Origin: Bacillota bacterium
GTDB taxonomy: Bacteria; Bacillota; Sulfobacillia; JAJZIM01
Length of the DNA: 64,000 nucleotides
Direction: 5' to 3'
Assembly: GCA_021810565.1 (NCBI GenBank)
Contig: JAJZIM010000012.1
Coordinates: 325-64,324, forward strand
The position numbers and the translations under genes were made by a program. The notes below the pieces were generated by a model. That model searched no databases. It saw nothing but the letters and a program-made list of their open reading frames with translations, and was not told the DNA's origin. Positions 1 through 64,000 of the stretch are shown in pieces. How positions within the stretch are numbered: the first letter of the stretch is position 1; every line of letters starts with the position of its first letter.

Positions 1-83
1 TGGGCCGTACCCGGGGCTTCGGCCGCCGCGCGGGTCATTACTATGCCCACGGCCACCCCAAGGAAATTTGGGTCCACCCCCTG

Positions 84-1272
84 GTGCCTCAGGCGCAAAA
101 ACAACTGGCGGATCCCTTCGTCGGACCAAAGTCAGGAGGCGATTGTATGCCCGCTTATGATCTGCATGCCCTCAACTGGACCGGTCCCGGAGGCCTGCGC
201 GAGCGCATGGGCTCCGTCACCGATCCCCGTCACCGCCGCGGCGTACGTCATGACTGGATCACCACCCTCCTCTTGGCCGCCGCCGCGATCCTCTCCGGCC
301 AGAAAGGCTATGTGGGCATCTACGAGTGGGCTCGGGATCTGCCCCCGGAACTGCGCCGGCGCTTCGGTTGCCGTAGGGTGGAGGGCGGCTTTCAGGTTCC
401 CAGCGAGCCCACCTTCCGCCGCAACCTTCAATCGGTGAACGCCGATGAGTTCGACGCGGCGCTGGGCTCCTGGATTGCGGATCAGGCCGACAACGGCGCC
501 GTCGCCGTGGACGGCAAGACTCTGCGCGGCTCCGGCCACGGTCAAACCGCCGTCCACCTCCTGGCCGCCCTGCTCCACGGATCGGGGGTGTTCGTGGCCC
601 AAAAGGACGTCGGGGAGAAAACCAATGAGATCCCTACCCTGCGCAAACTCCTGGATCCCATGGACTTGCGCGGTCGAGTGGTTACCGCGGATGCCCTGCA
701 TACCCAGCTGAACACGGCTCGCTACCTGGTGGAGAAGAAGGGTGCCAACTACGTCCTGGAGGTCAAAGGGAACCAACCCACGCTGCAGGAAGACATCCAA
801 GCCCTCGACCCGAAGGATTTTTCCCCCTCCGCACACCACTCGCGACCGGGGACACGGGAGGATTGAAACGCGCACGGTGCGGGCCAGCACCGCTCTGAAT
901 GGATACCTCACCTTCCCCCATGTGCAGCAGGTGTTCCAATTGGAGCGCACCGTCACCGACCTGTCCGGCAATCCGCTACGTCACGAGGTCGCCAACTATA
1001 TCACCAGCCTGTCTCCCCAGGAAGCTCCTCCGGAGCGTTTGGGCTCCCTGGCCCGCGGCCACTGGACGATCGAAAGCCATCATTGGATCCGCGACGTGGT
1101 GTACGACGAGGACCGTTCCCAGACCCGGCGTGCCAGCGGCCCTCGGGCCATGGCTACCCTGCGCAACCTGGCCATCAGCCTGTTGCGCCTTTTGCACGTC
1201 CGCAACATAGCCCAGGCGCTGCGAGTGCTCGGCCGCCATCCCGATTGGGTTTGCGCGGCTCTGGGAGTGTAG
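84..1272 (+). mobile_element. ISAs1-family (H-repeat-associated) transposase, disrupted. The N-terminal part is ORF 84..866 and the C-terminal DDE-type part (GHGRIETR, HWTIESHHW) is ORF 742..1272 in the +1 frame.
   Basis: Two overlapping ORFs in different frames together read as one ISAs1-type transposase. The frame change maps to a T5C5 homopolymer run at 818-827. Confidence 0.6.
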
Positions 1273-1697
1273 CGCGCATCCCCTTCGCTGGACCCGCCGA
1301 CGACCTTGCCATGAATTGTTCGTCCAGGCCGGGCATGCTTCGTCATGCCCTGAAACTCCTTTAGAAGGCTCATTCGCCGCAATTCGGGCGGCTATAGCCC
1401 CAGGCATATCGCTCCCTGACTCTCGCCGCCCTTGGCCCCTCCTCACACTATGACGTTCCCCTGGTGCGAGGCGGGACGTCTCCGGAGATCCGACGCATCC
1501 CCTCATCCCCCTCTTCGAGCGGCGGAGCAAACGGCCCATCTGTGCAAAAAGCTGTGGACAAGGTGGACAACCGGCGATCGCCGTTGGGCGCTGTCGAAGG
1601 CAAAAGACGCTGGTGGAATTTCGGCAGAGCTTGGAGCCTCGCTCAATCACCGACATAAGCGTGGCCCCGGGAATTTTCCGCGAAAGAAGGATCCCGG

Positions 1698-2153
1698 ATG
1701 GAGGAGCCCGAACTGCGAGGCGCCCTGGAGGCCTTCCTGACCGGGGGGGGGTGCCCGTCGGTACTGGCCACGGCGGACCGCTTCGGAACACCCCACACCT
1801 CCCTGATCACGTGGCTGGTAGCCCGTGACGCGAGGACGGTGGCCCTGGCCCTGGACCGGCGCAGTCAGCACTTCCGCAACCTGCAGGAGAATCCGCGGAC
1901 CTGCCCGGAGGTCCGGGGCGACGGCTTGGTGGCCAAGGCCGCCGGAGGAGTGCGCGTGGCCACCGAGCAGATGCACTCCGCGCCCTTCCCCTGCGCCATG
2001 GTGGAGGTCGAGCTGGAGGAGGTGCGGGACCATACGGTGTTGGGGGCGGTCTTTCACGGCCCGTCCTATTCGTATGCCCCGGGCAAGGAGCACCGGCACG
2101 GGGTGGCGGCGGCGGTACTGGGGGAACTGAAGGCGGCCGGGAGGAACCGTTAG
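1698..2153 (+). CDS. Pyridoxamine 5'-phosphate oxidase-like FMN-binding split-barrel protein
   Basis: ATG with an aagaagga RBS 7 nt upstream. The product resembles the PNPOx-like family (SVLATADRFGTPHTSLITWLV ... GDGLVAKAAG). Confidence 0.45.
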   Translation: MEEPELRGALEAFLTGGGCPSVLATADRFGTPHTSLITWLVARDARTVALALDRRSQHFRNLQENPRTCPEVRGDGLVAKAAGGVRVATEQMHSAPFPCAMVEVELEEVRDHTVLGAVFHGPSYSYAPGKEHRHGVAAAVLGELKAAGRNR

Positions 2154-2387
2154 GGAGCGGGGAAGAGGGCCGAGAGCGGAATTGCACCGGTGGGTGAGTT
2201 CCGGGATCTGCCCTTAGCCGGGGGGCGGCGGGAAGCGTCAGCGGCGGGTGGCAAGCCATCGCCCCTTTTGTGTGTCGCGAGATAGGTTAAAACGTAAACA
2301 GGAGAACAAACATTCGCCTGTAAAGAGATAAACTTGGTTAGCTGGGCTCAGAGGGAGCTACGGCGAGCGGGGAGAGGCTAAACTTAG

Positions 2388-3029
2388 TTGACGGGCCGGT
2401 GGGCCCAGAGGGTATATGCAGCTGATGACACCGTGAGCGCCGAACTGCCTAGCTTCGGGACCTACGCGGTGTTTGCCGACGTGGCGACGTTCAAGGACAT
2501 GGGGCAGGCTTCGTGGGCCAGGGATGCCGTGGATACGCTGCTGGGAGCAAATATGGTGGTCGGCATGGCGCCGGGGGTGTTCGAGCCGAACGGTCTCCTG
2601 ACCCGGGCCCAGTTCGCCACCCTCCTAGTGAAGGCTGATGGGTTGGCGCCAGAAAGGTTCACCCCCACGCCCTTCACCGATGTGGCCCCGACAGCCTGGT
2701 ATGCGCCCTATGTGGCTGCGGCCTACCGCGCGGGTTTGGTTGTAGGGGTGGGGTCTGGGAGCTTTGCGCCCGACGCCCCCGTCACCCGGGAGGAGATGGC
2801 GGTGATGCTGTCGAAGGCAATACTGGAGGATGATGGCTCACACTCCCTGGCCCGCTTTTCCGATGCCGGATCGGTTGCCTCCTGGGCGCGGGCGGGGGTG
2901 GAGGCGGTGGTCGGCGCAGGGATCATGACGGGCTTTCCCGATGGGACTTTCCGGCCGCGGAGCGTAGCGACGCGAGCGCAGGCGGCCGCGGTTGTTGCAA
3001 GCTATCTGGGCTATGATGGAAAAACGTAG
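2388..3029 (+). CDS. SLH-domain protein with three S-layer-homology repeats and no evident signal peptide. The true start is probably downstream of 2388.
   Basis: Repeated motifs FADVA...W.A..AVDTL / FTDVAPTAWYAPYVAAAYRAGLV / FSDAGSVASWARAGVEAVVGAGIMTGFPDGTFRP are typical SLH repeats. ORF position 2388 overlaps a TTGACG promoter-like hexamer. Confidence 0.55.
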   Translation: MTGRWAQRVYAADDTVSAELPSFGTYAVFADVATFKDMGQASWARDAVDTLLGANMVVGMAPGVFEPNGLLTRAQFATLLVKADGLAPERFTPTPFTDVAPTAWYAPYVAAAYRAGLVVGVGSGSFAPDAPVTREEMAVMLSKAILEDDGSHSLARFSDAGSVASWARAGVEAVVGAGIMTGFPDGTFRPRSVATRAQAAAVVASYLGYDGKT

Positions 3030-3054
3030 ATCGGCGGAACGGAGGTGAGAGAGG

Positions 3055-3384
3055 ATGTCTACGGATGATTGGATCAAACTCATAATAGCCCTTGCGATTC
3101 CGTTATCACTATGGTTTTTGCCGAAAAGTCTCCGTAGATCGGTAGTGATCGGCGGCTCTCTGCTTGGCTTACTGATAGGGTTTACGATTGGCCTTTATGT
3201 ATCTGGCCCGCCTGCACATCTAACGGCAAACGTTATAAAAAGTGGCTTAGCATTTGCTATTTTCGGCACTACCGGCGGGATAATCGGCTATTTAGCCGGA
3301 TATATCTTGTCCTGTCTGGCTGCCCAGTTATTTATCAACCCGCCGAAGAAGACGAAGGAGGAGGACAAGTCCCTGTGGGGCTGA
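3055..3384 (+). CDS. Small integral membrane protein (three predicted TM helices), hypothetical
   Basis: ATG with a strong ggaggtgagagagg RBS. Hydrophobic product. Local GC is lower than the flanks. Confidence 0.45.
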   Translation: MSTDDWIKLIIALAIPLSLWFLPKSLRRSVVIGGSLLGLLIGFTIGLYVSGPPAHLTANVIKSGLAFAIFGTTGGIIGYLAGYILSCLAAQLFINPPKKTKEEDKSLWG

Positions 3385-4785
3385 AAATAGCCTGGACCTG
3401 TCGACGAGGCCGCGGGGAGCGGACGGGCATCGCCGGACCACGGCTTCCCGCCGGTGCGGATTTTGGCCGGGCCGCAGGACGCTGAGGCTGGGCCGCCGCA
3501 CTTTCTTGCAGGGACAATCCTTCATCGGATCAGCTTGCCGTTGCGGAAGCGGCTATGGGCCCTTTTTCATTGCCCGGGGAGAAGAACAGGTAAATCCAGT
3601 GTGTTCCCAAAGAAACATATCCGGGTCAAACGAAAGAGCCCTGCGCGGGTTACTCCAAATTCGCGGTGCCATGGAGCAGCGGGATGCCCGGTATACCCCG
3701 GGCGGATTGCTGACGGAGGCGGATGACCTGTGCTTCGGGAGACGGGATCGGGGCGTCGGTTGTGGCGGACGCGGGACCACCCAGGTACCGGTGCCGGCGG
3801 CCATAACCCGGGGCTGCGCCGAAGGAGAGTACCCCGAGCTCCTTCGCATGCTGCCGCCGGGGAGACTTGGTGGGGCCCCGGCTGAAGAGGCCGTCAAAAA
3901 GATCATCGAACCAGTAAGCCAGCTTAAGGCGGATGTTCTATCGGCTTACAAAGGACGGGGGGATGCCTGGCACCAACCTCGAGCAGACAGTGATGGAGGT
4001 TCTTTTGTCGCAGGTTCGCTTCGGGTGAGTGCCCTTGGCCATTTCCCGGGCCAGGACCTTCATCGACGCTGCCTGTCGCGCAGTTGTCAAAAGCCTGGGC
4101 GAGGCTCGGGACGAATTCTGACCCCGTTCCTATCGGCGGCCCTTGGTGGATTCCTGCCTGGCGGACCACCCGCCGAAGACGCTGCCTCGGCACACCCCGT
4201 AGTGAGGGCATTCTGCGTCGGCATCATCGGCGGCGGTGCCGCCGGGAGGCCCCTGGGTCATACCCCTGCCGTGGCCCTTGGAAGGCATTTGCCTTTTGCG
4301 GATCCCCATTGCCCGCCCTGGTGGGAGCTCAAAAACTCTCGCTAAGGCCTGGACAAGGACCGCCAAGGGTCCTTGCGGTTCCCCTGGCTGACTTGGAAAG
4401 GAGCAGGTGCTGCGTCTGGGCCAGGAGGCACAGCAGATACGGGTGATCCGCAGGCATTGGAACCGACGTCGCAAGCCGGGATCCGGCGTGGTTTGGAAGC
4501 CGATGGGAGGGTCAGGACAGGAATCGGCGTTAGGTCGACCTAAAGCCGCTCGGTACCCAAACGCTGCATGGTGCCGATAGCGTCGAAGTCACGGTCAACA
4601 CTCACGATGTCCTTCAAACGGTGGGTTTGCACCACTGCGTTTCGAGCGGCGGTCGCGGACGGTGCGGTTGGCAGGCGTCGTCGATGGCTCCATCGGTTCT
4701 TTCTCGCCTGGCGTGCCGGTAACGTGTTCGGCCCTCGCCCCGCTCCGGCGCAGGGTTCCGCTTCCGCGCCCTTCGCCGGCTGCGG

Positions 4786-4816
4786 TAATACATGCTCCAC
4801 CCGATCATATACATGG
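4786..4816 (+). promoter_or_regulatory. Candidate sporulation-sigma (sigmaE-like) promoter for spoIVA (AATACAT ... CATATACAT)
   Basis: A CATATACAT element about 55 nt upstream of the spoIVA start resembles the sigmaE -10 CATACA-T. This is a weak pattern match only. Confidence 0.2.
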
Positions 4817-4872
4817 TAGCGTCCCGCGGTAGAGGCCCCGCGGCTTCGGGGCGAGCAAAAGGAGGGACGCAG

Positions 4873-6351
4873 GTGGAGAAGTTCGACATCTTCCGCGACA
4901 TCGCCGAGCGCACGGGGGGCGACATCTACATCGGGGTGGTGGGCCCCGTGCGCACCGGCAAGTCGACCCTGATCAAAAATTTCATGGAGCTCTTGGTGCT
5001 GCCGAACATCCAGGATCCCAACGACCGGGAGCGGACCAAGGACGCCCTGCCTCAGAGCGGCACGGGGCGCACCATCACCACCACCGAGCCCAAGTTCATC
5101 CCCGACGAGAGCGTTGAGATCACCATCAAGGACAACATCCTGCTGCGGGTGCGCATGGTGGACTGCGTGGGCTACGCCGTGGAGGGGGCCGTGGGCTACG
5201 CCGAGGGGGACCAGGCCCGCATGGTGCACACGCCTTGGTTCACCGAACCCATTCCCTTCGAAGAGGCCGCGGAGACGGGTACCCGCAAGGTGATCTCCGA
5301 CCACTCCACCCTGGGGGTGGTGGTAACCACCGACGGGTCCATCACCGACCTGCCCCGCGCGGCCTACGTGGCGGCGGAGGAGCGGGTGGTGGGGGAGCTC
5401 AAGGAACTCGGCAAGCCCTTCGCCGTGGTGTTGAACACCAGCAAGCCCTACGCCCCCGAGACGGCCGAGCTGGCGAACCGGCTGGAGGAGCAGCACGACG
5501 TGCCGGTGCTACCGGTGAACTGCGCCGAGCTGTCCCTGGAGGACATCTACCTGATCCTGGAACAGGTGCTCTACGAGTTTCCGGTGCGGGAGGTGGCGAT
5601 CAACCCGCCGGCCTGGGTGGAGGAGTTGGACGCCGACTTCTGGCTGCGGGCGGCTTTCCGCGAGACGGTGGAGCGGGTAGCCAAGAGCATCCGCCGGCTG
5701 CGGGACATCGACGCGGCGATGGAGGCGTTGGAGCAGGACGAGCAGGTGCGGGAAGCCACCCTGCAGCAGATGGACCTGGGCACCGGTCTGGCCACGATCC
5801 GCCTCGCGGCCCGGGACGGCCTGTTCTATCAAGTGCTGTCGGAGCTGTCCGGGCGGGAGGTGGCCGCCGAGGACGATCTGTTGCGCCTATGGCGGGAGAT
5901 GGTGGGGGCCAAACGGGAATACGACAAGGTGGAGGACGCCCTGCGCGACGTGCGGTCCAGCGGCTACGGAATGGTGCCGCCCTCCCTGGAGGAGATGATC
6001 TTCGAGGAGCCGGAACTGATCAAGCAGGGCAACCGCTTCGGCGTGCGCCTGGAGGCCAGCGCCCCGTCAATCCACATGATCCGGGCCGATATCCAGACGG
6101 AGGTCACCCCGGTCATCGGCACCGAGCGCCAATGTGAGGAACTGATGGGCTACCTCCTGGACCGCTTCGAGGACGATCCGAAAAAGCTATGGCAGTCGGA
6201 TCTGTTCGGCAAGCCCCTGAGCGATCTGGTGCGGGAGGGCATTCAGAACAAGCTGTTCCAGATGCCCGAGAACGCCCGACAGAAGCTGCAGGAGACCCTG
6301 CAGCGCATCATCAACGAGGGAAGCGGCGGCCTCATCTGCATCATCATCTGA
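4873..6351 (+). CDS. spoIVA: Stage IV sporulation protein A (spore coat morphogenetic ATPase)
   Basis: GTG start with an aggaggga RBS. The N-terminus VEKFDIFRDIAERTGGDIYIGVVGPVRTGKST and the C-terminus RIINEGSGGLICIII match SpoIVA end to end. Length is about 492 aa. Confidence 0.9.
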   Translation: MEKFDIFRDIAERTGGDIYIGVVGPVRTGKSTLIKNFMELLVLPNIQDPNDRERTKDALPQSGTGRTITTTEPKFIPDESVEITIKDNILLRVRMVDCVGYAVEGAVGYAEGDQARMVHTPWFTEPIPFEEAAETGTRKVISDHSTLGVVVTTDGSITDLPRAAYVAAEERVVGELKELGKPFAVVLNTSKPYAPETAELANRLEEQHDVPVLPVNCAELSLEDIYLILEQVLYEFPVREVAINPPAWVEELDADFWLRAAFRETVERVAKSIRRLRDIDAAMEALEQDEQVREATLQQMDLGTGLATIRLAARDGLFYQVLSELSGREVAAEDDLLRLWREMVGAKREYDKVEDALRDVRSSGYGMVPPSLEEMIFEEPELIKQGNRFGVRLEASAPSIHMIRADIQTEVTPVIGTERQCEELMGYLLDRFEDDPKKLWQSDLFGKPLSDLVREGIQNKLFQMPENARQKLQETLQRIINEGSGGLICIII

Positions 6352-6465
6352 AAAAACGAAAATATCTTGCCCGCAGGCCCTTTCCCGGCAGGAAAACCGC
6401 CGGCTGAGGCGAACCAAGTTGTTTGGTGCCGCAGCATCGCCGGCAGGTAGGGAGGGGGTGAACCG

Positions 6466-6738
6466 TTGACCAAACAGGAGATCGTGACTTCCTTGGCGGA
6501 GAAGGCCGGGTTGACCAAGCGGCAGGCCAACCAGGCACTGGACGCGCTGCTGTCCACCATCACCGAAGCGCTGAAGCGGGGCGACAAGGTAGCCCTGATC
6601 GGCTTCGGCACCTTTAGCGCCCATCGGCGCGAGGCGCGCACGGGCATCAACCCGCGCACCCGGGAGATAGCGAAGTTTCCGGCCCGGACGGTGCCGGTGT
6701 TCAAGGCCGGTCGGACCCTGCGGGAGCGGGTGGGCTGA
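6466..6738 (+). CDS. hup: HU-type DNA-binding protein
   Basis: 90 aa with MTKQEIV...GFGTFSAHRREARTGINPRTREIAKFPARTVPVFKAG, the canonical HU fold sequence. It lies just downstream of spoIVA, as hbs does in Bacillus. Confidence 0.9.
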   Translation: MTKQEIVTSLAEKAGLTKRQANQALDALLSTITEALKRGDKVALIGFGTFSAHRREARTGINPRTREIAKFPARTVPVFKAGRTLRERVG

Positions 6739-6757
6739 TTCCTCCGGGGGTGCTTTT

Positions 6758-6793
6758 CGGGGATCGCTGCAGGGGCGGTCCCCCCGTTTTTTT
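6758..6793 (+). terminator. Rho-independent terminator after hup
   Basis: A roughly 10-bp GC-rich stem with one bulge (CGGGGATCGC / GCGGTCCCCCG) followed by T8. Confidence 0.55.
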
Positions 6794-6855
6794 TCGTTTG
6801 CCGGGGACTTCGCGCACCGGTATACTGAAGGGGTCGCAGCGAAGGGGGGACAACG

Positions 6856-7623
6856 GTGGAGGATCTGGCCAGCATCGGCACCACGGGCGCCCGGGTGGGA
6901 GAGATGCTCCTGGCCAGCGGTGCGGAGACGCACCGCGCGGAGGAGACCATGAACCGGGCCTGCCGGGCGGCGGGGGCGATCGACGTGGAGGGATACGTGA
7001 CCCCCACCGGGTTGTTTCTGGGAGTGAAGGACGCCCAGGGACACGCCGTGGTGGAGATCCGCCGGGTGCAACGACGGGGGGTGGATCTGGCGCGGGTGGT
7101 GGAGGTGAACAACCTGGTGCGCCATCTGGAGCGGGGCAAGCTTGATCTGGGGCAGGTGGCGGCTAAACTTGCCGCCTTGGCCGCCGCGCCGCCCGCGTAC
7201 GGCAACAACTGGCCGGTGTTGGCCGGCGCCGTCGGGGCCGCCGTCTCGGTGCTCTTCCTGGGCGGCACCGTGCGGGACATGCCGCTGGCCCTGGGCGCCG
7301 CCCTGCTGGTGCGCCTGGTGGTGCGCGCCTTGAGCCGACTGGACGGCTTCTACTTCCTGGCCGAGTTTCTGGGTGGGTTCGCCGCCGGCGTGGGGGTGGT
7401 GGCGCTGCGCACGGCGGGGATCAGCTTCCACGCCCCGGCGGTCCTGGTAGCCTCCATCCTGAGCCTGGTGCCGGGCACGGTGGTCACCGCCGCCATCAGG
7501 GACTTCATCACCGGCGACATGGTTTCCGGCGTGGTGCGGGGGGCGGAGGCGGCACTGTTGGCGGTGGCCCTGGCTTCGGGGGTGGCGGCCTCCATGAGCC
7601 TGACCGCCATCGTGCCGCGATGA
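6856..7623 (+). CDS. Threonine/serine exporter family protein (ThrE / DUF1212 type)
   Basis: GTG start. The N-terminal soluble region is followed by multiple TM helices, with a general resemblance to the ThrE/YjjP family. Confidence 0.65.
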   Translation: MEDLASIGTTGARVGEMLLASGAETHRAEETMNRACRAAGAIDVEGYVTPTGLFLGVKDAQGHAVVEIRRVQRRGVDLARVVEVNNLVRHLERGKLDLGQVAAKLAALAAAPPAYGNNWPVLAGAVGAAVSVLFLGGTVRDMPLALGAALLVRLVVRALSRLDGFYFLAEFLGGFAAGVGVVALRTAGISFHAPAVLVASILSLVPGTVVTAAIRDFITGDMVSGVVRGAEAALLAVALASGVAASMSLTAIVPR

Positions 7624-8072
7624 TCCGCCTAGCGGCGGTGTTCGTCTCCACCCTGTGCTACGGGGTGGTGTTCCGCTCGCCCCGCGCGGCCTTGGTACCT
7701 GCGGGGCTCACCGGCGCTCTGGCCTGGGCCGGCTACGCCGCCCTGCCCACGCGCCCCGTCCTGGGAGTCTTCCTGGGCGCCGCATTGGCCGGCCTGAGCG
7801 GGGAGTACCTGGCCCGCCTGCTGCGCATGCCGGCCCTGGTGTTCACGGCCCTGGGCGTCATCGATCTGGTTCCCGGGGTGACGGCCTACCGGGCGATGCT
7901 GGCCTTCGTGGAAGGGAACTACGGCCAGGGTCTGGCCCTCACGGTGCAGGTGGTGGTGGTGGGCGGCGCCATCGCCGGCGGCCTGGCGGTGGTGGCCGTG
8001 ACGGTGCGGCAAAGCCTGATCCTGCAAAGGCTGCTGTCTCGGCTGGCCGGGGTGCGTTCCAAAGAAACATGA
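7620..8072 (+). CDS. ThrE_2 (DUF3815 / YjjB-like) membrane protein, partner of the preceding gene
   Basis: 150-aa polytopic membrane protein whose start overlaps the upstream stop (ATGA). This pairing is typical of YjjP/YjjB. Confidence 0.6.
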   Translation: MIRLAAVFVSTLCYGVVFRSPRAALVPAGLTGALAWAGYAALPTRPVLGVFLGAALAGLSGEYLARLLRMPALVFTALGVIDLVPGVTAYRAMLAFVEGNYGQGLALTVQVVVVGGAIAGGLAVVAVTVRQSLILQRLLSRLAGVRSKET

Positions 8073-8233
8073 AACATGACCCGAAGTGAGCACTTCCAAA
8101 GAATTATTTTTTCGTTATTCACGAAAAGTCGCGTTAAGCGGCTTTTTCGCGCGTCTGAGACAGCTTGCCCGTCGGGAATGCCTCACACCCCGAAAAAATG
8201 CGGCAAGAGGAGCGAGATCAGGGGTGGCGCGTC

Positions 8234-8262
8234 TTGCCGCAGGGGCTTTTGCCCGGCATACT
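8234..8262 (+). promoter_or_regulatory. SigmaA-type promoter candidate (TTGCCG-N17-CATACT). Its -35 hexamer overlaps a 10-bp inverted repeat (8199..8241).
   Basis: Hexamers with 17-nt spacing sit in an AT-richer intergenic region about 65 nt upstream of the 8327 ORF. Confidence 0.3.
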
Positions 8263-8326
8263 GGCATTGTAGGATGTACCTTTTTTTACCCGCACACCAC
8301 ATAGACAGGCGCAGGGAGGGGGAACC

Positions 8327-8785
8327 TTGCCGTATCGGGAATTGACGCCCGAGACCAAGCTGGCGGCGGTGCGGGAGGTGTGGGGGCGGGGCGGCCGGGT
8401 GGCGGTGGTGGCCAGGAAATACGGCGTGTCCCGCGTTTCCCTGTACCGCTGGACCGCCCTGGCCGAGGGCACCATGCGGGAGGCCTTGGCCGAGGGACCC
8501 GGACCGCGACGGCAAGCCGACCTTTCCCGCCTCGAGGAGGAGAACGCGGCGTTGCGCCGCTACCTGGTGCGCCTAGCGGTTCAGGCCCGCGCCGCTGGGG
8601 TGCAGGTGGAGCCGCCCGGCGAGGAGTGGGAACCGCCTCCCGCGGCATGCCCGCGGTGCGGCAGCCGCAAAATGTGGCGGGACGGCTTCTATGCCGCCAA
8701 GGGAGGCCGTCGGCAACGCTACGAGTGCTCCAGCTGCCACCTGGTCGTCTACCAGGGAGGCTCGACCCGCGCCGACGGGTGGTGA
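8327..8785 (+). CDS. Transposase-derived DNA-binding protein: IS3 OrfA-like HTH, leucine-zipper stretch, and a C-terminal CxxC...CxxC zinc ribbon
   Basis: ETKLAAVREVWGRGGRVAVVARKYGVSRVSLYRWT resembles the HTH of IS3-family OrfA. CPRCGS...CSSCH forms a zinc ribbon. No catalytic transposase ORF follows. Confidence 0.5.
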   Translation: MPYRELTPETKLAAVREVWGRGGRVAVVARKYGVSRVSLYRWTALAEGTMREALAEGPGPRRQADLSRLEEENAALRRYLVRLAVQARAAGVQVEPPGEEWEPPPAACPRCGSRKMWRDGFYAAKGGRRQRYECSSCHLVVYQGGSTRADGW

Positions 8786-8826
8786 GCAGCCCGGATCCGG
8801 AATTCAGCCCAAGAGGGGAGATACGT

Positions 8827-9432
8827 TTGCACGAGGGGGAAGAGCGAGCCGTGCCGCCGGGCGAGGTGACGCGGCGCAGGTTCCTGACCGCGGGGATGGG
8901 GGTCATCGGCGGGGTGCTGGGACTGGGGTATCTGGGCATGGGCCTCAAGTACATGTTCCCCCCGGCGCCGATGATGCGCACCCCCTGGCAGGAGGTGGGC
9001 CTGGTCCAGGATTTCACCATCTCCGACGCCAAGCTGGTGCCCATGCTGTATCAGGGCCATCGGGACGGCGTTTGGGTGCTCAAGTGGAGCGACAGCTACG
9101 ACCACCAGTTCTCCGGCAAGCGGCTGGCCGCTTGTACTCAGCCGGCGCTCACCGGCAAGGCCGCGACGGCGGAGCGCTACGACCACACCAACTCGAACCA
9201 GTTCTCCGTGTATGACATGCATTGTCCCCACCTGCACTGTCCCTTCGCCTCCACGGGAACGGGGTTCGCCTGCCCGTGCCACGGCAGTCTGTACACCCTG
9301 GACGGCTGCCACACCGCAGGCCCGGCGCCCCACGGCCTGTACCTGCACAGCTGGAAGGTTGAGGCGGGCAAGCTGTACGTGGCGGGCATCTACGGCTTCG
9401 TGGGCACCCACATGGGTGATCAGAATGCCTGA
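8827..9432 (+). CDS. qcrA: Rieske [2Fe-2S] subunit of menaquinol:cytochrome c oxidoreductase
   Basis: TTG start with an aagagggga RBS. It has a Tat-like RRRFLTAG signal and the two Rieske boxes CPHLHC and CPCHGS. Confidence 0.8.
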   Translation: MHEGEERAVPPGEVTRRRFLTAGMGVIGGVLGLGYLGMGLKYMFPPAPMMRTPWQEVGLVQDFTISDAKLVPMLYQGHRDGVWVLKWSDSYDHQFSGKRLAACTQPALTGKAATAERYDHTNSNQFSVYDMHCPHLHCPFASTGTGFACPCHGSLYTLDGCHTAGPAPHGLYLHSWKVEAGKLYVAGIYGFVGTHMGDQNA

Positions 9433-9461
9433 GTTGGGCGGGAAAGGGGGAAGGGAATAGC

Positions 9462-10871
9462 TTGAACGGCATCGTCAAATGGTTCGACGAGCGCACGGGT
9501 TGGGCCAAGGGGATCCAGGAGTACATGGTCCACCCGGTGCCGCGCCTGGTGAGTCCTTTGGATTTTCTGGGCGTGGCGGCGCTGTTCTTGTTCATCAACC
9601 AGGCCGTGACCGGCATCTTCCTGGCCATGTTCTACGTGCCCTCGGCCGCGTCCTACGCGCCGCATCCGTCCCTGTCCATGGCCTACGAGAGCATCCTGTT
9701 CATCATGTACAAGGTACCTCTGGGCTGGGTGGTGCGCGACCTGCACTTCTGGGGCGCCAACCTGATGGTGATCATTGTGGTGACCCACATGCTGCGGGTT
9801 TTCTACGAGGGAGCGTACAAGAAGCCGCGAGAGGTCACCTGGTGGGCCGGGGTTGGGCTCATTTTGATCACCCTAGCCTTGGCCTTCACCGGCTACCTCT
9901 TGCCCTGGGACCAGCAGTCCTTCTGGGCCACCGCCGTGGGTACGGCCATGTTCAAGTTCGCGCCGTTCCTGGGCCACTGGCTGATGACCCTATTCCAGGG
10001 CGCCGAGTTCACCAACAGCCTGACCCTGACCAGGTTCTACTCCCTGCACATGCTGCTCTTGCCAGCGCTGCTGGTGCTGCTCTTCGCCGTGCACTTCACC
10101 ATGGTGCTCAAGCAGGGGATGTCCTTCATCGAGGAGGGGGAGGGCGCACCCAAGCAGAAGACGGTGCCCTTCTATCCCTACACGGCCTTCCAGATGAACA
10201 TCGTGGTGCTGGCCACGGCGGCGGTGCTGCTGTTCATGGCCGCGGAGTACCTGGCGCCCCTGGTGGCGCCGGCGGATCCCCTGAACAAGGCCATGTACGT
10301 GCCGATCCCGCTGTGGTACTTCTTCTGGGTGTACCAGTTCCTGAAGTTCATACCCTACTACCTGGATCCGGTGGGGATCATCGTGATCCCGGGGATCGCC
10401 GTGCTGGCCCTTTTGGCCCTGCCCCTCCTCGACCGGGGGACGCACCGGGAGGCCTCCCGGCGCAAGCCCATCATCGCGGCGGGCGGGTTGGCGGTGGCGG
10501 CCCTGGTGTGGCTTACCTACCTGGGCTTCGTCACGGTGCCTACCCCGCTGCCCAGCACCTTGGAGGCCCAGGCCCATCCCACCTTCTCCGGCACCGTGGA
10601 GCCGATCCTGTCGGGCAACTGCGTGTCCTGCCACGGGCCCACGGGGGGGAACATGGCGGGGCAGGACTTCACCACCTACGCCGGGGTGATGAAGGGCGGC
10701 AACGCCGGGAAGGTGGTGGTGCCCGGCAAGCCCGACCAGAGCAAGCTGGTGCTGGTGCTGACCGGCAAGGTGTCCGGGGTGCCCTCCATGCCGCTGGGTC
10801 GTGGGGCATTGCCCTCCGCCTGGATCCAGGACGTGGCCAAGTGGGTACAGCTGGGGGCCAAGAACGACTAG
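9462..10871 (+). CDS. qcrB: Cytochrome b of the bc complex, a single 469-aa polypeptide that appears to fuse cyt b6, subunit IV and a C-terminal mono-haem cytochrome c domain (CVSCHG)
   Basis: TTG start with a ggaaagggggaaggg RBS. It carries His-rich TM helices typical of cyt b (WGANLMV, THMLR, PWDQ). The C-terminal third has a CxxCH motif. Confidence 0.8.
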   Translation: MNGIVKWFDERTGWAKGIQEYMVHPVPRLVSPLDFLGVAALFLFINQAVTGIFLAMFYVPSAASYAPHPSLSMAYESILFIMYKVPLGWVVRDLHFWGANLMVIIVVTHMLRVFYEGAYKKPREVTWWAGVGLILITLALAFTGYLLPWDQQSFWATAVGTAMFKFAPFLGHWLMTLFQGAEFTNSLTLTRFYSLHMLLLPALLVLLFAVHFTMVLKQGMSFIEEGEGAPKQKTVPFYPYTAFQMNIVVLATAAVLLFMAAEYLAPLVAPADPLNKAMYVPIPLWYFFWVYQFLKFIPYYLDPVGIIVIPGIAVLALLALPLLDRGTHREASRRKPIIAAGGLAVAALVWLTYLGFVTVPTPLPSTLEAQAHPTFSGTVEPILSGNCVSCHGPTGGNMAGQDFTTYAGVMKGGNAGKVVVPGKPDQSKLVLVLTGKVSGVPSMPLGRGALPSAWIQDVAKWVQLGAKND

Positions 10872-10886
10872 CGATTAAAAAGACGA

Positions 10887-10915
10887 GGAGCCGGGCGGTC
10901 CGGCTCCTTCGCTTT
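10887..10915. terminator. Bidirectional hairpin between the convergent qcrB and the small minus-strand genes
   Basis: GGAGCCGG-gcggt-CCGGCTCC followed by a TTCGCTTT tail. Confidence 0.4.
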
Positions 10916-11120
10916 AGGTCTTGGCGATGCTGGCGATATCCCGGATCACCACCTCGGTGGATAGGATGCTGCCGGTGGGGGAACAGGTTGCCAGGATCAG
11001 GTAGGAGCAGTCGATGACGCCGGACAAAAGGCCGGTGATGGTCACGCCGTTGTTCAGCAGGATCGCCACGTTGTCGCCTACCAGGCTCGCCAGCAAGGTG
11101 CAAAAAGGGGTCCAATTCAC
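10914..11120 (-). CDS. Small conserved hypothetical protein, paralog 1 of 3 (motif FCTLL..LVGDNVAILLNNGVTITG..DCSYL)
   Basis: 68-aa ORF. It shares a roughly 55-aa core with the next two genes. Confidence 0.5.
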   Translation of the reverse strand: MNWTPFCTLLASLVGDNVAILLNNGVTITGLLSGVIDCSYLILATCSPTGSILSTEVVIRDIASIAKT

Positions 11121-11180
11121 GGCCAGGCACCTCCTTCGGGAAGGCGGGGCGTCCGCCCGGGCGGGGGTGGGGTAGGGCTC

Positions 11181-11447
11181 TCAGGTCTTGGCGATGGTGG
11201 CGATGCTGCGGATCACCACGTAGCTGGAGGTGATGACACCGCTGACGCAGGTCTGCAGGGTGAGGTAGGAGCAGTCGTTGACCGCGGAGAGCATGCCGGT
11301 GATGGTCACGCCGTTGGTCAAGAGGATCGCCACGTTGTCCCCCACCAGGGTGGTGAGGAAGGTGCAGAAAGGTCCCCAGCAGAAGCCGGGGTCGTTGCCG
11401 TTGGCCATGTTTTTCCCTCCTTTCGTTGCGTTCGGCGCGCTGCCCAA
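11181..11447 (-). CDS. Small conserved hypothetical protein, paralog 2 of 3
   Basis: 88-aa ORF with the same core as paralog 1 (FCTFLTTLVGDNVAILLTNGVTITGMLSAVNDCSYLTLQTC) plus a short N-terminal extension. Confidence 0.5.
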   Translation of the reverse strand: MGSAPNATKGGKNMANGNDPGFCWGPFCTFLTTLVGDNVAILLTNGVTITGMLSAVNDCSYLTLQTCVSGVITSSYVVIRSIATIAKT

Positions 11448-11454
11448 GGGCAGG

Positions 11455-11886
11455 TCAGGTTTGCCGACAATTCGAGGGGACGGCGGAGGTCTTGGCGACG
11501 GTGTAGACGGCGGCCAAGGGGACGTAGCTGGAGGCCAGGGCGCCGCTGGGGGTGCAGGTCTGCAAGGTGAGGTAGGAGCAGTCGTTGACCGCGGATAGCA
11601 GACCGGAGAGGGTGGTGCCGCCGGCCAGCAGCAGCACCACGTTGTTGCCCACCAGGCCGGCTAGGAAGCTGCAGAATGGTCCGGAGGCGAAACCGGTGGC
11701 GCCTCCCGCCAACCAGGGCGGCGGCGGGTCGGGGGCGCCGGGCGGCGCCGTCACCGGCCAGGGGATGCCGCCTCCCCCACCACTCGCCACCTTCATGCTT
11801 TGAGCACAGGGATCGGCAGCCGGCAGTTCGTGGGCGCTGGGCTCCGCCGGCAGCTCGGACCGCTCTTCAGGCGTCCTTTCGTCCAT
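11455..11886 (-). CDS. Small conserved hypothetical protein, paralog 3 of 3, with an added Pro/Gly/Ala-rich N-terminal extension
   Basis: 143-aa ORF. The C-terminal 60 aa are homologous to the two downstream genes. The start is uncertain. Confidence 0.45.
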   Translation of the reverse strand: MDERTPEERSELPAEPSAHELPAADPCAQSMKVASGGGGGIPWPVTAPPGAPDPPPPWLAGGATGFASGPFCSFLAGLVGNNVVLLLAGGTTLSGLLSAVNDCSYLTLQTCTPSGALASSYVPLAAVYTVAKTSAVPSNCRQT

Positions 11887-11997
11887 GGCGATCGCGCTCC
11901 TTTGATCTCGGGATGGGGCCGCCGCAGGACCCTCGCCCCCGGCTCGATCCCAGTTTATGTGCCGTTGGCAGGTTTGGTGTCACGCCACGGACGGGGA

Positions 11998-12025
11998 TTG
12001 CACCTGCCGGCGCTAATGGTATAAT
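11998..12025 (+). promoter_or_regulatory. SigmaA promoter candidate with an extended -10 (TTGCAC-N16-TGgTATAAT) for the hom-thrC-thrB-lysC operon
   Basis: Near-consensus hexamers sit about 55 nt upstream of the hom GTG start. Confidence 0.4.
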
Positions 12026-12081
12026 GAACGTCGTTCGACATTTGACCAGTCGGCCGGCCGGCCGTAGGAAGGCGGACGCAC

Positions 12082-13356
12082 GTGCTTAAGATCGGCCTTT
12101 TGGGTCTGGGAACCGTGGGAACGGGCGTGCTGGAGGTGCTGGAGCAAAACCGCGCCAAGATCGAGCGCCGCGCCGGCGGGCCGCTGCGCGTGGCGCGTGC
12201 TTTGGTGCGGGATCCCGCCCGCCACTCCGGCAAGCCGGTGGAGCTCACCACCCGGGCGGCGGACGTGCTGGAGGACCCGGACATCCAGATCGTGGTGGAG
12301 GTAATGGGCGGACTGGAGCCCGCCCGCAGCTATATGCTGGAGGCCCTGGGTCGCGGCAAGGCGGTGGTGACCGCCAACAAGGAGGCGGTGGCCGAGGCGG
12401 GCAGCGAGCTGTTCGCGGCGGCCGAACGGGGGCGCTCGGACCTTTTCTTCGAAGCCAGCGTGGCGGGAGGCATCCCCATCATCCACGCGCTGAAGGAGAG
12501 CCTGGCGGCCAATCGGATCACCGAGGTGCTGGGCATCGTCAACGGCACCACCAACTACATCCTGTCCCAGATGAGCCTGAAGGGGCGGGAGTTCGCCGAG
12601 GCCCTGGCCGAGGCCCAGGCCAAGGGCTACGCCGAGGCCGATCCCACCGCGGATGTGGAGGGCCACGACGCCGCCCGCAAGCTGGCCATTCTGGCCTCCA
12701 TCGCTTTCGAGGCCCGGGTCAAGCCGGAGCACGTGCCTACCCAGGGCATCGCCGGGATCACCCAGCGGGACATCCGGTACGCCCGGGAGCTGGGCTACGC
12801 GGTGAAGCTCCTGGCCCTGGCGCGGGAGGAGGAGGGGGAACTGGAGGCCGGGGTATATCCCGCGCTGTTGCCGTCGGAGCACCCCCTGAGCGCCGTCCAC
12901 GACGCCTTCAACGCCATCTTCCTGCGGGGGGACGCCTGCGGGGAGGCCATGTTCTATGGTCGGGGCGCCGGCGCGCATCCCACGGCCAGCGCGGTCCTGG
13001 GGGACGTGGTGGACGCGGCCCGCCACCTGCGCATGGGGGGACGCGCGGTGGCCTGCACCTGCTACCACCCGTTGCACCGCAAGGCCCGGGGCACCACCCC
13101 GCGGCGCCACTACCTGCGGCTGATCCTGGAGGACCGACCCGGGGTGTTGGCCCAGGTGGCCCGAGCCTTCGGCGACCAGGGGGTCAGCCTCACCACGGTG
13201 CTGCAGAAGGCCATGGTGGGAGAACTGGCCGAGGTGGTGTTCCTGACCCATTTGGCCAGCGACGTCCGGATCGAGGCGGCCTTGGGCGCCCTGAGCAAGC
13301 TGGCCTCGGTGGGAGCGGTGGGCAACTGGTTGCGAATCGAGGGGGAGCGGGGATGA
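12082..13356 (+). CDS. hom: Homoserine dehydrogenase
   Basis: [19 protein letters not shown]-binding N-terminus, a catalytic domain, and a C-terminal ACT-like region. Confidence 0.9.
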
Positions 13357-14411
13357 GCTGGCGGGGTGTGGTGGAGGAGTTCCGCGGCTTCTTGCCCCTG
13401 GACGCGGCGTGGGAGCCGGTCTCCCTGCGGGAGGGGAACACGCCGCTCATCCCGGTGCCGGGGCTTTTGGGCGGCGAGCGGGAACTGTACCTCAAGTTCG
13501 AGGGGATGAACCCCACCGGTTCCTTCAAGGACCGCGGCATGGCCGTGGCGGTGACCGCGGCCCGGGGCCAGGGCGCCCGCATCACCGTTTGCGCCTCCAC
13601 GGGCAACACCGCGGCGGCGGCCGCCGCCTACTCCGCCCGGGCGGGTCTGCGGTCGGTGGTGGTGATCCCGGAGGGCAAGATCGCCCGGGGCAAGCTGGCC
13701 CAGTCCCTGCTGTACGGAGCGGCGGTGCTGGCCCTGGAGGGCAACTTCGACGCCGCCCTGGCCCTAGTGCGTCGCTTGGTGGAGCGGCGCCCCGACGTGG
13801 CGCTGGTCAACTCGGTGAACCCCTACCGGCTGGAGGGACAGAAGACGGCGGCCTTCGAGGTGGTGGATGCCCTGGGCGGCGTGCCGGACTATTTGGCCAT
13901 CCCCGTGGGCAACGCCGGGAACATCACCGCCTACTGGAAGGGTTTCCGGGAATACCGGGACGCGGGGCGCACTCCCGGCGTGCCCTGCATGCTGGGCTTC
14001 CAGGCCGAGGGGGCCGCGCCGCTGGTGCGGGGGGTTCCGGTGGAGCATCCCGAGACGGTGGCCACGGCCATCCGCATCGGCAATCCCGCCAGCTGGCAGG
14101 GTGCCGTGGCGGCGGCCCGGGATTCGGGCGGCGGCATTTTTTCGGTCACCGACGCCCAGATCCTGGCCGCCTATCGCCTTTTGGCCTCCCGAGTCGGCAT
14201 CTTCGCGGAGCCGGCCTCCGCGGCCGCCCTGGCGGGGGTGTTGCAGCTCGAGCGCACCGGTCGGCTGGCCCCCCGGGCGCGGGTGGTGGCGGTGCTGACT
14301 GGCCACGGCCTGAAGGACCCGGACACGGCCATCGACCAGGCCGGCGCCCCGCGCCATGTGAGCGCCGAGGTGGACGCGCTGGAGGAGGCCGTGGACCATT
14401 GGTCCGCGTGA
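13353..14411 (+). CDS. thrC: Threonine synthase
   Basis: The start overlaps the hom stop (ATGA). The PLP-fold motif [15 protein letters not shown] is present. Confidence 0.9.
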
Positions 14412-15298
14412 GCGTCCCGGCCACCAGCGCCAATCTGGGTCCGGGGTTCGACACCTTCGGCCTGGCCTTGGAGTTGCGCAACACTCTGGCCCTGGAGGAG
14501 GCCGCCGCGCCCGAGGTGCATTTCACGGGGGAGGGGGCCGAGGTCCTGGGCCGGGAGGCCTCCAACCTGGTGCTCGAGGCGGTGGCCGCCCTCTACCGCC
14601 AGGTGGGCCGGCCGACGCCTACGCTGCGGCTGAGGGTGGAGAGCCGGGTGCCCCTGGCCCGTGGCCTGGGTTCCAGCGCCACGGCCATCGTGGGAGGGCT
14701 GGTGGCGGCTCGGGCCCTGGCGGGCGTCCCGTTGTCCGACACCGAGCTGTTCCAATTGGCGGACCGCATCGAGGGCCATCCGGACAACGTCGCCCCGGCC
14801 CTTTGGGGCGGCGCGGTGTTGGCCTGGCGCTCCGGGCAGCGGGTGCACGCCCGCCGCCTGGGAGTGCCGCCCCAGCTCGCGGCGGCGGTGGCGGTGCCCG
14901 AGACCGCGGTGCCGACCGAGCGGTCCCGGGCGGTGCTCCCGGCAACGGTGCCCCTGGCGGACGCCGTGTTCAACCTGGGGCGCTCGGCCCTGCTGGCCAC
15001 CGCCTTGTTGACCGGGGAGCTGGAGCTGCTGCGAGACGCCACCCAGGACCGGCTGCACCAGCCGTACCGGGCGGCCCTGGTGCCCGGCCTGGAGGAGGTT
15101 CTGGCGGCCGCCCGCGGGGCGGGGGCCCTGGGCGCCGCCCTGTCCGGCTCGGGATCCGCGGTGCTGGCCCTGGGGCGGGGGGACCTGACGGCGGTGGCGG
15201 CGGGCATGGCGGACGCTTTCCGGGCCGCTGGCGTAGGATGCCGCACCTGGTGTTTGGAGGTGTCCCGGGAGGGCGCCCGGGTGGAGGAGGCAGGGTAG
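14408..15298 (+). CDS. thrB: Homoserine kinase
   Basis: GTG start overlapping the thrC stop (GTGA). It has the GHMP kinase motifs [15 protein letters not shown] and [10 protein letters not shown]. Confidence 0.85.
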
Positions 15299-15301
15299 GG
15301 T

Positions 15302-16516
15302 TTGGCGGTGCTGGTGCAGAAATTCGGGGGCAGTTCGGTGGCGGACGCGGGGCGCATCCGCGCGGTGGCCAACCGGGTGGCTGCGGCGGTGCGCCGGGGC
15401 GATCAGGTGGCGGTGGTGGTGTCGGCCATGGGGGACACCACGGACGAACTGCTGGAGTTGGCCGCGGCGGTCAACCCCGCTCCTCCCGGCCGGGAACTGG
15501 ACGCGCTTTTGGCCAGCGGGGAGCAGGTGTCGGCGGCCCTGGTGTCCATGGCTCTGGCGGCCCAAGGGATCAGGGCCGTCAGCCTATGCGGCTGGCAGGC
15601 GGGCATCCACACCGACCGCTGCCACCGCAAGGCCAGCATCCTGCACGTGGACCCGCGGCGGGTGCGTGAGGAGCTGGCGGCCGGTAAGGTGGCGGTGGTG
15701 GCTGGCTTCCAAGGCCTGGCCGACACCCAGGACGTGACGACCTTGGGCCGAGGCGGCTCGGACATGACCGCCGTGGCCCTGGCCTGCGCCCTGGAGGCCG
15801 CCGCCTGCGAGATCTACAGCGACGTGGAGGGGGTGTACACGGCCGACCCGCGCTTGGAGCCGGCGGCTCGGAAGCTGTCCCACCTGTCCTACGAGGAGAT
15901 GCTGGAGATGGCGAGCCTGGGAGCCCAGGTGCTGCAGGGGCGCGCCGTGGAGTACGCCATGCAGCACGGCGTGCGGATCCACGCCCGGTCCACCTTCAGC
16001 GAGGGGCCGGGAACCATGATCGAGGAGGCGAGGGAGATGGCGGTGGGTGCGGTGGTGAGCGGGGTGGCCCACGACGCCAAGGTGGCGAAGATCTGCCTCC
16101 TGGAGGTGCCGGATCGGCCGGGCATCGCCGAGCAGCTTTTCTCGGCCCTGGCGACCCGGCAGGTGAACGTGGACATGATCATCCAGAGCGTCAACCGCCA
16201 ACAGGTCAACGATCTGTGCTTCACTGTGTCCTGGGAAGACCTGCCCGCGGCGCGGGAGGTGTCCGAGGCGGTGGCGGCCCAGTTGGGGGCTACAGGGGTG
16301 ACTTGGGACGACCAGGTGGCCAAGGTGTCCGTGGTGGGGGCGGGTATGGCGGCCAACCCAGGGGTGGCGGCCACTTTGTTCGGCGCCCTGGCCCGGGAGG
16401 GCATCAACATCGAGATGATCAGCACCTCGGAGATCAAGATCTCCTGCCTGATACGCGCGGCCGAGGTGCAGCGGGCGGTGCGGGCGGTGCACCGGGCCTT
16501 CGACCTGGGGCGGTAG
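15302..16516 (+). CDS. lysC: Aspartate kinase (monofunctional, with two ACT domains)
   Basis: The MAVLVQKFGGSSV N-terminus and C-terminal ACT repeats are as in the LysC family. Confidence 0.9.
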   Translation: MAVLVQKFGGSSVADAGRIRAVANRVAAAVRRGDQVAVVVSAMGDTTDELLELAAAVNPAPPGRELDALLASGEQVSAALVSMALAAQGIRAVSLCGWQAGIHTDRCHRKASILHVDPRRVREELAAGKVAVVAGFQGLADTQDVTTLGRGGSDMTAVALACALEAAACEIYSDVEGVYTADPRLEPAARKLSHLSYEEMLEMASLGAQVLQGRAVEYAMQHGVRIHARSTFSEGPGTMIEEAREMAVGAVVSGVAHDAKVAKICLLEVPDRPGIAEQLFSALATRQVNVDMIIQSVNRQQVNDLCFTVSWEDLPAAREVSEAVAAQLGATGVTWDDQVAKVSVVGAGMAANPGVAATLFGALAREGINIEMISTSEIKISCLIRAAEVQRAVRAVHRAFDLGR

Positions 16517-16593
16517 CCGGCGTAGCCTTGCCCCTGTGTGCGCCAGATCACGGAAGTCGGGATCTGCCTGGCCTATACCGGGGGTGAGGAGGG

Positions 16594-16830
16594 ATGGCGG
16601 TGGAGGAGCAGGTGTTGGACGTCCGGGAGATGCCCCCCTGGGAGCGCCACCCGCGGATCCTGGAGACCTTCGAGGCCCTAGGGTCCGGGCAGAGCATGCT
16701 GCTGATCAACGACCACGATCCCATGGCCCTACATTACCAGTTCACGGCCGAGCATCCCGGGCAGTTCACCTGGGAGTACGTGCAGCAGTTCCACAAGGAT
16801 TGGCGGGTGCGGATCACCAGGGTGGGCTAA
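16594..16830 (+). CDS. DUF2249-domain small protein
   Basis: 78 aa containing PPWERHPRILETFEALGSGQSMLLINDHDP, which matches the DUF2249 signature. Confidence 0.5.
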   Translation: MAVEEQVLDVREMPPWERHPRILETFEALGSGQSMLLINDHDPMALHYQFTAEHPGQFTWEYVQQFHKDWRVRITRVG

Positions 16831-16908
16831 GCCCCGCCCTTTTTTTGGTCGGCAGGGGGTGCGGCCGAGGGTGGCGAAATCCCGGTCCACGAGAAAGGGG
16901 GAGGCGCT

Positions 16909-17316
16909 TTGGACGGCTTTTTCCTCCGGCACCGGCGGGTGCGGCGGGCGACCCTAAAGCTGATCCGCTCCCTGGACGAGGAGTGGGCCGATTTTCGGCC
17001 TACGCCGGGGTTGCCTACCGTGCTGGGCCTTTTGCGGCACCTGGCCCAGGCGGAGCGCTCCTTCGTCAGCGCCGCCACCGGCGGGGACTGGACCTCGCCT
17101 CCCGAGCCGGACTGCCTGGACCGGGTGCACCGCCAACTCGAGCGGCAGGGGGAGGAGGCCGAGCACCGCCTGCGGGGCGCCTCGCCGGACGAGGAAGCAG
17201 GCCTACTCCTGGAGCTGATGCTGGAGCACGAGTTGCACCACGCCGGTCAGCTGACCGTGTACCTGCGTTTGGGGGGAATGGCCCCGCCGCGGGAAGGCTA
17301 TAAACTTTCGCGATAA
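16909..17316 (+). CDS. DinB/YfiT-like (DinB_2) metal-dependent hydrolase-fold protein
   Basis: 135 aa with the His-containing motifs LRHLAQAE and HELHHAGQL typical of the DinB_2 superfamily. Confidence 0.5.
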   Translation: MDGFFLRHRRVRRATLKLIRSLDEEWADFRPTPGLPTVLGLLRHLAQAERSFVSAATGGDWTSPPEPDCLDRVHRQLERQGEEAEHRLRGASPDEEAGLLLELMLEHELHHAGQLTVYLRLGGMAPPREGYKLSR

Positions 17317-17658
17317 TTTGTTCGATAAACAAATAGGCGGGGGTGAGCCCAGATCATAGAGAAACGGGCCCTAAGAGAGGGAGGAGCGCGGTGGCACCGA
17401 CATCCATGCTCTTGGCGAGCTTTTTCGCCGGGCGCAACCTGCACAGCTACATCGAGACGCGCAGCGGCGGTCGGGAACTGAGGGTGCGCCTGGAGCAGGG
17501 CCAGATCACCCTGCGGGACGGCAAGATCCGGGAATATCGGCTGTCCCCGGGGGAGTCCGCCCGGCTGGGCAGCAATTGGCAAAATGAACTGGAGTCCAAG
17601 CTCCAGGGCCAAAACGTTGATCTTCTGGCCTGAGCATTGTATAATAGCTTCGACAGGT

Positions 17659-17735
17659 CGGGCTGTGGCGCAGATTGGTAGCGCGCTACCTTGGGGTGGT
17701 AGAGGTCGCGGGTTCAAGTCCCGCCAGTCCGACCA
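17659..17735 (+). tRNA. tRNA-Pro (anticodon GGG)
   Basis: 77-nt cloverleaf. Acceptor stem CGGGCTG/CAGTCCG, D stem GCGC/GCGC, anticodon stem CTACC/GGTAG with loop TTGGGGT, T stem GCGGG/CCCGC with TTCAAGT, and an encoded CCA. Confidence 0.85.
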
Positions 17736-17873
17736 TTGACCTTTGCAAGGCAATTCGGGAGTCATCCAAAGCCGCCTCGCCCCCCGGCAGGCGGCCGTGG
17801 CGTCTTTTTAGGGGGAAGGGCGCGGGGATTCCCAACGACTTTTGAAGGCGGGGGCAGCTTGGGAGGGAGCGCC

Positions 17874-18611
17874 ATGAGCGAGGAGCGGCGGGTGACGGAC
17901 CGGGTCGCGGCGGCGCAGACGCAGGACGGCGCGGGGGCCAGGGTGCGCCGCGCCATCGGTTCATCCCGCCTGCCCTACCTGGATCCCTTTCTGCTGCTGG
18001 ACGAGTTCAGCATCGCACCGCCGGCGGGCTTTCCCGACCATCCCCACCGCGGCTTCGAGCTGTTGACCTACGTCTTGGACGGGGAGTTGCACCACGCCGA
18101 CAGCACGGGGAACCGGGAGGTGCTGGGCGGCGGTGCGCTGCAGAAGATCCGGGTGGGACGCGGTTTGGTACACTCCGAGTTGCCCGGTCCCGGCGGCGCC
18201 CACGGACTGCAGCTTTGGGTGAATTTGCCGGCCGCCCGGAAGCAGGCCGAGCCGGAGTATCTCACCTTGCCGACGACGCCCGAGGTGTCGGACCCGCCTG
18301 CCAAACTGCGGCTGGTGGCGGGGGAGCGGACCTTGGTGAACTTTGAGCGTCCGCTGCTGTACTGGGACGTGACGTTGTCCCCCGGGGTCTTGCTTCGGCC
18401 GGTGCCCGCCGATTGGAGCTTGTTCACCTACGGCCTGGAGGGCACCGCCCGCTACGGACCCGAACGCCTGGCGGCGCCGGCGGGGGAGCTGTTGATCTGG
18501 TCAGCGGGAGACACCCTGCGGGTGGAGGCGACGCAGGAGACGCGATTCGTGGTGGTGGCCTCACCGCCCATCGGAGAACCGATGCACCGCTGGGGCCCCT
18601 TCGTGGATTGA
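17874..18611 (+). CDS. Pirin-family cupin protein
   Basis: ATG with a gggaggga RBS. The metal-binding motif FPDHPHRGFELLTYVLDGELHHADS is present. Confidence 0.8.
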   Translation: MSEERRVTDRVAAAQTQDGAGARVRRAIGSSRLPYLDPFLLLDEFSIAPPAGFPDHPHRGFELLTYVLDGELHHADSTGNREVLGGGALQKIRVGRGLVHSELPGPGGAHGLQLWVNLPAARKQAEPEYLTLPTTPEVSDPPAKLRLVAGERTLVNFERPLLYWDVTLSPGVLLRPVPADWSLFTYGLEGTARYGPERLAAPAGELLIWSAGDTLRVEATQETRFVVVASPPIGEPMHRWGPFVD

Positions 18612-18636
18612 GACCGCGGAGCACACCGCGGTTTTT
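18612..18636 (+). terminator. Rho-independent terminator after pirin
   Basis: ACCGCGG-agcaca-CCGCGGT followed by T6. Confidence 0.5.
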
Positions 18637-18691
18637 TAATGCCCCGGTCATCCTTCCGGGATATACTGGGTGCAAACCGGAGCAGGAGGCG

Positions 18692-19579
18692 ATGGACGTG
18701 GCCCTGGTGTCCGTGGTCATCCCGGCCTACAACGCGGCGGCCACCCTGCCGGCGGCCCTCGAGAGCCTCGTCGCCCAAACCTTCGCCGACTGGGAGGCCT
18801 GGGTGGTGGACGACGGCTCGACCGACGCCACCGCGCAGGTGGCCAAAGCCTTTTCGGACTCGCGGGTGCATTTTTTGCGCCAAGCCAATGCCGGCCCCAG
18901 CGCCGCGCGCAACCGAGGCTTGGCGGCGGCCGGGGGAGAGTGGGTGGCCTTCCTGGACGCCGACGACACCTTCGAGCCGGATAAATTGGCCCGGCAGCTG
19001 GCGGCGGCGGCCATTCACCCGGAGGCGGTGGCCATCACCTGCGACTGGCACCGCCCCGGCGTAGCCGTGGCGCCGGCACCGGCCGAGCTGCCCTGGCGGC
19101 GCTGGCGGGAGGCGGACCTTTGGTCCCTGAACCGCTTTCAGACCTCCACCGTGCTGGCCCGTCGGCAGGTCCTAACGCGGCTGGGCGGCTTCGATCCGAG
19201 CGTGGACGGTGCGGAGGACTGGGAGCTTTGGATCCGGCTGGCCGGCCAGGGGCCCGTGGTGCACCTCTTGTGGCCTTTGGTGGCCTACGCCGATTCCCCC
19301 GGCGGGGTCAGCAAGGATCTGGAGCGGGTCTACCGCTGCGGCGAGGTCATGCTCCGGCGGCATCTGGCGAACCTGCCTCCCCCTCGCCGGGCCGAGCTCT
19401 TGGCTTGGCACCACCTGCGCTTCGCCGTGGCCTTCCGCCTGGCCGGGGATCCGCGCTATCGCCGCTGCCTGAGGCCCCTGCGCTCGCCGGCGGCGTGGCC
19501 GGGCGCCTTGCGGGCCTTCTTCTTTCGCCTCGTGCCCTTCCTCTGGGGGCGGGTGCGCCGCCGGCTGTCCGCCGGATGA
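18692..19579 (+). CDS. Family-2 glycosyltransferase
   Basis: ATG with a gcaggagg RBS. The N-terminus carries the GT-A fold motifs VSVVIPAYNAAATL, VVDDGSTD and FLDADD. Confidence 0.75.
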   Translation: MDVALVSVVIPAYNAAATLPAALESLVAQTFADWEAWVVDDGSTDATAQVAKAFSDSRVHFLRQANAGPSAARNRGLAAAGGEWVAFLDADDTFEPDKLARQLAAAAIHPEAVAITCDWHRPGVAVAPAPAELPWRRWREADLWSLNRFQTSTVLARRQVLTRLGGFDPSVDGAEDWELWIRLAGQGPVVHLLWPLVAYADSPGGVSKDLERVYRCGEVMLRRHLANLPPPRRAELLAWHHLRFAVAFRLAGDPRYRRCLRPLRSPAAWPGALRAFFFRLVPFLWGRVRRRLSAG

Positions 19580-19629
19580 ACCGCCTCCGCAAGGATCGTC
19601 GCCACCCGGACATCCTATAGCCGGGAGGG

Positions 19630-20565
19630 ATGCGAATGCGGGCCATCGCCTGGCGCGGCCCTCGGGTGCGGGAGCTGGAATCTTGGCAGCAGGTGTCCTG
19701 CGTGCGGCCCGTGTGGGTGGACTTGGCCCGGCCGGAGGAGGCGGAACTGTCCGCGGTGCGTAGGGTGTTCGCCCTGCCGCCCCTGTTGCTGCAGGAGCAT
19801 GCCGGACAGCGCCACCGGGCACTGCTGCGGGAAGGTCCGCAGGGGATGGTGGCCTTGACCCTACCCCTGGGTGCCCTGGACGCCGACACGGACGTCTTGG
19901 AGGTGGTATGGGGGGAGGACTTCCTGCTGAGCGTGCACCGTAAGCCCGCCCCCTGCGTGGCCGCCGCGGCCCGGCGGCTGGCCCGGGAGGCCCAGGGGCG
20001 CGCAGGCGCTGCCTTCTCCTTGTACCTTTTGTTGGACGAGGCGGTGGAGGCGGCCTTTCCGGAGTTGGACCAGTTGCAGGAAACCATCTTTCAACTGGAG
20101 GGAGAGTTGGCCTCCAGACCGGGGCGCGAGTTTTTGACCCGATTGTTTCACACCCGCCGGCATGTGCTCCAGCTGCGGCGGGTGCTGGCCGGGCAGCGCC
20201 AGGTGCTCTCCCGTCTTTTGTCCGACGCCTACCGGCACCGACTGGCCGAGCTGCATCCCTACATGGAGGACGTTCACGATCACCTGTCCTTGGCCCTGGA
20301 AACTTTGGATTCCTTCCACGAGGTGCTGAGCAGCACGGTGGAATCCTACATGTCTTCGGCCTCCAACCGCTTGAACCAGATCATGAAGACCCTCACCATT
20401 CTGGCCACGGTCATGATGCCCCTTACCCTGATCACCGGCATCTACGGCATGAATTTCCGCATTCCCGAGGTGCGCTGGGCCTACGGCTACTACTACTCCC
20501 TGGGGCTCATGGCCGCCGTGACGCTCATGATGCTCCTGTATTTCCGCTCCCGGCGCTGGATCTGA
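19630..20565 (+). CDS. corA: CorA-family magnesium/cobalt transporter
   Basis: C-terminal two-TM region with the GMN signature (ITGIYGMNF). Confidence 0.85.
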   Translation: MRMRAIAWRGPRVRELESWQQVSCVRPVWVDLARPEEAELSAVRRVFALPPLLLQEHAGQRHRALLREGPQGMVALTLPLGALDADTDVLEVVWGEDFLLSVHRKPAPCVAAAARRLAREAQGRAGAAFSLYLLLDEAVEAAFPELDQLQETIFQLEGELASRPGREFLTRLFHTRRHVLQLRRVLAGQRQVLSRLLSDAYRHRLAELHPYMEDVHDHLSLALETLDSFHEVLSSTVESYMSSASNRLNQIMKTLTILATVMMPLTLITGIYGMNFRIPEVRWAYGYYYSLGLMAAVTLMMLLYFRSRRWI

Positions 20566-20635
20566 GGTCTCGGAGCAGGAATCCCCCCGCCCATGTCGAA
20601 GCCTTGATGTAAGATAGGGAAGGGGAGGCGGAGTT

Positions 20636-21898
20636 TTGCCACCGGAGGATCCCGCCGTCCGGGCGGAGGCGGTGCTTTCCGCATTCGAGCGACATGCCAA
20701 CCCCGGGCAGGCCCGGGTCTTTCGTTTCATGGGCCTGGTGAATTTCGAGGCCGAGGCCCACGGTGCGTGGGTCCGCGACGTGGCGGGGCAGGAGTATCTG
20801 GACTGCGCCAGCGGCTACGGGGTCATGGGCCCCGGCTACGGTCACCCGGCGGTGGTGGCGGCGGTCCAGGAGCAACTGACCAAGCAGGCCATGTCCTCCC
20901 GGGTGCTTTTGTCCGAGCCCACGGCCCGCTTGGCCGAGCGCCTGGCCGGCCTGGCCCCGGGGGATCTGGAGTATTGCTTCTTTTGCAACAGCGGCGCGGA
21001 GGCCGTGGAGGGAGCGCTGAAGTTCGCCCGGGTGACCACCGGCCGGCCGGGCTTCGTGGCCGCCCTGGGCGCCTTCCACGGCAAGACCTTCGGGGCGCTG
21101 TCCGTCAGCGGTCGGGACGTCTATCGGCGGCCCTTCGAGCCGCTCTTGCCGGGGGTCACCCACGTGCCCTTCGGGGACGCTGCCGCCCTGGACCGGGCGG
21201 TGGGACCGGGCACGGCGGCGGTTATTCTGGAGCCCATCCAAGGGGAGGGCGGAGTGATCCTGCCGCCCGACGGCTACCTGGCCGCGGCGCGGGAGATCTG
21301 CGACCGCGCGGGGGCGCTTTTGATCCTGGATGAGGTCCAGACCGGTATGGGCCGCACCGGTCGGCTTTTCGCCTGTGAGCATTGGGGCGTGGTGCCCGAT
21401 CTCATGTGCCTGGCCAAGGCCCTGGGAGGCGGGGTCATGCCCATCGGCGCCGTGGTGGGGACCGAGCGTGCGTTCTCCTTCTTCGCCGCCGCGCCGCTTT
21501 TGCACACCTCCACCTTCGGCGGGAATCCCCTGGCCTGCGCCGCCGCCCTGGCCACCCTCGAGGTAATGGAGCGGGAGGATCTGCCCGGGCAGGCGGCGCG
21601 CAAGGGAGCCCGTCTGCTGGGCCGGCTGGCCGACTTGGCCGCGCGCTACCCCCGCACGGTGCGAGAGGTGCGCGGGAAGGGATTGATGATCGGGCTGGAG
21701 ATGACCCGGGAGGGGGCCGGCGGGGCCCTGATGGCCAGCCTGCTGGCGCGCCGGGTGCTGGCGGTGCACACCTTGAACAACGAGCGGGTCATCCGGGTGA
21801 TGCCGCCCCTGGTGATCACGGATGCGGAGCTGGACCGGGCGACGGCGGCTTTCACCGACGCCCTGGCCGAGGTGGATGCCGTGGTGGAGGAGCTTTGA
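20636..21898 (+). CDS. Class-III PLP-dependent aminotransferase (acetylornithine/GABA/omega-aminotransferase type)
   Basis: Family motifs across the full length, including the DEVQTGMGRTG lysine-loop region. Confidence 0.85.
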   Translation: MPPEDPAVRAEAVLSAFERHANPGQARVFRFMGLVNFEAEAHGAWVRDVAGQEYLDCASGYGVMGPGYGHPAVVAAVQEQLTKQAMSSRVLLSEPTARLAERLAGLAPGDLEYCFFCNSGAEAVEGALKFARVTTGRPGFVAALGAFHGKTFGALSVSGRDVYRRPFEPLLPGVTHVPFGDAAALDRAVGPGTAAVILEPIQGEGGVILPPDGYLAAAREICDRAGALLILDEVQTGMGRTGRLFACEHWGVVPDLMCLAKALGGGVMPIGAVVGTERAFSFFAAAPLLHTSTFGGNPLACAAALATLEVMEREDLPGQAARKGARLLGRLADLAARYPRTVREVRGKGLMIGLEMTREGAGGALMASLLARRVLAVHTLNNERVIRVMPPLVITDAELDRATAAFTDALAEVDAVVEEL

Positions 21899-21917
21899 GC
21901 GGGAGGGAGTTGGGCCA

Positions 21918-22367
21918 TTGCCGCGGGTAGAGGTGTCCCGAACGGTGCCGGCGTCCCCGGAAGCGGTCTACGCCTTCCTGCAGCGCATGGAGGAATTCCC
22001 GCGCTACATGAAAAGCGTGGACGAGGTGCGGGTGCTGGAGCGGGGAGAGGGCTTCACGGTCACGCGCTGGGCCACCCGGCTGCACGGCGCCCCCTTCCGC
22101 TGGACGGAGCGGGACGAGTTCGACGACCGGGAGTGGCGCGTGCGCTACCGGCTGGTGGAGGGCGACCTGAAGCGGTTCGAGGGGGAATGGATCCTGGAGC
22201 CATCGGGCGGGGCCACGGCGGTCACCCTGACCGTGGATTTCGAGTTCGGCATGCCCATGATCGCATCCCTTTTGAATCCCGTGGCGCGCCTGATGATCCG
22301 GGAGAACGTGATGGACATGCTGGCGGCCGTGGAGCGGGCCCTGGCCGAGGGAGGAGATGCACCTTGA
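21918..22367 (+). CDS. SRPBCC (polyketide cyclase/START-like) domain protein
   Basis: TTG start after a gggagggag RBS. The 150-aa product has the helix-grip-like pattern (PRVEVSRTVPASPEAVYAFL...). Confidence 0.5.
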   Translation: MPRVEVSRTVPASPEAVYAFLQRMEEFPRYMKSVDEVRVLERGEGFTVTRWATRLHGAPFRWTERDEFDDREWRVRYRLVEGDLKRFEGEWILEPSGGATAVTLTVDFEFGMPMIASLLNPVARLMIRENVMDMLAAVERALAEGGDAP

Positions 22368-23254
22368 CCATCAACCAACTGGAGGTGTTCTGCGCCGTGG
22401 CGGCCCGCAGAAGCTTCTCCCTGGCGGCCAAGGCGGTGAACCTGTCCCAGCCGGCGGTCAGCCTGCAGGTCCAGTCGCTGGAGGAGCATTACGGCACGCG
22501 TCTGTTCGACCGCAGCGTGAACTCCATCTCCTTGACTCCCATGGGGGAGATCCTGTACCAGCACGCCAGGAACATCCTGAGCATCTGGGAACAGGCCGAT
22601 CGGGAGATCCGGGACCACATCGGATCCATGGAGGGGGAGGTGATGGTGGGAGCCAGCACCACCGTGGGCCAGTACGTGCTGCCCCGGGTCATCGGCAACT
22701 TCCAGCGCAAGTTCCCCCTGGCGGTGGTGCGCCTGCAGGTGAAGAACACGGCCGAGATCATCCGCCTGCTGACGGAGAACATTCTGGACCTGGGTCTGTT
22801 GGAGGCCAGCGTGGACAACAAGAAGCTGGCCTGCGACGCCCTCACCACCGACCGCATTGTGCTCATCATCGGCACCGAGCATCCCTGGGCTGGCCGCGAG
22901 TACGTGGTGGCCGCGGAGCTTCGGGGAGAGCCGCTCATCCTTCGGGAGCCCGGCTCCGGCACCCGCCGGGTGGTGGAGCGGGCTTTGCGCGACGCCAACT
23001 TGCGCATGGAGGATTTCGGCCGGGTGATGGAGCTTGGGAGCACCGAGGCCATCAAGACGGCGGTGGAGTCGGGGCTGGGCATCGCCTTCGTTTCTCAATG
23101 GGCGGTGCGCAAAGAGCTGCAACTGGGCTCCCTGAAGGTGATCCCGGTGCGCGATCTCTTGATCGAGCGCAGCTTCTGCGTGGCCTATCCCCGGCAGAAG
23201 TTCAAGTCGCGCATGGCCGAGGAGTTCGTGAGCTTCGCCAAGAAACAGGTATGA
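22364..23254 (+). CDS. LysR-family transcriptional regulator
   Basis: TTG start overlapping the upstream stop. The N-terminal HTH (TINQLEVFCAVAARRSFSLAAKAVNLSQPAVSLQVQSLEE) is followed by a LysR substrate-binding domain. Confidence 0.8.
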   Translation: MTINQLEVFCAVAARRSFSLAAKAVNLSQPAVSLQVQSLEEHYGTRLFDRSVNSISLTPMGEILYQHARNILSIWEQADREIRDHIGSMEGEVMVGASTTVGQYVLPRVIGNFQRKFPLAVVRLQVKNTAEIIRLLTENILDLGLLEASVDNKKLACDALTTDRIVLIIGTEHPWAGREYVVAAELRGEPLILREPGSGTRRVVERALRDANLRMEDFGRVMELGSTEAIKTAVESGLGIAFVSQWAVRKELQLGSLKVIPVRDLLIERSFCVAYPRQKFKSRMAEEFVSFAKKQV

Positions 23255-23286
23255 GGGAGGCGGATAGGTGCATTAGAAGGTTTTAT

Positions 23287-23315
23287 TTGACCCGGATGCC
23301 CCGGACGGCTATGCT
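23287..23315 (+). promoter_or_regulatory. SigmaA promoter candidate TTGACC-N17-TATGCT
   Basis: Good hexamers and spacing immediately after the LysR stop. The predicted TSS is near 23322, which gives a leader of about 160 nt. Confidence 0.35.
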
Positions 23316-23319
23316 ATTA

Positions 23320-23481
23320 AATATAAGAAGTGTGCGACGACGCGCGGTCCGCCCCGGCGGGGCGGGTCCGGCGGCGCACCCGAGGCTTTCCGCGCGGGAA
23401 GCCGGGAACCGGTGTTTTGGGTCCAATAGGCTCGCGAAGGAGGTGAGTCGGACGACCCAGGGAGACCCGGGAGCGAGGTCG
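23320..23481 (+). promoter_or_regulatory. Long GC-rich structured 5' leader. Candidate cis-regulatory RNA (possibly cofactor-sensing) ahead of the molybdoenzyme/Moco operon.
   Basis: Nested complementary segments are visible (CCGCCCC-GGC-GGGGCGG, GACGCGCGG...CCGCGCGGG). The SD sequence aaggagg at 23436-23442 lies inside the leader. Confidence 0.2.
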
Positions 23482-24279
23482 GTGCGCCATTATCCCGGCT
23501 GCCAGGCGGCGGTGGTGTACCATGAGCGGCTCCTCGCGACGGAGGAGATCGCCGCCTGCCTGGGGCTGGCGATGGACCGGATGGCTCCGGAAGACTGCTG
23601 CGGCGGCGTGGAGGATCCCCCCAATTTCTTCAGCGGCATCGTGGCCCCCTTGCGCTTGGTGGACCTGGCGGGAGAGGACCAACTGGCCACCTCCTGCCTG
23701 TCCTGCTTGGCCAACCTGCGCGGCGCCTTCCGGCGCATGGACGAGAACCCTGAGACCAGGCGGCGGGCCGCCTTCTCCATGCAGGTGGTGGGCTACCGGG
23801 TGCCGGAGGGCACCGGGGCGCGGCACCTGCTGGATCTGCTGGCCCAGGGGGATCTGGCGGCGGCGGTGGCCGAGCGCGCCGTGGGGGATCTTTCCGGCCT
23901 GCGGGCGGCGGTCTACTACGGCTGCCGCAAGGGCGAGTTGGCGGAGCGGACTCCGGCGGCGGTGGAGGAAACCCTGCGCTCGTTGGGGGTGGAACTGGTG
24001 TCCTTCGCGGCGGCCGAGGAGTGTTGCGGCGCCCCCAAGGGTTACCGGGGCGGCCTGCCGGGAGGCAAAGGGCAAGCGGTGCTGCAGGGCGCGGCCCAGG
24101 CCGGAGCCGAGGTGGTGGTCACCGTGTGCGGCATGTGCCAGGCCAACCTAGAGAAGCAAAGGGGTGGTCCAGTTGTGATTCCCTTCCTGCAACTCCTGGC
24201 GGTGCCCCTGGGGATGGCGGAACGGGAAGTGTGGCTGAGGCGAAACGATACAGCAGAGGGAGGTCGAAAGGATGCCTGA
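23482..24279 (+). CDS. CCG-domain iron-sulfur protein (HdrB / GlpC / LutA-like) with two CCG cysteine-rich domains
   Basis: The N-terminus RHYPGCQ and two ...CCGG / ...CCGAP motifs fit PF02754-type CCG domains. GTG start with a weak gagcgagg SD. Confidence 0.6.
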   Translation: MRHYPGCQAAVVYHERLLATEEIAACLGLAMDRMAPEDCCGGVEDPPNFFSGIVAPLRLVDLAGEDQLATSCLSCLANLRGAFRRMDENPETRRRAAFSMQVVGYRVPEGTGARHLLDLLAQGDLAAAVAERAVGDLSGLRAAVYYGCRKGELAERTPAAVEETLRSLGVELVSFAAAEECCGAPKGYRGGLPGGKGQAVLQGAAQAGAEVVVTVCGMCQANLEKQRGGPVVIPFLQLLAVPLGMAEREVWLRRNDTAEGGRKDA

Positions 24280-26695
24280 GATCAAGCCCGACTACCGGCC
24301 GCAGGAGTCCACCCGGGACTACGATACCGTCCGGAGGACCACCTGCACCAACCAGTGCGAGTCAGGCTGTGGTATGAAGATCTATCTCAAGGAAGGGCGC
24401 ATCATCGACATCATGGGCGACGAGCGCCATCCCCTGAGCCGCGGCGGTCTTTGCAGCAAGGGGACCAGTCAGTTCCAGCGCTACTACAACCCCCTGCGGG
24501 TGCATTATCCCCATATCCGCAAGTCCCTGGATGATGAGTTCCGGCGGGTGAGCTGGGACGAGGCCATCGATTTCGTGGCCGAGCGGCTGACCCTTTTGAA
24601 GCAGCGCTACGGTCCCGAGGCCCTGGCCATCTTCCGCACCGGCCGCTCCTCTATGGGCAACAAGGTAGGCGGCGGGCGCTTCGGTAAGTTCTTCGGCACC
24701 CCCAACGTCTTCGGGCAGGGCCCCATCTGCTGCGAGAGCCCGGGGGCGGCCATGAACTACGTCTTCGGCGCCGAGGGCCTGGGCCGGCTTATGAACCCCT
24801 CCCCCGACTGGAAGCACTCCAAGTGCATTCTGATGGTGGGCACCGAGATGGCGGCTCAGGAGGTCATCACCTTCCGGGGGATCCTGGACGCCAAGGACGC
24901 CGGGGCCAAGATCATCGGCGTAGACCCCCGGTACAACTCCTCCATGTCCAAGGCCGACCTGTTCCTGATGGTGCGCAACAACACCGACACGGCGCTGTTT
25001 TTGGCCATGGGCAACGTCATCATCCAGGAGGGCCTGTACGACCGGGAGTTCGTGAACCAGTGGGTCTACGGCTTTGAGGAGTACCGGGAGGCCTGCGCCG
25101 AGTGGACGCTGGAGAAGGCGGAGCGGGTCACCATGGTGGACCGGGACCTGATCCTGAAGGCCGCCCGGCTCTTCGCCACCTCCAAGCCCGCCTCGGCCAC
25201 CGGGTGCCTGGGCACGGCCCAGCAGTACAACTCCAACAACATCAACCGCTCCATCGCCGCGCTCTTGGCCATCACCGGCAACGTGGGGATCAAGGGCGGC
25301 GGCTGGAACTGGCTGCACAACTGTCGGCCTCCCATGTCTTACGGCCAGGACACCAACGATGTTGCGGCCCCCAAGCGGCCCATCATCGCCGACAACCTGC
25401 TGCCCTGGGGCGACAACTCCGTGCCGACCATCATCAACGGCATGCTCCACGGCAAGCCCTACCCCATCCGGGGCCTGATCTGGAACGGCAACCACCTGCC
25501 CCAGTTCCCCAACGTGACCAAGACCGAGCAGGCCCTGCGCAAGAACCTGATCACCGTGCACCTGTCCCTCTATCCGAACCACACCTACCACTTCGCCCAC
25601 GCGGCCTTCCCCATCGCCATCGGCATGGAGACGGAGAGCATCTGCCATCACGGCAACAACCGCCTCATCCAGTGGCACAACAAGGTCATCGACTACCAGC
25701 ACGAGCACCGGCCGGATCTGTTTTTCTACAGCAAGCTGGCCAAGGCCATGGGCTTCGGGGACAAGTTCCCCTGGCTCACCAAGAACGACACCGACGTGGA
25801 CGAGCGGACCTTCACGGATTGGATGAACTCCCAGGACCACATGACCGCGGGCATAACCTCGGACCTGCTTGACCCGGAGAAGAACCCGCCGGGGGGCATC
25901 ATGTGGCCGGCGGAGAGCAAGAAGGAAGTCACCTTCCAGGATCCCGAGGCCACCATCCGCGGCAAGTGGATCATGTACCAGGAGGGGGACAACTACCCGG
26001 GCAGCAACCAGCGCTTCCCCACCCCCTCGGGCAAGATCGAGCTGGCATCCCCCTGGCTGGAGAAGTTCGGGTGGGACCGGGTGCCGCGCCACCGGGAGGC
26101 CAGCGAGACCTGGATCGCCAACCCGGAGCGGGCCAAGAAGTATCCCATCCAACTGAACACCTGCCGCATGACCTCCAGCTTCCACGAGGGCGGCCACTGG
26201 TGGCCCTGGGCCGACGAGCTGGTGCCCGACCGCTACATCCAGATCCATCCGGAGCTGGCCGGCCTTTTGGGCATCGAGGACGGCGACACGGTGATCCTGG
26301 AGAACGACCGGGGCGCCATCGACGGGCCCGCCTGGGTCACCGAGATGGTGCCGCCCTGGGGCAGCTGGGTCAACTTCGGCTTCGACCGCTACCAGCCCTT
26401 CCACCCCTACGAGACGGTCAACGTGGTCATCGACGACATCATCAAGGATCCGGTCTACGGCCAGATCCAATGGAAGTCCATGGCCGTGCGGATCCACCGC
26501 AAGGGCGACGACGGGGCCAAGGCCGCGGCCAAGGTGGACGCCTATCTGCGGGAGAACTACCCCAACCTGTTCAACGGCGAGGGTGTGCTCTTGGGCGAGT
26601 ACAAGAACCGGAACTGGGACTACGAGGAGCGCACACCCTGGGAGGATCCCTACGCCCAGGAGATCGCCACCGGCAACCTGAGCAGCAAGAAATAG
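24272..26695 (+). CDS. Molybdopterin (bis-MGD) oxidoreductase catalytic subunit, cytoplasmic (no Tat signal), with an N-terminal [4Fe-4S] motif
   Basis: 807 aa. The N-terminal CTNQCESGCGMK...C cluster motif and the length fit the DMSO-reductase superfamily. The start overlaps the upstream gene by 8 nt. Confidence 0.85.
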   Translation: MPEIKPDYRPQESTRDYDTVRRTTCTNQCESGCGMKIYLKEGRIIDIMGDERHPLSRGGLCSKGTSQFQRYYNPLRVHYPHIRKSLDDEFRRVSWDEAIDFVAERLTLLKQRYGPEALAIFRTGRSSMGNKVGGGRFGKFFGTPNVFGQGPICCESPGAAMNYVFGAEGLGRLMNPSPDWKHSKCILMVGTEMAAQEVITFRGILDAKDAGAKIIGVDPRYNSSMSKADLFLMVRNNTDTALFLAMGNVIIQEGLYDREFVNQWVYGFEEYREACAEWTLEKAERVTMVDRDLILKAARLFATSKPASATGCLGTAQQYNSNNINRSIAALLAITGNVGIKGGGWNWLHNCRPPMSYGQDTNDVAAPKRPIIADNLLPWGDNSVPTIINGMLHGKPYPIRGLIWNGNHLPQFPNVTKTEQALRKNLITVHLSLYPNHTYHFAHAAFPIAIGMETESICHHGNNRLIQWHNKVIDYQHEHRPDLFFYSKLAKAMGFGDKFPWLTKNDTDVDERTFTDWMNSQDHMTAGITSDLLDPEKNPPGGIMWPAESKKEVTFQDPEATIRGKWIMYQEGDNYPGSNQRFPTPSGKIELASPWLEKFGWDRVPRHREASETWIANPERAKKYPIQLNTCRMTSSFHEGGHWWPWADELVPDRYIQIHPELAGLLGIEDGDTVILENDRGAIDGPAWVTEMVPPWGSWVNFGFDRYQPFHPYETVNVVIDDIIKDPVYGQIQWKSMAVRIHRKGDDGAKAAAKVDAYLRENYPNLFNGEGVLLGEYKNRNWDYEERTPWEDPYAQEIATGNLSSKK

Positions 26696-26710
26696 AGGGG
26701 AGGCAATAGC

Positions 26711-27319
26711 ATGCAAGAAACCTTCGCCAAGAGCAACCCCTGGGAGGGGCGGGACTCGCGGGTGACCCTCAGGGGTCCCAAGACCCGGCTGGTCATGTCC
26801 GTGGACCTGGACCGGTGCATCGGCTGCTTTAGTTGCGAGATCTCCTGCAAGATGCAGAAGGACCTGCCGGTGGGTCCCCGCCTGATGCGGGTGATCCAGA
26901 TCGGACCGTACAAGGTCAAGGCCCACGGCAGCTTCCAGCTGCGCACCGTGTACATGCCCTTGAACTGCCGCCACTGCGAGCCCGCCCCTTGCATCGAGGT
27001 CTGCCCCACGGGGGCGATGCAGCGGCGGGAGAAGGATGGCATCGTCTTCGTGGCCCAGGAGCTGTGCATCGGGTGCAAGAGCTGCATCGCCGCCTGCCCC
27101 TTCGGGGCGCCGCAGCTGGACCCGCGCAACGGCAAGATCGTCAAGTGCGACTACTGCATGGACCGGGTGGACAAGGGTCTCTTGCCGGCCTGCGTCACCA
27201 AGTGCTCCATGGACGCCCTGCGCTTCGGGAACATCAACGAGCTGTCCACGGTGAGCCGGGAGAAGCATGTGCGCATGCTGACGGCCGACCTGTTCGACTG
27301 GAAGACGTCCCAGATCTGA
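26711..27319 (+). CDS. 4Fe-4S ferredoxin-type electron-transfer subunit (DmsB/HybA-like) of the molybdoenzyme
   Basis: Four Cys clusters (CIGCFSCEISC, CRHCEPAPC..C, CIGCKSCIAAC, CDYCMDR). Confidence 0.8.
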   Translation: MQETFAKSNPWEGRDSRVTLRGPKTRLVMSVDLDRCIGCFSCEISCKMQKDLPVGPRLMRVIQIGPYKVKAHGSFQLRTVYMPLNCRHCEPAPCIEVCPTGAMQRREKDGIVFVAQELCIGCKSCIAACPFGAPQLDPRNGKIVKCDYCMDRVDKGLLPACVTKCSMDALRFGNINELSTVSREKHVRMLTADLFDWKTSQI

Positions 27320-27350
27320 GGGCCGCCCTATATCAGCTGGAGGTGAGACG

Positions 27351-27596
27351 ATGGCTGGCGCACCTTTCGTAGGTACCGTGACGGCCGCCCCCTTTAGGGT
27401 GGAGTACATGAACGGAGACTTTGACCGGGCGGAGGAAGCACTCAAGAAGCAGGGGATCAAGATCACCGGTCGCAAGGTGATGAGCGTTCCCCCGTACCAT
27501 GCCACCATCTGGGTTCCGTTGGCCGACGAGGAGAAGGCCGCCAAGGTCTTGGCGGATGCGAAGGTAAAGACCCATCCCGTAAAGCCGGTGTACTAG
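27351..27596 (+). CDS. Hypothetical 81-aa protein downstream of the Fe-S subunit
   Basis: ORF only. No recognisable motif. Confidence 0.3.
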   Translation: MAGAPFVGTVTAAPFRVEYMNGDFDRAEEALKKQGIKITGRKVMSVPPYHATIWVPLADEEKAAKVLADAKVKTHPVKPVY

Positions 27597-27614
27597 CAGC
27601 GGGGAGGCAGGCAG

Positions 27615-28901
27615 ATGGGGCGGTCCAGCGTCGAGGAACTCGTCTCGCTGATCCTGGGGGAGGTGCCGGTGCTCCGGGAGACGGAGCAGGTTCCGGTGCC
27701 CCGGGCGGTGGGGCGCGCCCTGAGCGCGGATGTGACCGCCCCGGTGGACCTGCCGTCCTTCACCCGCTCGGCGGTGGACGGCTACGCCGTCAACAGCGAG
27801 GACCTGCGGGCGGCGTCGGGGGAGACCCCCGTGACCCTGCGGGTGGTGGAGAAGGTCACCGCCGGGCACGTGCCTCAGGCGGCCCTGGGCGGCGGCGAGG
27901 CGGCCCTGACCACCACCGGCGCCATGCTGCCGGAGGGCGCGGACGCCGTGATCCTGGTGGAGGAGGCCTCCCGGACGGAGGAGGACCGGGTGGTGCTCAC
28001 CCGGTCGGCCCAGCCGGGGCAACATGTGTCTCCCGTGGGCGAGGACTTTCAAAAGGGGCAACAGCTCTTGTCCCGCGGCCATCTGCTGCGGCTGGTGGAC
28101 GTGGCGGCCCTGGCGGCCCTGGGGATCACCCGGGTGCCGGTGGTGCGCCGCCCCCGGGTGGCCATCTATTCCACGGGTGACGAGTTGGTGTCGCCAGGTG
28201 ATCGCCTGGGCCCGGCCCAGGTCTACGACTCCAACGCCTACCTGCTGGAGGCGGCGGTGTTGGAGGCGGGAGGGGATCCCCACCGCCTGGGGGCCCTGCC
28301 TGACGAGGCTGAGGACGTGGAGGCATATATCTATCGAGCCTGCTCCGACGGCGCCTTCGACCTTTTGGTCACCACGGGCGGCACGGGAGCGAGCCTCTTG
28401 GTGTTGGAGGGGCAGGACGTGGAGAATATCCACGATCTGATCCCCGCGGTGGTGGCCAAGTTGGGCCGGCTGAAGAGCCACGGCCTGCGCATGATCCCGG
28501 GCAAGCCCACGGCCTTCGGCGAGGTGGCCGGCAAGCCGGTGTTCTCCCTGGCCGGATGGCCCTATTCGGCCATCATGACCTTCCATCTATTCGTCCGACC
28601 GGCCATCCGGAAGATGGCTGGCCTGCCGCCCCTGAGTCACGAGCGAACGATCACCGCCCGCCTGACCCAGGCGGTGGAGACGGAGGAGGGTACCAGGAAA
28701 TATTTCCAGGTGCGCCTGGAGGAGCGGGACGGCCAGTGGTGGGCTCAGCCGCTTTTGCCGCCGCGGCCTCCCTCTGCGGCCCGGACCATGCGCCAGATGC
28801 TGGAGGGCAACGGCTATTTCCACCTGGACGGCACCCAGGTGGCGCGACTCGGCGAGGGGGACACGGTGCAGGTTACCGTGGACGATCCGGCATGGACCTG
28901 A
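27615..28901 (+). CDS. moeA: Molybdopterin molybdenumtransferase MoeA (copy 1)
   Basis: SFTRSAVDGYAV and the GGTG signature fit MoeA. Length 428 aa. Confidence 0.85.
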   Translation: MGRSSVEELVSLILGEVPVLRETEQVPVPRAVGRALSADVTAPVDLPSFTRSAVDGYAVNSEDLRAASGETPVTLRVVEKVTAGHVPQAALGGGEAALTTTGAMLPEGADAVILVEEASRTEEDRVVLTRSAQPGQHVSPVGEDFQKGQQLLSRGHLLRLVDVAALAALGITRVPVVRRPRVAIYSTGDELVSPGDRLGPAQVYDSNAYLLEAAVLEAGGDPHRLGALPDEAEDVEAYIYRACSDGAFDLLVTTGGTGASLLVLEGQDVENIHDLIPAVVAKLGRLKSHGLRMIPGKPTAFGEVAGKPVFSLAGWPYSAIMTFHLFVRPAIRKMAGLPPLSHERTITARLTQAVETEEGTRKYFQVRLEERDGQWWAQPLLPPRPPSAARTMRQMLEGNGYFHLDGTQVARLGEGDTVQVTVDDPAWT

Positions 28902-29785
28902 TCCCCTCCCTGCGGGTGGCCGTTTGGTCGGCTTGCGACCTGTCCTGCGAATATTGCCACCGGGAGGGGGACGTGCATCCCGGACGACATTTGGCAGACC
29001 GGGAACTTTTGATGCTGCTGCGGACGGCCCTGCCCCTGGGGCTGCGCAAAATCAAGCTCACCGGCGGTGAGCCACTGTTGCGTCCGGGCCTGCCTGCTCT
29101 GGTGCGGGAGCTGGCAACCCTGGGAGCTGACCTCTCCCTCACCACCAACGGCCTGGAACTGGCCACCCAGGCGGGCGACCTGGCCGCGGCCGGGTTGCGG
29201 CGCGTTAATATCAGCCTGGACACCCTGCGGCCCGAGCGTTTCCGGGAACTTACCGGGGAGGACCGCCTGGCCGGGGTGCTGGAGGGCGTCCGGGCGGCCG
29301 CCAAGGCCGGACTGGCCCTGGAGCTGGACGCGGTGGTCCTGCGGGGCGTCAACGAGGAGGAGACGGTAGATCTTATCGCTTTCGCCGGGGGCCTCGGGGC
29401 GCGGATCCAGTTCATCGAGCTGTCCCAGGTGGGCATCTCCTCCACCTATTACCGGCGTCGCCACCGGGATCTGGAGTCCCTGGAGCGCTGGCTGCGGGAG
29501 CGGGGCGAGGCGCTGGAGGACGCCACGCGCCGCTTCGACCGGCCGCGCTTTCGGGTGAACGGGGTGACGGTCAGCCTGTGCCGCTTCGTCCGCTACGCGG
29601 AACCCGGAGCGCGCCGCCGCGGTTTGCGTTTGGCGGCCGACGGCCGAGTGTACGGTTTCCGCTACGGAGAGCCGCCCCGCGCCGATCTGGGGGCGGCGTT
29701 GCGTGGCGGGGCGGGCCAGGCCCGGCTGACGGAGCTTTGGGCCCGGTGCGTCCGGATTGGACAGGAGGTATCGGCGGCTAGATGA
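28892..29785 (+). CDS. MoaA-family radical-SAM protein (CDLSCEYC) that appears to LACK the three C-terminal auxiliary-cluster cysteines of GTP 3',8-cyclase
   Basis: The radical-SAM CX3CX2C motif, KIKLTGGEPLL, NISLDTL and RIQFIELS align with MoaA. In the C-terminal region where MoaA has C-x2-C-x13-C, this product has VSLCRFVRYAEPGARRRGLRLAADGRVYGFRYGE with no CxxC and no third Cys. Confidence 0.65.
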   Translation: MDLIPSLRVAVWSACDLSCEYCHREGDVHPGRHLADRELLMLLRTALPLGLRKIKLTGGEPLLRPGLPALVRELATLGADLSLTTNGLELATQAGDLAAAGLRRVNISLDTLRPERFRELTGEDRLAGVLEGVRAAAKAGLALELDAVVLRGVNEEETVDLIAFAGGLGARIQFIELSQVGISSTYYRRRHRDLESLERWLRERGEALEDATRRFDRPRFRVNGVTVSLCRFVRYAEPGARRRGLRLAADGRVYGFRYGEPPRADLGAALRGGAGQARLTELWARCVRIGQEVSAAR

Positions 29786-30273
29786 AGCTGAGGCTTTCCG
29801 GCCGGGAGGCCGGGTTGGACTTTCAAAACGTGCATCTGGTGCCGGGACGCGGCAAGTGCAGCGGGTTGCATCCCCATTTCCACAGCCTCTCCGTGACGGT
29901 GGAGGGGGAGCTGTCGGAGCGGGGGATGCTGGTGCATCTGTATCGCCTGAAGGATGCGGTGCGGGCCTTGTGCGAGGAGTTGGACCATCGGGTGCTCCTG
30001 GCGGACTACCCCCCCGCGGTGATGCAGATCCGGGAGGAGGACGCGGGCTATCAGGTGGAAGTCAACGACAAGCGGTATTTTCTGCCCCGCCAGGACGTGG
30101 TGCGCTTACCCATCGGTTCCCTGAACGTGGAGGATCTGTGCCGCTACCTCACCGCCCGGCTGGCCGATGCCCTGGACCCCATCCTGGATCGCGACCGTCT
30201 GACCTCCCTTACGGTGGAGCTGGACGAGGGCGGCGGACAGGCGGCCTCCCTGACCGTGGCCTTGCGGGGATGA
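29782..30273 (+). CDS. 6-pyruvoyl-tetrahydropterin synthase / QueD-family (T-fold) protein, at the position where moaC would be expected
   Basis: FQNVHLVPGRGKCSGLHPHFHSLSVTVEGE and GMLVHLYRLKDAV...LDHRVLL align with the QueD/PTPS Zn-site motifs (H-x-L-P ... C-x-x-LHGH-x-F ... GE, and the LDH box). There is no similarity to MoaC. Confidence 0.65.
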   Translation: MKLRLSGREAGLDFQNVHLVPGRGKCSGLHPHFHSLSVTVEGELSERGMLVHLYRLKDAVRALCEELDHRVLLADYPPAVMQIREEDAGYQVEVNDKRYFLPRQDVVRLPIGSLNVEDLCRYLTARLADALDPILDRDRLTSLTVELDEGGGQAASLTVALRG

Positions 30274-30869
30274 CCGGCGCCGTGCTGGCGGGGGGAAGCA
30301 GCACCCGCATGGGTCAGGAGAAGGGGCTGGTCCAATTGGCCGGGCGCCCGCTGGCCGACATCGTGGCCACCCACCTGGAGTGCTCCCCCGGGGTGGAGCG
30401 GGTGCTTTTGGTCACCAACCACCCGGAGCGGTTCGCGGATCTGGGATGGGAGATGATCGCCGACCGCCACCCGGGGCGGGGTCCCCTGGCCGGGATCCAC
30501 GCCGCCCTCCAGTTGGCCGAGGACTGGGTGTTCGTAGCCGGGTGCGACATGCCCTTCCTGCCGGCCGAACTCCCCGCCGCCCTGCATGCCCTGCGGGACG
30601 GCGTCGACCTGGTCCTGCCGCGGGTCGGCGGCCACGCCGCCACCGTGGCGGCCCTGTACGGACCGGGGTGCCTCCCGGCGCTGGAGGAGGCCCTGCGGGG
30701 GGAGGGCCCGCGCTTGGCCCAGGTGTTGCCGGCCCTGCGGGTGCGGGAGGTGGGCGAGGATCAACTCGTCCGCTGGGGCGATCCAGCCTTGCGCTTCCTG
30801 AGCGTCAACTCGCCCCGGGACTTGGCGCGGGCCGCGGTCCTGGCGGAAGGGAGGAAACTCCTGTGGTAA
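30270..30869 (+). CDS. mobA: Molybdenum cofactor guanylyltransferase MobA
   Basis: MTGAVLAGGSSTRMG N-terminus. The start overlaps the upstream stop (ATGA). Confidence 0.75.
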   Translation: MTGAVLAGGSSTRMGQEKGLVQLAGRPLADIVATHLECSPGVERVLLVTNHPERFADLGWEMIADRHPGRGPLAGIHAALQLAEDWVFVAGCDMPFLPAELPAALHALRDGVDLVLPRVGGHAATVAALYGPGCLPALEEALRGEGPRLAQVLPALRVREVGEDQLVRWGDPALRFLSVNSPRDLARAAVLAEGRKLLW

Positions 30870-32071
30870 GTTTGGAGGAGGCCTTGGAGTCACTGCTGGG
30901 CCGGACGGGAGCCTTGGACGCCGAGGAGGTGGCCCTGGCCGAGACCCACGGCCGAGTGCCGGCCGGGGACATATGCGCCCCGGTGGACCTCCCCGCCTTC
31001 GACCGTTCGGCCATGGACGGCTACGCCGTGCGCTCCTCCGATACCGCCGGCGCCCGGGAGGAGGCGCAGGTTCGTCTCGTCCTGCGCGGGGAACTGCCGG
31101 CGGGGGCGAGCCTTCAGCCAGGGGAGGCGGTGCGGGTGGCCACCGGCGGACCGCTGCCGCGGGGGGCGGACGCGGTGCTGGTGGTGGAGGCGACCCGGGA
31201 GGACGCCGCGGCGGTGTGGGCCCGCGCCGCGGTCAGGCCCAGGGACAACGTCATCCGGCGGGGCAGCGACGTGTCGCGAGGCACGGTGGTCCTGGAGCGG
31301 GGAACCCAGCTCGACGCCGCCGCCCTGGGGCTCTTGGCGGGTCTGGGGGTCACCCGGATCCGAGTGTTTCGCCGCCCGCGGGTGCACCTTTTGGTCACCG
31401 GGGACGAGGTGGTGGCGCCCCACGAGGAACCGGGTCCGGGACAGATCCGGGACCAGAACAGCCTGGGGATAGGGTGGGCGTGTCGGGAGGCTGGCGCCGA
31501 GGTGGTCGGCTGTGCCCGGGTGGGGGACGACCCCGATCGCCTGCGGGAGGCCCTGACGGCGGGGCGCGGCGCCGAGGTGATCCTGGTATCGGGGGGGGTC
31601 TCCGTGGGACGCCGCGACTTTTTGCGCCGGGTGGTGGCCGAGATGGGGGGCGAGGAGCTATTCTGGCGGGTGCACATGCGTCCCGGGAAGTCCGCCCTGG
31701 GCGCCCTGGTGGATGGTCGGCCGTTGGTGGGGCTCGCGGGCAGCCCCGGATCGGCCATGCTTACCTTCCAACTGCTGGTGCGCCCGTTGCTGCGGCATCT
31801 GGGCGGCCATCGCTACCTGGCACGACCCCGGGTGCCGGTGCGGCTGGCCGAGGGTTTTCCCAAGGCCTCGCCGCGGCCGCGCTACCTGCGGGCGACGGTG
31901 GGGGAGGACGCCGCGGGCCCCATGGCCCATCTGATTTCTGGGCAGGGTTCCGATTCGACCTTCTCCTGGCTGCGGGCCAACGCCCTGGTGGTGGTGCCGG
32001 GGGGTTCCGGGCCCTTGGCGGCCGGGGAGAGCTTGGAGGCCATCATGCTGGACCGTCCCGAGGAGCATTGA
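30863..32071 (+). CDS. moeA: Molybdopterin molybdenumtransferase MoeA (copy 2)
   Basis: GTG start with a gaagggagga RBS, overlapping the mobA stop. FDRSAMDGYAV and the full MoeA architecture are present. Confidence 0.8.
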   Translation: MVSLEEALESLLGRTGALDAEEVALAETHGRVPAGDICAPVDLPAFDRSAMDGYAVRSSDTAGAREEAQVRLVLRGELPAGASLQPGEAVRVATGGPLPRGADAVLVVEATREDAAAVWARAAVRPRDNVIRRGSDVSRGTVVLERGTQLDAAALGLLAGLGVTRIRVFRRPRVHLLVTGDEVVAPHEEPGPGQIRDQNSLGIGWACREAGAEVVGCARVGDDPDRLREALTAGRGAEVILVSGGVSVGRRDFLRRVVAEMGGEELFWRVHMRPGKSALGALVDGRPLVGLAGSPGSAMLTFQLLVRPLLRHLGGHRYLARPRVPVRLAEGFPKASPRPRYLRATVGEDAAGPMAHLISGQGSDSTFSWLRANALVVVPGGSGPLAAGESLEAIMLDRPEEH

Positions 32072-32084
32072 GGAGGCGAGGCGA

Positions 32085-32603
32085 ATGTATCCGGAGAGGG
32101 TAGCGGAGTACAAGCGGGCCATCAATGTGGATGCGGCCAAATGCAACGCCTGCGGCGAGTGCATCCCCGCCTGCCAGCAGGCCATAGCCTATGAGCATCG
32201 CAAGGCGGATCCCTTCCCCCGCATCTGGATCCAGCGGGTGGGCCAGAAGCTGCAGCCCCTTTTGTGCCACAATTGCGAGCAGGCTCCCTGCGTCAGCGCC
32301 TGCATGACCGGCTGCCGGCACCGGGACGGTGACTTCGTCACCACCGATTACGACCGCTGCGTGGGCTGCAGCATGTGCGTGATGTGCTGCCCCTTCGGGG
32401 TGATCCAACTGGTGGAGGAGGAGAAGCTGGCCATGAAATGCGACGGCTGCCTGGAGCACGAGACGGCGCCCTGCGTGGCCGCCTGCAAGCCCGGCGCCCT
32501 GCGCCACGTGGGCTATCTGGAATCGGCCCAGATCACGCGCTGGGACAAGGCCGGAGAGTTCGCCTTCAGCCAAGTGGTCTCCGCCGGAAAGGGGGAGCGT
32601 TAG
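32085..32603 (+). CDS. Multi-cluster 4Fe-4S ferredoxin
   Basis: Four Cys motifs (CNACGECIPAC, CHNCEQAPCVSAC, CVGCSMCVMCC, CDGCLEHETAPCVAAC). Confidence 0.75.
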   Translation: MYPERVAEYKRAINVDAAKCNACGECIPACQQAIAYEHRKADPFPRIWIQRVGQKLQPLLCHNCEQAPCVSACMTGCRHRDGDFVTTDYDRCVGCSMCVMCCPFGVIQLVEEEKLAMKCDGCLEHETAPCVAACKPGALRHVGYLESAQITRWDKAGEFAFSQVVSAGKGER

Positions 32604-33869
32604 ATGCGCTACGTGATGATCGGCAACTCCTACGCGGGCCTGGCGGCCGCCGAGGCCGTGCGGCGCCGGGACCCCAAAGGGGAGATCATGGTGCTCTCCG
32701 ACGAGCGTCACGAGGCCTACGGGCGCCCGCTGATCTCCTATTACCTGGGAGGCGAGACGCCTCCGGAGCGGATGAACTACCGCCCGGCCGCCTTCTATCG
32801 GAACCACCGGATCCAAGTCCGCACGGATTCCCGGGTGGTCAAGGTGTTGCCGGACAGCCGTCATCTGCAACTGGCGGACGGCACCGACCTCGCCTATGAC
32901 CGGCTGATGATCTCCACCGGGGGCAAGCCCTTCGTGCCGCCCATGAAGGGCACCGATGCGCGGGGCGTGTTCACCTTCACTACCTGGCAGGATGCCGACG
33001 ACATCAAGGAATGGCTGCCCCGGGTGCGGGACGTGATCGTCATCGGGGGCGGGCTCATCGGCCTGTCGGCGGCGGATGCCCTGCGCCACCGCGGCGGGGT
33101 GGGCGTGACGGTGGTGGAGATGTTGCCCCGAGTCCTGGGCCTGGCCCTGGACGAGGACGGCTCCAACCTGCTGCAAAACCGCATGGTGGAGTTGGGTACT
33201 CAGGTGGTCACCGAGGACTCGGTGACGGAGATCGTGCCCGATGGGGACGGGGTAGTGCAGGGGGTGGTCCTGAAGAGCGGCCGGGAGTTGCCCTGCCAGA
33301 TGGTGGTGGTGGCCATCGGCGTGCGGCCCAACACCGGCTTTCTTCAGGAGTCCGGCATCCAGATCAACCGGGGCATCGTGGTCGACGAGCGCATGGCTAC
33401 CAACCTGCCCGGCGTCTACGCCGCGGGGGACGTGGCGGAGGGATACGACGTGATCAACGCCGATCACCGCATCATCGCCATCCTGCCGGTGGCCTACGAG
33501 ATGGGGCTGATCGCCGGCGCCAACATGGCCGGAGATTCTCAGCTATATGCCGGGGGCATCGCCATGAACTCCATGCCCAAATTCGAGATGTCGGTGATGA
33601 CCATGGGACTCACCCTGGATCAGCCGGATTTGGAGGCGGTGCGCCGACGCCGCGGCGACCAGTATCAGAAGTTCCTATTTCGCGGCGATCAACTGGTCGG
33701 GGCCATCCTGGTGGGCGACACCACCGCCGGTGGTGTGCTGACCGCCCTGATCAAGAAGCAGGAAACCCTGACCGCCGCCCTGAAGGAGCGCATCCTCTAC
33801 GGGAACTACCGGTCTTTGGTGGCGGAGCGCAAGCTGACCTGGGCCAAGGCGGCCAAGGCCGCCTCTTAG
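32604..33869 (+). CDS. FAD/NAD(P)-binding oxidoreductase of the ferredoxin/rubredoxin-reductase type
   Basis: Two Rossmann GxGxxG regions (VMIGNSYAG, VIGGGLIGLSAA) and EAYGRPLISYY (compare Y-x-RPPLSK of ferredoxin reductases). No redox-active Cys pair. The start overlaps the ferredoxin stop. Confidence 0.7.
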   Translation: MRYVMIGNSYAGLAAAEAVRRRDPKGEIMVLSDERHEAYGRPLISYYLGGETPPERMNYRPAAFYRNHRIQVRTDSRVVKVLPDSRHLQLADGTDLAYDRLMISTGGKPFVPPMKGTDARGVFTFTTWQDADDIKEWLPRVRDVIVIGGGLIGLSAADALRHRGGVGVTVVEMLPRVLGLALDEDGSNLLQNRMVELGTQVVTEDSVTEIVPDGDGVVQGVVLKSGRELPCQMVVVAIGVRPNTGFLQESGIQINRGIVVDERMATNLPGVYAAGDVAEGYDVINADHRIIAILPVAYEMGLIAGANMAGDSQLYAGGIAMNSMPKFEMSVMTMGLTLDQPDLEAVRRRRGDQYQKFLFRGDQLVGAILVGDTTAGGVLTALIKKQETLTAALKERILYGNYRSLVAERKLTWAKAAKAAS

Positions 33870-33927
33870 GCAGGAATCCGGCGGTGCAAGGCGAATACTA
33901 CATCTGAGTCAAGGGGGTGGTGGGCAA

Positions 33928-34041
33928 GTGACGAGCATGGGAGTGTCTCCGGCCATGGCCATGGTGATCCCCATCGTGGGAGCGGTGGTGGCCGTGGTGC
34001 TGAGTTGCATCGTGGGCCGCATCGTGTCGGCCTTGTACTAA
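33928..34041 (+). CDS. Candidate 37-aa hydrophobic micro-protein (VTSMGVSPAMAMVIPIVGAVVAVVLSCIVGRIVSALY)
   Basis: GTG start 8 nt after aagggggtgg. A single predicted TM helix. It is below the ORF-track size cut-off. Confidence 0.25.
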   Translation: MTSMGVSPAMAMVIPIVGAVVAVVLSCIVGRIVSALY

Positions 34042-34220
34042 AAGGGAGGTCGGCGCACGCCGCAGGGAGGGGGGCCGCCGCAGGGGGGCTCCCTTCGCGT
34101 GCGGGCGGCGTTTAATGACCCTGGGCTAAAAAAACGCGGGAAACCTTGACCCGAGGAGGTTTCCGGCGCTAAAATGCACACGGTTATGCAATTCCCGCTG
34201 CCCGGACAGCCGAGGGGGGG

Positions 34221-35237
34221 ATGACCTTGCGCGGTGCGCAGGCGGGCTGCTGCCTCCTGGCGCTGGGAGTGGTGCTGGGGACCGCCGGATGCGCCCACCC
34301 GAGCACATCCCATTCGGCGCGGGCAGCCACCGCAGCCAAGGCGAAGGCGCCCGCCGTGCGCCCCCCGGTGCCGAGGCAGCTCACCTTCCGCTACTTCAGC
34401 GGACCGGTGTATTACCGCCACGAGGTGGTCGTGTTGATGATGCACGACATCACCCCCCACCCCCAGCCCTACACCGACGAGATCACGCCCGCCACCTTCC
34501 AGGGCGACCTGCGCTCGTTGCGCCGCGACCATTTCAACGTCATCCCGGGCTCGCTTTTTGTTTCCTTCATGGAGCATGGCGCGTCGGTGCCGCCCAACGC
34601 GGTGCTGCTGACTTTCGACAACGGCTATCAAGGGCTGTACACCTACGGCTTCCCGCTCCTGAAGCGCTACCACGTGCCCATCATGTGCCTTTTGATCACC
34701 GGCTGGGTGGTGCATCACGAGCCGTGGGCCATGACTTGGTCGGAGTTGGGGCGGATGTATGACAGCGGACTGGTGGACATGCAGTCCCAGACCTACAACT
34801 CCCACCAGGGGGTCCAGTCCGGGCCGGGCAACACCACCGGGTCGGCGCTAACCGACCGCATCTACGACCCGGCCACCGGCACCTACGAGTCCAAGGCCCA
34901 TTTCCGGAAGCGCATCGGGTCGGACCTGGCCGAGGCCAAGCGGGTGCTCGAGGCGCATTTCCCCGGTGATCGGGTCAACTTCCTGTCCTATCCCTTCGGC
35001 GCCTATGATCAGACGGTGATTCGGGTGCTGCGGCGGGAGGGGTACCGCTTCGCCTTCACCACCTGGGGCGGCGCCGCCACGCCCTACACCAACCCGTTCC
35101 AGATCTTTCGCATCAACACCGGCACTTGGCGCTCGACGCCCACCGACCTGGTGGGCGCCACCCGGGCCGCCGGGGTGGCCATGCAGGCGCATCCGCGCTA
35201 CCAGTCGCCGTCCCGGGTCGTGCCTACCTGGCATTGA
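34221..35237 (+). CDS. Polysaccharide deacetylase (NodB homology) lipoprotein
   Basis: Lipobox LGTAGC. The NodB-type motifs LTFDNGYQ and FLSYPFGAY are present. Confidence 0.75.
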   Translation: MTLRGAQAGCCLLALGVVLGTAGCAHPSTSHSARAATAAKAKAPAVRPPVPRQLTFRYFSGPVYYRHEVVVLMMHDITPHPQPYTDEITPATFQGDLRSLRRDHFNVIPGSLFVSFMEHGASVPPNAVLLTFDNGYQGLYTYGFPLLKRYHVPIMCLLITGWVVHHEPWAMTWSELGRMYDSGLVDMQSQTYNSHQGVQSGPGNTTGSALTDRIYDPATGTYESKAHFRKRIGSDLAEAKRVLEAHFPGDRVNFLSYPFGAYDQTVIRVLRREGYRFAFTTWGGAATPYTNPFQIFRINTGTWRSTPTDLVGATRAAGVAMQAHPRYQSPSRVVPTWH

Positions 35238-35263
35238 GCCTCCCGGGCGAGGGGCCCGGTCTC

Positions 35264-36739
35264 CTACGGCTTCTCCCCTCGCACGAACTCGCAGCGTCCC
35301 CAGATCGTTCGCTCCTCCAAGGAGGTCTCGGCGCAGATGCGCCGTCCCCGCTCCACCAGGTCGTCCATCAGCTGCCGGCGGGCGGCATGGGGCAGCGGCT
35401 CCAGAATGGATTGGAAAAGCCCGGGCCCCTGGAGCACCCAGCGCACCCCGATCTGTGCGTTCGGGGCCTGGAAGGGCAGCCGCTCCTCCTGCTGGGCCAC
35501 CCGGCAGCCGAGTTCGCGCAACAGATGACCGGTCTCGTCCGGCTCGCTGCCGAGGAACTCGAAGGGCAGCCCCTGCTCCTGGGCCAGGCGGGCCACGGCG
35601 CCGAACCAACGCGGCAGGATCGGGAAGGACGCCCCGTCGATCCTGGGCCACACGAAGACGGCTACGGCGCCGCCGGGGCGCACCACCCGCAGCATCTCCC
35701 GCAGCGCCCGGGAGGGATCGGTGAAATGCAGGAAGAAGACCCCCAGGGCCAGGTCGAAGGCGGCGTCAGGGAAAGGCAGGGCCTCCGCCGGCGAGCGCAC
35801 CAGGCGCAGGTTGGCGGTCTCCCGACGCTGCGCCTTCTCCCGCGCCACGTTCAAAAGGCCCGGCGCGGGATCCGTGGCGGTCACCACTCCGTCGGGCCCC
35901 ACCAGGTCCAACAGACCGGCGTCTATGGTCACCCGTCCGGTGCCGCAGCCCACCTCCAGCACCCGCATCCCCGGGACGACCCCGGCGAAGCGCAGGAAGC
36001 GGCGGGTGTCCTCCAGCATGGTGGGGGCCACCGCCCGGAACAGCTGGTCGTAATCGGTGAGGCGGGTGAACAGCGAGAGGTGCTGCCCGCGCAGGCGGAA
36101 GGAAAGCTCTCCGGAGGTGACCAAGAGCCGGCGCAGCCGCGGCAGCACCATCCGTCCGGCCGCGGTGGGCGCCAGGTCCGTACCGCGCCGCTCCGCGAGG
36201 CCCACCTCCAGGAGCAGGTCCAGATCGTCCTGGAGCAGGTAGCCGAGCCAGGGGCGGTGGCGGGTGCCCCGCAGGAACTCGTCCAGCGGAATGCTGCCGT
36301 AGTAGTCCAGCGCCTTCAGGTTCTCGTAGGCGGTGATCAGCACGTACAGCATGGCTGGGGCCACCGGCCCCTCCGCCTCCCGGGCGGTGAACTCCCGCAA
36401 CCGCCGGGCGGCGTCCGCCACGTCCTGCGCGTCGGCCTGCAGCAACCCGGTCCGATCGTGGGCGGAAAACAAAGCGGAGGAAACGAGCAGCTCGTGGAAG
36501 ACGGTGTCCACGTATTGCGGCGGCATGGGACGGGAGGGAAACACCCGGCCTACCGCCGCCAAGGCGGCCGCCGTGGCCTCCCGCTCCAGGAGGTCGCGGG
36601 CGGCGGGGGTCAGATGGGCCGCGTGCTGTCCGGCCATCCAGGTATCCAGCACGATGCTGCGTTCCAACGCGCGACGGATCATCGCGGCGGTGTCCGGATC
36701 TTCCAGACGGCGCAGCAGGATCGCCTGCAGCGGGGGCAT
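35264..36739 (-). CDS. Two-domain protein: a roughly 250-aa N-terminal domain of unknown function plus a C-terminal class-I SAM-dependent methyltransferase (VLEVGCGTGRVT)
   Basis: ATG at 36737-36739, placed by codon count from the ORF track. The ORF-track N-terminal extension beyond this overlaps speH antisense and is rejected. Confidence 0.6.
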   Translation of the reverse strand: MPPLQAILLRRLEDPDTAAMIRRALERSIVLDTWMAGQHAAHLTPAARDLLEREATAAALAAVGRVFPSRPMPPQYVDTVFHELLVSSALFSAHDRTGLLQADAQDVADAARRLREFTAREAEGPVAPAMLYVLITAYENLKALDYYGSIPLDEFLRGTRHRPWLGYLLQDDLDLLLEVGLAERRGTDLAPTAAGRMVLPRLRRLLVTSGELSFRLRGQHLSLFTRLTDYDQLFRAVAPTMLEDTRRFLRFAGVVPGMRVLEVGCGTGRVTIDAGLLDLVGPDGVVTATDPAPGLLNVAREKAQRRETANLRLVRSPAEALPFPDAAFDLALGVFFLHFTDPSRALREMLRVVRPGGAVAVFVWPRIDGASFPILPRWFGAVARLAQEQGLPFEFLGSEPDETGHLLRELGCRVAQQEERLPFQAPNAQIGVRWVLQGPGLFQSILEPLPHAARRQLMDDLVERGRRICAETSLEERTIWGRCEFVRGEKP

Positions 36740-36951
36740 GGACAAGGGGCATCCCTCCTCGCGATTCCTTTTCGACAAGAAGCAGGCAACTCCTCCTCCA
36801 ATTGCACGACCAGCTATTTCGAGCTTACCGCCAGCTTGACCGGGTATGCGCCCGAGCGCCGGCGTGCGACGGCATGATGGCCCAGGAAACGGAGCCTGAG
36901 GGAGAGAGGAAGGGAAGCGGAGCTTTTTTTCCCGGATCAACCGCAAAACCA

Positions 36952-36979
36952 TTGACATCCCCCGCGAATTTGCTACAAT
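36952..36979 (+). promoter_or_regulatory. Strong sigmaA promoter candidate TTGACA-N16-TACAAT for speH
   Basis: Consensus -35 and a near-consensus -10, about 60 nt upstream of the speH ATG. Confidence 0.45.
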
Positions 36980-37040
36980 CCATATGTGCGCAGGGGCGGC
37001 CACGCCCCGCCGACATCGTAAAAGGGGGTTGATAATTGAG

Positions 37041-37409
37041 ATGAACGCTCTTGGCCGGCACGTTCTGGCCGAGGTATTCGGTTGCCAGCGTGCCATCCTC
37101 AACGATGTGGACAAGGTCGAGGGCATCATGGTGAATGCCGCCTTGAGCGCGGGAGCGGAGATACGCGAAGTGGCTTTCCACAAATTCAGCCCCCAGGGCG
37201 TCAGCGGCATGGTCATCATCTCGGAGTCCCACCTGGCCGTGCACACTTGGCCGGAGTTGGGCTACGCGGCGGTGGACGTGTTCACCTGCGGCGATCGGGT
37301 GGATCCCTGGGAGGCTTGCAACTATATCGTGGAGCATTTCGGGGCCAAGAACGTGACGGCCACGGAGACCAAGCGGGGCATCTTCGAAGCAGCCCAGGCG
37401 GCCGGCTGA
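37041..37409 (+). CDS. speH: S-adenosylmethionine decarboxylase proenzyme (small class-1a AdoMetDC)
   Basis: GRHVLAEVFGC...AEIREVAFHKFSPQGVSGMVIISESHLAVHTWPELGYAAVDVFTCG, which includes the self-cleavage ES site. The first in-frame ATG after the aagggggtt RBS was chosen. Confidence 0.8.
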   Translation: MNALGRHVLAEVFGCQRAILNDVDKVEGIMVNAALSAGAEIREVAFHKFSPQGVSGMVIISESHLAVHTWPELGYAAVDVFTCGDRVDPWEACNYIVEHFGAKNVTATETKRGIFEAAQAAG

Positions 37410-37476
37410 CTGGCCGGCGTGACCGTCGGTTTCTTCCCTGCCGCCCTTCGGCAGGGAAATTTTCTATGGGGCAACC

Positions 37477-37959
37477 TTGGAAGTTGGGGGGAAGGCGATT
37501 TTGGAGCGAACACTGGTCCTGATCAAGCCGGATGCGGTGGAGCGCGGCCTAATAGGGCAGATCGTGTCCCGCCTGGAGCGCAAGGGGCTGCGCCTGGCGG
37601 GGCTGAAGCTATTCCGTCTGGACCGGGGCACCGCCGAGGAACACTACCGTCAGCATCGGGAGCGGCCCTTCTTCAGGGAGCTCATCGACTTCATCACTCG
37701 GGGGCCGCTGGTGGCCATGGTCTGGGAGGGGCGCGGAGCGGTGGAGGTGGTGCGCAGCTTGATGGGAGCCACCGACCCGCTGCAGGCCGCCCCCGGCACC
37801 GTGCGGGGCGACTTGGCTCTGGATCTGGCCTGCAACCTGGTCCACGGCTCCGACTCGGTCCAGGCGGCCGCCCGGGAGATCGAACTGTTCTTTCGACCGG
37901 AGGAGTTGGTCGCCTACCGGCGTGCCCAGGACGGGTGGCTGGGCTTTCCGGAAGCATAG
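37477..37959 (+). CDS. ndk: Nucleoside diphosphate kinase (start may be the TTG at 37501)
   Basis: [20 protein letters not shown] and the active-site His region are present. Confidence 0.85.
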
Positions 37960-37974
37960 AAGGGGGGAAGGACG

Positions 37975-38742
37975 GTGGGAACGGCCATCATCGGCGGCAC
38001 GGGGGTGTATGATCCGGGAGCCCTGGAGGCGGCCGGCGAGGAGCGGGTCGACACCCCCTGGGGCGAGGTGCACCTGCAGCGGGGTCGGCGCGCCGGCGCG
38101 GACCTGTTCTTCCTGGCGCGCCACGGCGCCGACCACAGCGTGCCGCCCCATCGGGTGAACTACCGGGCTAATATATGGGCCTTGCGGGAGCTGGGGGTGG
38201 AGCGGATCCTGGCCACCGCGGCGGTGGGCTCGTTGAATCGAGAGATGGAGCCCGGCGCCTTCGTGGCCGTGGACCAGTTCATCGACCAGACCAGGGGCAG
38301 ACCTGGCACCTTCTTCGACGACCGGGTGGTGCACACCGATTTAAGCGAGCCGTATTGCACCCAAATGCGCCAGGCGCTAGCCGGGGCGGCGCAGGAGATG
38401 GGGATCCATCTCCTTTCCACCGGCTGCTACATCTGCACCGAGGGTCCACGTTTCGAGACCCCGGCGGAGATCCGGGCCTACCGCCGCTGGGGCGCCGACC
38501 TGGTGGGGATGACTGGCGTACCGGAGGTGGTGCTGGCCAGGGAGGCGGGTATCTGCTACGCCACAGTGGCCCAGGTGACCAATTATGCCGCCGGCGTGTC
38601 CCCGCGTCCCCTGTCCCACCAGGAGGTGGTGGAGTTCATGGCCCACTCCGCCTTGACCATGCGGCAGCTGTTCCTGGCGGCCGTGGACCGCTTGGCGGGC
38701 CAGCCCCGCGATTGCTGCTGCGCCGCTTTAGGGGGGTTTTGA
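37975..38742 (+). CDS. mtnP: S-methyl-5'-thioadenosine phosphorylase (PNP/MTAP family-2)
   Basis: GTG start with an aggggggaagg RBS. IIGGTGVY at the N-terminus, plus ICYATVAQVTNYAAG. It sits in a polyamine/SAM-salvage neighbourhood. Confidence 0.75.
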   Translation: MGTAIIGGTGVYDPGALEAAGEERVDTPWGEVHLQRGRRAGADLFFLARHGADHSVPPHRVNYRANIWALRELGVERILATAAVGSLNREMEPGAFVAVDQFIDQTRGRPGTFFDDRVVHTDLSEPYCTQMRQALAGAAQEMGIHLLSTGCYICTEGPRFETPAEIRAYRRWGADLVGMTGVPEVVLAREAGICYATVAQVTNYAAGVSPRPLSHQEVVEFMAHSALTMRQLFLAAVDRLAGQPRDCCCAALGGF

Positions 38743-38743
38743 G

Positions 38744-39985
38744 ATGGGCGGTTCGGTGATCCGCGACCCGGCCCTGGCCGCGGAGGGCGAGCGCAAGATC
38801 GCCTGGGCGCGGGAGCACATGCCGATTCTGGAGCAGGTGCGCGCTGAACTGGTCGCCGGCTCCGCGTTGTCCGGAAGGCGGGTGGGGATATGCCTGCACC
38901 TGGAGGCGAAGACGGCGGTGCTGGCCATCACCCTGGCCGAGGCCGGCGCCCAGGTGTATGCCTGCGGCTCCAACCCCTTGTCCACCCAGGACGACGTGGT
39001 CGCCGCCCTGGACCGCGCCGGGGTGCGGGTGTATGCCCTGCACGGAGCCACGCCGGAGGAGTACGACGCCTTCCTGGGTATGGTGGCCGAACAGGATCCG
39101 GAACTGGTCATCGACGACGGTGCCGACCTCATCGCCCTGTTGGCCCGGCGGGGGCAGGGCGACCGGGTCCAGGGAGGGTGCGAGGAGACCACCACCGGGA
39201 TCGTGCGCCTGAAGGCCATGGAGGCCCGGGGTGAGTTGCCCTTCCCGGTGGTGGCCGTAAACAACGCGCGCTGCAAGTACCTTTTCGACAACCGCTACGG
39301 CACCGGGCAGTCGGTCTGGGACGGTATCATGCGCTCCACCAACCTGCTGGTGGCGGGCAAGACCGTGGTGGTGGTAGGCTACGGCTGGTGCGGCAAGGGC
39401 GTGGCCCTGCGGGCACGGGGGCTGGGTGCCCAGGTGGTGGTCTGCGAGGTGGACCCCATCGCGGCGGCAGAGGCGGCGTTGGACGGGCAGCGGGTGCTGC
39501 CCATGGCCCAGGCGGCACCCCTGGGAGACGTTTTCGTCACGGTCACCGGCTGCACCGAGGTCATCCGGGGCGAGCATTTCGAGCGGATGAAGGACGGGGC
39601 GCTCTTGGCCAACGCCGGCCATTTCGACGTGGAGATCTCAAAGCCGGATCTGGCCCGCCTGAGCACGCAGGTGCGCCGGGTGCGCGAGCATGTGGAGGAG
39701 TACCGCCTGGCGGACGGGCGGCGGGTGCACCTGCTGGCGGAGGGCCGGCTGGTGAACCTGGCCGCCGGGGACGGCCACCCGGTGGAGATCATGGACATGA
39801 GCTTCGCCCTGCAGGCCATGAGCCTGCGCCACGTGGCGGTGAGCGGCCGGCTTCCTCGGCAGGTGCTGAGCGTGCCGGCGGAGGTGGACCGGCGGGTGGC
39901 CGAGCTGCGGCTCAATTCCTGGGGCATGGGCATCGACCAATTGACCCCGCGCCAGGTGGAGTACCTGGCCGCATGGGAAGCGTGA
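38744..39985 (+). CDS. ahcY: Adenosylhomocysteinase
   Basis: Full-length match including the NAD-binding motif [13 protein letters not shown] and the C-terminal region. Confidence 0.9.
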
Positions 39986-40106
39986 GGGCGGCAGGAAAGC
40001 CGAGTCGCCGAGGCGAAATTACCTACCAGAAACGGGTAGCGCAACGGTAGGCGGGATCGCAGGAGCGGCCGCCGATCCTTGCGGAACTCCCAAACGAGGT
40101 GGTGGG

Positions 40107-41744
40107 GTGCCCCCCGAAAAGGTCCCGGCCCCGGGTGGGGCGCGGCTGCAGCGCAAGCTGCGGGAGGTTGAGGCGCGCTGTGCGGAGCTCAGGGCGTGCT
40201 TGGCGTCTTTGGACGAGGCCCTCCAGGCCGGCGAGGACCGCGCCGCCGTGATGCGGCGGGTGGCGGAGAGCGCCTGCCGTCTCGGTCGGGCGGACGCCTC
40301 CGCCGTGTTCCTGGCCGAGGAGCGCAGCCAGGGATTGCGTCTGGTGGCCACGGTGGGGGAGAGTCGGATGCATCTGGCCGGTCCCTGGGCCTCCCTGGTG
40401 GCCATGGCCTACGACGAGGGGGTCCCGGTGCACCTGGACCGCCGGGCCGGTTGGTCCTACCTGGCCATCCCGGGCGCTCGCGCCGGGCAGGCCAGGGCCA
40501 TGCTGGTGGTGGGCCGCCGCGGCCGCGCCTTCGGGCCGGAGGAGGTGGCCTACCTCTCGGTGCTGGCCGAGCAAGCGGTGGTGGCGGGGAGCAACCTGCG
40601 CCTGTATGAGCACCTGCACCAAGCCGCCTACACGGACCGGATGACCGGTCTGCCCAACTACCGCTATTTCGAGACCTACCTGGAGCAGATCCTCGGCCAG
40701 GTGGGCACGGGAGCCTTCCGGGAACTCGCCCTGCTGATGGTGGATCTGGACCATTTCAAGTACGTCAACGATCGGTTCGGGCACCTAAAGGGAGACGAGG
40801 TGCTGCGCCGGGTGGGCGTCGCCCTGCGGGAGGCGGTGCGTCCGGGCGACCTGGTGGCCCGCTACGGCGGGGAGGAGTTCACCGTGGTGCTCCCCGGGAC
40901 CAACGTCCGGGCGGCCGAGGAGGTGGCCGAGCGCGTCCGCCAGCGCATCGAGGACCTGCGCTGGGAGCGGGTGCTGGGGGAGCCCTGGCACCTGTCCGCC
41001 TCGGTGGGAGTGGCGAGCCTGTCGGCCGGCCGGCAGCTTTTCACCTCCCTTTTGGCCGCCGCCGACGGGGCCATGTATCGGGCCAAGGCCCTGGGCCGCA
41101 ACCGGGTGGTGCGGGTGGAGGAGGCGGGTGGCGCGGCGGAGCTGCGGGAGGATACGGTGATCGCCTCCTTGCGCTACCGCAACGGGGAGACGCTCCACGC
41201 CCTGGCCGCCCTCCTGGACGAGCGCGACCATTACACCCTGGACCACAGCATGCGAATGTCCCTCCTGGCCCGACGTCTGGCCGCGGAGTTGGGGCTTAGC
41301 GCGCCCGAGCTGCAGGCCGTGGAGCTGGGCTGCCTCCTGCATGACGTGGGCAAGGTCCGCGTGAGTACCGGGGTCCTGCACAAACCGGGTGTGCTGGATC
41401 CCGCCGAGTGGGACGAGGTGCGCCGCCATCCCGAGGTCGGCAGGGATCTCCTGCAGCGGGTGGGCGAGTGGGGGCTGGTTTTGGACATCGTGGCCTACCA
41501 CCACGAGCGTTGGGACGGTCGCGGCTATCCCCTGGGGCTGCGGGGCCAGGCGATCCCACGCCTGGCCCGGCTGGTGGCCATAGTGGACGCCTTCGCGGCC
41601 ATGCGCGCTCCCCGCCCCTATCGCTTGGCCCTGGACCTGCGGGAGGCTTTGCAGCAGTTGGAGCAGGGGCGCGGCGCCAGTTTCGACCCGCAGATCGTGG
41701 ATCGTCTGATGGACATGTTGCGACGGGAGGGGGAACCGCCGTGA
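40107..41744 (+). CDS. GAF - GGDEF - HD-GYP multidomain c-di-GMP signalling protein
   Basis: The GGDEF region contains RYGGEEF. The HD-GYP region contains [11 protein letters not shown] and HDVGK. Confidence 0.8.
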
Positions 41745-43027
41745 GGATATTGGTGCGGGGAGGCACCGTCTTCACCATGACCGACCGGGGCATCCTGACG
41801 GAGGCGGATGTGACGGTGGAGGGGGGCATGGTGCGGGCGGTGGGGAAGGCACCCCGGGACTGGCAGCCGGACTTGGTGGTGGAGGCTGCCGGTTGTGCGG
41901 TGCTGCCGGGCCTGATCAACACCCACACCCACGCGGCCATGACCCTCCTGCGGGGTTATGCCGACGACCAGCCCCTGATGCCGTGGCTGGAGGAGAAGAT
42001 TTGGCCGGCGGAGGCGCGGCTCGACGGGGAGGACGTGTATTGGGGCACCCTCCTGGCGGCCGTGGAGATGCTTTCCTCCGGCACCACCACCTTCGCCGAC
42101 ATGTATTTCTTCATGGAGGAAGTGGGAAGGGCGGTCTCGGAGACCGGCATGCGCGCCGTGCTGTGCCGAGGGCTGATCGGCACGGCCCCACACGCCCAGG
42201 AGGCCCTGGCCGAGGGCGTGGACTTCGCCCGGCGCTGGCAGGGGGCGGCCGGGGGGCGGATCCGCACCATGCTGGGGCCCCACGCCCCCTACACCTGCCC
42301 GCCGGAATACCTGCGGCAGGTGGCCCAGGCGGCCCGATCGGAAGGAGTGGGGGTGCACATCCACCTCGCCGAGACCCGGGGCGAGCTGGAGGAGTGCCGC
42401 AGGCTCCACGGGGTGACCCCGGTGGCCTTGCTGGATCAGGTGGGCCTGCTGGAGCTGCCGCTCTTGGCTGCCCATTGCGTGCACCTGGAAAGCGACGACT
42501 ATCGGCTCTTGAATCGCACCAACGTGGGGGTGGCCCACAATCCGGTCAGCAACTTGAAGCTGGGGTCGGGGGTGGCCCCCCTGGAGACGCTGTTGAAGCA
42601 GGAGGTGCGGGTGGGTCTGGGCACCGACGGCGCGGCCAGCACCAACTCCCTGGACCTGTTCCAGGAGCTGCGCCTGGCGGCGCTCTTGGCCAAGGGCATG
42701 ACCGGCGAACCCACCGCCGTCACCGCCCTGCAGGCCTTGGAGTTGGCCACCACCGGGGGAGCCCGGGCGCTGGGGCTGGAGGGAGTGATCGGCCGGATCA
42801 GCCCGGGCTACGCGGCGGACCTGATCACCGTGGATCTCACCGCTCCCCACCTGGTGCCGGTGCATGACCCGGCTTCCGCCCTGGCCTATGCCGCCACCGG
42901 CCGGGATGTACGCACGGTGCTGGTGGACGGGCGGGTGGTGGTGGACCGGGGAGTGGTGCGGACCGTGGACGTCCAGCGAGTTTGCCGGGAGGTAAAGCAG
43001 CGCGCCGCCCGGCTGGTGGCGCCGTGA
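41741..43027 (+). CDS. mtaD: Amidohydrolase of the MtaD / SAH-MTA deaminase family
   Basis: GTG start overlapping the upstream stop. [13 protein letters not shown] metal-binding motif. The full fold is present. Confidence 0.75.
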
Positions 43028-43452
43028 GCCGGGAGTTGGATCCTGAGGGCTACTGCCTGGTCTGCGGGCCCAACAACCCGGTGGGGCTGGCCGCCGTCTT
43101 CCGGCGGGAGGGGGGCGAGTCGGAGGCCCATATCCGCGGCGCCAAGCACCACGCGGGCTTTCCCGGGATCTTCCACGGCGGCATGGTGGCCGCCTTGCTG
43201 GACGAAGCCATGTGGTACGCCCTGGAGAGCCAGGGCTTTCTGGGGGTGACCGGGGAGCTCACGGTGCGCTACCGCCGCCCCGTGCCCCTGGAGGAGGAAC
43301 TGACCGTGCGCGGGCGGGTGGCCTCCCGGCGCGGCAGGATGGCGCAGGCCGCCGCCCAGCTGTCGGATCTTCAGGGACGGGTGCTGGCCGAAGCGGAAGG
43401 CAAGTTCGTGGAACGGCCCTTGGCCCCGCGGCCTGCGAACATACGTTCATAA
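43024..43452 (+). CDS. Hotdog-fold thioesterase (PaaI/YbgC-like)
   Basis: GTG start overlapping the mtaD stop. GFPGIFHGGMVAALLDEAM matches the PaaI-type motif. Confidence 0.6.
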   Translation: MSRELDPEGYCLVCGPNNPVGLAAVFRREGGESEAHIRGAKHHAGFPGIFHGGMVAALLDEAMWYALESQGFLGVTGELTVRYRRPVPLEEELTVRGRVASRRGRMAQAAAQLSDLQGRVLAEAEGKFVERPLAPRPANIRS

Positions 43453-43527
43453 AGTTCTCTGGTTGCCTTCTGGAAGCAGGTGTGCTACATTTTCTTGATG
43501 GCACGCTGTGGAAGGGGGGTGGGAAGG

Positions 43528-44565
43528 ATGGACCGGCTGCGCCCGATCCGTCCGGAAGGCGCCGCGCGACCGCCCCGGGTGGCGGAGCTCACCCGAGGGC
43601 AGGACGAGGCGGATGCCGTTCCTGGCCCGGAGTGGCGGGCTGAACTGGCGCGGGTTCTGGTGCGCCGCGGGCTCGAGCCCGCGGACCTGGTGGAGCGGTG
43701 TTCGGAGGCCGCCGGCCTGTGGAGCGGCGAGGCTACGGCGCCGGTCGCGCTCCTGGGGCTGGTGGCGCGGATGCTGGGCGTTTGCGGCAAGGAGCGGCGG
43801 GCGCTGTTCGCCGCGGCGGGTCTGCCCACCCTGGGGATGGTGCTGGACCGCCACCTCACCCTGCGGTCCAGGACCAAGTCCTCCCTCAGCCGCCTGACGG
43901 GCCTCAGCCACCCCACGGTGAGCGCGATCATGAACGACCGGTGCTGGCCGCAGCGGCGCACCCTGGACGCCATCCTGCGGGCCTTGGACCTGGAGGGGGA
44001 ACAGCGCCGGCTGGCCTGCCGTCTGGCGGGTTGGGAGTGGTTCGCCGACGAGGACGCGTTGCCGGAGCGTGACCTGATCGAATGGGCCCACCTGGCCGCC
44101 CAGAACAACGCCCAACCGCTGCTCCTGGTGGATCGCCTGGGCTGTGTTCTGTCCTTCAACTGCGCCTTTCGGTCGGCCCTGAGTCTGCCGCCTGCGCTGG
44201 AGGAGCAGATTGTTCGGGACCGGCCCAACTACACCGTGTTCGATCTGTTCCTGCACCGCTTCTACCAGCGGCGCATCCGCAACCGGTCGGAGTTCGGGCG
44301 AAACCTGGCCGCCTGGTGGTTCTGCCTGGCGGAGCGCTACCACGACCACCCCCTGCGCTCCGTGGTGTGGGAGCGGTTGTGCCACCGTCCGGAATTTAGG
44401 CACCGCCGCGGGGCCGAAGTCCTGCCGCAACTGGAGCTCACCGTGGAGTCCGACGAGGGCGGGGCCACCGACTTCCTGGTGGTCTTCCTGCCTTTCTGCG
44501 GCAAGTACTCCTTGGGTTTTCTGGCCTTTTTCACCTCGCCCGGCCCCGGGGGCCTCCCGGCTTGA
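43528..44565 (+). CDS. MmyB-like transcriptional regulator (XRE-type HTH plus C-terminal ligand-binding domain)
   Basis: ATG after ggaaggggggtgggaagg. HTH at LSRLTGLSHPTVSAIMND. The C-terminal domain is shared with the next gene. Confidence 0.5.
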   Translation: MDRLRPIRPEGAARPPRVAELTRGQDEADAVPGPEWRAELARVLVRRGLEPADLVERCSEAAGLWSGEATAPVALLGLVARMLGVCGKERRALFAAAGLPTLGMVLDRHLTLRSRTKSSLSRLTGLSHPTVSAIMNDRCWPQRRTLDAILRALDLEGEQRRLACRLAGWEWFADEDALPERDLIEWAHLAAQNNAQPLLLVDRLGCVLSFNCAFRSALSLPPALEEQIVRDRPNYTVFDLFLHRFYQRRIRNRSEFGRNLAAWWFCLAERYHDHPLRSVVWERLCHRPEFRHRRGAEVLPQLELTVESDEGGATDFLVVFLPFCGKYSLGFLAFFTSPGPGGLPA

Positions 44566-45542
44566 GCCTTCCAGAGACGCTGCGCGCCGAACTGCGGCGC
44601 CGGCGGCTGTCCCCGTCCTCCCTGGCGGCGGCGACGGGCTGTACCCCTACGACCATGGCGCAGTACCTGGACGGCAGCGCGCACCCCGACCTTTACCGGC
44701 TGGCGCTCATGGCCAACGCCCTGCGGCTGCGCCGCAGCGAGCGGCGGGAGTTCTATCTGGCGGCGGGGGAGGCTACCTTCGGCCAAAGGTTGGACGAGCA
44801 CCTGCGTCGGGCGGGCTTCACCGCCGGGGCGCTGGCCGAGCGGATGCGGATGAGCGTGTCCACCTTGAATTCCCTGCGGGAGGACCGCAACGTGCCGCGC
44901 CGCTCCACCCTGGAGCAGTTGGTGGACGCCTTCGACCTGGGGGGCGAAGAGCGCAGCCGGCTGTATCACGCCGCTGGGATGATGCCGGAGGCGGTGCCCT
45001 CCGTGTCCACCCGCGAGACGGCGGTGGGGCTGGCCAACCGGATGCTGGGGACCTCGGCGTGCCCGGCCTACCTGGCCGACAGCTGGGGCTATGTCCAGGC
45101 GTGGAACCGCGCTTTTGGCCGTTTGTGGCACCCGGCGGCGCTGGAGGAGCGGCTGGCGGCGGGAGCGTGCACGGTTTTCGACCTTTATCTGCACCCGGCA
45201 TGCCGCCTGCCTCTGGCGGAGGCGCAGGTCCAGGTGCGCCGCCTGGCGGCCTTCTGGAACCTGCGCCGCGACAGCCTGGACCCGCGGCGGCGGGAGGTCC
45301 TGCTGGCCCGGCTGGCCCAAATCCCGGGCTTCATGGAGGCGGCGGCTGCCACTCCGGCCGGAGAGCCCGGACCCGGCTACACCCTGGAGCTGGACCATCC
45401 CCGCTGGGGACGGCTGCGGGTCCGGGTGGTCAGCTTGTGCTTTCCGGCGGCCAACGACTGGGACCTGATCACCTTTTTGGCGGCGGATGCGGCGGCGCGT
45501 CTCGCCTACCTGGAGGAGGGGATCTGCCTTAACGAGGGCTGA
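44562..45542 (+). CDS. MmyB-like transcriptional regulator, paralog, with two tandem HTH modules
   Basis: TTG start overlapping the upstream stop. Two HTH-like segments are followed by the paralogous C-terminal domain (WGY.QAWNRAF...FDLYLH). Confidence 0.5.
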   Translation: MSLPETLRAELRRRRLSPSSLAAATGCTPTTMAQYLDGSAHPDLYRLALMANALRLRRSERREFYLAAGEATFGQRLDEHLRRAGFTAGALAERMRMSVSTLNSLREDRNVPRRSTLEQLVDAFDLGGEERSRLYHAAGMMPEAVPSVSTRETAVGLANRMLGTSACPAYLADSWGYVQAWNRAFGRLWHPAALEERLAAGACTVFDLYLHPACRLPLAEAQVQVRRLAAFWNLRRDSLDPRRREVLLARLAQIPGFMEAAAATPAGEPGPGYTLELDHPRWGRLRVRVVSLCFPAANDWDLITFLAADAAARLAYLEEGICLNEG

Positions 45543-45561
45543 GCCGGCCGGCGAAAAAGGG

Positions 45562-45592
45562 GGGCCCGCCACCCGGCGGGCCCTTTCCCTTT
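45562..45592. terminator. Bidirectional terminator hairpin between convergent genes
   Basis: GGGCCCGCC-accc-GGCGGGCCC followed by TTTCCCTTT. Confidence 0.5.
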
Positions 45593-45603
45593 GCCCGCCG
45601 GGG

Positions 45604-46488
45604 TCAGTCCGCCGGAGGGATGTAGGTCACGGTGAAGGAACCGGAGGGGGTCACGGGACCCAGATCCACCTCGGGCACACCGCCGCCGCCGCTGCCGCCC
45701 TCGCCGGCACTCACCATGATCACGCCCAGATGGGTCCGGGCGCCGATGCTGGTGGTCGAGCCGTCCTCGCGCACCAGGGCGTGGGACACGGAGAGGGTGC
45801 CGAAGTCGGCCAGGGGCAGCACGCTCACGGTGGTAGGACCGCCGCCGCTGCCGGATTCGGGCGCGGTCACGGGCGAAGGATCGGCCACCAGCCACTCCGC
45901 CGAGGACTCGGAGGAGGAGTAGGTCACGGTGGTGGCAAAGTGCGCCCCGGTGGTGAGGTCCTTCAGGAAGATCTTCCAGGAGTCGGCCCCCACCATGGTG
46001 ATGGCGCCGTGGACCACGTCACCGGCGTGGACCGTCAGGGCGCTGATCTTGGTCTGGGCGGCCGGGGCCAGCTCGTACCAGGCGTAGTACACGGGGGCGG
46101 CGGTGGGGCCGGAGCCGCCGGAGCCGCCGGAGCCCAGGTCCTGCTCGGTGCCGAGGGCGATCAGGTCGGCGGTGTTGTAGCCGCCGATGCCGATGGCCGC
46201 CGCGGAGCCGGCGGTGCCGCCGCCGGAGCCGCCCTCCGGCGGCGAGACGACCTTGGGCACGGTCCAGGTGCCGCTGACGGCCGTGTTGCCGGGGCTGGTG
46301 ACCACGTAGCCGCCCCAGTTGATGCTCTCGTCCGCCAGGTTGGCGAAATGCTGGTTGGCCAGGACGCGCAGGGCGGTGGCCGCAGGCGGCGGTCCCCCCG
46401 CGGCCGCGGCCGGCAGCACCGAGGCCATGGCCAGCAAGGCGCCGGAGGCGGCGGCCACCAGGCCGCGCTTCCACAGGAGCTTGTGCAT
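45604..46488 (-). CDS. Secreted G1-family (eqolisin-like) glutamic peptidase
   Basis: Signal peptide MHKLLWKRGLVAAASGALLAMASVLPAAAAG. Family motifs SINWGGYVV, GTWTVP and SAEWLVADP (candidate catalytic Glu). Confidence 0.6.
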   Translation of the reverse strand: MHKLLWKRGLVAAASGALLAMASVLPAAAAGGPPPAATALRVLANQHFANLADESINWGGYVVTSPGNTAVSGTWTVPKVVSPPEGGSGGGTAGSAAAIGIGGYNTADLIALGTEQDLGSGGSGGSGPTAAPVYYAWYELAPAAQTKISALTVHAGDVVHGAITMVGADSWKIFLKDLTTGAHFATTVTYSSSESSAEWLVADPSPVTAPESGSGGGPTTVSVLPLADFGTLSVSHALVREDGSTTSIGARTHLGVIMVSAGEGGSGGGGVPEVDLGPVTPSGSFTVTYIPPAD

Positions 46489-46688
46489 GCTTTCCGCCCG
46501 GCCGATCCCGCCGACGTGCGGCGGCCCTCCCACCGGGCGCTTCCCTCCTTCGATGTCGTCGGGCGCCCGGGGGCGCCGGGAGGGTCGGGTGAAGAGCCAC
46601 GGGAACCTGGTGGGAACTCACCACCTCCCTTTCGCATGGGCTGGGAGCCGATCAACTCGGCAAAAACACTTTACCGGGCTTGAACGGC

Positions 46689-46889
46689 ATTAGGCAACCA
46701 TATAACTGTGCGAATTTCTGTTCACTCGGCGAATCCGCAGCATGCAAGGAACCCGCACCACGCCTGGGTTTCTTGGGCATCCTAATATCTTCCTCTCGGA
46801 GAGCATGGGCAACGAACCCGCACCGTTACTGGGTTTGTCCGACTTTGCAAAAAAGCGGGGTGAACATCAGTTCGCACAGTTATAGTATG
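46689..46889. repeat. Composite repeat: roughly 28-bp inverted repeat arms (CATATAACTGTGCGAA.. / ..TTCGCACAGTTATAGTATGG) flanking two roughly 40-bp direct repeats (GCATG..AACCCGCACC....CTGGGTTT)
   Basis: Read directly from the intergenic region between the G1 peptidase and the tadG-like gene. Confidence 0.45.
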
Positions 46890-46965
46890 GCGCCTCGGCC
46901 GCCGCTACAATATGATGGTAGCTGTGGGAGGATGGTTTTGACACAAAAACATAGGAGGTGGGGGG

Positions 46966-48567
46966 ATGCGGCGGCAGGGCGGTCAGTCCCTGATTCTGTA
47001 TGCGATCCTGGGGGTGGTGATCTTCGCCTTCGTGGCCTTCGCGGTGGACGTGGGACGGCTGTACGCGGCGGGGAACCAGCTGTCGGAGACGGCCGGGGTG
47101 GCGTCCCTGGCGGGCTCGCAGAAGCTGAACTTGGCTCCCGGGACGGATCCTACGTGCGCCGGCCTGACCAGCCCGGGGTCCGGGGAGGACGCGGCGTGGC
47201 AGGCCGCCCTGAACACCCTCAAGGACAACGGCTACCAGCCCCCGGCAAAGGACTTCACCGCGCCGAAGCCTTGTTCGGTGGCAACCAATTTGCCCGCGAA
47301 CGTGACCAGCGCCATCGCGGTGGGGCCCTTCACCTTGAACAAGAATCCCGCCACCCAGACCACCATCTACCTCTATCTTCAGGACGGGACGATCACGCAG
47401 AATTTCCAGGTGGATCTGTCCGCCCCCTTCAGCTACACCTTCGCCCGGGTGGTGGGCTTGAGCGGCACCGTCCTGACCCGCAACGCGGATAACGGGAGTT
47501 ATGTGGGGCTTGGTCCTGATGTGTGCCAATTAGGCCAGTGCAATAACAATCCGCCCCCGCCCAAGAAGAGCCAGCCTCCCACGTGCAGCACCTGCGCGGT
47601 CACGCCGGTGGGCATCGACTACCAGATGATGCAGGGAATGCAGGGAATGCAGGGAATGATGGAGGCCATGGGTCAGGGACAGCAGGTCACCATGACCTTG
47701 GCCCCCGCGGCGGCGGGCAGCTACCAGGGTAGCCTCAGCTGGAGCGGCGCCAGCTCGAATCCCAACGTCAGCCCAAGTTCGGGCAGCGGCAACTGGTACC
47801 GGTTGAACCTGGCCACGGAAAGCAACCCGACGGATGCCAACGTCAACGCCTGGGAGGGGTATAGGGGCGGCAGGTACACCGGGAACGACGCCGCGATGCG
47901 CGGCATGATGGGCAACAACTACGGCGGCTCGAGCTGCTCGGTCAACACCTGCAACCCCATGGGCGGCATGGGCAACTCCCAGATGTGCAACGGCAACATG
48001 GGCGGCGGTGGCGGTGGCGGCGGCAACATGGGTGGCGGTGGCGGCGGCAGCATGGGTGGCGGTGGCGGCGGTGGTAGCGGTGGCGGCGGCACGGCTGGCA
48101 CCGGCACGTCCTCCGGTCAGCAGGGCAGCTACTCGACCTATTTCAACACCCTGTACGGCTACCCCGGCAACGTGCAGGTGGGAGACACCATGCAGGGGCA
48201 GCTCGCCAACGGCTACGGGTACATGGCCGGCATGATGGACAACCGCTACAACGTGGGCACCGTCACCGGGTGCAGCACCTGCGCCACCGACAACACGCCC
48301 GCCTACGTGCTGATGCCGGTGATGCAGGACATGGGCAACGGCACGCTGCAGGTCATGGGCTTGGCCTACGGGCAGTTGACCAGCGTGGGCAGCAACGGTG
48401 ACATGCACTTCAACATGCGGATGATGACCCACCAGAAGCGCTACAGCAGCCAGTGTCTGCAATACAACTACCAACCCGGACAGCAGATGCCGTCGGGGAT
48501 GAATAGCAACACGGGCGTGAGAAGCGCGCCTTTCCCCAGAAAGCCGGTGGCCTTCCAGGGTTCCTGA
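46966..48567 (+). CDS. TadE/TadG-like pseudopilin-type protein with a long Gly/Met/Asn/Gln-rich low-complexity C-terminal region
   Basis: The N-terminus MRRQGGQSLILYAILGVVIFAFVAFAVDVGR is the TadE-like (Flp pilus assembly) signature. The rest is low complexity (MQGMQGMQGMM, G-runs). Confidence 0.6.
   Translation: MRRQGGQSLILYAILGVVIFAFVAFAVDVGRLYAAGNQLSETAGVASLAGSQKLNLAPGTDPTCAGLTSPGSGEDAAWQAALNTLKDNGYQPPAKDFTAPKPCSVATNLPANVTSAIAVGPFTLNKNPATQTTIYLYLQDGTITQNFQVDLSAPFSYTFARVVGLSGTVLTRNADNGSYVGLGPDVCQLGQCNNNPPPPKKSQPPTCSTCAVTPVGIDYQMMQGMQGMQGMMEAMGQGQQVTMTLAPAAAGSYQGSLSWSGASSNPNVSPSSGSGNWYRLNLATESNPTDANVNAWEGYRGGRYTGNDAAMRGMMGNNYGGSSCSVNTCNPMGGMGNSQMCNGNMGGGGGGGGNMGGGGGGSMGGGGGGGSGGGGTAGTGTSSGQQGSYSTYFNTLYGYPGNVQVGDTMQGQLANGYGYMAGMMDNRYNVGTVTGCSTCATDNTPAYVLMPVMQDMGNGTLQVMGLAYGQLTSVGSNGDMHFNMRMMTHQKRYSSQCLQYNYQPGQQMPSGMNSNTGVRSAPFPRKPVAFQGS
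47632..47658 (+). repeat. Perfect tandem (CAGGGAATG)x3 inside the tadG-like gene, encoding QGMQGMQGM
   Basis: Direct reading. The 9-nt unit is in frame. Confidence 0.8.
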
Positions 48568-48827
48568 TGGTCGCTGGTCGAGCGGGGGCGTCGACCCGTG
48601 GGTGCCCCCCATGGCCGGCGACGCGCGGGAGACGTCGTCTGCGCTGCCAGGGCTCGCGAGGTTGCCCCGAGGGCCAGCGCGGGAACGGCTCGGGCCCTCA
48701 CCGCGGCAGGCCGGCGGGGTGGAGAGAGGCCGGAGCGGAGAAAGGCAGGTAGGGTGAACATGAGCGCTTCGGCGCAGGACGGGACGGCTGCAGGGGGCGG
48801 CGGGCCGGCGGGCCCCGGTCCCCGGTC

Positions 48828-50108
48828 ATGAGTACGGTGGATGGCGGCAAGGCTTCATCGGGGCGCATAGGGGTCCTACTGGTCGACGGGGACGGGTCAT
48901 GGTGCAAGCACTTCCACGAACTGCTGTCGGCGGCAGGCGGCTGCCGCCTCGTGGGAGCGGTGGCCGATCCGGGGGCGGCGGGAGCGTTGGCCTTCCGGGA
49001 GCGGCCCGCCTTGGCCTTGGTGGACCTGGGCCTGCCTGAGGGGATGGAGGCGGCGGTGGAGATCATGCGCCGCTCCCCCCGCACCGCGGTCATCGCCACC
49101 TGCGCCGCCGAGGAGTGCCCGAAGCTGTACGACACCGTCCGTCAGGCGATGCGGGCGGGCTTGCGGGACCTGGTGCCCAAGCCCTTCACCCTGGCCGAGT
49201 TTGAGCGGGTGCTGCGCCGCCATGCGACGCCGTCCCCGGTCGTAGCCGTGCCCGACGCACCGAAGGCTGGCCACCTGATCTGCGTGTTCTCCACCAAGGG
49301 TGGGGTGGGCAAGACCACCCTGGCCGCCAACCTGGCCGTGGCCTTGGCGCGGCGGGACCGCCGTCGGGTGGCCCTGCTGGATCTGGACCTGGAGTGCGGC
49401 AACGCCGCCGCCCTGTTCGGGCGGCACAGCCCGCACGCCAGCATCGTGGACCTGTGCCGGCGGACCGAGGGCATCGGAGCGGAGGCGCTGAGCCAGACGG
49501 TGGAGCGTCTGGATTGTTCCGTGGACCTGCTGGCCGCGCCACCCGGACCGGAGCAGGCCGCCCTGGTGGTGGGGGAGGCGCGGTCCGAGCCGCGGGACTA
49601 CGTGGGGGAGATCCTGGCCAGCGCCCGCGTGGCCTATCCGTGGGTGCTGGTGGACACGGCCTGCACCTTCGGGGCGGCCACCTTGGCCGCCCTGGACGCC
49701 GCGGACACGGTGCTGCTCCTCACCACCCCGGACATGCTGGCCCTGCGCAACACCGCCCGGGGCCTGGACGTGCTGCTGCGAGACCTGGAGTTCCCGGAGG
49801 GCAAGGTGCAATTGGTGCTGAACCGGTGCAACTCGGCCGTGGGCATCACCCACGCCAACATCCAGCGCGGGCTGAACTTTCCGGTGAGCTTCTCCCTGCC
49901 CTCGGATGCGGTCACCGTCATAAGCGCGGCGAACACCGGGGTGCCCTTCATGCTGAAAGGCCTGGAGCGCAACCTGTTGACGCAGCGCGTTACGGAAATC
50001 GCGGCCCGGCTGGACGGCATACAAAGGGCCGACACCCCGCAGGCCGCTTCGCCGCTGCCGGCCCGTCGACGGAAGGCCTGGCGGGCGGAACCCTTCTTCC
50101 GGAGATGA
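48828..50108 (+). CDS. CpaE/TadZ-like protein: N-terminal receiver-like domain plus a MinD/ParA-type ATPase
   Basis: The ParA/MinD-type deviant Walker A motif FSTKGGVGKTTLAANLA follows a CheY-like fold segment (IGVLLVDGD...). Confidence 0.65.
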   Translation: MSTVDGGKASSGRIGVLLVDGDGSWCKHFHELLSAAGGCRLVGAVADPGAAGALAFRERPALALVDLGLPEGMEAAVEIMRRSPRTAVIATCAAEECPKLYDTVRQAMRAGLRDLVPKPFTLAEFERVLRRHATPSPVVAVPDAPKAGHLICVFSTKGGVGKTTLAANLAVALARRDRRRVALLDLDLECGNAAALFGRHSPHASIVDLCRRTEGIGAEALSQTVERLDCSVDLLAAPPGPEQAALVVGEARSEPRDYVGEILASARVAYPWVLVDTACTFGAATLAALDAADTVLLLTTPDMLALRNTARGLDVLLRDLEFPEGKVQLVLNRCNSAVGITHANIQRGLNFPVSFSLPSDAVTVISAANTGVPFMLKGLERNLLTQRVTEIAARLDGIQRADTPQAASPLPARRRKAWRAEPFFRR

Positions 50109-50249
50109 AGCGGCCCACGGGGCGTGGGATTGCCTGCGGGCATGCAGTCTTGCGAACACGTTTTCGGAAGGTTGTATAGTAGACATGGGGTAGACTTTTA
50201 CTTTATGATTGCTGGGAGAACCCAAGCGCAAAAGCAGAAAGGGGGGAAG

Positions 50250-50275
50250 CCGAGGGGCCGGATCCGGCCCCTCGG
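50250..50275. promoter_or_regulatory. 26-nt perfect palindrome CCGAGGGGCCGGATCCGGCCCCTCGG, ending 9 nt before the start codon of the giant peptidase gene
   Basis: Read directly. It is its own reverse complement. Confidence 0.5.
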
Positions 50276-50283
50276 CAAGGCGG

Positions 50284-53200
50284 ATGGGGAGCAGATGGTG
50301 GGGAAGGTGGCTGATCCTGTCCTTGGCGGCGACGTTCCTGACGATCTCCTCGGCCTCGGTCTTGGCCGCGCCGGGAAGTTCGCGCGTGGCCTTGGGCGGC
50401 GTGCGACCGTTGGCGGTGCGCCAGGGCCTGGCGACCCGGGTGGGGGCGGTCCCCGCCGACCAGTCCATAACCTTGGTGGTCGGCCTGAAGCTGGCCCATC
50501 CCAACGCCCTGCACAGCCTGTTGGCCGCGCAGCGGGCCTCCGGGGCCGGATTTGTGACCGCCCAGCAGTTCGCCGACCGCTTCGGACCCTCCGCCGGCGC
50601 CTACCAGGCGGTGGTCTCCTTCCTACGGGGGCAGGGTTTCCAGGCGAGCACTTCGCCCAACCGGTTGCTGGTGACCGCCAGGGGCACGGTGGCCCAGGCC
50701 GAGGCCGCCTTTGCCGTGGGCCTGGCCAGCTACCGCTACCAGGGCGGCGTGTACCGGGCTCCCACCGCGACGCCGCAGATCCCCGCCTCCCTGAGCGGGA
50801 TCATCCAGTCGGTGGCCGGCCTGGACAACTTCCCGGTGTTCAAGCCGCAGTTGTCCCGCCTGAACCTGCCGCTGGGTGCAGGCGTGGCCAATTCCGTCTA
50901 CTATGGGTCGGACGGCTATACGCCCTTGGGGATCCGCACGGCCTACAATGTGCCCTCGGGCGCGGGAGCCCCCACGGGTGCCGGACAAAGCGTGGACATC
51001 GTCATCTGGGACGCCGTCAGCCCGGCGGACGTGGCAGGCTTTGACGCCGCCTACGGGCTGCCGCCGGCGGTCATCAACCAGTACCCGGTGGCTGGCACCC
51101 CCGTGGTGAACTTCAGCGACGCCACCCCCGAGGCGGACATCGACGCCGAGTGGGCGCACTCCATCGCGCCGGGGGCCACCATCAACATCTACGAGGCGGC
51201 CAACTCCGGGCTCGCCCAACTGGAGGAGGCGCTGAACGAGGCGGTGGTGCAGCATGCCGCCAACGTCTTGAACATGAGTTGGGGGGCACCGGAGAACCTG
51301 ATACCCATCAGCATCTTGGGCAGCTACGACGCGGTCATGGCCCAAGGGGCGGCCGAGGGCATGACCTTGGTGGCCGCCGCCGGGGACAACGGCGCGTACA
51401 CCGACGGCACCAGCCTCAGCGTGTCCTATCCCGCCTCGGACCCCTACGTCTTGGCGGCGGGAGGCACCACGCTGCAGATCAACGCCGACGGCACCTACAA
51501 GTCCGAGGCCACCTGGAACGGGCTGGAGAACCCCGTCGCCTGCCCCGCCTTCAGAGCTCCCGCACCGCCGCCCACCTTCGGGTACTGCGGCGATCGGGCC
51601 CACCCGCCCTACTACGACGGCGGAGGCGGCGGCTTCAGCAGCGCCTTCTCCGCCCCCAGCTACCAGGCGGCCACGGTGGACAACTACGTCTATGACGGCC
51701 AGGACTACAACCCGAGCGACATGCGGGGCATGCCCGACGTCGCCCTGAACGCGGGGGCGGGCACCGCGGGCTACGTGAACGGCTCCCTCGGCGGCTACAT
51801 CGGCACCAGCCTGGCGGCTCCCACCTGGTCGGGGATCGTCGCTCTGGCCGACCAGGAGCGCGCCGCGGCCGGTCTGCCGCCCCTGGGCAACCTGATGCCC
51901 TTTCTGTACGAGACGACGCCATCCATTGGTCAGGCGGGGGCGTCGGCGGTGCCGACACCTCCCCTGCACGACGTGACCGTGGGCGACAACAACGCCCTGG
52001 CGGCCACCGGCCCCTACTACGCCGCCGCCGGTTGGGATCCGGCCACCGGCTGGGGCAGCCCGAACGTCGCCGTGCTTCTGAGCGATCTGGCCGGGGTTAC
52101 CCTGCCCGCCAGCATCACCCTGTCGCCCACGGCCCTGGTGCCCGACTACCCGGCGCTCACCACCGTCACGGTGCAGGGGGTGGACACCCACTTCGCCGCG
52201 GGCACCACCGTGGCGGTCACCCAGGCCGGGGTGGCCGTGACCGGGGCGGTATCCAACGTCTCCGTGGTCAGCCCGACCAAACTCACTTTCCAACTGGCGG
52301 GCGGACTGCCCCAGGCCTTCTACGACGTGGCGGTCTCGGACACCACCGACGGCACCCTCACGGCACCCCTGGAGATCGGCACCGAGAGCATGGCCATCAG
52401 TCCCACCCAGGTGGCGGTGGGATACGGGGCCACCGACATCGCCATCACCGGCGACAACACCGACTTCGTGAGCGGATCCCTCACCGCCCAGGTGGTGCAG
52501 GCCGCCAACCTGGAGCAGGTCACCCAGCCGGCGGCGGTCGCCGTCAGCGGGCCGACGGCCGCCAGTTATGCCCTGCCCTTGGGGCTGCCGGTCGGCTCCT
52601 ACGACATCGTGGCCTACGACGAGAACGACGGGGTGGCGCTGCTGGCACCCTTCCAGGTGGTGGGAGTGTCCGCCGTGAGCGTGGGTGCCTTCCCGGCCAG
52701 CGTGCCGGCCAACGGCACGGCGGCATCCACCATCACGGCCAAGGTGTATGGCGCCGGGGGGGCGCCCCTTGCCGGGGTGACGGTGGACTTCGCCACGACG
52801 CTTGGCACCTTGAGCGCGACGTCGGCGACGACTGACGCCCAGGGGCAGGCCCAGGTGAGCCTAACCTCCACGGCGGCGGGCACGGCCACGGTCACCGCCA
52901 CGGCCCAGGGGGTGTCGGGCACGGCCCAGGTGACGTTCACCCCGGTGGTTTCCCAGGTCAGCGTGACGGCCTCGCCTGCCAGCGTGCCGGCCAACGGCAC
53001 GGCGGCCTCCGGCATAACGGCGACGGTGACCGACGCGGCGGGGGCGCCGCTGTCCGGGGTGACGGTGGACTTCGCCACGACGCTTGGCACCTTGAGCGCG
53101 ACGTCGGCGACGACCAACGCCCAGGGGCAGGCCCAGGTGAGCCTAACCTCCACGGCGGCGGGCACGGCCACGGTCACCGCCACGGCCCAGGGGGTGTCGG

Positions 53201-54477
53201 GCACGGCCCAGGTAACGTTCACCCCGGTGGTGTCCCAGGTGAGCGTGACGGCCTCGCCAGCCAGCGTGCCGGCCAACGGCACGGCGGCCTCCGGCATAAC
53301 GGCCACGGTGACCGACGCGGCGGGGGCGCCGCTTGCCGGGGTGACGGTGGAGTTCACCACGACCCTCGGCACCTTGAGCGCGACGTCGGCGACGACCGAC
53401 GCCGAGGGTCAGGCCCAGGTGAGCCTAACCTCCACGGCGGCGGGCACGGCCACGGTCACCGCCACGGCCCAGGGGGTGTCGGGCACGGCCCAGGTAACGT
53501 TCACCCCGGTGGTTTCCCAGGTGAGCGTGGCGGCCTCGCCAGCCAGCGTGCCGGCCAACGGCACGGCGGCCTCCGGCATAACGGCCACGGTGACCGACGC
53601 GGCGGGGGCGCCGCTTGCCGGGGTGACGGTGGACTTCACCACGACGCTTGGCACCTTGAGCGCGACGTCGGCGACGACCGACGCCGAGGGGCAGGCCCAG
53701 GTGAGCCTAACCTCCACGGCGGCGGGCACGGCCACGGTCACCGCCACGGCGCAAGGGGTGTCTGGCACGGCCCAGGTGACGTTCACCTCCGCGGTGCAGA
53801 TCGCGCCCAACGTCAAGTACCAGGTGCTGCGGCGCAGCGAGAACTGGGCGGGACTGGTGGTGGACCATCCCGGGGACACCGGAGTGAGCGCCCAATGGAA
53901 GATCCCTGCGGCTCCGGCCACCTTGGGCAGCTACGTGGCCCAGGCGGTGGGCATCGGCGGCTTCCAGACCTCCGACCTGCTGGCCGTGGGCACCCAGGAG
54001 CAAGCGGTCCAGGGACAGGCATCCTACGTGGCCTTCTGGGAGACGGCTCCGGGCAACGAGGTCGCCATCGGATCGGTCCCGGTGCACCCGGGTGACCGGG
54101 TGGCGGCTTCCCTGCACGAGGTCAGCCCCGGCCAGTGGCAGATCACCCTACGGGATCTGACCAGCGGGCAAACCTTCACCCAGGTGGTCAGCTACGACTC
54201 CAGCCGCTCCTCGGCCGAGATCCTGTTGGCCGACCCGTCCCAGGGCGGGAGCATCCTGCCCCTGGGCGACTTCGGGCGGCTGGTGTTCAGCCACGGCCAA
54301 GTGACCCGCAACGGCTCGACCCTGCCCATCCTGCTGGCAGGTGCGCTGCCGGTGGAGATGGTCAATCCGGCTAGCAAGACCTTGGAGGTGCGGATAGTGC
54401 CGCTGATCGACCGCGGCGTGGGAGCCTTCGAGGCGGTGTATCTGGCGCCCGGGACTCCTGCGGCGGCGCAGCGCTGA
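50284..54477 (+). CDS. Giant secreted multi-domain protease: signal peptide, pro-kumamolisin activation domain, sedolisin (S53) catalytic domain, about 5 tandem Big_1 Ig-like domains, and a C-terminal G1 (eqolisin-like) domain
   Basis: Signal MGSRWWGRWLILSLAATFLTISSASVLA. S53-type SGTSLAAP serine motif. The C-terminal 230 aa are a clear paralog of the 45604..46488 product (SENWAGLVV, YVAFWETAP, SAEILLADP). Confidence 0.75.
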   Translation: MGSRWWGRWLILSLAATFLTISSASVLAAPGSSRVALGGVRPLAVRQGLATRVGAVPADQSITLVVGLKLAHPNALHSLLAAQRASGAGFVTAQQFADRFGPSAGAYQAVVSFLRGQGFQASTSPNRLLVTARGTVAQAEAAFAVGLASYRYQGGVYRAPTATPQIPASLSGIIQSVAGLDNFPVFKPQLSRLNLPLGAGVANSVYYGSDGYTPLGIRTAYNVPSGAGAPTGAGQSVDIVIWDAVSPADVAGFDAAYGLPPAVINQYPVAGTPVVNFSDATPEADIDAEWAHSIAPGATINIYEAANSGLAQLEEALNEAVVQHAANVLNMSWGAPENLIPISILGSYDAVMAQGAAEGMTLVAAAGDNGAYTDGTSLSVSYPASDPYVLAAGGTTLQINADGTYKSEATWNGLENPVACPAFRAPAPPPTFGYCGDRAHPPYYDGGGGGFSSAFSAPSYQAATVDNYVYDGQDYNPSDMRGMPDVALNAGAGTAGYVNGSLGGYIGTSLAAPTWSGIVALADQERAAAGLPPLGNLMPFLYETTPSIGQAGASAVPTPPLHDVTVGDNNALAATGPYYAAAGWDPATGWGSPNVAVLLSDLAGVTLPASITLSPTALVPDYPALTTVTVQGVDTHFAAGTTVAVTQAGVAVTGAVSNVSVVSPTKLTFQLAGGLPQAFYDVAVSDTTDGTLTAPLEIGTESMAISPTQVAVGYGATDIAITGDNTDFVSGSLTAQVVQAANLEQVTQPAAVAVSGPTAASYALPLGLPVGSYDIVAYDENDGVALLAPFQVVGVSAVSVGAFPASVPANGTAASTITAKVYGAGGAPLAGVTVDFATTLGTLSATSATTDAQGQAQVSLTSTAAGTATVTATAQGVSGTAQVTFTPVVSQVSVTASPASVPANGTAASGITATVTDAAGAPLSGVTVDFATTLGTLSATSATTNAQGQAQVSLTSTAAGTATVTATAQGVSGTAQVTFTPVVSQVSVTASPASVPANGTAASGITATVTDAAGAPLAGVTVEFTTTLGTLSATSATTDAEGQAQVSLTSTAAGTATVTATAQGVSGTAQVTFTPVVSQVSVAASPASVPANGTAASGITATVTDAAGAPLAGVTVDFTTTLGTLSATSATTDAEGQAQVSLTSTAAGTATVTATAQGVSGTAQVTFTSAVQIAPNVKYQVLRRSENWAGLVVDHPGDTGVSAQWKIPAAPATLGSYVAQAVGIGGFQTSDLLAVGTQEQAVQGQASYVAFWETAPGNEVAIGSVPVHPGDRVAASLHEVSPGQWQITLRDLTSGQTFTQVVSYDSSRSSAEILLADPSQGGSILPLGDFGRLVFSHGQVTRNGSTLPILLAGALPVEMVNPASKTLEVRIVPLIDRGVGAFEAVYLAPGTPAAAQR
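52654..53790 (+). repeat. Tandem array of 297-nt repeats (about 3.8 copies, above 95% identity at nucleotide level), each encoding one Big_1 domain of the giant protease
   Basis: Period 297 is seen between 52951, 53248 and 53545, with near-identical strings such as gtgagcctaacctccacggcggcgggcacggccacggtcaccgccacggcccagggggtgtcgggcacggcccaggt. Confidence 0.75.
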
Positions 54478-54511
54478 GGCAGTAAAGGCGAGGTAGGGGA
54501 GGGGGAGAAGG

Positions 54512-57121
54512 ATGCGGCTTAGATGGGGCGCGGGACGCGGGTTGTACCTCCTGTCGGCACTGTTGCTGGTGGCCGGGTGCAGCGCCTCGCCGCCCTCATC
54601 GGGTAGCTCCTTCTCCCGGGTTCCCTCTTCGGCCGCCAGCGGTTCCACGGTGGCCTCCCGGGTGTATGCCGATGTCTATGCTCCCATTCCTGGGTTGGCG
54701 GTAAGCGTGGGTTACGCGGATACCCTGCGCGCCAGCAATCCTCCAAATTTTCCGAATCCGTGGTATAATAGCCCGGGAGTGAACTTCATCGGCGCCGGTG
54801 GGCCTTGGGATGCGGGAGCGATTATGCTGCAAAACACCACCGCCACGCCCATCTCCGTCGCCAACGTGACGGTGACCCTGCCGGGTCCCCGGGGGGATAT
54901 AACCCCCGGCACGTCGGCCACGAGTTCCCTGTGGGGCTCCTTCACCATCCCTGCCGGTCAGGCGGCCATCTTGACGCAGACGGCGGGGGGCACCGGCAGC
55001 GCCGACAACTTCGACACCAGCGACCTGCCGCTGATTTCCACCTGCGGCCCGCCGGTAGCCTCCGACTTCTACCCGCCCCAGATCACCATCACCGCCGGCA
55101 GCGGAATGACCGCCACCTATGGGGACACGGGCCACGTCCTGGACACCGGAGGTTTCGACGGGGCCTGCGCCGGGGACGAGTCCCACCCGTGGACGCTCCT
55201 CACCACCGTGACGGCCTCGCCCTTCGACGCCGGGGGCCAGTGGTCGGTGACCGGCACGGTCACCTCCGGCCCGCAGGCGGGCTTGAGCGGAGGCGGCACC
55301 CTGGTCATCGATCAGGTGTACGGCGCCTCGCAGTTCACCGGGTCCTTCACCTTGCAGACCACGGCGGGGACGGTGTCCGGGAACATCGAGGACGGCACGG
55401 TCAGCGCTGATACCCTGCAGTTTCTGGCCGTGGCGGGCACGCTGCAGGACCAGGTGACGGTGGATTTGAGCACGGCGGGGGTTACCCAGATGGCGGGCAC
55501 CTGGCAGGACAGCCTGGGGAACCGGGGGACCATGGTGGCCACCCGCTCACTGCGGCTGAGCCTTGCCGCATCCACTGCCAGCGCCCAGGTGGAGCAGGCA
55601 GTGTACCTCACGGCGAAGCTGACGGATGCCGGAGGCTATCCCATCGGGGGACAGCCGGTGGACCTGCGGGTGATCTACGCTAGCGATGCGGGGGTAGGCC
55701 TCAGCGCGCAGACGCTGCTTACCGATGCCTCCGGTGAGGGAGTGTTCACGGTCACCAACGACCTCCCGGGAACGGTCACCCTCCAAGCCCTGTATCCAGG
55801 CCTTGCCGCCGCGACCACGGTCACCTGGTCCGGGGAGGTGGTGATCTCCCGGGTGCTACTCACCGCGTCACCGAGTTTTATCCCGGCCGACGGCCTCACC
55901 CCGGCCACCCTGACCGCCACGGTGTACGGGGGGAGCGGTCAGCCGTTGAAGGGGATTCCGGTGACCTTCACCTCCACCTTGGGGGTGCTGTCCAGCAGCC
56001 TGACCTCGGAGCAATTCACCAATGCAGCGGGGGAGGCCGGCGACGAACTGACCACCGGGCAGGTGGGGCAGGCGACGGTCACCGTGAGCGTGTACAACGG
56101 GCCCAGCCGGATCGTGCGCTTCGTGGCGGCCACGCCGGGGACCCTCCTGTCCGCCCAGGCCATCATCAACTGCGTGGGGCCGACCCAGTCATATTATGTC
56201 CCCCATACGTGGGGCAACCCTATCGGCTTCGGTCCCAACTCCATCGAGGCGTACAAGGTCGGCGCCGGGGACCTGCAGTTGTATTTCTCCGGCACCCGAC
56301 CGTTCATCGTCCTGGACTTCGGACGCCAAGCCCAAAACGCGGCGGGGCAATGGGAAGTGATATTGCCGAAGACCAAAAATTTGGCCCAGTCTCAGGCCTG
56401 GGTGGAGAAGGTGGCTGAGGCCTTCGTGGTGGGCTACGACAGCGCCGCCAACGCTGGCGGGAACGGCGCGGACTGGAGATGCACGGTGGTGGTGGGCACC
56501 AACAATAGCGACTACCCGTGGTCCGATACCGCGGGCGCCATCTCGCCGCTTTGGGCGCAGGCCGGGGCGGACTGGGCCGACATGGTCAATGCGATCCGCA
56601 CCCAGGTGGGGAAGATCCCGGGCAACGTGTGCAAGGTGGAGGGTGGCAGCGACATCGAGTCCTGGCTGGGGACACCGGGCTTCGGAAGCTGGGTGGCCAC
56701 CGGAGCCGCCACGGAGCAGTGGGTTAGCGCCTACAATTGGGCATTCAAAGGGAGCCTGATGGTGGACTACGGCAGCGATGGGTACGCCGAGGACTCCGGA
56801 GAGTGGACCACCACCCAGACGATGGCCGTGGCGGACGGATACGATTTGGTATCCCTGGATAGCTTCAACAGCCAGGGGCTGTGCAATTACTGCAAAGACG
56901 TTGCCCTGCCGGAGATCTATTATCCAGGTCAAGCATCGGAGTGGGTATACCTGTGTGAGCAATTCTACGAGCCGTTGTTAGGAGATTATCCCTATATATG
57001 GGGGGTGACATCAGAAAACGGCTGGGACGGCTCCTTGGCGTGGGGTAGGTCATGGCAGGCTCTGTATGACGACTTCAGCGAGGTGTGGCATCCGGTAGAT
57101 GGACGCATCACGATTATTTAG
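54512..57121 (+). CDS. Surface lipoprotein with Big_1 (invasin-like Ig) domains and a roughly 330-aa C-terminal domain of unknown function. This is the full-length member of the repeat family.
   Basis: Lipobox LLVAGCSAS. The middle 420 aa correspond to repeat segment A. Confidence 0.7.
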   Translation: MRLRWGAGRGLYLLSALLLVAGCSASPPSSGSSFSRVPSSAASGSTVASRVYADVYAPIPGLAVSVGYADTLRASNPPNFPNPWYNSPGVNFIGAGGPWDAGAIMLQNTTATPISVANVTVTLPGPRGDITPGTSATSSLWGSFTIPAGQAAILTQTAGGTGSADNFDTSDLPLISTCGPPVASDFYPPQITITAGSGMTATYGDTGHVLDTGGFDGACAGDESHPWTLLTTVTASPFDAGGQWSVTGTVTSGPQAGLSGGGTLVIDQVYGASQFTGSFTLQTTAGTVSGNIEDGTVSADTLQFLAVAGTLQDQVTVDLSTAGVTQMAGTWQDSLGNRGTMVATRSLRLSLAASTASAQVEQAVYLTAKLTDAGGYPIGGQPVDLRVIYASDAGVGLSAQTLLTDASGEGVFTVTNDLPGTVTLQALYPGLAAATTVTWSGEVVISRVLLTASPSFIPADGLTPATLTATVYGGSGQPLKGIPVTFTSTLGVLSSSLTSEQFTNAAGEAGDELTTGQVGQATVTVSVYNGPSRIVRFVAATPGTLLSAQAIINCVGPTQSYYVPHTWGNPIGFGPNSIEAYKVGAGDLQLYFSGTRPFIVLDFGRQAQNAAGQWEVILPKTKNLAQSQAWVEKVAEAFVVGYDSAANAGGNGADWRCTVVVGTNNSDYPWSDTAGAISPLWAQAGADWADMVNAIRTQVGKIPGNVCKVEGGSDIESWLGTPGFGSWVATGAATEQWVSAYNWAFKGSLMVDYGSDGYAEDSGEWTTTQTMAVADGYDLVSLDSFNSQGLCNYCKDVALPEIYYPGQASEWVYLCEQFYEPLLGDYPYIWGVTSENGWDGSLAWGRSWQALYDDFSEVWHPVDGRITII
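54863..56128 (+). repeat. Repeat segment A (1.27 kb), near-identical at nucleotide level to 62168..63434. Its first roughly 500 nt are also near-identical to 58046..58545.
   Basis: Long stretches are identical, for example ggcccgccggt.gcctccgacttctacccgccccagatcaccatcacc. The homology has sharp boundaries. Confidence 0.8.
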
Positions 57122-57208
57122 GTACGGGATGCTGTAGACAGTAGAGGCCGACTTGGTAAGGGAAGGTGCTGAGAGAAAATATGATGGCGAAAGGCAGGTG
57201 CCCAATGG

Positions 57209-58039
57209 ATGCTGGCCGCTAAACATCTGATCCTGCTGGCGGCAGCAGTCGTTGTCGTGGCCGGCGGGACATGGAGGGTGGTCTCGTCGCTGAACGCTGG
57301 TCAGACGATCGGTGTCCAGGGAGGCTTCGTAACCAAGCTGCCATCTCTGAAGGGCAAGAGCCCGAAGGAGATAGAGGCGATAACGCAGAGGCTTTTGAAT
57401 GCCAACACAGCGCGGTATGTCCGCTACGCACACCTGCTAAGCAAGAAGTTTGTGGCTGAATATGGCATGCATCCAACGCCTCAGCAGGCACAATTGGCAT
57501 ACACGGCCTTTCATGCGCTGCGCGAGGAGTTGAACAAGGCCAACGAGGCGCTGAACCAGCAGATGATTGCTGCATTGCCTACTCCCAAGCCGATGACCCT
57601 CCAACAGGAGAAGGAGCAGTATGAGCGGAGGCTAAAGGCGGAACAAAAAGCAATCAAGGAGATGGAGATACCCGGACCGGCTTCCCCGCCAGGAGCGCCT
57701 CCTGGTTTTGTGAATATGATCGTTCGTGGAGGAGCTGGAAAAGACTCCAGTGAATGGAACTTAGGCTATAACCCAGCGACCAGTAACCAATTCACTGGTT
57801 ATTCAGGTCATGTCCGTGGGCATCCGCAAGAAGGAGTAATCTTCATTGTGGTGACAAGTGAAGTCCTCACGCCCCACAAATCCACACGGGGCGGGGCATG
57901 GATCGCCCCGCGTCCCATCGGAGGCATCGCCATCACCGCGGTGCATGGCAATGTGATCGACTTCGATAGTGACAGCGGCGTGACGGGCACCTTCAACATG
58001 GTCACCCACCAGTGGACCTTCAATCCAGCGCCCGGCTAG
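57209..58039 (+). CDS. Hypothetical membrane-anchored protein on a low-GC insert
   Basis: N-terminal TM segment (LILLAAAVVVVAGG). GC is around 50-55% against about 70% in the flanks. Confidence 0.4.
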   Translation: MLAAKHLILLAAAVVVVAGGTWRVVSSLNAGQTIGVQGGFVTKLPSLKGKSPKEIEAITQRLLNANTARYVRYAHLLSKKFVAEYGMHPTPQQAQLAYTAFHALREELNKANEALNQQMIAALPTPKPMTLQQEKEQYERRLKAEQKAIKEMEIPGPASPPGAPPGFVNMIVRGGAGKDSSEWNLGYNPATSNQFTGYSGHVRGHPQEGVIFIVVTSEVLTPHKSTRGGAWIAPRPIGGIAITAVHGNVIDFDSDSGVTGTFNMVTHQWTFNPAPG

Positions 58040-59361
58040 ACCGGAGCGGCCCGCCGGTGGCCTCCGACTTCTACCCGCCCCAGATCACCATCACCGCGGG
58101 TAGTGGAATGACCGCCACCTACGTGGACACGGGCCACGTCCTGGACACCGGAGGTTTCGACGGAGCCTGCGCCGGGGACGAGTCCCACCCGTGGACGCCC
58201 CTCACCACCGTGACGGCTTCGCCCTTCGACGCCGGGGGCCAGTGGTCGGTGACCGGCACGGTCACCTCCGGCCCGCAGGCGGGTTTGAGCGGGGGCGGCA
58301 CCCTGGTCATCGATCAGGTGTACGGCGCCTCGCAGTTCACCGGGTCCTTCACCTTCCAGACCACGGCGGGGACGGTGTCCGGGAACATCGAGGACGGCAC
58401 GGTCAGCGCTGATACCCTGCAGTTTCTGGCCGTGGCGGGCACGCTGCAGGACCAGGTCACGGTGGACCTGAGCACGGCGGGGGTGACCCAAATGGCGGGC
58501 ACCTGGCAGGACAGCCTGGGGAACCGGGGGACCATGGCGGCCAGCCGGGGGTTGGAGCTCACCATGAGTGCATCTCCCTCCAGTCCCACGGTTGGTCAGA
58601 CAGTGTATCTGACGGCAACCTTGAGCGATGCCGCCGGCTACCCAATAGGGGGGCAGCCGGTGAACTTCGGGGTCGTGTATGAGACCCGAAACGGGGTCAG
58701 CTTAAGCGAAGCCGCGGCGACCACCGGATCCACCGGCCAGGCCGTAGTGGCGGCAGGCGACGACTTGGGTGGCCAGGTCACGTTCCGGGCCTCCTATCCC
58801 GGTGCAATCGCTGAACTGACTGTCGACTGGAGCGGAACCGTAGCCGCGACTCGCGTGGTACTGTCGGCCACTCCAGGGGTGATCCCGAACAACGGCAGCA
58901 CGCCGGCCACCATCACGGCTACGGTGTACGGGCCGGATAACCGGTTGCTGGCCGGAGTGCCGGTAACCTTTAGCACCGACCTGGGGCAGCTCGCCAGCAC
59001 CCGGAGCATGTCCAGAGTGATCTTCACCGATGCCCAAGGGCAGGCGGCAGATCAGCTCACGGCAAGGGAGACGGGCACTGCCACGGTCACGGTGGCTGTG
59101 TACAATGCTCCGCCAACGACGATTGGCTTTGTAACCACGCAATCAACGCTGGGCGATGCATGCTTGGTGGAAGTGGAGCCAAGTTCACCAAGTCAAGGTT
59201 ATGATTTGGAACAGCTATATAATTACGATCCAGCCGATGGTGTCACATGGGTTACCGCCAATGCCACATGGGCATATGATTTGGGGAGTTGGGATGCTCG
59301 ACATAATTACTCGGGTGGTATTCTTATGATTGGTAGCCCTACGGCCTTTCTCGATGCGTAA
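58012..59361 (+). pseudogene. 5'-truncated mosaic paralog of the 54512 lipoprotein (copy B). The first roughly 165 codons are about 99% identical to copy A, and the remainder is about 50% identical.
   Basis: It begins in frame immediately after the TAG of the preceding gene, with no RBS or signal peptide. Homology to A starts at 58046. Confidence 0.5.
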
Positions 59362-59442
59362 ACGTGTGATCCCGCTGTTTCTGGATGTACAGCGCATGAT
59401 GCCTTTTCTTCTGCGCAGGATGTAGATAGTTGGCTGATTGGG

Positions 59443-60663
59443 ATGCACAACGATTATATCGCGGGACATGCTTCGGTGGTCAATGCCATGCCTCAGGTAT
59501 ATCTTTCCTTTAGCAATATCGCGTCAATAGGGGTACATTACTATGCTGGCCAGCTGGCCGGGGAATGGACCTATCCCGACGGTGCCTGGATCGACTTTGA
59601 GGGTAGCTATTCGACGGCGTCGCAGGCTTTGACTGAGTTGAGCGGCTGGGCCGAGAAGGCTCCCAAGGGGAGCACCATCATGGATGAGGGTTGGAGAGCG
59701 GAAGATTGGCCATATGGCGATTCAAGTAGTGGCATGATGGGCTACATCACGGAACTCGACAAGATCAACAAGGCGTCGGTGGGAGAGAACTACGACAAAT
59801 ATCCGTTGTACCCCCAGGACTACTATCTCAATATGTGCCAACCCCAAGAGTATCCTCTAGCGGATTGCAGTCCCAATAGCTCTCAACCCTTCATCGGGGG
59901 GTTCGTAGGGGGCATAACCGCAGCGCATTTCATTGGCCCCCACGGGAATCTTCACACCATTCATGAGGAGTGGAACAATTACCAATCGGAACCATATCCA
60001 TTTAACTACTTTGCAGCGATCGTCGTTTATCAGGCCTATTATACGGTTTCTAATTGGTCGGTGTCCGCGTCACGCGAGTCGTTGCCCACGGTAGCACCTG
60101 CAGGAGCCTCCCTACAGACGTTGCTGCAGAGCCTGAAGGTTCGGGAGCGGGCACGTGCCAAAGAAGCTTCGACATTTTTCAAGAAGATAGATGCTTTGAA
60201 CAGGAAATATCCTTTCTCCGGCCCTGTCATTCCTCCACCACAGATCCTCCCTCCGAAGCCGCCTTACTCACCATCCGAACCTCATCCTACCTCCTGCCGC
60301 ATGTTCACGGCGAAGGTCTTGGCCCAGGTTTTTCGCACGGCAGGGTTGAATCCCGCAACAGGTCCGCTCATTCTTACTGGTAAGTGTTGGCGCATCAACT
60401 CGGGGCTGGTGATGTCGGGTGCGATGACCGAGCAGGGCGGCATGCCGTTCCTGATGTTGGAGGACCAGGGCCGTCCCGAGCTCGTGAGCGATCCCATAAG
60501 GCAGGTGAACGGTCCGGTCTTGATACTGGGGATGAAGACCGGCTGGGTCGCGGTGGCGCAGGGTTACGGCTACGCGTTGTACGATCCATCCACCTATCAG
60601 TGGGCGGCCTCCGACAACACCCTGCAGCCGTTCAAAGGAGAAGTGACGCCGCCGCTCGGGTAA
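59443..60663 (+). CDS. Hypothetical protein, possibly the detached C-terminal part of the copy-B paralog. Low GC.
   Basis: Weak similarity to the C-terminal domain of the 54512 product (for example SGWAEKAPKG against QAWVEKVAEA). Confidence 0.35.
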   Translation: MHNDYIAGHASVVNAMPQVYLSFSNIASIGVHYYAGQLAGEWTYPDGAWIDFEGSYSTASQALTELSGWAEKAPKGSTIMDEGWRAEDWPYGDSSSGMMGYITELDKINKASVGENYDKYPLYPQDYYLNMCQPQEYPLADCSPNSSQPFIGGFVGGITAAHFIGPHGNLHTIHEEWNNYQSEPYPFNYFAAIVVYQAYYTVSNWSVSASRESLPTVAPAGASLQTLLQSLKVRERARAKEASTFFKKIDALNRKYPFSGPVIPPPQILPPKPPYSPSEPHPTSCRMFTAKVLAQVFRTAGLNPATGPLILTGKCWRINSGLVMSGAMTEQGGMPFLMLEDQGRPELVSDPIRQVNGPVLILGMKTGWVAVAQGYGYALYDPSTYQWAASDNTLQPFKGEVTPPLG

Positions 60664-60715
60664 GCCACGCTCCCGCCGGGGGAGCCGGATCACTCTGCAT
60701 CGAAGGTGATGGCAA

Positions 60716-62143
60716 GTGTCTGGCATGGAACACGTCAAGAGTTGGATTGCCGCTAGAGGAAAGGCCAAGGTGGCAGCCGGGGTAGTGGCGGGGGTCCTGG
60801 TAGCTGCGGGAATTGCCGCCGCGTTGGCCCTTTCCTCTAGCCGAAGTTTGCGAGGGGCGGTACCCTCAAGCGAAGGTAATGCATCATCCACAATCTCCCC
60901 AAAGGCTAAGACCGGATGCGGACGAACAGCAGCCGGTATATTGGATGCTAATGGCCGGCCATATCGGGGCCTGCATTTTGCTCCAGTGGCAGTGGCTATG
61001 GATACCTACGGCAATATATATATTTTGTCAGCCCAAATATGGGTATTGTCGGCGCGAAATGAGACTCTCTTTGGAATAAGACTGCGGCAATCACATATGT
61101 ATAGTTTAGTCGCAAGTCCGCCATATCCTGCCCATTATGAACCTCCCGCCCCGCTGGGTTACGTCCACAGCGGCCATCCTGCCGAGTTATTTCCTGGCGG
61201 GAACATCTCACAGTTGGCGGTAGGGCCGAACAGCGGCGTGTTCTTTACCGCCGGATGGAACGGTGGTAGTAGTATCTTCCTCCTTGCCAGCAGAAACGAA
61301 ACGCGCTTCGGCAAACGGATGCAGGCGGGACACATCTATCCTGTGGCCGGCAACGGCAAGCCAGGCTGGTGGCGGTTCGGGGGCAACGGCGGTCCGGCCA
61401 CCAAAGCCGGATTGGGGGACCCCGCGGGGATGGCAGTGGACAGCCGCGGCAACCTATATATAGCCCAAATGGGCGGGCCGGGAGCCGTGTGGGTGGTGGC
61501 GGCGCATAATGAACAACTTTTTGGAAAAGCAATGAAGCAAGGCAATATATATCTAATAGCGGGAGGCTTAGCGTCCCCTCAGTCCGGTAAGCCATATTCG
61601 TCTATTAGAAGCGGAATTCCCGGAACGGCTGCATTTACTGGTCCGGCATCTGACGTGGCAGTGGACAGTAGCAGCAATGCCTATATGGATGCTTCCAGGA
61701 TGATAGCGGCACAAAAAGAAAGCATGTGGGGCTTTAAAATGAAGGCTGGGGACATCTATACCATTGCGCACGGCCATGCAGGGGGGCGTTTTATTGCCCT
61801 GGGAGCACATAGGAATATATTCGTAGCGAACTATTTTCGCAACAATATGGTGCAAATGATTGCTAATTATAGCGAAACACGATTTGGTATCCGCATGAAA
61901 GCAGGTCACGTCTACACGGTGGCGGGAAACACAGCGCGGGGCTGCACAGGTAATGGTGGGCCGGCCACCGAAGCCGAACTGAACAAACCCGCAAGCCTCG
62001 CATTAGGGAAGCACGGCAACCTGTACATCGCCGACGAGGGCAATGGCGTGGTGCAGGTGGTAGCAGCCCGTAACGAAACCCGTTTCGGGATACCCATGAA
62101 AACAGGGTGCCTCTACACCATCGTGGCTCAGCGAAAGCAATAA
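60716..62143 (+). CDS. NHL-repeat (six-bladed beta-propeller) protein with an N-terminal membrane anchor
   Basis: Repeats of ARNETRFG.(R/K)MKAGH.Y.VAGNG..G..GPAT.A.L..P.G.A.D..GNLYIA. Reduced GC. Confidence 0.65.
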   Translation: MSGMEHVKSWIAARGKAKVAAGVVAGVLVAAGIAAALALSSSRSLRGAVPSSEGNASSTISPKAKTGCGRTAAGILDANGRPYRGLHFAPVAVAMDTYGNIYILSAQIWVLSARNETLFGIRLRQSHMYSLVASPPYPAHYEPPAPLGYVHSGHPAELFPGGNISQLAVGPNSGVFFTAGWNGGSSIFLLASRNETRFGKRMQAGHIYPVAGNGKPGWWRFGGNGGPATKAGLGDPAGMAVDSRGNLYIAQMGGPGAVWVVAAHNEQLFGKAMKQGNIYLIAGGLASPQSGKPYSSIRSGIPGTAAFTGPASDVAVDSSSNAYMDASRMIAAQKESMWGFKMKAGDIYTIAHGHAGGRFIALGAHRNIFVANYFRNNMVQMIANYSETRFGIRMKAGHVYTVAGNTARGCTGNGGPATEAELNKPASLALGKHGNLYIADEGNGVVQVVAARNETRFGIPMKTGCLYTIVAQRKQ

Positions 62144-62146
62144 CCA

Positions 62147-63569
62147 TTGGGTAGCAATGACCATCGTAATGCGACGGTGACCCTTCCGGGACCCCGGGGG
62201 GACATAACCCCCGGCACGTCGGCCACGAGTTCCCTGTGGGGATCCTTCACCATCCCTGCCGGTCAGGCGGCCATCTTGACGCAGACGGCGGGGGGCACCG
62301 GCAGCGCCGACAACTTCGACACCAGCGACCTGCCGCTGATTTCCACCTGCGGCCCGCCGGTGGCCTCCGACTTCTACCCGCCCCAGATCACCATCACCAC
62401 CGGCGGTGGAACGACCGCCACCTACGTGGACACGGGCCACGTCCTGGACACCGGAGGTTTCGACGGTGCCTGCGCCGGGGACGAGTCCCACCCGTGGACG
62501 CCCCTGACCACCGTGACGGCTCCACCCTTCGACGCCGGGGGCCAGTGGTCGGTGACCGGCACGGTCACCTCCGGTCCCCAGGCAGGCCTGGGCGGGGGCG
62601 GCACCCTGGTCATCGATCAGGTGTACGGCGCCTCGCAGTTCACCGGGTCCTTCACCTTCCAGACCACGGCGGGGACGGTGTCCGGGAACATCGAGGACGG
62701 CACGGTCAGCGCTGACACCCTGGAGTTTCTGGCCGTGGCGGGCACGCTGCAGGACCAGGTCACGGTGGACCTGAGCACAGCGGGGGTGACCCAGATGGCG
62801 GGCACCCGGCAGGACAGCCTGGGGAACCGGGGGACCATGGTGGCCACCCGCTCATTGCGGCTGAGCCTTGCCGCATCCACTTCCAGCGCCCAGGTGGAGC
62901 AGGCGGTGTATCTCACGGCGAAGTTGACGGATGCAGGCGGCTATCCCATCGGGGGACAGCCGGTGGACTTGCGGGTGATCTACGCTAGCGATGCTGGGCT
63001 AGGCCTCAGCGCGCAGACACTGATTACCGATGCCTCCGGTGAGGGAGTGTTCACGGTCACCAACGACCTCCCGGGAACGGTCACCCTCCAAGCCCTGTAT
63101 CCGAGTCTTGCCGCCGCGGCCACGGTTACCTGGTCCGGGGAGGTGGTGATCTCCCGGGTGCTACTCACCGCGTCACCGAGCTTTATCCCGGCCGACGGCC
63201 TCACCCCGGCCACCCTGACCGCCACGGTGTATGGGGAGAGCGGTCAGCCGTTGAAGGGAATCCCGGTGACCTTCGCCTCGACCTTGGGGGTGCTGTCCGG
63301 CAGCCTGACCTCGGGGGAATTCACCAATGCCGAGGGGGGAGGCCGCCGACGAGCTGACCACCGGGCAGGTGGTACAGGCGACGGTCACCGTCACCGTGTA
63401 CAATGGGCCTACCCGGATCGTACGTTTCGTGGCGTTCGGGCTCTTGGTGGCGAACGTGGTGGCGACGGTTCAAAGCTTGGGGTTGATCGCACCAGTTTTG
63501 GCTGATGGGTTCCTGGCGGCCTGCGGCTTTGCGGTGAACCAGCGCACCAGGATAGCCGGCACAGCCTAG
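62147..63569 (+). pseudogene. 5'-truncated copy C of the lipoprotein repeat family, near-identical to A over 1.27 kb but frameshifted at a G6 run (63334-63339, G5 in copy A)
   Basis: ORFs 62147..63505 and 63327..63569 are the two frames on either side of the homopolymer indel. It starts right after the TAA of the NHL gene. Confidence 0.5.
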
Positions 63570-63684
63570 TGGCGGCTGGGGGTGCAGGTCGGGCGCGGTT
63601 TTGCCCCGACGGCGTACCTGAACCCCTGACCGGTTCGGCCATTTAGGACTTGGCCCGGCATTTTGCGGTAGGAGGCGATGTGGG

Positions 63685-64000
63685 ATGAGCGCGGCCCAAT
63701 ACGGTCAGCACAAATGCGTCATGGTCATCGACGGGGACCTGCCCCTGGGGCTTATCGCCAACACGGCGGCGGTTTTGGCCCTGTCGCTGGGGGCGAGGAT
63801 CCCGTTGCTGGGTCCGGAGGTGGTGGACGGTTCGGGCTCACCGCACGCCGGCATCACAACCACTCCGATACCCATTTTGAAGGGCGAGGCCGAAAAGGTA
63901 CGCGACATCCGGGCCCAGGCGGCAGGCATGGGGGAAATGTTCGTGGTGGACATCACTAACGCGGCCCAGACCACCCGGAACTACGAGGACTACACCGCCA
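63685..64000 (+). CDS. DUF2000-like small protein (partial, runs off the window end)
   Basis: ATG after a ggtaggagg RBS. MSAAQYGQHKCVMVIDGDLPLGLIANTAAVLALSLG fits the DUF2000 N-terminus. Confidence 0.4.
   Translation, partial: MSAAQYGQHKCVMVIDGDLPLGLIANTAAVLALSLGARIPLLGPEVVDGSGSPHAGITTTPIPILKGEAEKVRDIRAQAAGMGEMFVVDITNAAQTTRNYEDYTA

What the first reader, a model, noticed from the sequence alone, without database searches (positions are those of the whole stretch)
23482..27596. Cytoplasmic molybdoenzyme whose third subunit is an HdrB-like CCG-domain protein rather than a membrane anchor
The gene order is CCG protein (2 CCG domains), bis-MGD catalytic subunit (no Tat signal, N-terminal 4Fe-4S motif), 4-cluster ferredoxin subunit, then an 81-aa ORF. 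Classical DmsABC/PsrABC/PhsABC-type enzymes are periplasmic and use an integral membrane anchor. A CCG-domain partner points to thiol/disulfide or quinone coupling, as in HdrB and type-E succinate dehydrogenase. The substrate cannot be inferred. It is co-localised with a LysR regulator, Moco genes, and a ferredoxin plus ferredoxin-reductase module (32085..33869) that could feed electrons from NAD(P)H.
Basis: partly seen in the sequence, partly recalled or inferred. Interest (0 to 1): 0.6.

Follow-up and report, generated by a model that had tools for sequence, protein, structure and literature searches.

The report
Soluble molybdoenzyme with HdrB-like partner
This is a real, conserved 11-gene operon for a rare, uncharacterised cytoplasmic molybdenum enzyme joined to an HdrB-like iron-sulfur protein and an NAD(P)H-linked ferredoxin module, and the genes beside its relatives in other genomes suggest a role in sulfur energy metabolism, possibly sulfite oxidation.

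Summary
Window 23443/23482-27596 holds four tightly packed genes. They are an HdrB-like protein with two complete CCG motifs, an 807-aa bis-MGD subunit with no Tat signal, a 16-Cys four-cluster ferredoxin subunit, and an 81-aa protein.

These genes open an 11-gene operon that runs to 33869. The rest of the operon encodes MoeA, a MoaA-like enzyme, a PTPS-like protein, MobA, a second MoeA, a polyferredoxin and an FAD NAD(P)H oxidoreductase.

The catalytic subunit belongs to a sharply separated clade. Identity within the clade is at least 49%, and the next relatives are at about 33%. It was found in 29 of 185,579 species genomes. It passes no curated family threshold and has its own active-site signature.

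The universal partners are FeSB and the 81-aa protein. The polyferredoxin and reductase are common partners. The CCG gene sits directly upstream only in the Thermaerobacter/Sulfobacillus and acid-mine-drainage branch.

In other lineages the operon lies inside or next to type II sHdr-LbpA clusters, QmoAB-HdrCB or Sat-AprBA-Qmo.

Best reading: a soluble, NAD(P)-linked enzyme that converts a sulfur compound, with sulfite as the leading candidate. The substrate and the direction of electron flow are unproven. I found no description of it in the literature. It is a new variant of a known kind, and interest is about 0.66.

The parts
22364..23254 (+). LysR-family regulator, upstream and co-oriented, 227 nt before the operon
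   Evidence: Pfam HTH_1 + LysR_substrate. The start was refined to TTG 22364. A LysR homologue (253 bits) also lies next to the clade member in L028.
23287..23315 (+). Sigma-70-like promoter candidate in the LysR-CCG intergenic region
   Evidence: TTGACC-17-TATGCT, 9/12 matches. This is a consensus match only. No Rfam riboswitch was found in 22900-24000.
23443..24279 (+).
   Evidence: Pfam CCG 6.6e-13. NCBIfam SdhE 57 bits and HdrB 40 bits, both far below cut-off. PDB HdrB 8e-10. All 10 motif Cys conserved 20/20. 100% match to P0121, Thermaerobacter sp., 278 aa. The stop overlaps the MoA start by 8 nt.
24272..26695 (+). Catalytic bis-MGD subunit (MoA), 807 aa. FS0 cluster ligands are C25/C29/C33/C61. 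The likely Mo/W ligand is Cys153. There is no Tat signal.
   Evidence: Pfam domain trio. No NCBIfam cut-off reached. Clade gap 49% to 33%. Ligand mapped by alignment to HDCR FdhF Cys and AH Cys141; Glu30 aligns with AH Asp13. Clade-specific signature residues.
26711..27319 (+). Four-cluster ferredoxin subunit (FeSB), DmsB/PsrB type
   Evidence: Pfam Fer4_11. NCBIfam DmsB 169 bits, below the cut-off of 214. 16 Cys in four motifs. Top PDB hit is PsrB 2vpw_B at 4e-31.
27351..27596 (+). Small 81-aa subunit (orf81): no Cys, no Pfam family, ACT-like beta-alpha-beta-beta-alpha-beta fold
   Evidence: Conserved motif PIRV(D/E)Y.NGD...PYHATI in every bacterial clade locus and in archaeal loci. AF2 pLDDT 69, with Foldseek hits to ACT domains. 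Only about 9 clusters in 1.84 billion representative proteins.
27615..28901 (+). MoeA paralogue 1 (Mo/W insertase)
   Evidence: Pfam MoeA_N + MoCF_biosynth. NCBIfam MoeA-type models. Syntenic in the CCG-bearing branch.
28892..29785 (+). Divergent MoaA-like radical SAM enzyme
   Evidence: Pfam Radical_SAM. NCBIfam MoaA 199 bits, below the cut-off of 325, over the full model length. Start refined.
29782..30273 (+). PTPS/QueD-like protein
   Evidence: Pfam PTPS 7e-14. NCBIfam 6PTHBS 51 bits, below cut-off. Conserved at this position in the CCG-bearing branch.
30270..30869 (+). MobA-like guanylyltransferase
   Evidence: phmmer 168 bits to the MobA (NTP_transf_3) protein of L087. Start at 30270. 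The AMD branch has a longer MobA-like gene here.
30863..32071 (+). MoeA paralogue 2
   Evidence: Pfam MoeA_N, MoCF_biosynth and MoeA_C. Start refined to GTG 30863.
32085..32603 (+). Polyferredoxin (Fd), four [4Fe-4S] motifs, HycB/AorA/PadI-like
   Evidence: Pfam Fer4 families. NCBIfam YgfT/AegA/PadI N-terminal regions. PDB HycB3 1.5e-19 and AorA 8c0z_C 8e-12. Cys pattern.
32604..33869 (+). FAD-dependent NAD(P)H:ferredoxin oxidoreductase (FdR), AorC/PadH-like
   Evidence: Pfam Pyr_redox_2 + Rubredoxin_C. NCBIfam PadH 286 bits, below the cut-off of 475. Top PDB hit is AorC 8c0z_E at 3.6e-49 over the full length. It has no CoADR-type active-site Cys. Its start abuts the Fd stop, gap 0 nt.

Best explanation
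The operon encodes a soluble, cytoplasmic complex iron-sulfur molybdoenzyme (Mo or W, bis-MGD) of a previously undescribed clade.

Shown by sequence:
- A catalytic subunit with an FS0 [4Fe-4S] site and a Cys metal ligand.
- A four-cluster ferredoxin subunit.
- A small ACT-like subunit.
- An HdrB-like protein with two non-cubane-cluster motifs.
- A polyferredoxin plus an FAD/NAD(P)H oxidoreductase of the AorA/AorC type.
- Dedicated cofactor-maturation genes.
- No signal peptide and no membrane anchor.

Inferred wiring: Mo-bisMGD <-> FS0 <-> FeSB. From FeSB there are two outlets. One runs through Fd and FdR-FAD to NAD(P)+/NAD(P)H. The other, in this branch, runs to the HdrB-like subunit, which couples to a thiol/disulfide (or persulfide) couple.

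Inferred function: the enzyme works in dissimilatory sulfur metabolism. The leading candidate reaction is oxidation of cytoplasmic sulfite to sulfate, with water activated near the metal (invariant Glu30). The low-potential electrons would go to NAD(P)+ and/or the HdrB-like site. This would make it a soluble counterpart of membrane-bound SoeABC.
For: Architecture:
- Domain and motif assignments.
- Operon packing.
- No TM or Tat features.

Synteny:
- CCG-MoA-FeSB-orf81-MoeA-MoaA-like-PTPS-MobA-Fd-FdR is kept in Sulfobacillus/Thermaerobacter relatives and in about 18 acid-mine-drainage genomes, including Ca. Acidulodesulfobacterium.
- MoA-FeSB-orf81 (+TorD, Fd, FdR) is kept in Chloroflexota, Nitrospirota-like and Thermoleophilia genomes, with a variant form in archaea.

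New clade:
- Identity gap from 49% to 33%.
- No curated family cut-off is met.
- Best PDB relatives are at 22-24% identity.
- The signature residues are invariant in 27 members and absent from the 92 nearest homologues.

Sulfur link:
- The operon is embedded in type II sHdr-etfAB-emo-lbpA-lplA clusters in Ardenticatenaceae and marine Anaerolineales. This cluster type is as defined in PMC11094781.
- It is divergent from QmoA-QmoB-HdrC-HdrB in L019 and L090.
- It lies directly after Sat-AprBA-QmoABC, with TusA nearby, in L084.
- It lies beside Sat-AprBA in L028.

Direction:
- The nearest characterised relatives of FdR and Fd are AorC/AorA and PadH/PadI.
- From established knowledge, those modules reduce NAD+ with electrons from substrates near -500 mV. 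The sulfate/sulfite couple is about -516 mV.

Glu30 aligns with the water-activating Asp13 of acetylene hydratase.
Against: - No activity data exist, and the substrate is inferred from neighbourhood only.
- The window itself and the acid-mine-drainage loci carry no other sulfur genes within reach.
- Sulfobacillus genomes already have SoeABC-like operons (PMC4378227), so a second sulfite dehydrogenase is not required there.
- In L084 and L028 the neighbouring Sat/AprBA is itself a sulfite-oxidising or sulfite-forming route, so the Mo enzyme there could handle a different sulfur compound.
- Archaeal loci show no sulfur genes nearby, only Moco genes.
- Orthology to SoeA could not be tested.
- The physical association of the CCG protein, Fd and FdR with MoA/FeSB is inferred from gene order.
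- The active-site loops are poorly modelled, with pLDDT below 50.
Confidence: 0.4

Rival explanations
1. The complex is the same, but it works as an NAD(P)H-driven cytoplasmic reductase. Electrons flow NAD(P)H -> FdR -> Fd -> FeSB -> Mo. The substrate would be a sulfur compound (tetrathionate, polysulfide/S0, thiosulfate) or another oxyanion or oxide, for respiration, detoxification or assimilation.
For: - FdR also resembles the NADH-accepting N-terminal part of NirB (241 bits) and ferredoxin/rubredoxin reductases.
- The FeSB subunit is closest to PsrB.
- PhsA is the second-best NCBIfam model for MoA.
- The sulfur-gene neighbourhoods fit reduction of a sulfur compound as well as oxidation.
Against: - The closest characterised homologues of the Fd/FdR pair (AorAC, PadHI) work towards NAD+ reduction (plus established knowledge).
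- The sHdr context is an oxidative pathway (PMC11094781).
- Thiosulfate reduction by NAD(P)H is thermodynamically unfavourable (established redox potentials).
- No nitrate, nitrite, arsenic or selenium genes were seen in the annotated related loci, and phmmer with queries taken from the window and from loci L080-L092 flagged none in the remaining clade loci. Those queries did not include nitrate, nitrite, arsenic or selenium proteins.
Confidence: 0.27
2. The CCG protein is not a thiol/disulfide catalyst. It would be a peripheral membrane and quinone-coupling subunit, as SdhE is in type-E succinate:quinone reductases. The enzyme would then be a membrane-attached quinone-linked oxidoreductase, functionally like SoeABC or PsrABC but without an integral anchor.
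For: The best NCBIfam match of the CCG protein is SdhE of the methylmenaquinol:fumarate reductase (57 bits, aligned over residues 3-224). CCG proteins such as SdhE and GlpC are known to link soluble modules to quinone (established knowledge).
Against: - The score is far below the SdhE cut-off of 500.
- PDB matches are all HdrB.
- The most hydrophobic stretch is part of the conserved HdrB core rather than an added amphipathic anchor.
- A complete NAD(P)-linked outlet is encoded in the same operon.
- The CCG gene is missing from half of the clade.
Confidence: 0.15
3. It is an acetylene-hydratase-like or hydroxylase-type enzyme that acts on an organic or other non-sulfur substrate. The sulfur-gene neighbourhoods would be coincidental or would reflect shared regulation.
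For: - Glu30 occupies the position of AH Asp13, and Cys153 occupies that of AH Cys141.
- AH is among the top sequence and fold matches.
- The operon in the window sits among housekeeping genes.
Against: - AH is a monomer without electron-transfer partners. This enzyme always has FeSB and usually Fd/FdR.
- Identity to AH is only about 24%.
- Sulfur-gene adjacency recurs in at least five unrelated lineages.
Confidence: 0.1
4. It is a formate dehydrogenase / CO2 reductase coupled to an Hdr-like module, as in methanogen Fdh-Hdr complexes.
For: - The best NCBIfam and PDB sequence matches are FdhF-type enzymes.
- An FdhD gene occurs in one related locus, L092.
- The Fd resembles HycB3/HycB4 of the HDCR.
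Against: - The residue after the Cys ligand is Cys or Thr followed by Glu, not the catalytic His.
- The FDH loop NPLRGQNN with the catalytic Arg is replaced by the invariant WNWLHNCRPP.
- TIGR01591 scores 285 against a cut-off of 666.
Confidence: 0.04

Closest known systems
SoeABC, cytoplasm-facing sulfite:quinone dehydrogenase (Allochromatium vinosum, Aquifex aeolicus)
   Same: - A Mo-bisMGD catalytic subunit with a Cys ligand plus a four-cluster FeS subunit.
- No signal peptides, with the active site in the cytoplasm.
- It occurs in organisms that make sulfite in the cytoplasm (sHdr, rDsr). This is taken from PMC10100899 and PMC4378227.
   Different: - SoeC is an integral NrfD/PsrC-type quinone-reducing anchor. 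Here there is none.
- Here the partners are an 81-aa soluble subunit, an HdrB-like protein and an NAD(P)-linked Fd/FdR pair.
- Sequence relationship to SoeA was not tested.
PsrABC / PhsABC polysulfide and thiosulfate reductases
   Same: Cys-ligated bis-MGD subunit. The FeSB subunit's best solved relative is PsrB. PhsA is the second-best curated model for MoA.
   Different: Psr/Phs enzymes are Tat-exported and anchored by PsrC. This enzyme has no Tat motif and no anchor. PhsA scores 214 against a cut-off of 694. Identity to PsrA is 22%.
Acetylene hydratase (Pelobacter acetylenicus, PDB 2e7z)
   Same: Cytoplasmic, with a Cys metal ligand at the aligned position and an acidic residue directly after the second FS0 cysteine (Asp13 in AH, Glu30 here). 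It is among the top fold matches.
   Different: AH is a non-redox monomer without FeS, ferredoxin or flavoprotein partners. Identity is only 24%. The FS0 spacing here is CX3CX3C, not CX2CX3C.
AorABC tungsten aldehyde oxidoreductase (PDB 8c0z) and PadEFGHI phenylglyoxylate:NAD+ oxidoreductase electron-transfer modules
   Same: A polyferredoxin of about 170 aa plus an FAD/NAD protein of about 420 aa, encoded next to a pterin enzyme. FdR's best solved relative is AorC (3.6e-49, full length), and its best curated model is PadH.
   Different: The catalytic partner there is an AOR-family W enzyme or a 2-oxoacid:ferredoxin oxidoreductase-type enzyme, not a MopB/DMSO-reductase-family subunit. The PadH cut-off is not reached (286 against 475).
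HdrB / sHdrB of heterodisulfide reductase and the sulfur-oxidising sHdr complex
   Same: Two CCG motifs with all ten cysteines. Only HdrB chains match in the PDB.
   Different: There is no HdrC or HdrA in the operon, and FeSB would have to take the HdrC role. The HdrB model scores 40 against a cut-off of 345. The partner is a molybdoenzyme.

Membership tests
DMSO reductase (MopB) superfamily / complex iron-sulfur molybdoenzymes | Molybdop_Fe4S4 + Molybdopterin + Molydop_binding domains in the catalytic subunit, with a four-cluster ferredoxin partner | tested here: met
   Pfam hits all above cut-off. FeSB has 16 Cys in four motifs.
DMSO reductase (MopB) superfamily / complex iron-sulfur molybdoenzymes | Protein ligand to Mo/W at the conserved position | tested here: met
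   Cys153 aligns with the Cys ligand of HDCR FdhF and Cys141 of AH. It is invariant in the clade and present in 89/92 of the nearest homologues.
Formate dehydrogenase (FdhF/FdhA) | Sec/Cys ligand followed by the catalytic His, and the Arg of the NPLRGQNN loop | tested here: not met
   The sequence is C153-C154-E155, and the loop is WNWLHNCRPP. TIGR01591 scores 285 against a cut-off of 666.
Psr/Phs/Ttr-type periplasmic reductases | Tat signal peptide on the catalytic subunit | tested here: not met
   The N-terminus is MPEIKPDYRPQESTRDYDTVRRTTC, with no hydrophobic h-region before the first cluster Cys.
Psr/Phs/Ttr-type periplasmic reductases | Integral NrfD/PsrC-type membrane anchor encoded with A and B | tested here: not met
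   No operon product has a TM-like segment (maximum KD19 1.97, in a Cys-rich ferredoxin motif). No anchor was seen in the annotated related loci.
SoeABC sulfite dehydrogenase | Cytoplasmic orientation (no signal peptides on A and B) | tested here: met
SoeABC sulfite dehydrogenase | SoeC membrane anchor / quinone reduction | tested here: not met
   No membrane subunit is present.
SoeABC sulfite dehydrogenase | Catalytic subunit falls in the bSreA/SoeA lineage | not tested
   No SoeA reference sequence or curated model was available in the tools. None of the 25 best of the 26 NCBIfam families matched was a SoeA model.
Acetylene hydratase | Cys ligand plus a carboxylate after the second FS0 Cys | tested here: met
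   Glu30 aligns with Asp13 and Cys153 with Cys141. The residue here is Glu rather than Asp.
Acetylene hydratase | Stand-alone non-redox monomer | tested here: not met
   FeSB and orf81 always accompany it, and Fd/FdR usually do.
HdrB (CoB-CoM heterodisulfide reductase subunit B) | Two CCG motifs (CXnCCXnCXXC, twice) | tested here: met
   In the 265-aa protein the first motif is C7, C39/C40, C72, C75 and the second is C148, C181/C182, C216, C219. All ten are conserved 20/20.
HdrB (CoB-CoM heterodisulfide reductase subunit B) | Equivalog score and HdrC/HdrA partners | tested here: not met
   TIGR03288 scores 39.8 against a cut-off of 345. There is no HdrA or HdrC in the operon.
SdhE, type-E succinate:quinone reductase / MFR anchor | Equivalog score | tested here: not met
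   NF042965 scores 57.3 against a cut-off of 500.
Assimilatory nitrate reductase NasC/NarB | Equivalog score, and nitrite reductase or nitrate transporter genes nearby | tested here: not met
   NasC scores 183 against a cut-off of 1100. No nir or nrt genes appear in the Pfam-annotated related loci.
MOLY cluster of sulfur disproportionators (MolyABC) | Extracellular, Tat-dependent MolyA/MolyB (as described in PMC12998232) | tested here: not met
   There is no Tat signal here. Sequence orthology was not tested.

The most novel reading that the evidence does not exclude
This clade is a soluble sulfite dehydrogenase that passes the very low-potential electrons of sulfite directly to NAD(P)+ through an AorAC-like wire. 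In the Thermaerobacter/Sulfobacillus/AMD branch it also passes them to a thiol-disulfide or persulfide couple at an HdrB-like site. It would be the missing cytoplasmic sulfite-oxidising step of type II sHdr sulfur oxidisers, and a way to make reducing power from sulfur without reverse electron flow.
Probability: 0.25. Interest if true: 0.85.

Novelty: new variant of a known kind. Interest (0 to 1): 0.66.

Why it matters
Cytoplasmic sulfur oxidation by sHdr or rDsr ends in sulfite. The known ways to remove sulfite are SoeABC, AprBA/Sat, or export.

- An NAD(P)-linked soluble sulfite-oxidising (or other sulfur-converting) molybdoenzyme would add a new enzyme to the sulfur cycle.
- It would change energy budgets for acidophilic and thermophilic sulfur oxidisers, because NAD(P)H could be made directly from a sulfur substrate.
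- It would give a marker gene set (MoA signature plus orf81) for metagenome surveys.

Whatever the substrate, the pairing of a MopB enzyme with an HdrB-like subunit and an AorAC-type NAD module is, as far as my literature searches show, an undescribed way to wire this enzyme superfamily.

The conserved MoaA-like and PTPS-like pair also hints at an unusual route or variant of pterin cofactor synthesis.

Tried and rejected
- **Formate dehydrogenase:** rejected on active-site residues.
- **Assimilatory nitrate reductase and arsenate/selenate reductases:** no supporting neighbours were seen in the annotated related loci, and all scores are far below cut-off.
- **MOLY cluster of sulfur disproportionators:** described as Tat-exported, unlike this enzyme.
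- **Moco or other riboswitch in the 5' region:** none found.
- **tblastn against 72,556 plasmids:** nothing above 30% identity, so no annotated close relative.
- **Literature searches** for the clade or for Mo enzymes in sHdr, Sulfobacillus, Acidulodesulfobacterium or Hydrothermarchaeota contexts: nothing describes it. The Sulfobacillus comparative paper discusses TTR-like and SoeABC-like enzymes only.
- **Fold search of orf81:** gave only a generic ACT-like fold, with no functional lead.
- **Fold search of the MoA model:** equidistant FdhH, Nap and AH matches at 22-24% identity, which is not discriminating. The active-site loops were modelled with pLDDT below 50.
- **Context of a more distant outgroup locus, L075:** a periplasmic cytochrome-linked system, not informative.
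- **Formal phylogeny with characterised references (SoeA, bSreA, AH, PsrA):** could not be built, because the reference sequences could not be retrieved with the tools.

Full report
**1. What is in the sequence**

The window is high-GC DNA (about 66-70%) from a spore-forming Bacillota member. It encodes SpoIVA. The CCG and orf81 proteins are 100% identical to proteins of a Thermaerobacter sp. MAG.

At the reported coordinates there are four co-oriented genes.

- **CCG protein.**
  - It has a Pfam CCG hit, and its best curated and solved relatives are SdhE and HdrB.
  - Both C...CC...CxxC motifs are complete. All ten cysteines are conserved in 20 of 20 homologues found next to this enzyme.
  - Codon statistics show a real gene. 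GC3 is 0.84 inside the gene and 0.46 in the upstream part of the long ORF.
- **MoA.** It is 807 aa and has the three domains of a bis-MGD enzyme. It has no Tat leader.
- **FeSB.** It has 16 Cys in four ferredoxin motifs.
- **orf81.** It is conserved across phyla.
- No product has a credible transmembrane helix.

**2. The unit is larger than reported**

With refined starts, the gaps between consecutive genes from CCG to FdR are -8, 15, 31, 18, -10, -4, -4, -7, 13 and 0 nt. This makes an 11-gene operon from 23443/23482 to 33869.

The gene order is: CCG, MoA, FeSB, orf81, MoeA1, a divergent MoaA-like radical SAM enzyme, a PTPS/QueD-like protein, MobA, MoeA2, a four-cluster polyferredoxin, and an FAD/NAD(P)H oxidoreductase.

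A LysR gene lies 227 nt upstream. A promoter-like site lies in that gap, and there is no riboswitch.

**3. The catalytic subunit defines its own clade**

- A search of 5.8 billion proteins gave 28 clusters at 49% identity or more. The next hit drops sharply to about 33%.
- No NCBIfam equivalog is reached. Fdh-alpha scores 285 against a cut-off of 666, PhsA 214 against 694, and NasC 183 against 1100.
- The best solved relatives are FdhF, acetylene hydratase and PsrA at E about 1e-58 to 1e-50.
- The AlphaFold model (pLDDT 72.8) matches FdhH, monomeric Nap and acetylene hydratase about equally, at 22-24% identity.
- tblastn against plasmids found nothing above 30%.
- In one genome per species, 29 of 185,579 carry a clade member.
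- Cys153 aligns with the metal-ligand Cys of HDCR FdhF and with Cys141 of acetylene hydratase. Glu30, directly after the second FS0 cysteine, aligns with the water-activating Asp13 of acetylene hydratase.
- A set of residues is invariant or nearly so in 27 clade members and absent from the 92 nearest homologues. The set is Glu30; Cys154-Glu155; Trp347-x-His349-Asn350-Cys351-Arg352; His459-His460-x-Asn-Asn-Arg464; Glu639; His642-Trp-Trp-x-Trp646.
- The FDH catalytic His and Arg are missing, so this is not a formate dehydrogenase.

**4. Conserved partners**

phmmer of the window's proteins against all ORFs of the related loci, together with pre-computed Pfam annotation of further contigs, shows the following.

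- MoA-FeSB-orf81 is universal in bacteria.
- Archaea (Hydrothermarchaeota and others) have MoA, FeSB, a small ORF, a second FeS protein and TorD. Their orf81 homologue is encoded about 7 kb away.
- Fd+FdR accompany the enzyme in most bacterial lineages.
- The CCG gene sits directly upstream only in two groups: the Thermaerobacter/Sulfobacillus group (83-86% identity), and about 18 acid-mine-drainage genomes, including Ca. Acidulodesulfobacterium (62-63%).
- These same two groups also keep the MoeA, MoaA-like, PTPS and MobA block.

The 81-aa protein is therefore the family's constant third subunit. The HdrB-like protein is a branch-specific addition.

orf81 has no Cys and no Pfam family. Its moderate-confidence model has an ACT-like fold. 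Its family is tiny, with about 9 clusters in 1.84 billion representatives.

**5. The NAD(P) module**

- FdR's best solved relative is AorC of the Aromatoleum tungsten aldehyde oxidoreductase (8c0z_E, 3.6e-49, full length). Its best curated model is PadH of phenylglyoxylate:NAD+ oxidoreductase.
- FdR lacks the CoADR-type active-site Cys.
- Fd resembles HycB3/HycB4, AorA and the PadI N-terminus.
- By established knowledge, those modules carry electrons from substrates near -500 mV to NAD+.

**6. Functional context elsewhere**

In lineages that lack the adjacent CCG gene, the operon repeatedly lies with dissimilatory sulfur genes.

- It sits inside a type II sHdr cluster (shdr genes, etfAB, emo, three lbpA, lplA, two radical SAM lipoate genes) in Ardenticatenaceae (L082/L083).
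- It sits directly after the same kind of cluster in marine Anaerolineales (L017, L091). This cluster type is defined in PMC11094781.
- It is divergent from QmoA-QmoB-HdrC-HdrB in a Nitrospirae MAG and a groundwater contig (L019, L090).
- It lies directly downstream of Adk-Sat-AprB-AprA-QmoABC, with TusA nearby (L084).
- It lies beside Sat-AprBA in L028, where MoA is split over three frames.
- It lies beside HdrA/Qmo-like flavoproteins in an Altiarchaeales genome (weaker hits).
- No nitrate, arsenic, selenium or formate genes were seen in the annotated loci, apart from a single FdhD in L092.
- Molybdate transporter (MOT1) genes are frequent neighbours.

**7. Interpretation**

The shared theme is cytoplasmic sulfite. 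sHdr produces it, and AprBA/Sat consume or produce it.

Three features fit sulfite oxidation with NAD(P)+ as acceptor:
- the enzyme is a cytoplasmic, Cys-ligated oxo-transferase;
- it has a water-activating carboxylate;
- it is joined to an NAD+-reducing type of wire.

In the window's branch, the HdrB-like subunit would add a thiol/disulfide or persulfide site. FeSB would play the role of HdrC.

This is inference from neighbourhood and homology. There are several weak points.
- The window and the acid-mine-drainage loci have no other sulfur genes nearby.
- Sulfobacillus already has SoeABC-like operons (PMC4378227).
- Archaeal contexts are uninformative.
- Orthology to SoeA could not be tested.

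The main rival keeps the same complex but runs it as an NAD(P)H-dependent reductase of a sulfur compound or another oxide. A quinone-coupling, SdhE-like role for the CCG protein and an acetylene-hydratase-like chemistry on a non-sulfur substrate remain possible at lower probability.

**8. Comparison with known systems, and novelty**

- It works most like SoeABC (cytoplasmic, Cys-ligated, with an FeS subunit), but it lacks the defining SoeC anchor.
- It shares single features with acetylene hydratase (the carboxylate and Cys).
- Its FeS subunit resembles PsrB.
- Its NAD module is AorAC/PadHI-like.
- It meets the definition of the MopB superfamily but of no characterised family within it.
- Nine full-text literature searches found no description of this clade or architecture. 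The broad MopB survey in PMC10100899 lists cytoplasmic bSreA/SoeA and AH families, but my term searches of it ('uncharacterized', 'unknown function', 'heterodisulfide', 'Sulfobacillus', 'novel clade') returned nothing of this kind.

I rate it a new variant of a known kind, with interest of about 0.66. The architecture is solidly established. The sulfur link is moderately supported. The specific substrate is open.

Noticed in passing
window 28892-30273 (also L001, L003-L012, L026, L080, L087): A divergent MoaA-like radical SAM gene (NCBIfam MoaA 199 bits, below the cut-off of 325) is always followed by a PTPS/QueD-like gene, in the slot where MoaC would be expected. The pair lies between MoeA and MobA. 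This could be an alternative cPMP-forming pair or a pterin-cofactor variant made for this enzyme.
   Followed up: partly
window 27351-27596; L085 20267-20608(-), L086 21407-21748(-), L089 10432-10764(-): The orf81 family (motif PIRV[DE]Y.NGD...PYHATI, ACT-like fold, no Cys) is extremely rare, with about 9 clusters in 1.84 billion representative proteins. In archaeal loci it is encoded about 7 kb from the Mo operon on the opposite strand and carries an N-terminal extension.
   Followed up: partly
L093 7001-14108: A distant relative of MoA (P0031, 33% identity) sits in a different operon. That operon has a TPP enzyme, two HcyBio (DUF39) genes, a Fer4+CCG (HdrD-like) protein, an AbpE-like gene and a URO-D-like gene. 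This is a second pairing of a MopB enzyme with a CCG protein, again with a sulfur flavour.
   Followed up: no
L028 5819-8313: The clade member next to Sat-AprBA in this MAG is split over three reading frames. It is either a pseudogene or an assembly error. A LysR homologue of the window's regulator (253 bits) lies beside it.
   Followed up: no
window 27615-28901 and 30863-32071: There are two MoeA paralogues in one operon. This may reflect Mo/W discrimination, or one may serve the two pterins differently. The metal (Mo versus W) is unresolved. MOT1-type molybdate transporter genes flank the operon in several relatives.
   Followed up: no
window 9462-10871: A cytochrome b (bc/b6f type) is fused to a C-terminal mono-haem cytochrome c domain (PSCyt1).
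   Followed up: no
window 50209-57121 and 62147-63505; GC dip at 56-62 kb: Very large secreted proteins combine Big_1/invasin-D3 repeats with pro-kumamolisin activation and peptidase A4 domains (1422 aa and 869 aa). They lie next to a region of lower GC (56-60% against about 68%), which may be horizontally acquired. A Tad/ParA-like pilus-assembly gene pair lies just upstream (46966-50108).
   Followed up: no
window 8327-8785: A transposase HTH-domain ORF. A similar small HTH_Tnp_1 ORF lies just upstream of the CCG gene in the AMD loci L080 and L081, which hints at mobility of the operon.
   Followed up: no
window 24362-27544 (-): A 1060-aa ORF lies antisense to MoA/FeSB. It is a high-GC artefact: the sense genes have GC3 of 0.93-0.94 and have homologues.
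   Followed up: yes

Follow-up and report, generated by a model that had tools for sequence, protein, structure and literature searches.

A MoaA-like radical-SAM protein without auxiliary-cluster cysteines is paired with a PTPS/QueD-type T-fold protein in a molybdoenzyme operon

The window, by which we mean the whole 64,000-nucleotide stretch of DNA that was analysed, carries an operon of 11 genes. Two of them, encoding a MoaA-like radical-SAM protein (here termed rSAM) and a small T-fold protein (X), lie between moeA and mobA. The operon is composed as follows.

23482..24279, + strand: CCG-domain (HdrB/GlpC-like cysteine-rich) protein, gene 1 of the operon (Pfam CCG, E=6.6e-13)
24272..26695, + strand: 807-aa molybdopterin (bis-MGD, DMSO-reductase superfamily) oxidoreductase catalytic subunit (Pfam Molybdop_Fe4S4, Molybdopterin and Molydop_binding)
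26711..27319, + strand: DmsB-like four-cluster ferredoxin subunit (NCBIfam DMSO_dmsB, 169 bits against a cut-off of 214)
27351..27596, + strand: conserved 81-84-aa protein of no assigned family, present in all operon copies
27615..28901, + strand: moeA1, MoeA-type molybdopterin molybdotransferase (Pfam MoeA_N and MoCF_biosynth), kept in all operon copies
28892..29785, + strand: rSAM, 297-aa MoaA-family radical-SAM protein without auxiliary-cluster ligands (Pfam Radical_SAM, 95 bits)
29782..30273, + strand: gene X, 163-aa PTPS/QueD-family T-fold protein (Pfam PTPS, E=7e-14)
30270..30869, + strand: MobA-type molybdenum cofactor guanylyltransferase (Pfam NTP_transf_3; NCBIfam MobA models at 103-154 bits, under cut-off), found in all operon copies
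30863..32071, + strand: moeA2, a second MoeA (NCBIfam and Pfam MoeA, all three domains)
32085..32603, + strand: second ferredoxin (PadI/HydN-like, by NCBIfam matches), kept in all operon copies
32604..33869, + strand: FAD/NAD(P)H pyridine-nucleotide-disulfide oxidoreductase (PadH-like), with which the operon ends in the window (Pfam Pyr_redox_2 and Rubredoxin_C)

The series moeA, moaA-like gene, X, mobA and moeA had been described in an earlier note as translationally coupled, and the start and stop codons indeed overlap by 4-10 nt throughout (10 nt from moeA1 to rSAM, 4 nt (ATGA) from rSAM to X, 4 nt from X to mobA and 7 nt from mobA to moeA2). An overlap of 8 nt joins the CCG-domain gene, which heads the operon in every related locus, to the oxidoreductase gene. 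The moeA1 product aligns over its full length with NCBIfam MoeA-type models at 267-359 bits, under their cut-offs, and moeA2 is found only in the window species, being missing in L007, L010, L011, L016 and L107. The 807-aa catalytic subunit belongs to no curated family: its NCBIfam matches lie far under cut-off (the best, Fdh-alpha, at 285 against 666), and its best PDB sequence matches are HDCR FdhF, FdhA and acetylene hydratase. It is 83-92% identical in amino acid sequence from lineage to lineage. The PadH-like oxidoreductase reaches 285.6 bits with NCBIfam PhenlGlyoxDHPadH, the cut-off being 475. Going by sequence, the operon serves a bis-MGD oxidoreductase that lies outside the curated families. 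The family search with the 81-84-aa protein returned only a sub-threshold Se_S_carrier match (E=0.023), and this protein was rejected as a MoaD-like candidate because its C-terminus is not GG.

The following sites of rSAM are relevant to its possible chemistry.

28934..28957, + strand: CX3CX2C radical-SAM cluster motif (C15, C19, C22), unchanged across the clade and all aligned MoaA homologues
29321..29323, + strand: Glu144 in place of S. aureus MoaA Lys163 (alignment of MoaA-family sequences)
29579..29665, + strand: degenerate auxiliary-cluster region, residues 230-258, RRRGLRLAADGRVYGF (alignments A1, A4, A6 and A7)

Besides CX3CX2C, rSAM keeps the GGEPLL and NISLDTL elements attributed to it earlier, and it carries the C-terminal string VSLCRFVRYAEPGARRRGLRLAADGRVYGFRYGE. 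In the NCBIfam ranking, the top three models are all MoaA models and stand more than 110 bits above every other family, and the archaeal MoaA model is matched at E=3e-59. The scores with MoaA HMMs are 181-200 bits, however, so that the cut-offs of 231, 284 and 325 are all missed. The five members of the rSAM clade that were scanned behaved alike, with 175-204 bits and every cut-off missed, as compared with 294-373 bits for the canonical protein P0008. With Pfam Mob_synth_C, rSAM scores 15.9 bits against a cut-off of 37.4. Structure prediction gave a confident model (pLDDT 90.3) that in the PDB most resembles S. aureus MoaA (TM 0.82); the top four matches are all structures of this protein (TM 0.80-0.83), in keeping with the MoaA fold, a partial TIM barrel followed by a C-terminal twitch-like domain. 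By sequence and by its predicted fold, rSAM is a relative of MoaA.

How much of the MoaA substrate pocket is retained was judged from the alignment. Canonical MoaA has 77 conserved columns, 47 of which are retained in rSAM, including TGGEP, TTNG, SLD and the equivalents of R17 and R268 (R8 and R246 in rSAM, both invariant in the clade); the equivalents of K69 and R71 are retained as well. Arg17, Arg266 and Arg268 are strictly conserved in the GTP site of MoaA, where R17 and R268 touch the guanine (PMC9026282), and the R266A variant is inactive (PMC12625886). The R266 column reads G, Q or R in the clade, varying with the alignment used, with an RRR run alongside, in a loop whose alignment is uncertain. 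Lys163 is nearly invariant: of 271 MoaA-family sequences in the alignment, 251 have Lys in its column, and Glu is confined to the six clade members and two further proteins, P0136 and P0138. Additional substitutions relative to MoaA are T21 to Trp and N25 to Asp, and the N-terminal D..GR segment is missing. The C-terminus (...GQEVSAAR) is devoid of the Gly-Gly tail that is a feature of bacterial and eukaryotic MoaA. This tail is weakly diagnostic, as archaeal-type canonical sequences in alignment A1 are also without it.

MoaA reportedly cannot do without its auxiliary cluster, to which GTP is bound through N1/N2 and from which the electron for reduction of the aminyl radical is proposed to come (PMC5352715; PMC9026282). 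The claim that rSAM is without the corresponding triad was borne out: the equivalents of S. aureus C261, C264 and C278 are G/P, R and F in six of six clade members (G, R and F in the window protein), whereas all three cysteines are present in 44 of 44 canonical MoaA sequences aligned. C230 is kept and is the sole other conserved Cys in the C-terminal half of the clade proteins. Prediction of the C-terminal structure, proposed earlier as a way to look for a second cluster site, returned the MoaA fold as a whole, with the loop at residues 231-240 modelled at low confidence (mean pLDDT 61).

Gene X had been described as encoding a QueD/PTPS-like T-fold protein and not MoaC, and both parts of this description held. 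X matches Pfam PTPS (PF01242, COG0720) at 52.3 bits, over the gathering score of 22.4, and its predicted structure (pLDDT 89.1) is most similar to Plasmodium PTPS (TM 0.83), followed by QueD and other PTPS proteins. No MoaC match was found in Pfam or NCBIfam at E<=1, and the fold search returned T-fold proteins only; MoaC, unlike the zinc-dependent T-fold family to which X belongs, is ferredoxin-like. The candidate catalytic residues are the following.

29833..29883, + strand: zinc/catalytic motif H18 ... C26-S-G-L-H30-P-H32-F-H34 (alignments A2 and A3)
29983..29988, + strand: Asp68-His69 dyad, invariant in A2 and A3
30130..30132, + strand: Glu117, candidate pterin/purine-anchoring glutamate, invariant in A2 and A3

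Neither the clade nor the archaeal relatives vary at H18, C26, H30 or H32. Together with Asp68-His69 and Glu117, these residues give X the three histidines for zinc, the catalytic Cys, the dyad and the Glu of its family, with roles assigned by homology. The anchoring role of Glu117 is one that we assume from general knowledge of T-fold enzymes. From this residue set and the modelled fold, X looks catalytically competent. Comparative genomics assigns the CxxxHGH motif class to PTPS-I/QueD (CPH4 synthase) (PMC5041015, PMC5445326). The X motif, C-S-G-L-H-P-H, keeps this spacing with Gly changed to Pro in all clade members, and His34 and His52, the former extending the motif to HPHFH, are specific to the clade and absent from the archaeal relatives. 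The closest relatives of X are stand-alone archaeal PTPS/QueD-like genes. The score of the 163-aa X with the QueD equivalog, 38-43 bits, does not reach the cut-off of 89.25.

The same operon of 10-11 genes is found in five divergent lineages of heat-loving Thermaerobacter-type bacteria, with GC contents of 50-68%, and in each of them rSAM and X are adjacent, which answers the question of co-occurrence raised in the earlier note. A molybdate transporter (MFS_MOT1) lies downstream of the operon in most relatives. Both genes are open and full-length in each locus that holds the whole pair, and X has a mean column identity of 84% across lineages. Synonymous divergence between the five lineages is saturated, and dN/dS is about 0.14-0.23 for rSAM and 0.07-0.17 for X, values like those of moeA and mobA of the same operon; rSAM and X are both under purifying selection. 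Conservation, selection and context taken together make a catalytic role linked to the cofactor likely. A possible alternative, that the two genes are decaying moaA and queD-like remnants with no catalytic role, could appeal to the loss of residues held essential in MoaA, but it is very unlikely given an intact, adjacent pair over five lineages with saturated synonymous divergence, dN/dS well below 1, invariant SAM-cluster and zinc-site motifs and confidently predicted folds.

A search of 1.84 billion representatives recovered one representative of the clade, the next-best matches being P0136 and P0138. These two are intermediate forms: as in the clade, Lys163 is replaced by Glu, Cys230 is present upstream, Phe stands where the third Cys would be, and the N-terminus is short. 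In contrast to the clade, they keep three cysteines as a shifted triad, C-x8-C-x4-C, so that a second cluster may still be possible, and they pass one MoaA HMM cut-off (249-252 against 231). P0138, from an archaeal MAG, has no PTPS neighbour and adjoins a NarJ/TorD-type redox-enzyme maturation chaperone; the P0136 contig, at 1.3 kb, is too short for gene context. Full loss of the Cys ligands was seen only in the clade paired with X. Among 80 unrelated moeA loci taken as a control, a PTPS-like gene beside Moco genes was seen as one weak match, and MoaC in 26.

The locus was also searched for the remaining genes of the pathway. The absence of moaC, moaD/E and moaB from the window, which had been noted earlier, was confirmed by a six-frame phmmer search with E. 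coli queries, which found no MoaB, MoaC, MoaD or MoaE homologue, and by a search for small coding ORFs ending in GG, which found none. Pfam scans reached the ORFs up to 57.1 kb and returned no MoaB/C/D/E families, the 57-64 kb part being covered by phmmer and the small-ORF search. As a control, the 80 unrelated moeA loci were searched with the same E. coli queries; MoaC was detected in 26 of them and MoaE in 25. None of moaB, moaC, moaD and moaE is present in any related locus, and where ORFs of the window and of related loci were annotated with Pfam, no queC, queE, queF or folE turned up. Because moaD/E are not in the operon, further Moco genes must lie elsewhere in the host genome, which probably has canonical moaA/moaC as well.

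The earlier note had offered the hypothesis of a variant route to cPMP or of a different pterin or deazapurine product. Our preferred interpretation, to which we give a probability of about 0.4, is that rSAM and X form a dedicated pair that acts on a guanine- or pterin-type nucleotide and supplies the pterin precursor for the bis-MGD oxidoreductase of the same operon, as a counterpart of MoaA/MoaC. For the substrate, the order of steps, the product and the quenching of the radical, we infer the following scheme. rSAM would use SAM on the CX3CX2C cluster and accommodate a substrate resembling GTP in a pocket that, with the equivalents of R17, K69, R71 and R268, is still mostly that of MoaA, forming a substrate radical without an auxiliary cluster; the radical might be quenched via the conserved Cys230 or a Tyr. 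X, as a zinc-dependent enzyme of the QueD/PTPS type, would then do what MoaC usually does, namely the rearrangement that forms the pterin and the elimination of phosphate. The resulting cPMP, or a compound closely derived from it, would pass to a host-encoded MPT synthase and on to the MoeA and MobA of the operon.

Several observations argue for such a counterpart. moaA-moaC(-mobA) is a common gene arrangement, and the order moeA-rSAM-X-mobA, with its short overlaps, mirrors it as a two-gene unit within a molybdoenzyme operon. Co-occurrence in five lineages, low dN/dS and the invariant catalytic motifs point the same way, as do the MoaA-like pocket, the best fold match to MoaA and the catalytic set and confident T-fold of X. 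The rarity of PTPS genes beside moeA and the restriction of Cys loss to proteins accompanied by X also favour it. On the other side stand the reported essential role of the auxiliary cluster, the R266 equivalent, which is Gly at the (uncertainly) aligned position, the charge reversal of Lys163 to Glu and the failure to reach any MoaA HMM cut-off. Moreover, X has the QueD-type CxxxH-x-H motif, and the substrate of QueD is dihydroneopterin triphosphate, not the MoaA product. Finally, moaD/E are absent from the operon, and if the host has its own moaA/moaC, a second route to cPMP would be redundant.

In another explanation, the host MoaA/MoaC would provide cPMP, and the pair would make some other GTP-derived pterin-type molecule for this oxidoreductase only, either a pyranopterin with a modification or an additional organic cofactor. 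Both proteins look neofunctionalised, rSAM having lost its cluster ligands and acquired the Lys163, T21 and N25 replacements and X having gained His34 and His52; both fall under all curated family cut-offs; and the oxidoreductase is itself in no curated family and unusually conserved. The lack of moaD/E, implying a host Moco pathway elsewhere, fits equally. Yet the Pfam domains of the catalytic subunit are the three usual for bis-MGD enzymes, MoeA and MobA are ordinary, nothing indicates an unusual cofactor, and further tailoring or carrier genes are absent. The literature searched also holds no precedent. We regard this explanation as somewhat unlikely.

One could also envision an analogue of QueD/QueE, in which X would make 6-carboxytetrahydropterin from dihydroneopterin triphosphate and rSAM would convert it to a 7-deazaguanine (CDG-like) product. 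QueE is a radical-SAM enzyme without an auxiliary cluster, so the pair resembles QueD/QueE in combining a CxxxH-x-H T-fold zinc enzyme with a partner that has the SAM cluster only, and both pathways begin with GTP-derived pterins. The stand-alone archaeal relatives of X are in line with this idea, and cluster loss together with Lys163 to Glu could suit a carboxylate/Mg2+-bound, non-triphosphate substrate. We nevertheless consider it improbable. The earlier note had asked whether the genes belong to queD/queE, and the answer is divided: X has the QueD-type motif, albeit with HPH for HGH in a long-form protein under the QueD cut-off, but rSAM is not QueE by HMM, since no QueE model is among its best 25 NCBIfam families and its ancestry lies with MoaA. 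In addition, queC, queF and folE were not seen in the Pfam-annotated ORFs and loci, and a role in tRNA modification or deazapurine synthesis would leave unexplained the strict coupling to moeA/mobA, the setting being one of Mo-cofactor insertion.

In another scenario of similarly low probability, rSAM would be a maturase acting on the apo-enzyme or the enzyme-bound cofactor and not on a free nucleotide, and X a pterin-binding helper or chaperone. The chaperone gene next to P0138 could be read in this way, and MoaA-like radical-SAM maturases of tungsten/molybdenum enzymes are curated families, one of which, TIGR04317, gives a weak match of 49.5 bits. However, X holds all the catalytic residues of small-molecule PTPS/QueD enzymes under strong constraint, rSAM retains the guanine-contacting arginines of MoaA, and the Pfam scan found no SPASM or peptide-recognition domain in rSAM.

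Returning to the MoaA/MoaC counterpart, to our knowledge the MoaA/MoaC reactions are among the most conserved steps of cofactor synthesis in all domains of life, and the first step of Moco synthesis has so far been regarded as universal. If the pair acts as we propose, the chemistry can proceed in another way, which would have consequences for radical-SAM mechanism, for engineering and for how Moco synthesis in aerobic thermophiles tolerates oxygen. The alternative outcome would be a new GTP-derived pterin or deazapurine product tied to an uncharacterised molybdoenzyme family. The wider proposal, that a cluster-free MoaA descendant and a MoaC-replacing T-fold enzyme supply a pyranopterin precursor or new pterin cofactor to a new NAD(P)H-linked class of bis-MGD enzymes, and so offer a second and mechanistically different route for the first step of Moco synthesis, is doubtful. 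The pair is small, soluble-looking and defined in sequence and is thus directly testable; our literature search found no paper on the pairing of a MoaA-like radical-SAM protein with a PTPS/QueD-type protein, and in these MAGs the labels 'radical SAM protein' and '6-carboxytetrahydropterin synthase' mask one linked system.

Viperin and the prokaryotic viperin-like proteins offer a further comparison, as they have a MoaA-like radical-SAM fold, act on a nucleoside triphosphate and have no auxiliary cluster; their activity shows that such chemistry is feasible on a MoaA-like scaffold. rSAM differs from them in that it matches the viperin model weakly and over the N-terminal half only (52.9 bits, with a cut-off of 180), and in the absence of an antiviral context. 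Viperin structures are nonetheless among the fold matches of the rSAM model, at TM about 0.62-0.69 as compared with 0.82 for MoaA.

Eleven genes on the + strand are arranged head to tail at 23482-33869 of the window, and the gene for the MoaA-family radical-SAM protein (rSAM) is followed directly by that for protein X:

Gene 1, + strand: CCG-domain protein
Gene 2, 24272-26695, + strand: 807-aa molybdopterin oxidoreductase
Gene 3, + strand: DmsB-like ferredoxin
Gene 4, 27351-27596, + strand: conserved 81-aa protein
Gene 5, + strand: moeA1
Gene 6, 28892-29785, + strand: 297-aa radical-SAM protein (rSAM)
Gene 7, 29782-30273, + strand: 163-aa protein X
Gene 8, + strand: mobA
Gene 9, 30863-32071, + strand: moeA2
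Gene 10, + strand: second ferredoxin
Gene 11, + strand: FAD/NAD(P)H oxidoreductase

Along moeA1-rSAM-X-mobA-moeA2 each start does overlap the preceding stop, as the earlier note had stated, by 10, 4, 4 and 7 nt. The GC content of the window is 56-75% (2-kb windows), and contigs of the Thermaerobacter sp. MAG GCA_027420695.1 and of several ENA/Logan assemblies are 99.8% identical to it. Rfam searches of the window and five related loci at gathering thresholds found no Moco, preQ1 or THF riboswitch, including upstream of the operon; the sole match in the window was one tRNA (17659-17732).

rSAM carries a Radical_SAM domain (Pfam, 95 bits), and its MoaA C-terminal domain is sub-threshold (15.9 bits versus 37.4). 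Its best matches by far were three NCBIfam MoaA equivalog models at 181-200 bits, all below the cut-offs of 231-325. Scores below the cut-offs were also obtained for each scanned member of its clade (rSAM and its close relatives from the same operon), whereas a canonical relative scored 294-373. The AlphaFold model of rSAM, built from 49 sequences, had a pLDDT of 90.3 and a pTM of 0.89; the best solved match was S. aureus MoaA (TM 0.80-0.83), with SkfB/SuiB, BlsE and viperins far behind. Three other assignments, to viperin, QueE and the TIGR04317 maturase, were rejected with scores far below cut-off.

In the comparison of the clade with 44 canonical MoaA proteins, all clade members indeed had Gly/Pro, Arg and Phe in place of the three auxiliary-cluster cysteines, which had been proposed to be missing on first reading of the sequence. 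Loop cysteines were counted by regex and on MAFFT alignments, because indels made the hmmalign count unreliable. The near-invariant Lys163 (S. aureus numbering), which we take to be a phosphate contact, is Glu in the clade, Thr21 is Trp, Asn25 is mostly Asp, and the N-terminal D..GR segment is absent. The core motifs CX3CX2C, TGGEP and SLD are kept, again as first noticed, together with TTNG and the equivalents of Arg17, Lys69, Arg71 and Arg268; in all, the clade retains 47 of the 77 columns that are conserved among canonical MoaA proteins. At the Arg266 column the alignment places Gly, beside an Arg-rich run in a loop that is ambiguous in alignment and of low model confidence. In MoaA, the auxiliary cluster binds GTP at N1/N2 and is the proposed electron donor for reductive quenching of the radical (PMC5352715, PMC9026282). 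Both clusters, as well as Arg17, Arg266 and Arg268, are described as essential (PMC5352715, PMC9026282, PMC12625886). Thus rSAM belongs to the MoaA family but on several defining counts does not qualify as a GTP 3',8-cyclase.

The next-best representatives, P0136 (ENA, 1.3-kb contig) and P0138 (L023:4989-5924, archaeal MAG GCA_015520145.1), have in common with the clade the Glu in place of Lys163, an upstream Cys230 and Phe at the third-Cys position. Unlike the clade, they keep a shifted triad, C-x8-C-x4-C, in place of the C-x2-C-x13-C of MoaA. Both pass one MoaA cut-off, and annotation as ordinary MoaA is therefore expected. A likely order of events is that canonical MoaA first acquired the shifted triad and the Lys-to-Glu change and then lost the triad entirely. 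Among these stages the T-fold partner was seen with complete triad loss only, a correlation that is merely suggestive because it represents a single evolutionary event. No PTPS gene lies near P0138 at the archaeal MAG locus, where its neighbours are a NarJ/TorD-family chaperone of 370 aa and two proteins that have no Pfam match.

X belongs to the PTPS/QueD family of T-fold proteins (Pfam, E=7e-14), and its model (pLDDT 89.1) matched Plasmodium PTPS with a TM of 0.83; the remaining structural matches were to PTPS, QueD, FolX/FolB or GTP cyclohydrolase folds only. Neither the family scans nor a search with E. coli MoaC tied X to MoaC, so the earlier claim that X is not MoaC stands. The QueD-type signature ascribed to it takes the form C-x3-H-P-H, with the spacing of PTPS-I/QueD, a spacing assigned by comparative genomics (PMC5041015, PMC5445326), and with Pro at the Gly of CxxxHGH. 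His18, Cys26, His30, His32, Asp68-His69 and Glu117 are invariant. A role as PTPS-III (FolB replacement) was rejected because position -3 relative to the HxH motif does not hold Glu. The closest relatives, archaeal PTPS genes encoding 156 aa, share 35-38% identity and stand alone in housekeeping surroundings; compared with them, the X clade has gained His34 and His52. The clade has an H-P-H-F-H run (29869-29883, residues 30-34) where the archaeal proteins have H-G-H-I-Y, and a conserved His52 (29935-29937) where they have Asp. The run and His52 may form an altered metal or acid-base site, or an additional one.

The reported lack of moaB, moaC, moaD and moaE was borne out by E. coli queries, which had no match in the six-frame window or in any operon locus. 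As a control, the same queries in 80 unrelated moeA loci of many phyla detected MoaC in 26, MoaE in 25 and MoaA in 20, and the X profile gave one weak match there. Pfam likewise found no MoaC, MoaE, ThiS/MoaD, QueC/E/F or FolE among ORFs up to 57.1 kb (the scan ended short of those at 57-64 kb), and there was no coding small ORF ending in GG. Because moaD and moaE are absent from the operon, further Moco genes must reside elsewhere in the host. The closest canonical MoaA matches (P0005-8 and P0022) were rejected as host copies: their source organisms are unrelated, P0022 being from an archaeon, and MoeA identity to the window is only ~39%.

Word-indexed searches of 5.8 billion proteins gave few clusters for rSAM or X, and a complete HMMER search through 1.84 billion representatives gave one from the clade, after which the score falls from 474 to 245 bits. 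Context look-ups identified five distinct lineages, namely two Thermaerobacter sp. and three 'Firmicutes bacterium' MAG groups, whose GC content ranges over 50-68%. Each of the five has the same operon with rSAM and X adjacent, usually followed in the relatives by a MOT1 molybdate transporter. A chimeric MoeA2+X query recovered no copy from the window species, which is not among the genome representatives searched; its matches in representative genome contigs were generic MoeA loci only (30-42% identity). In JGI metagenomes, the X alignment had no match, and a segment ('ELNT') of the variant rSAM family matched just two radical-SAM loci, both distant and unrelated. Between lineages, synonymous sites have reached saturation, and dN/dS is ~0.14-0.23 for rSAM and 0.07-0.17 for X, similar to moeA1 and mobA. 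By these sequence measures, both genes are functional and co-inherited; gene decay is very hard to credit.

The evidence points to a catalytic pair that acts on a guanine or pterin nucleotide and serves the cofactor of the neighbouring bis-MGD enzyme, because the pocket residues of MoaA are retained, the PTPS/QueD catalytic set is intact, rSAM and X are strictly coupled, and the genes around them provide Mo uptake, Mo insertion, guanylylation and a normal three-domain bis-MGD subunit. The interpretation that we rank first, with a probability of roughly 0.4, is a MoaA/MoaC-like route that yields cPMP or a close relative of it. X would carry out the pterin-forming step of MoaC, and another donor, perhaps Cys230, would replace the auxiliary cluster. 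Ranked second, and tentative, is that the pair makes a distinct pterin product specific to the neighbouring oxidoreductase. A QueD/QueE-like deazapurine route is doubtful. X has the QueD-type spacing but scores far under the QueD equivalog cut-off. A maturase role for this radical-SAM protein is similarly improbable. In the literature searched we found no description of a MoaA homologue without auxiliary-cluster ligands, of a PTPS-family gene occupying the position of moaC or of a MoaA-PTPS pairing. The system combines in a new way two kinds of enzyme that are known, radical-SAM enzymes of the MoaA family and T-fold enzymes of the PTPS/QueD type. There is a real chance that it carries out the first step of pterin cofactor synthesis by a new mechanism.

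Other operon genes showed features of their own. The 807-aa oxidoreductase is 83-92% identical among lineages of 50-68% GC (window 24272-26695 and related loci L007, L010, L011, L016 and L107), and its operon partners only 50-70%, which implies that the catalytic gene either is very strongly constrained or has recently spread horizontally. The oxidoreductase scored below every curated family cut-off, and its closest relatives of solved structure are HDCR FdhF, FdhA and acetylene hydratase. By eye, its 'PICCESPG' resembles a metal-ligand Cys region, with no trace of an FDH-type His after it. An 81-84-aa protein between the ferredoxin subunit and moeA1 is kept in all operon copies and could be assigned to no family, showing only a sub-threshold likeness (E=0.023) to a family of putative Se/S carriers; the absence of a GG end rules it out as MoaD. 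A second full moeA 3' of mobA occurs in the window species only, mobA leading directly to the ferredoxin in the other four lineages. In L005 and L006, two short assemblies of the same species, the moeA2 call is shorter, at 311 aa, and mobA is followed by a gap.

The operon is followed closely by a run of genes for SAM by-products and nucleosides:

Within 36984-43027: AdoMet decarboxylase
Within 36984-43027: nucleoside diphosphate kinase
Within 36984-43027: PNP/MTA-phosphorylase-family gene
Within 36984-43027: AdoHcy hydrolase
Within 36984-43027: MTA/SAH-deaminase-type amidohydrolase, after a GGDEF-HD gene

The run is absent from the neighbourhoods of the other lineages, and its position is therefore probably coincidental. 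Elsewhere, an IS-type DDE transposase (84-1272) is split into two overlapping ORFs by an apparent frameshift, and a separate HTH_Tnp_1 transposase fragment lies at 8327-8785. Three paralogous surface-protein modules of ~300-450 aa with Big_1 repeats (54512-57121, 58012-59361 and 62147-63505), near-identical by eye over long stretches, flank a lower-GC stretch (57-62 kb, GC 0.56-0.60) that includes an NHL-repeat-like protein (60716-62143). A 1422-aa secreted protein (50209-54477) combines a pro-kumamolisin activation domain, four tandem Big_1/Invasin_D3 repeats and a C-terminal Peptidase_A4; a separate Peptidase_A4 gene is on the minus strand at 45604-46533. The window also encodes SpoIVA, the endospore coat morphogenesis ATPase (4792-6351), and the organism is therefore a spore-forming member of the Bacillota.

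Follow-up and report, generated by a model that had tools for sequence, protein, structure and literature searches.

A predicted secreted sedolisin with a putative non-catalytic G1-fold domain at the end of an immunoglobulin-like stalk in a Thermaerobacter-like bacterium

We analysed a 64,000-nucleotide stretch of a Bacillota genome (the window) and found a single gene that joins a sedolisin (S53) to a C-terminal domain of the glutamic peptidase (G1, eqolisin) fold. Both positions of the G1 catalytic dyad, Gln53 and Glu136, are alanine in this domain, indicating one protease plus an inactive protease-like module and not a double protease. We regard this architecture, and the status of the domain as a pseudo-peptidase, as highly probable. 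The preliminary description of this DNA had read the gene as encoding a pair of acid proteases in a single polypeptide, the G1 Gln and Glu being apparently retained; the S53 and G1 homologies in one chain hold, and the second active protease does not. Taken as a whole, the reading we favour, with a fair balance of probability behind it, is an active secreted modular sedolisin carrying a non-catalytic binding module with a G1 fold.

The gene and its 5' features are:
50284..54477, forward strand: entire coding sequence (1397 aa and a stop codon), comprising sedolisin, beta-sandwich stalk and predicted pseudo-G1 domain
50180..50209, forward strand: promoter-like site TAGACA-18-TATGAT (10/12 matches, a consensus match only)
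50284..50367, forward strand: predicted Sec signal peptide, aa 1-28 (MGSRWWGRWLILSLAATFLTISSASVLA followed by AP), read from the sequence

An ORF scan shows that the frame is open from 50209 (TTG) or 50284 (ATG) to 54477. If the promoter-like site is real, the transcript would start 3' of the TTG at 50209, which would make the ATG at 50284 the likelier start. The putative signal peptide has a basic N-terminus, a hydrophobic core and small residues at -3/-1. An orthologous gene with 93% DNA identity (in L008; protein MDA8145520.1) lies in an independently assembled Thermaerobacter sp. MAG, and its domain order is identical to that of the window gene. We considered whether a misassembly or a missed frameshift had fused two genes, as the four Big_1 units of the stalk are 94% identical in DNA, a kind of sequence that assemblers can join or collapse, and the orthologue has three of them. 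However, the frame contains 0 stops and 0 frameshifts, GC3 is uniform (0.91 along the entire gene), and the independent contig is colinear (S53, Big_1, G1-like) at 93% identity across both junctions, the repeat number alone differing. Such an artefact is extremely improbable, and 50284..54477 is a real single gene; HMM searches, structure prediction and the independent orthologue agree on one polypeptide with S53 and G1-like parts.

The N-terminal half comprises:
50434..50832, forward strand: Pro-kumamolisin activation (pro) domain, aa 51-183 (Pfam PF09286, E 3.2e-25, 89.5 bits, cut-off 23.5)
50914..52101, forward strand: S53 sedolisin catalytic domain, aa 211-606 (phmmer against PDB)
51130-51132, forward strand: catalytic Glu283, by alignment to kumamolisin
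51142-51144, forward strand: catalytic Asp287, by the same alignment
51385-51387, forward strand: oxyanion Asp368, by the same alignment
51808-51810, forward strand: catalytic Ser509, by the same alignment

The activation domain, already proposed from the sequence, aligns to the prodomain of 1T1E. Matches in PDB include kumamolisin, kumamolisin-As, sedolisin and TPP1 (phmmer, E 3e-40 to 4e-19), and the alignment of the whole half to pro-kumamolisin 1T1E (E 3e-40) covers every catalytic and Ca-site residue, including Asp563 and Asp585. EADID, AAAGDNG, IGTS, HD and GWDP align with kumamolisin E-x3-D, AAAGDSG, GGT(S/A), HD and GWDP. The serine motif reads IGTSLAAP, and not SGTSLAAP as first given; in kumamolisin structures the serine position is Ala in 1T1E (GGTAAVAP) and Ser in 1T1G. 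By these alignments the S53 unit is complete: no position of the Ser-Glu-Asp triad, the oxyanion hole or the Ca2+ site has lost its residue. It resembles kumamolisin and sedolisin (MEROPS S53; 1T1E, 1GT9, 1GA1) in its prodomain, catalytic and Ca2+-site residues and E-x3-D, AAAGD and GTS motifs. It differs from them in ~790 extra C-terminal residues, in a ~30-residue Cys-containing insertion near aa 414-445 of the catalytic domain, and in a host that is probably a neutrophilic thermophile and not an acidophile. The best database homologues of the S53 part are only 37% identical. We infer that the protein is secreted, the prodomain removed and the sedolisin part active. Sedolisins are typically acid-active, whereas the nearest named genus is neutrophilic; we assume that the S53 part works under physiological conditions.

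Downstream of the catalytic domain lie:
52102..52668, forward strand: two ~95-aa beta-rich modules with weak IPT/TIG similarity
52675..53787, forward strand: four tandem Big_1 (bacterial Ig-like group 1) domains (Pfam PF02369, E 1.6e-79, 4 stretches)
54512..57121, forward strand: the next gene, 35 bp downstream of the fused gene, encoding a lipoprotein (lipobox LLVAGC) that has two Big_1 domains and an unassigned C-terminal region

The two ~95-aa modules match no Pfam family above threshold (TIG E 0.018, 15.4 bits, cut-off 20.9) and show a dN/dS of 0.22 against the orthologue. TRF reports a period of 282 bp in the Big_1 DNA, with 3.9 copies and 94% matches between units; the orthologue, with 3 Pfam stretches, has a 94-aa gap at alignment columns 992-1086. 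The stalk would thus consist of six putative beta-sandwich modules, two without a Pfam family and four Big_1, in place of the five Big_1 domains first counted. Pro-kuma_activ, Big_1 and Peptidase_A4 were all recovered by Pfam. The preliminary description was right about the frame, both homologies and the paralogy set out below, and wrong about the Big_1 count, the wording of the serine motif and the dyad. The lipoprotein gene heads a row of several genes on this strand that encode Big_1 or NHL surface proteins.

Sedolisins with Ig-like tails (PF16640, PF02369, PF17963, fn3 or PKD) are common among the S53 homologues. They share the head plus beta-sandwich tail, and the homologue P0166 also has Big_1. 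In contrast, the terminal Peptidase_A4 (PF01828) of the window protein occurs in 0 of the 120 best S53 homologues. Likewise, among the G1 homologues listed, Pro-kuma_activ is found only in the 94% orthologue P0012. The G1 representatives viewed were the best 150 of 3725, and further Ala/Ala or S53-fused members may exist; within what was searched, the S53 and G1 combination looks restricted to this lineage.

The G1-fold domain forms the last ~215 residues of the fused protein, and the window encodes a second copy:
53839..54453, forward strand: G1/eqolisin-fold domain without catalytic dyad, modelled fold to about aa 1390 (Pfam, AlphaFold2 and Foldseek)
53944-53946, forward strand: Ala1221 at the SGP Trp39 position, by alignments to G1 enzymes
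53983-53985, forward strand: Ala1234 (GCC) at SGP Gln53, by the same alignments
54229-54231, forward strand: Ala1316 (GCC) at SGP Glu136, by the same alignments
45604..46488, reverse strand: predicted stand-alone secreted paralogue, 294 aa, same dead active site (Pfam PF01828, E 1e-26)
46195-46197, reverse strand: Ala98 of the stand-alone copy, by alignment
46156-46158, reverse strand: Ala111 at the dyad position Gln53, by alignment
45883-45885, reverse strand: Ala202 at the dyad position Glu136, by alignment
45562..45583, reverse strand: intrinsic-terminator-like hairpin directly 3' of the stand-alone paralogue (9 G-C pairs plus a T run)

HMM searches place Peptidase_A4 (PF01828) at aa 1186-1359 of the fused protein (E 3.6e-24, 85.8 bits, cut-off 22.3). 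The AlphaFold2 model of the domain (pLDDT 90.6, pTM 0.87) has 2IFW as its best Foldseek match (E 7e-15, TM 0.86, rmsd 2.3). Likewise, the stand-alone model (pLDDT 87.2) best matches 2IFW (E 4e-13, TM 0.85), and its low-confidence stretches are Gly/Ser insertions; this copy has four Gly/Ser-rich loop insertions. Sequence and models together show a bona fide G1/eqolisin fold. As first noticed, the two copies are paralogous (37% identity, E 6e-38, both Peptidase_A4), and the motif pairs NWAG/NWGG, AFWETAP/YAWYELAP and SAEILLADP/SAEWLVADP are all found. Compared with scytalidoglutamic peptidase (2IFW), aspergilloglutamic peptidase (1Y43) and bacterial pepG1, the window domains share the fold (TM 0.85-0.88), PF01828 above threshold, the four conserved Gly, Glu69, Pro72 and the SSAE motif (PMC6154417). 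They differ in having Ala at Gln53, Glu136 and the invariant Trp39. In the fused copy Trp67 is replaced by Phe and no N-terminal propeptide is present, ~20 residues linking the domain to the last Big_1.

That Gln and Glu form the catalytic dyad was established by crystal structures and by mutagenesis in fungal G1 enzymes (cited in PMC3009609 and PMC6154417), and homologues without it are classed in MEROPS as non-peptidase homologues (PMC3009609, PMC6154417). Residue equivalences rest on HMM and MAFFT alignments and on phmmer alignments with 1Y43_B and 1S2B. When the domains are aligned pairwise with each of the two crystallised G1 enzymes, Ala falls opposite AGP Gln24 and Glu110 and SGP Gln53, and the equivalence to SGP Glu136 follows because the SAE motif matches. 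The Glu within this motif, quoted in the claim that the dyad is retained, is SGP Glu132; the catalytic Glu136 lies four residues later. Gln/Glu is present in 160 of 165 G1 domain segments in a first HMM alignment, in 273 of the 285 recovered in a second, and in all five further metagenome relatives. Among the segments recovered, Ala/Ala turns up only in the two G1-fold domains of the window and in P0012 and P0282, their orthologues at ~94%, the second of which corresponds to the stand-alone copy (94% identical). Replacing Gln by Ala needs at least two nucleotide substitutions, and the replacement is found again in separately assembled genomes, ruling out sequencing error. With the catalytic positions replaced, the domain counts in MEROPS terms as a non-peptidase homologue (PMC3009609).

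Could both domains nevertheless cleave peptide bonds, the G1 part through non-canonical residues such as Glu1253 (SGP Glu69) and Glu1312 (SGP Glu132), loosely like a neprosin-type Glu-Glu dyad? Conservation extends to the fold and to most of the cleft motifs, both Glu near the cleft are kept in the fused domain, the domain is under purifying selection, and neprosin, a glutamic peptidase, is among the weaker structural matches of both models. However, Glu69 and Glu132 are conserved also in active G1 enzymes, where the catalytic residues are others, and we know of no family member that works without the dyad. Both residues that mutagenesis showed G1 enzymes to need are Ala (PMC3009609, PMC6154417), and in SGP Glu69 helps to position Gln53 (PMC6154417). 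Non-canonical chemistry by Glu1253 and Glu1312 is formally conceivable; a bifunctional double protease is quite improbable.

The closest relative is a Thermaerobacter, and we take the host to be a Thermaerobacter-like, spore-forming Bacillota. Growth of the type species of Thermaerobacter is best at pH 7.0-7.5 (PMC3035304), and the thermoacidophile setting initially suggested does not fit. If the host is likewise neutrophilic, a mechanism that needs acid would serve it little, and the loss of catalytic residues might mark a once-active G1 domain now drifting without present function. Against such a relic, dN/dS is 0.28 for the fused G1 domain and 0.12 for the stand-alone copy, not above the 0.34 of the S53 catalytic domain, estimates that are coarse since they come from one close pair per gene (dS about 0.13-0.16) with ~18 and ~12 non-synonymous changes. 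The G1-fold domain evolves under purifying selection, and these values argue that both copies are maintained pseudo-peptidases. Furthermore, the two copies keep 33/42 and 36/42 family-hallmark columns, both models are confident and fully folded, frameshifts and stops are absent, and two paralogues are in the identical state in at least two genomes. Losses common to both are all to Ala (100%-invariant Trp39, Gln53, Glu136 and the Leu of the ExLP motif), a pattern of specific remodelling, as far as the alignments tell, and not of decay. The relic is improbable. The four shared substitutions suggest a common origin of the two dead copies, which form a neighbour-joining clade with a bootstrap of only 54/100.

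A further possibility is that the dead domain and its free paralogue control or sense sedolisin activity, maturation or stability, by analogy with Clostridioides difficile CspBA and CspC. In that Bacillota precedent CspBA, an active protease with a fused pseudo-protease, is regulated by the stand-alone pseudo-protease CspC (PMC7200643). An equal three-part pattern of active unit, fused dead unit and separately encoded dead paralogue is seen here, and the stand-alone copy adjoins two MmyB-like regulators both in the window and in L009. However, the Csp units are all S8 subtilases acting in spore germination, with dead and live units of one family adjacent, whereas the window protein carries a secretion signal and its dead unit belongs to the unrelated family G1, far from the live unit. 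The likeness is one of analogy only, with no homology. Unrelated folds separated by ~570 residues of Ig-like stalk would suit reach-and-bind better than intramolecular control, and we consider regulation unlikely.

We therefore return to the binding module. The order would be signal peptide, prodomain, S53 catalytic domain, six-module stalk and C-terminal G1-fold domain, with protease activity confined to the sedolisin part. As most hallmarks are kept under purifying selection, we infer that the G1-fold domain descends from an enzyme and has become a non-catalytic module for ligand binding. The fold of G1 enzymes resembles that of concanavalin-A-like lectins (PMC6154417), and the peptide-binding half-pipe cleft may grip a ligand and leave it uncut. 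In further bacterial proteins of several domains, G1 is joined to CWB2 x3 (P0102), YkuD (P0131), a beta-helix (P0151), a TcaA-like region with a sub-threshold NAGidase-like match (P0150) or a second G1 (P0014 and P0086), of which CWB2, YkuD and the NAGidase-like match are cell-wall-related; unlike the window protein, they mostly have Gln/Glu (the first domain of P0086 being an exception) and none is joined to S53. Such proteins show the bacterial G1 domain as a mobile module of secreted or cell-envelope proteins. In the window protein, the chance that its role is binding being about even, the ligand would be a protein substrate brought to the sedolisin head or a cell-surface component, and the free secreted paralogue may by itself bind ligands of that class.

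The reading frame at 50209..54477 (+) is a single open frame, of 1422 codons when read from a TTG and 1397 when read from the ATG at 50284. The start at 50284 is favored by a promoter-like site upstream of the gene and by the good signal-peptide sequence that begins at that ATG. GC content at third codon positions is 0.91, which makes this a typical coding sequence for a window of ~68% GC overall. The preliminary description had placed a sedolisin-type (S53) and a glutamic peptidase-type (G1) unit in one chain. Pfam annotation agrees, as Pro-kuma_activ, Big_1 and Peptidase_A4 all lie within this one ORF; neither a hidden frameshift nor a lack of HMM support for the G1 part, the two outcomes that it had named as refuting, was found. 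The features of the sedolisin gene and protein are listed below.

Features of the sedolisin gene (nucleotide positions) and protein (residues)
50180-50209, promoter-like site upstream of the gene
aa 51-183, Pro-kuma_activ (PF09286), Pfam, E 3.2e-25, 89.5 bits against a cut-off of 23.5
Glu283 and Asp287, motif EADID, opposite the corresponding kumamolisin residues in the phmmer alignment
Asp368, oxyanion hole, motif AAAGDNG, opposite its kumamolisin counterpart in the phmmer alignment
Ser509, motif IGTSLAAP, opposite the kumamolisin serine position in the phmmer alignment
Asp563 (HD) and Asp585 (GWDP), Ca2+ site near the C-terminus of the catalytic domain, opposite HD and GWDP of kumamolisin
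aa 607-795, two ~95-aa beta modules before Big_1; no Pfam family above threshold, and relaxed thresholds did not help
Four Big_1 stretches, Pfam E 1.6e-79, tandem ~94-aa domains (282-bp unit, 3.9 copies)
aa 1186-1359, Peptidase_A4 (PF01828), Pfam, E 3.6e-24, 85.8 bits against a gathering score of 22.3

That the fusion is an artefact of assembly is improbable in the extreme. An exhaustive search of representative proteins recovered an orthologue (P0012, 1295 aa), missed by a word-indexed protein search, that is 94% identical across the C-terminal domain and has the same domain order, Pro-kuma_activ, Big_1, Peptidase_A4. Its contig (L008) runs in the same order as the window through both domain junctions, at 93% DNA identity, and an assembly or frameshift error peculiar to the window is thereby excluded; the sole difference is that the orthologue has three Big_1 units and the window gene four. 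The orthologue is GenBank MDA8145520.1, 'G1 family endopeptidase, partial', from a Thermaerobacter sp. metagenome-assembled genome (MAG). The first 128 bases of its contig (1-128) do not align to window positions 50284-50434, so in place of the window's signal peptide this partial protein starts with unrelated sequence, probably a contig-end artefact. An exact database look-up found no entry identical to the window protein.

Searching PDB sequences with phmmer returned pro-kumamolisin 1T1E as the best match of the sedolisin half (E 3e-40); kumamolisin-As, TPP1 and sedolisin came next. The prodomain aligns with that of 1T1E, and the pro-kumamolisin activation domain proposed earlier is confirmed by PF09286 (E 3.2e-25). 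Glu283, Asp287, Asp368 and Ser509 align with Glu78, Asp82, Asp164 and Ser278 in kumamolisin numbering. The serine motif, previously given as SGTSLAAP, reads IGTSLAAP. Judged by sequence, this half has every sequence-defined feature of S53 membership; the protein is a sedolisin by every sequence test and would be expected to work like one. Its 120 best S53 homologues are at most 37% identical, save short prodomain-less matches at ~41%. Ig-like C-terminal tails (PF16640, PF17963, PF02369, fn3, PKD) are common among these 120, and none carries PF01828. Species-representative genomes yielded only S53 relatives with 25-36% identity, none from the source lineage. The Big_1 domains number four, by Pfam stretches and by the 282-bp repeat unit in 3.9 copies, one fewer than the preliminary description had counted.

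AlphaFold2 models the last 235 residues with confidence (pLDDT 90.6, pTM 0.87), and the best PDB match of the model is scytalidoglutamic peptidase (SGP; 2IFW, E 7e-15, TM 0.86, rmsd 2.3 A), with aspergilloglutamic peptidase (AGP) next. Likewise, the stand-alone, putatively secreted protein of ORF 45604..46488 (-) matches Peptidase_A4 (E 1e-26, 94.1 bits), and its model (pLDDT 87.2) matches 2IFW (E 4e-13, TM 0.85). The two copies share 37% identity (E 6e-38), upholding the claim that they are paralogues. Both have the two-sheet 'half-pipe' beta-sandwich fold, and the PF01828 membership of both is secure. Between the last Big_1 and the fused domain lie ~20 residues, too few for a prosegment of ~40-55 aa; in the stand-alone paralogue ~25 residues separate the signal peptide from the fold. 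The stand-alone paralogue also has four Gly/Ser-rich insertions (GGSGGG, GSGGSGGSG, GSGGG, GGSGGGG), which sit in low-pLDDT loops of the model and differ in length in its 94% identical orthologue (P0282).

Members of the G1 family act through a Gln and a Glu, established as the catalytic dyad by mutagenesis and crystallography, and MEROPS treats members without it as non-peptidase homologues (PMC3009609, PMC6154417). Both residues had been described as apparently retained; both are Ala in the fused domain and in the stand-alone paralogue. In phmmer alignments to the crystallised enzymes, Ala1234 (LLAVGT) faces ILQTG, the site of SGP Gln53 and AGP heavy-chain Gln24, and SAEILLADP faces NAEWIVEDF, which puts Ala1316 at AGP heavy-chain Glu110 and SGP Glu136. 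Counting residue numbers shows that the catalytic Glu is that of IVED in AGP (Glu110) and of IIED in SGP (Glu136); the Glu kept in the SAE motif is the equivalent of SGP Glu132, four residues before it. The stand-alone paralogue has Ala111 (LIALGT) at the Gln position and Ala202 (SAEWLV-A-DP) at the Glu position. We considered whether a Gln or Glu just downstream of the lost Gln (GTQEQ / GTEQD) compensates, and rejected this since active homologues carry the same residues.

Gln and Glu occur together in 160 of the 165 G1 domain segments in an HMM alignment, and in 273 of 285 from two independent searches; six of the twelve remaining segments are halves of three split proteins, each covering one dyad column. 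Among those of the 285 that cover the Gln column, the only residues other than Gln are a single Arg and the Ala of four sequences, all from this lineage. The Ala/Ala state is confined among them to the two window domains and their ~94% identical orthologues, P0012 and P0282. A scan with the Ala/Ala alignment found five further metagenome relatives, distant and all Gln/Glu. The single Arg belongs to P0148, and the first G1 domain of P0086 has Ser at the Glu position; tandem G1 domains occur in P0014 and P0086. The Ala codons are GCC, and Gln-to-Ala takes at least two base changes. Sequencing error is ruled out by these multiple base substitutions and by the recurrence of the residues in independent assemblies.

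Instead of the dual acid protease described earlier, the chain thus appears to combine one protease with a conserved, dead protease-fold module. The protein is of the G1 family by homology and fold, but as both defining catalytic features fail it should not be called a glutamic peptidase, and the pepstatin-insensitive acid endopeptidase activity of the G1-fold domains is predicted to be absent. Were the domain instead a second protease of non-canonical type, it would be the exception to a family in which no enzyme is known to work without the dyad, and we regard this as very unlikely. The earlier framing of both families as thermoacidophile enzymes is also weak here, since the type species of the nearest genus has its optimum at pH 7.0-7.5 (PMC3035304). 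The dyad may, speculatively, have been dispensable because a mechanism confined to acid would serve no use at neutral pH.

We examined constraint on the two copies using 42 hallmark columns, those conserved to 85% or more among 111 other homologues; 33 of these survive in the fused domain and 36 in the free copy. Losses common to both are the Trp of WVGI(D/G)G (SGP Trp39), Gln53, Glu136 and the Leu of ExLP, all now Ala; the Trp39, Gln53 and Glu136 columns are 100% invariant in the 111 homologues. From the hairpin register in the AlphaFold2 model, we infer that the Trp and Gln positions share one face of the sheet. Both copies keep the SSAE motif, four conserved glycines, Glu69 and Pro72; the glycines, Glu69 and Pro72 have been discussed as required for cleft geometry (PMC6154417). 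Against the orthologues, the fused G1-fold domain has a dN/dS of 0.28 and the S53 catalytic domain one of 0.34, with 0.27 for the whole gene and 0.12 for the free paralogue; these are coarse estimates from single close pairs, and they do not suggest drift. The domain is therefore unlikely in a high degree to be a functionless relic, a reading contradicted by this constraint and by the maintenance of two paralogues. In a neighbor-joining tree the free copy groups with the fused domain and the orthologue of the latter (bootstrap 54/100), and this grouping and the four shared Ala substitutions favor one ancestral loss of the dyad, followed by duplication or fusion.

Starting with the sedolisin gene, a cluster on one strand encodes surface proteins of lipoprotein, Big_1 and NHL type.

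Neighboring features in the window
4789-6351 (+), SpoIVA
43480-45542 (+), two tandem helix-turn-helix regulators, convergent with the adjoining stand-alone pseudo-G1 gene
45562-45583 (-), strong terminator hairpin between the regulators and the stand-alone pseudo-G1 gene
46966-48567 (+), TadG-like protein with long Gly/Met-rich low-complexity tracts, e.g. GGGGGGGNMGGGGGGSMGGGGGGG
48828-50108 (+), CpaE-like receiver-domain and ParA-type ATPase, directly upstream of the sedolisin gene
54512-57121 (+), lipoprotein with lipobox LLVAGC, two Big_1 domains and a ~330-aa C-terminal region without a Pfam match
58012-59361 (+), protein with two Big_1 domains (Pfam)
60716-62143 (+), NHL/beta-propeller protein
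62147-63505 (+), protein with two Big_1 domains

Pfam matches nothing in ORFs 57209-58039 and 59443-60663. GC content is 0.56-0.60 over 56-62 kb compared with about 0.68-0.72 around it, and this stretch may be acquired DNA. The last 138 bases of the MAG contig L008 (4280-4417) match the window twice, at 54868-55005 (colinear) and at 62173-62310 (97% identity), so near-N-terminal segments of the Big_1 genes at 54512 and 62147 are paralogous. The second helix-turn-helix regulator has an MmyB-like ligand-binding domain, and the arrangement of regulators and pseudo-G1 gene is kept in the ENA metagenome contig that carries P0282 (L009, 2036-4050). SpoIVA fits a spore-forming Bacillota such as Thermaerobacter; elsewhere the window encodes cytochrome b, homoserine dehydrogenase, aspartokinase, CorA, a molybdopterin oxidoreductase, MoeA, AdoHcy hydrolase and a GGDEF-HD protein.

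The product would be a secreted modular sedolisin with Ser509/Glu283/Asp287 as its sole catalytic center, a stalk of six beta-sandwich modules, and a terminal G1-fold pseudo-peptidase maintained in some non-catalytic role. The cleft of G1 enzymes is shaped to hold a peptide in extended form, and their fold is similar to that of concanavalin-A-type lectins (PMC6154417). Given this peptide-holding cleft, the lectin-like fold, the four Ala in the cleft region and the conserved scaffold, the best-supported inference for the dead domain, in role and in ligand alike, is a putative ligand-binding module. Its task might be to catch protein substrate for delivery to the protease head, or to anchor the enzyme on a surface polymer. 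CWB2, YkuD and, by a sub-threshold match, an NAGidase-like domain are fusion partners of other bacterial G1 domains; a cell-envelope setting fits these fusions, the downstream surface-gene cluster and the adjoining Tad-pilus genes. Alternatively, the domain could be a regulatory pseudo-protease like CspBA/CspC, the closest conceptual precedent in Bacillota (PMC7200643). In our case the dead unit is of unrelated fold and far from the live one, and such a regulatory role seems unlikely. It is quite possible, if short of probable, that the Ala-lined G1-fold domains are founders of a new non-catalytic module family, in which a glutamic-peptidase cleft has been turned into a peptide- or glycan-capture device that brings the sedolisin to its substrate or the cell surface. 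If so, this would be, to our knowledge, the first bacterial G1 pseudo-enzyme with an assigned role, and the first protease whose binding domain is a dead scaffold recruited from an unrelated protease family.

The architecture is real and unusual. Literature searches on the S53-G1 combination, on PF01828 in bacteria and on Thermaerobacter proteases found nothing relevant, and among the best 150 of 3725 G1 representatives the S53-G1 combination was found in no other lineage. The finding neither opens nor settles a long-standing question. The orthologue's automatic name, 'G1 family endopeptidase', is misleading, as the intact catalytic residues lie only in the sedolisin unit that it leaves unnamed, and it would mislead the mining of thermophile genomes for acid or thermostable proteases. 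The pair of paralogues, one of them welded to an unrelated live protease, offers a clean example of a protease fold under selection after its chemistry was lost. If the dead cleft binds, it would provide a new module for protein engineering, a thermostable peptide-binding half-pipe, and a bacterial entry point to the study of pseudo-peptidases.
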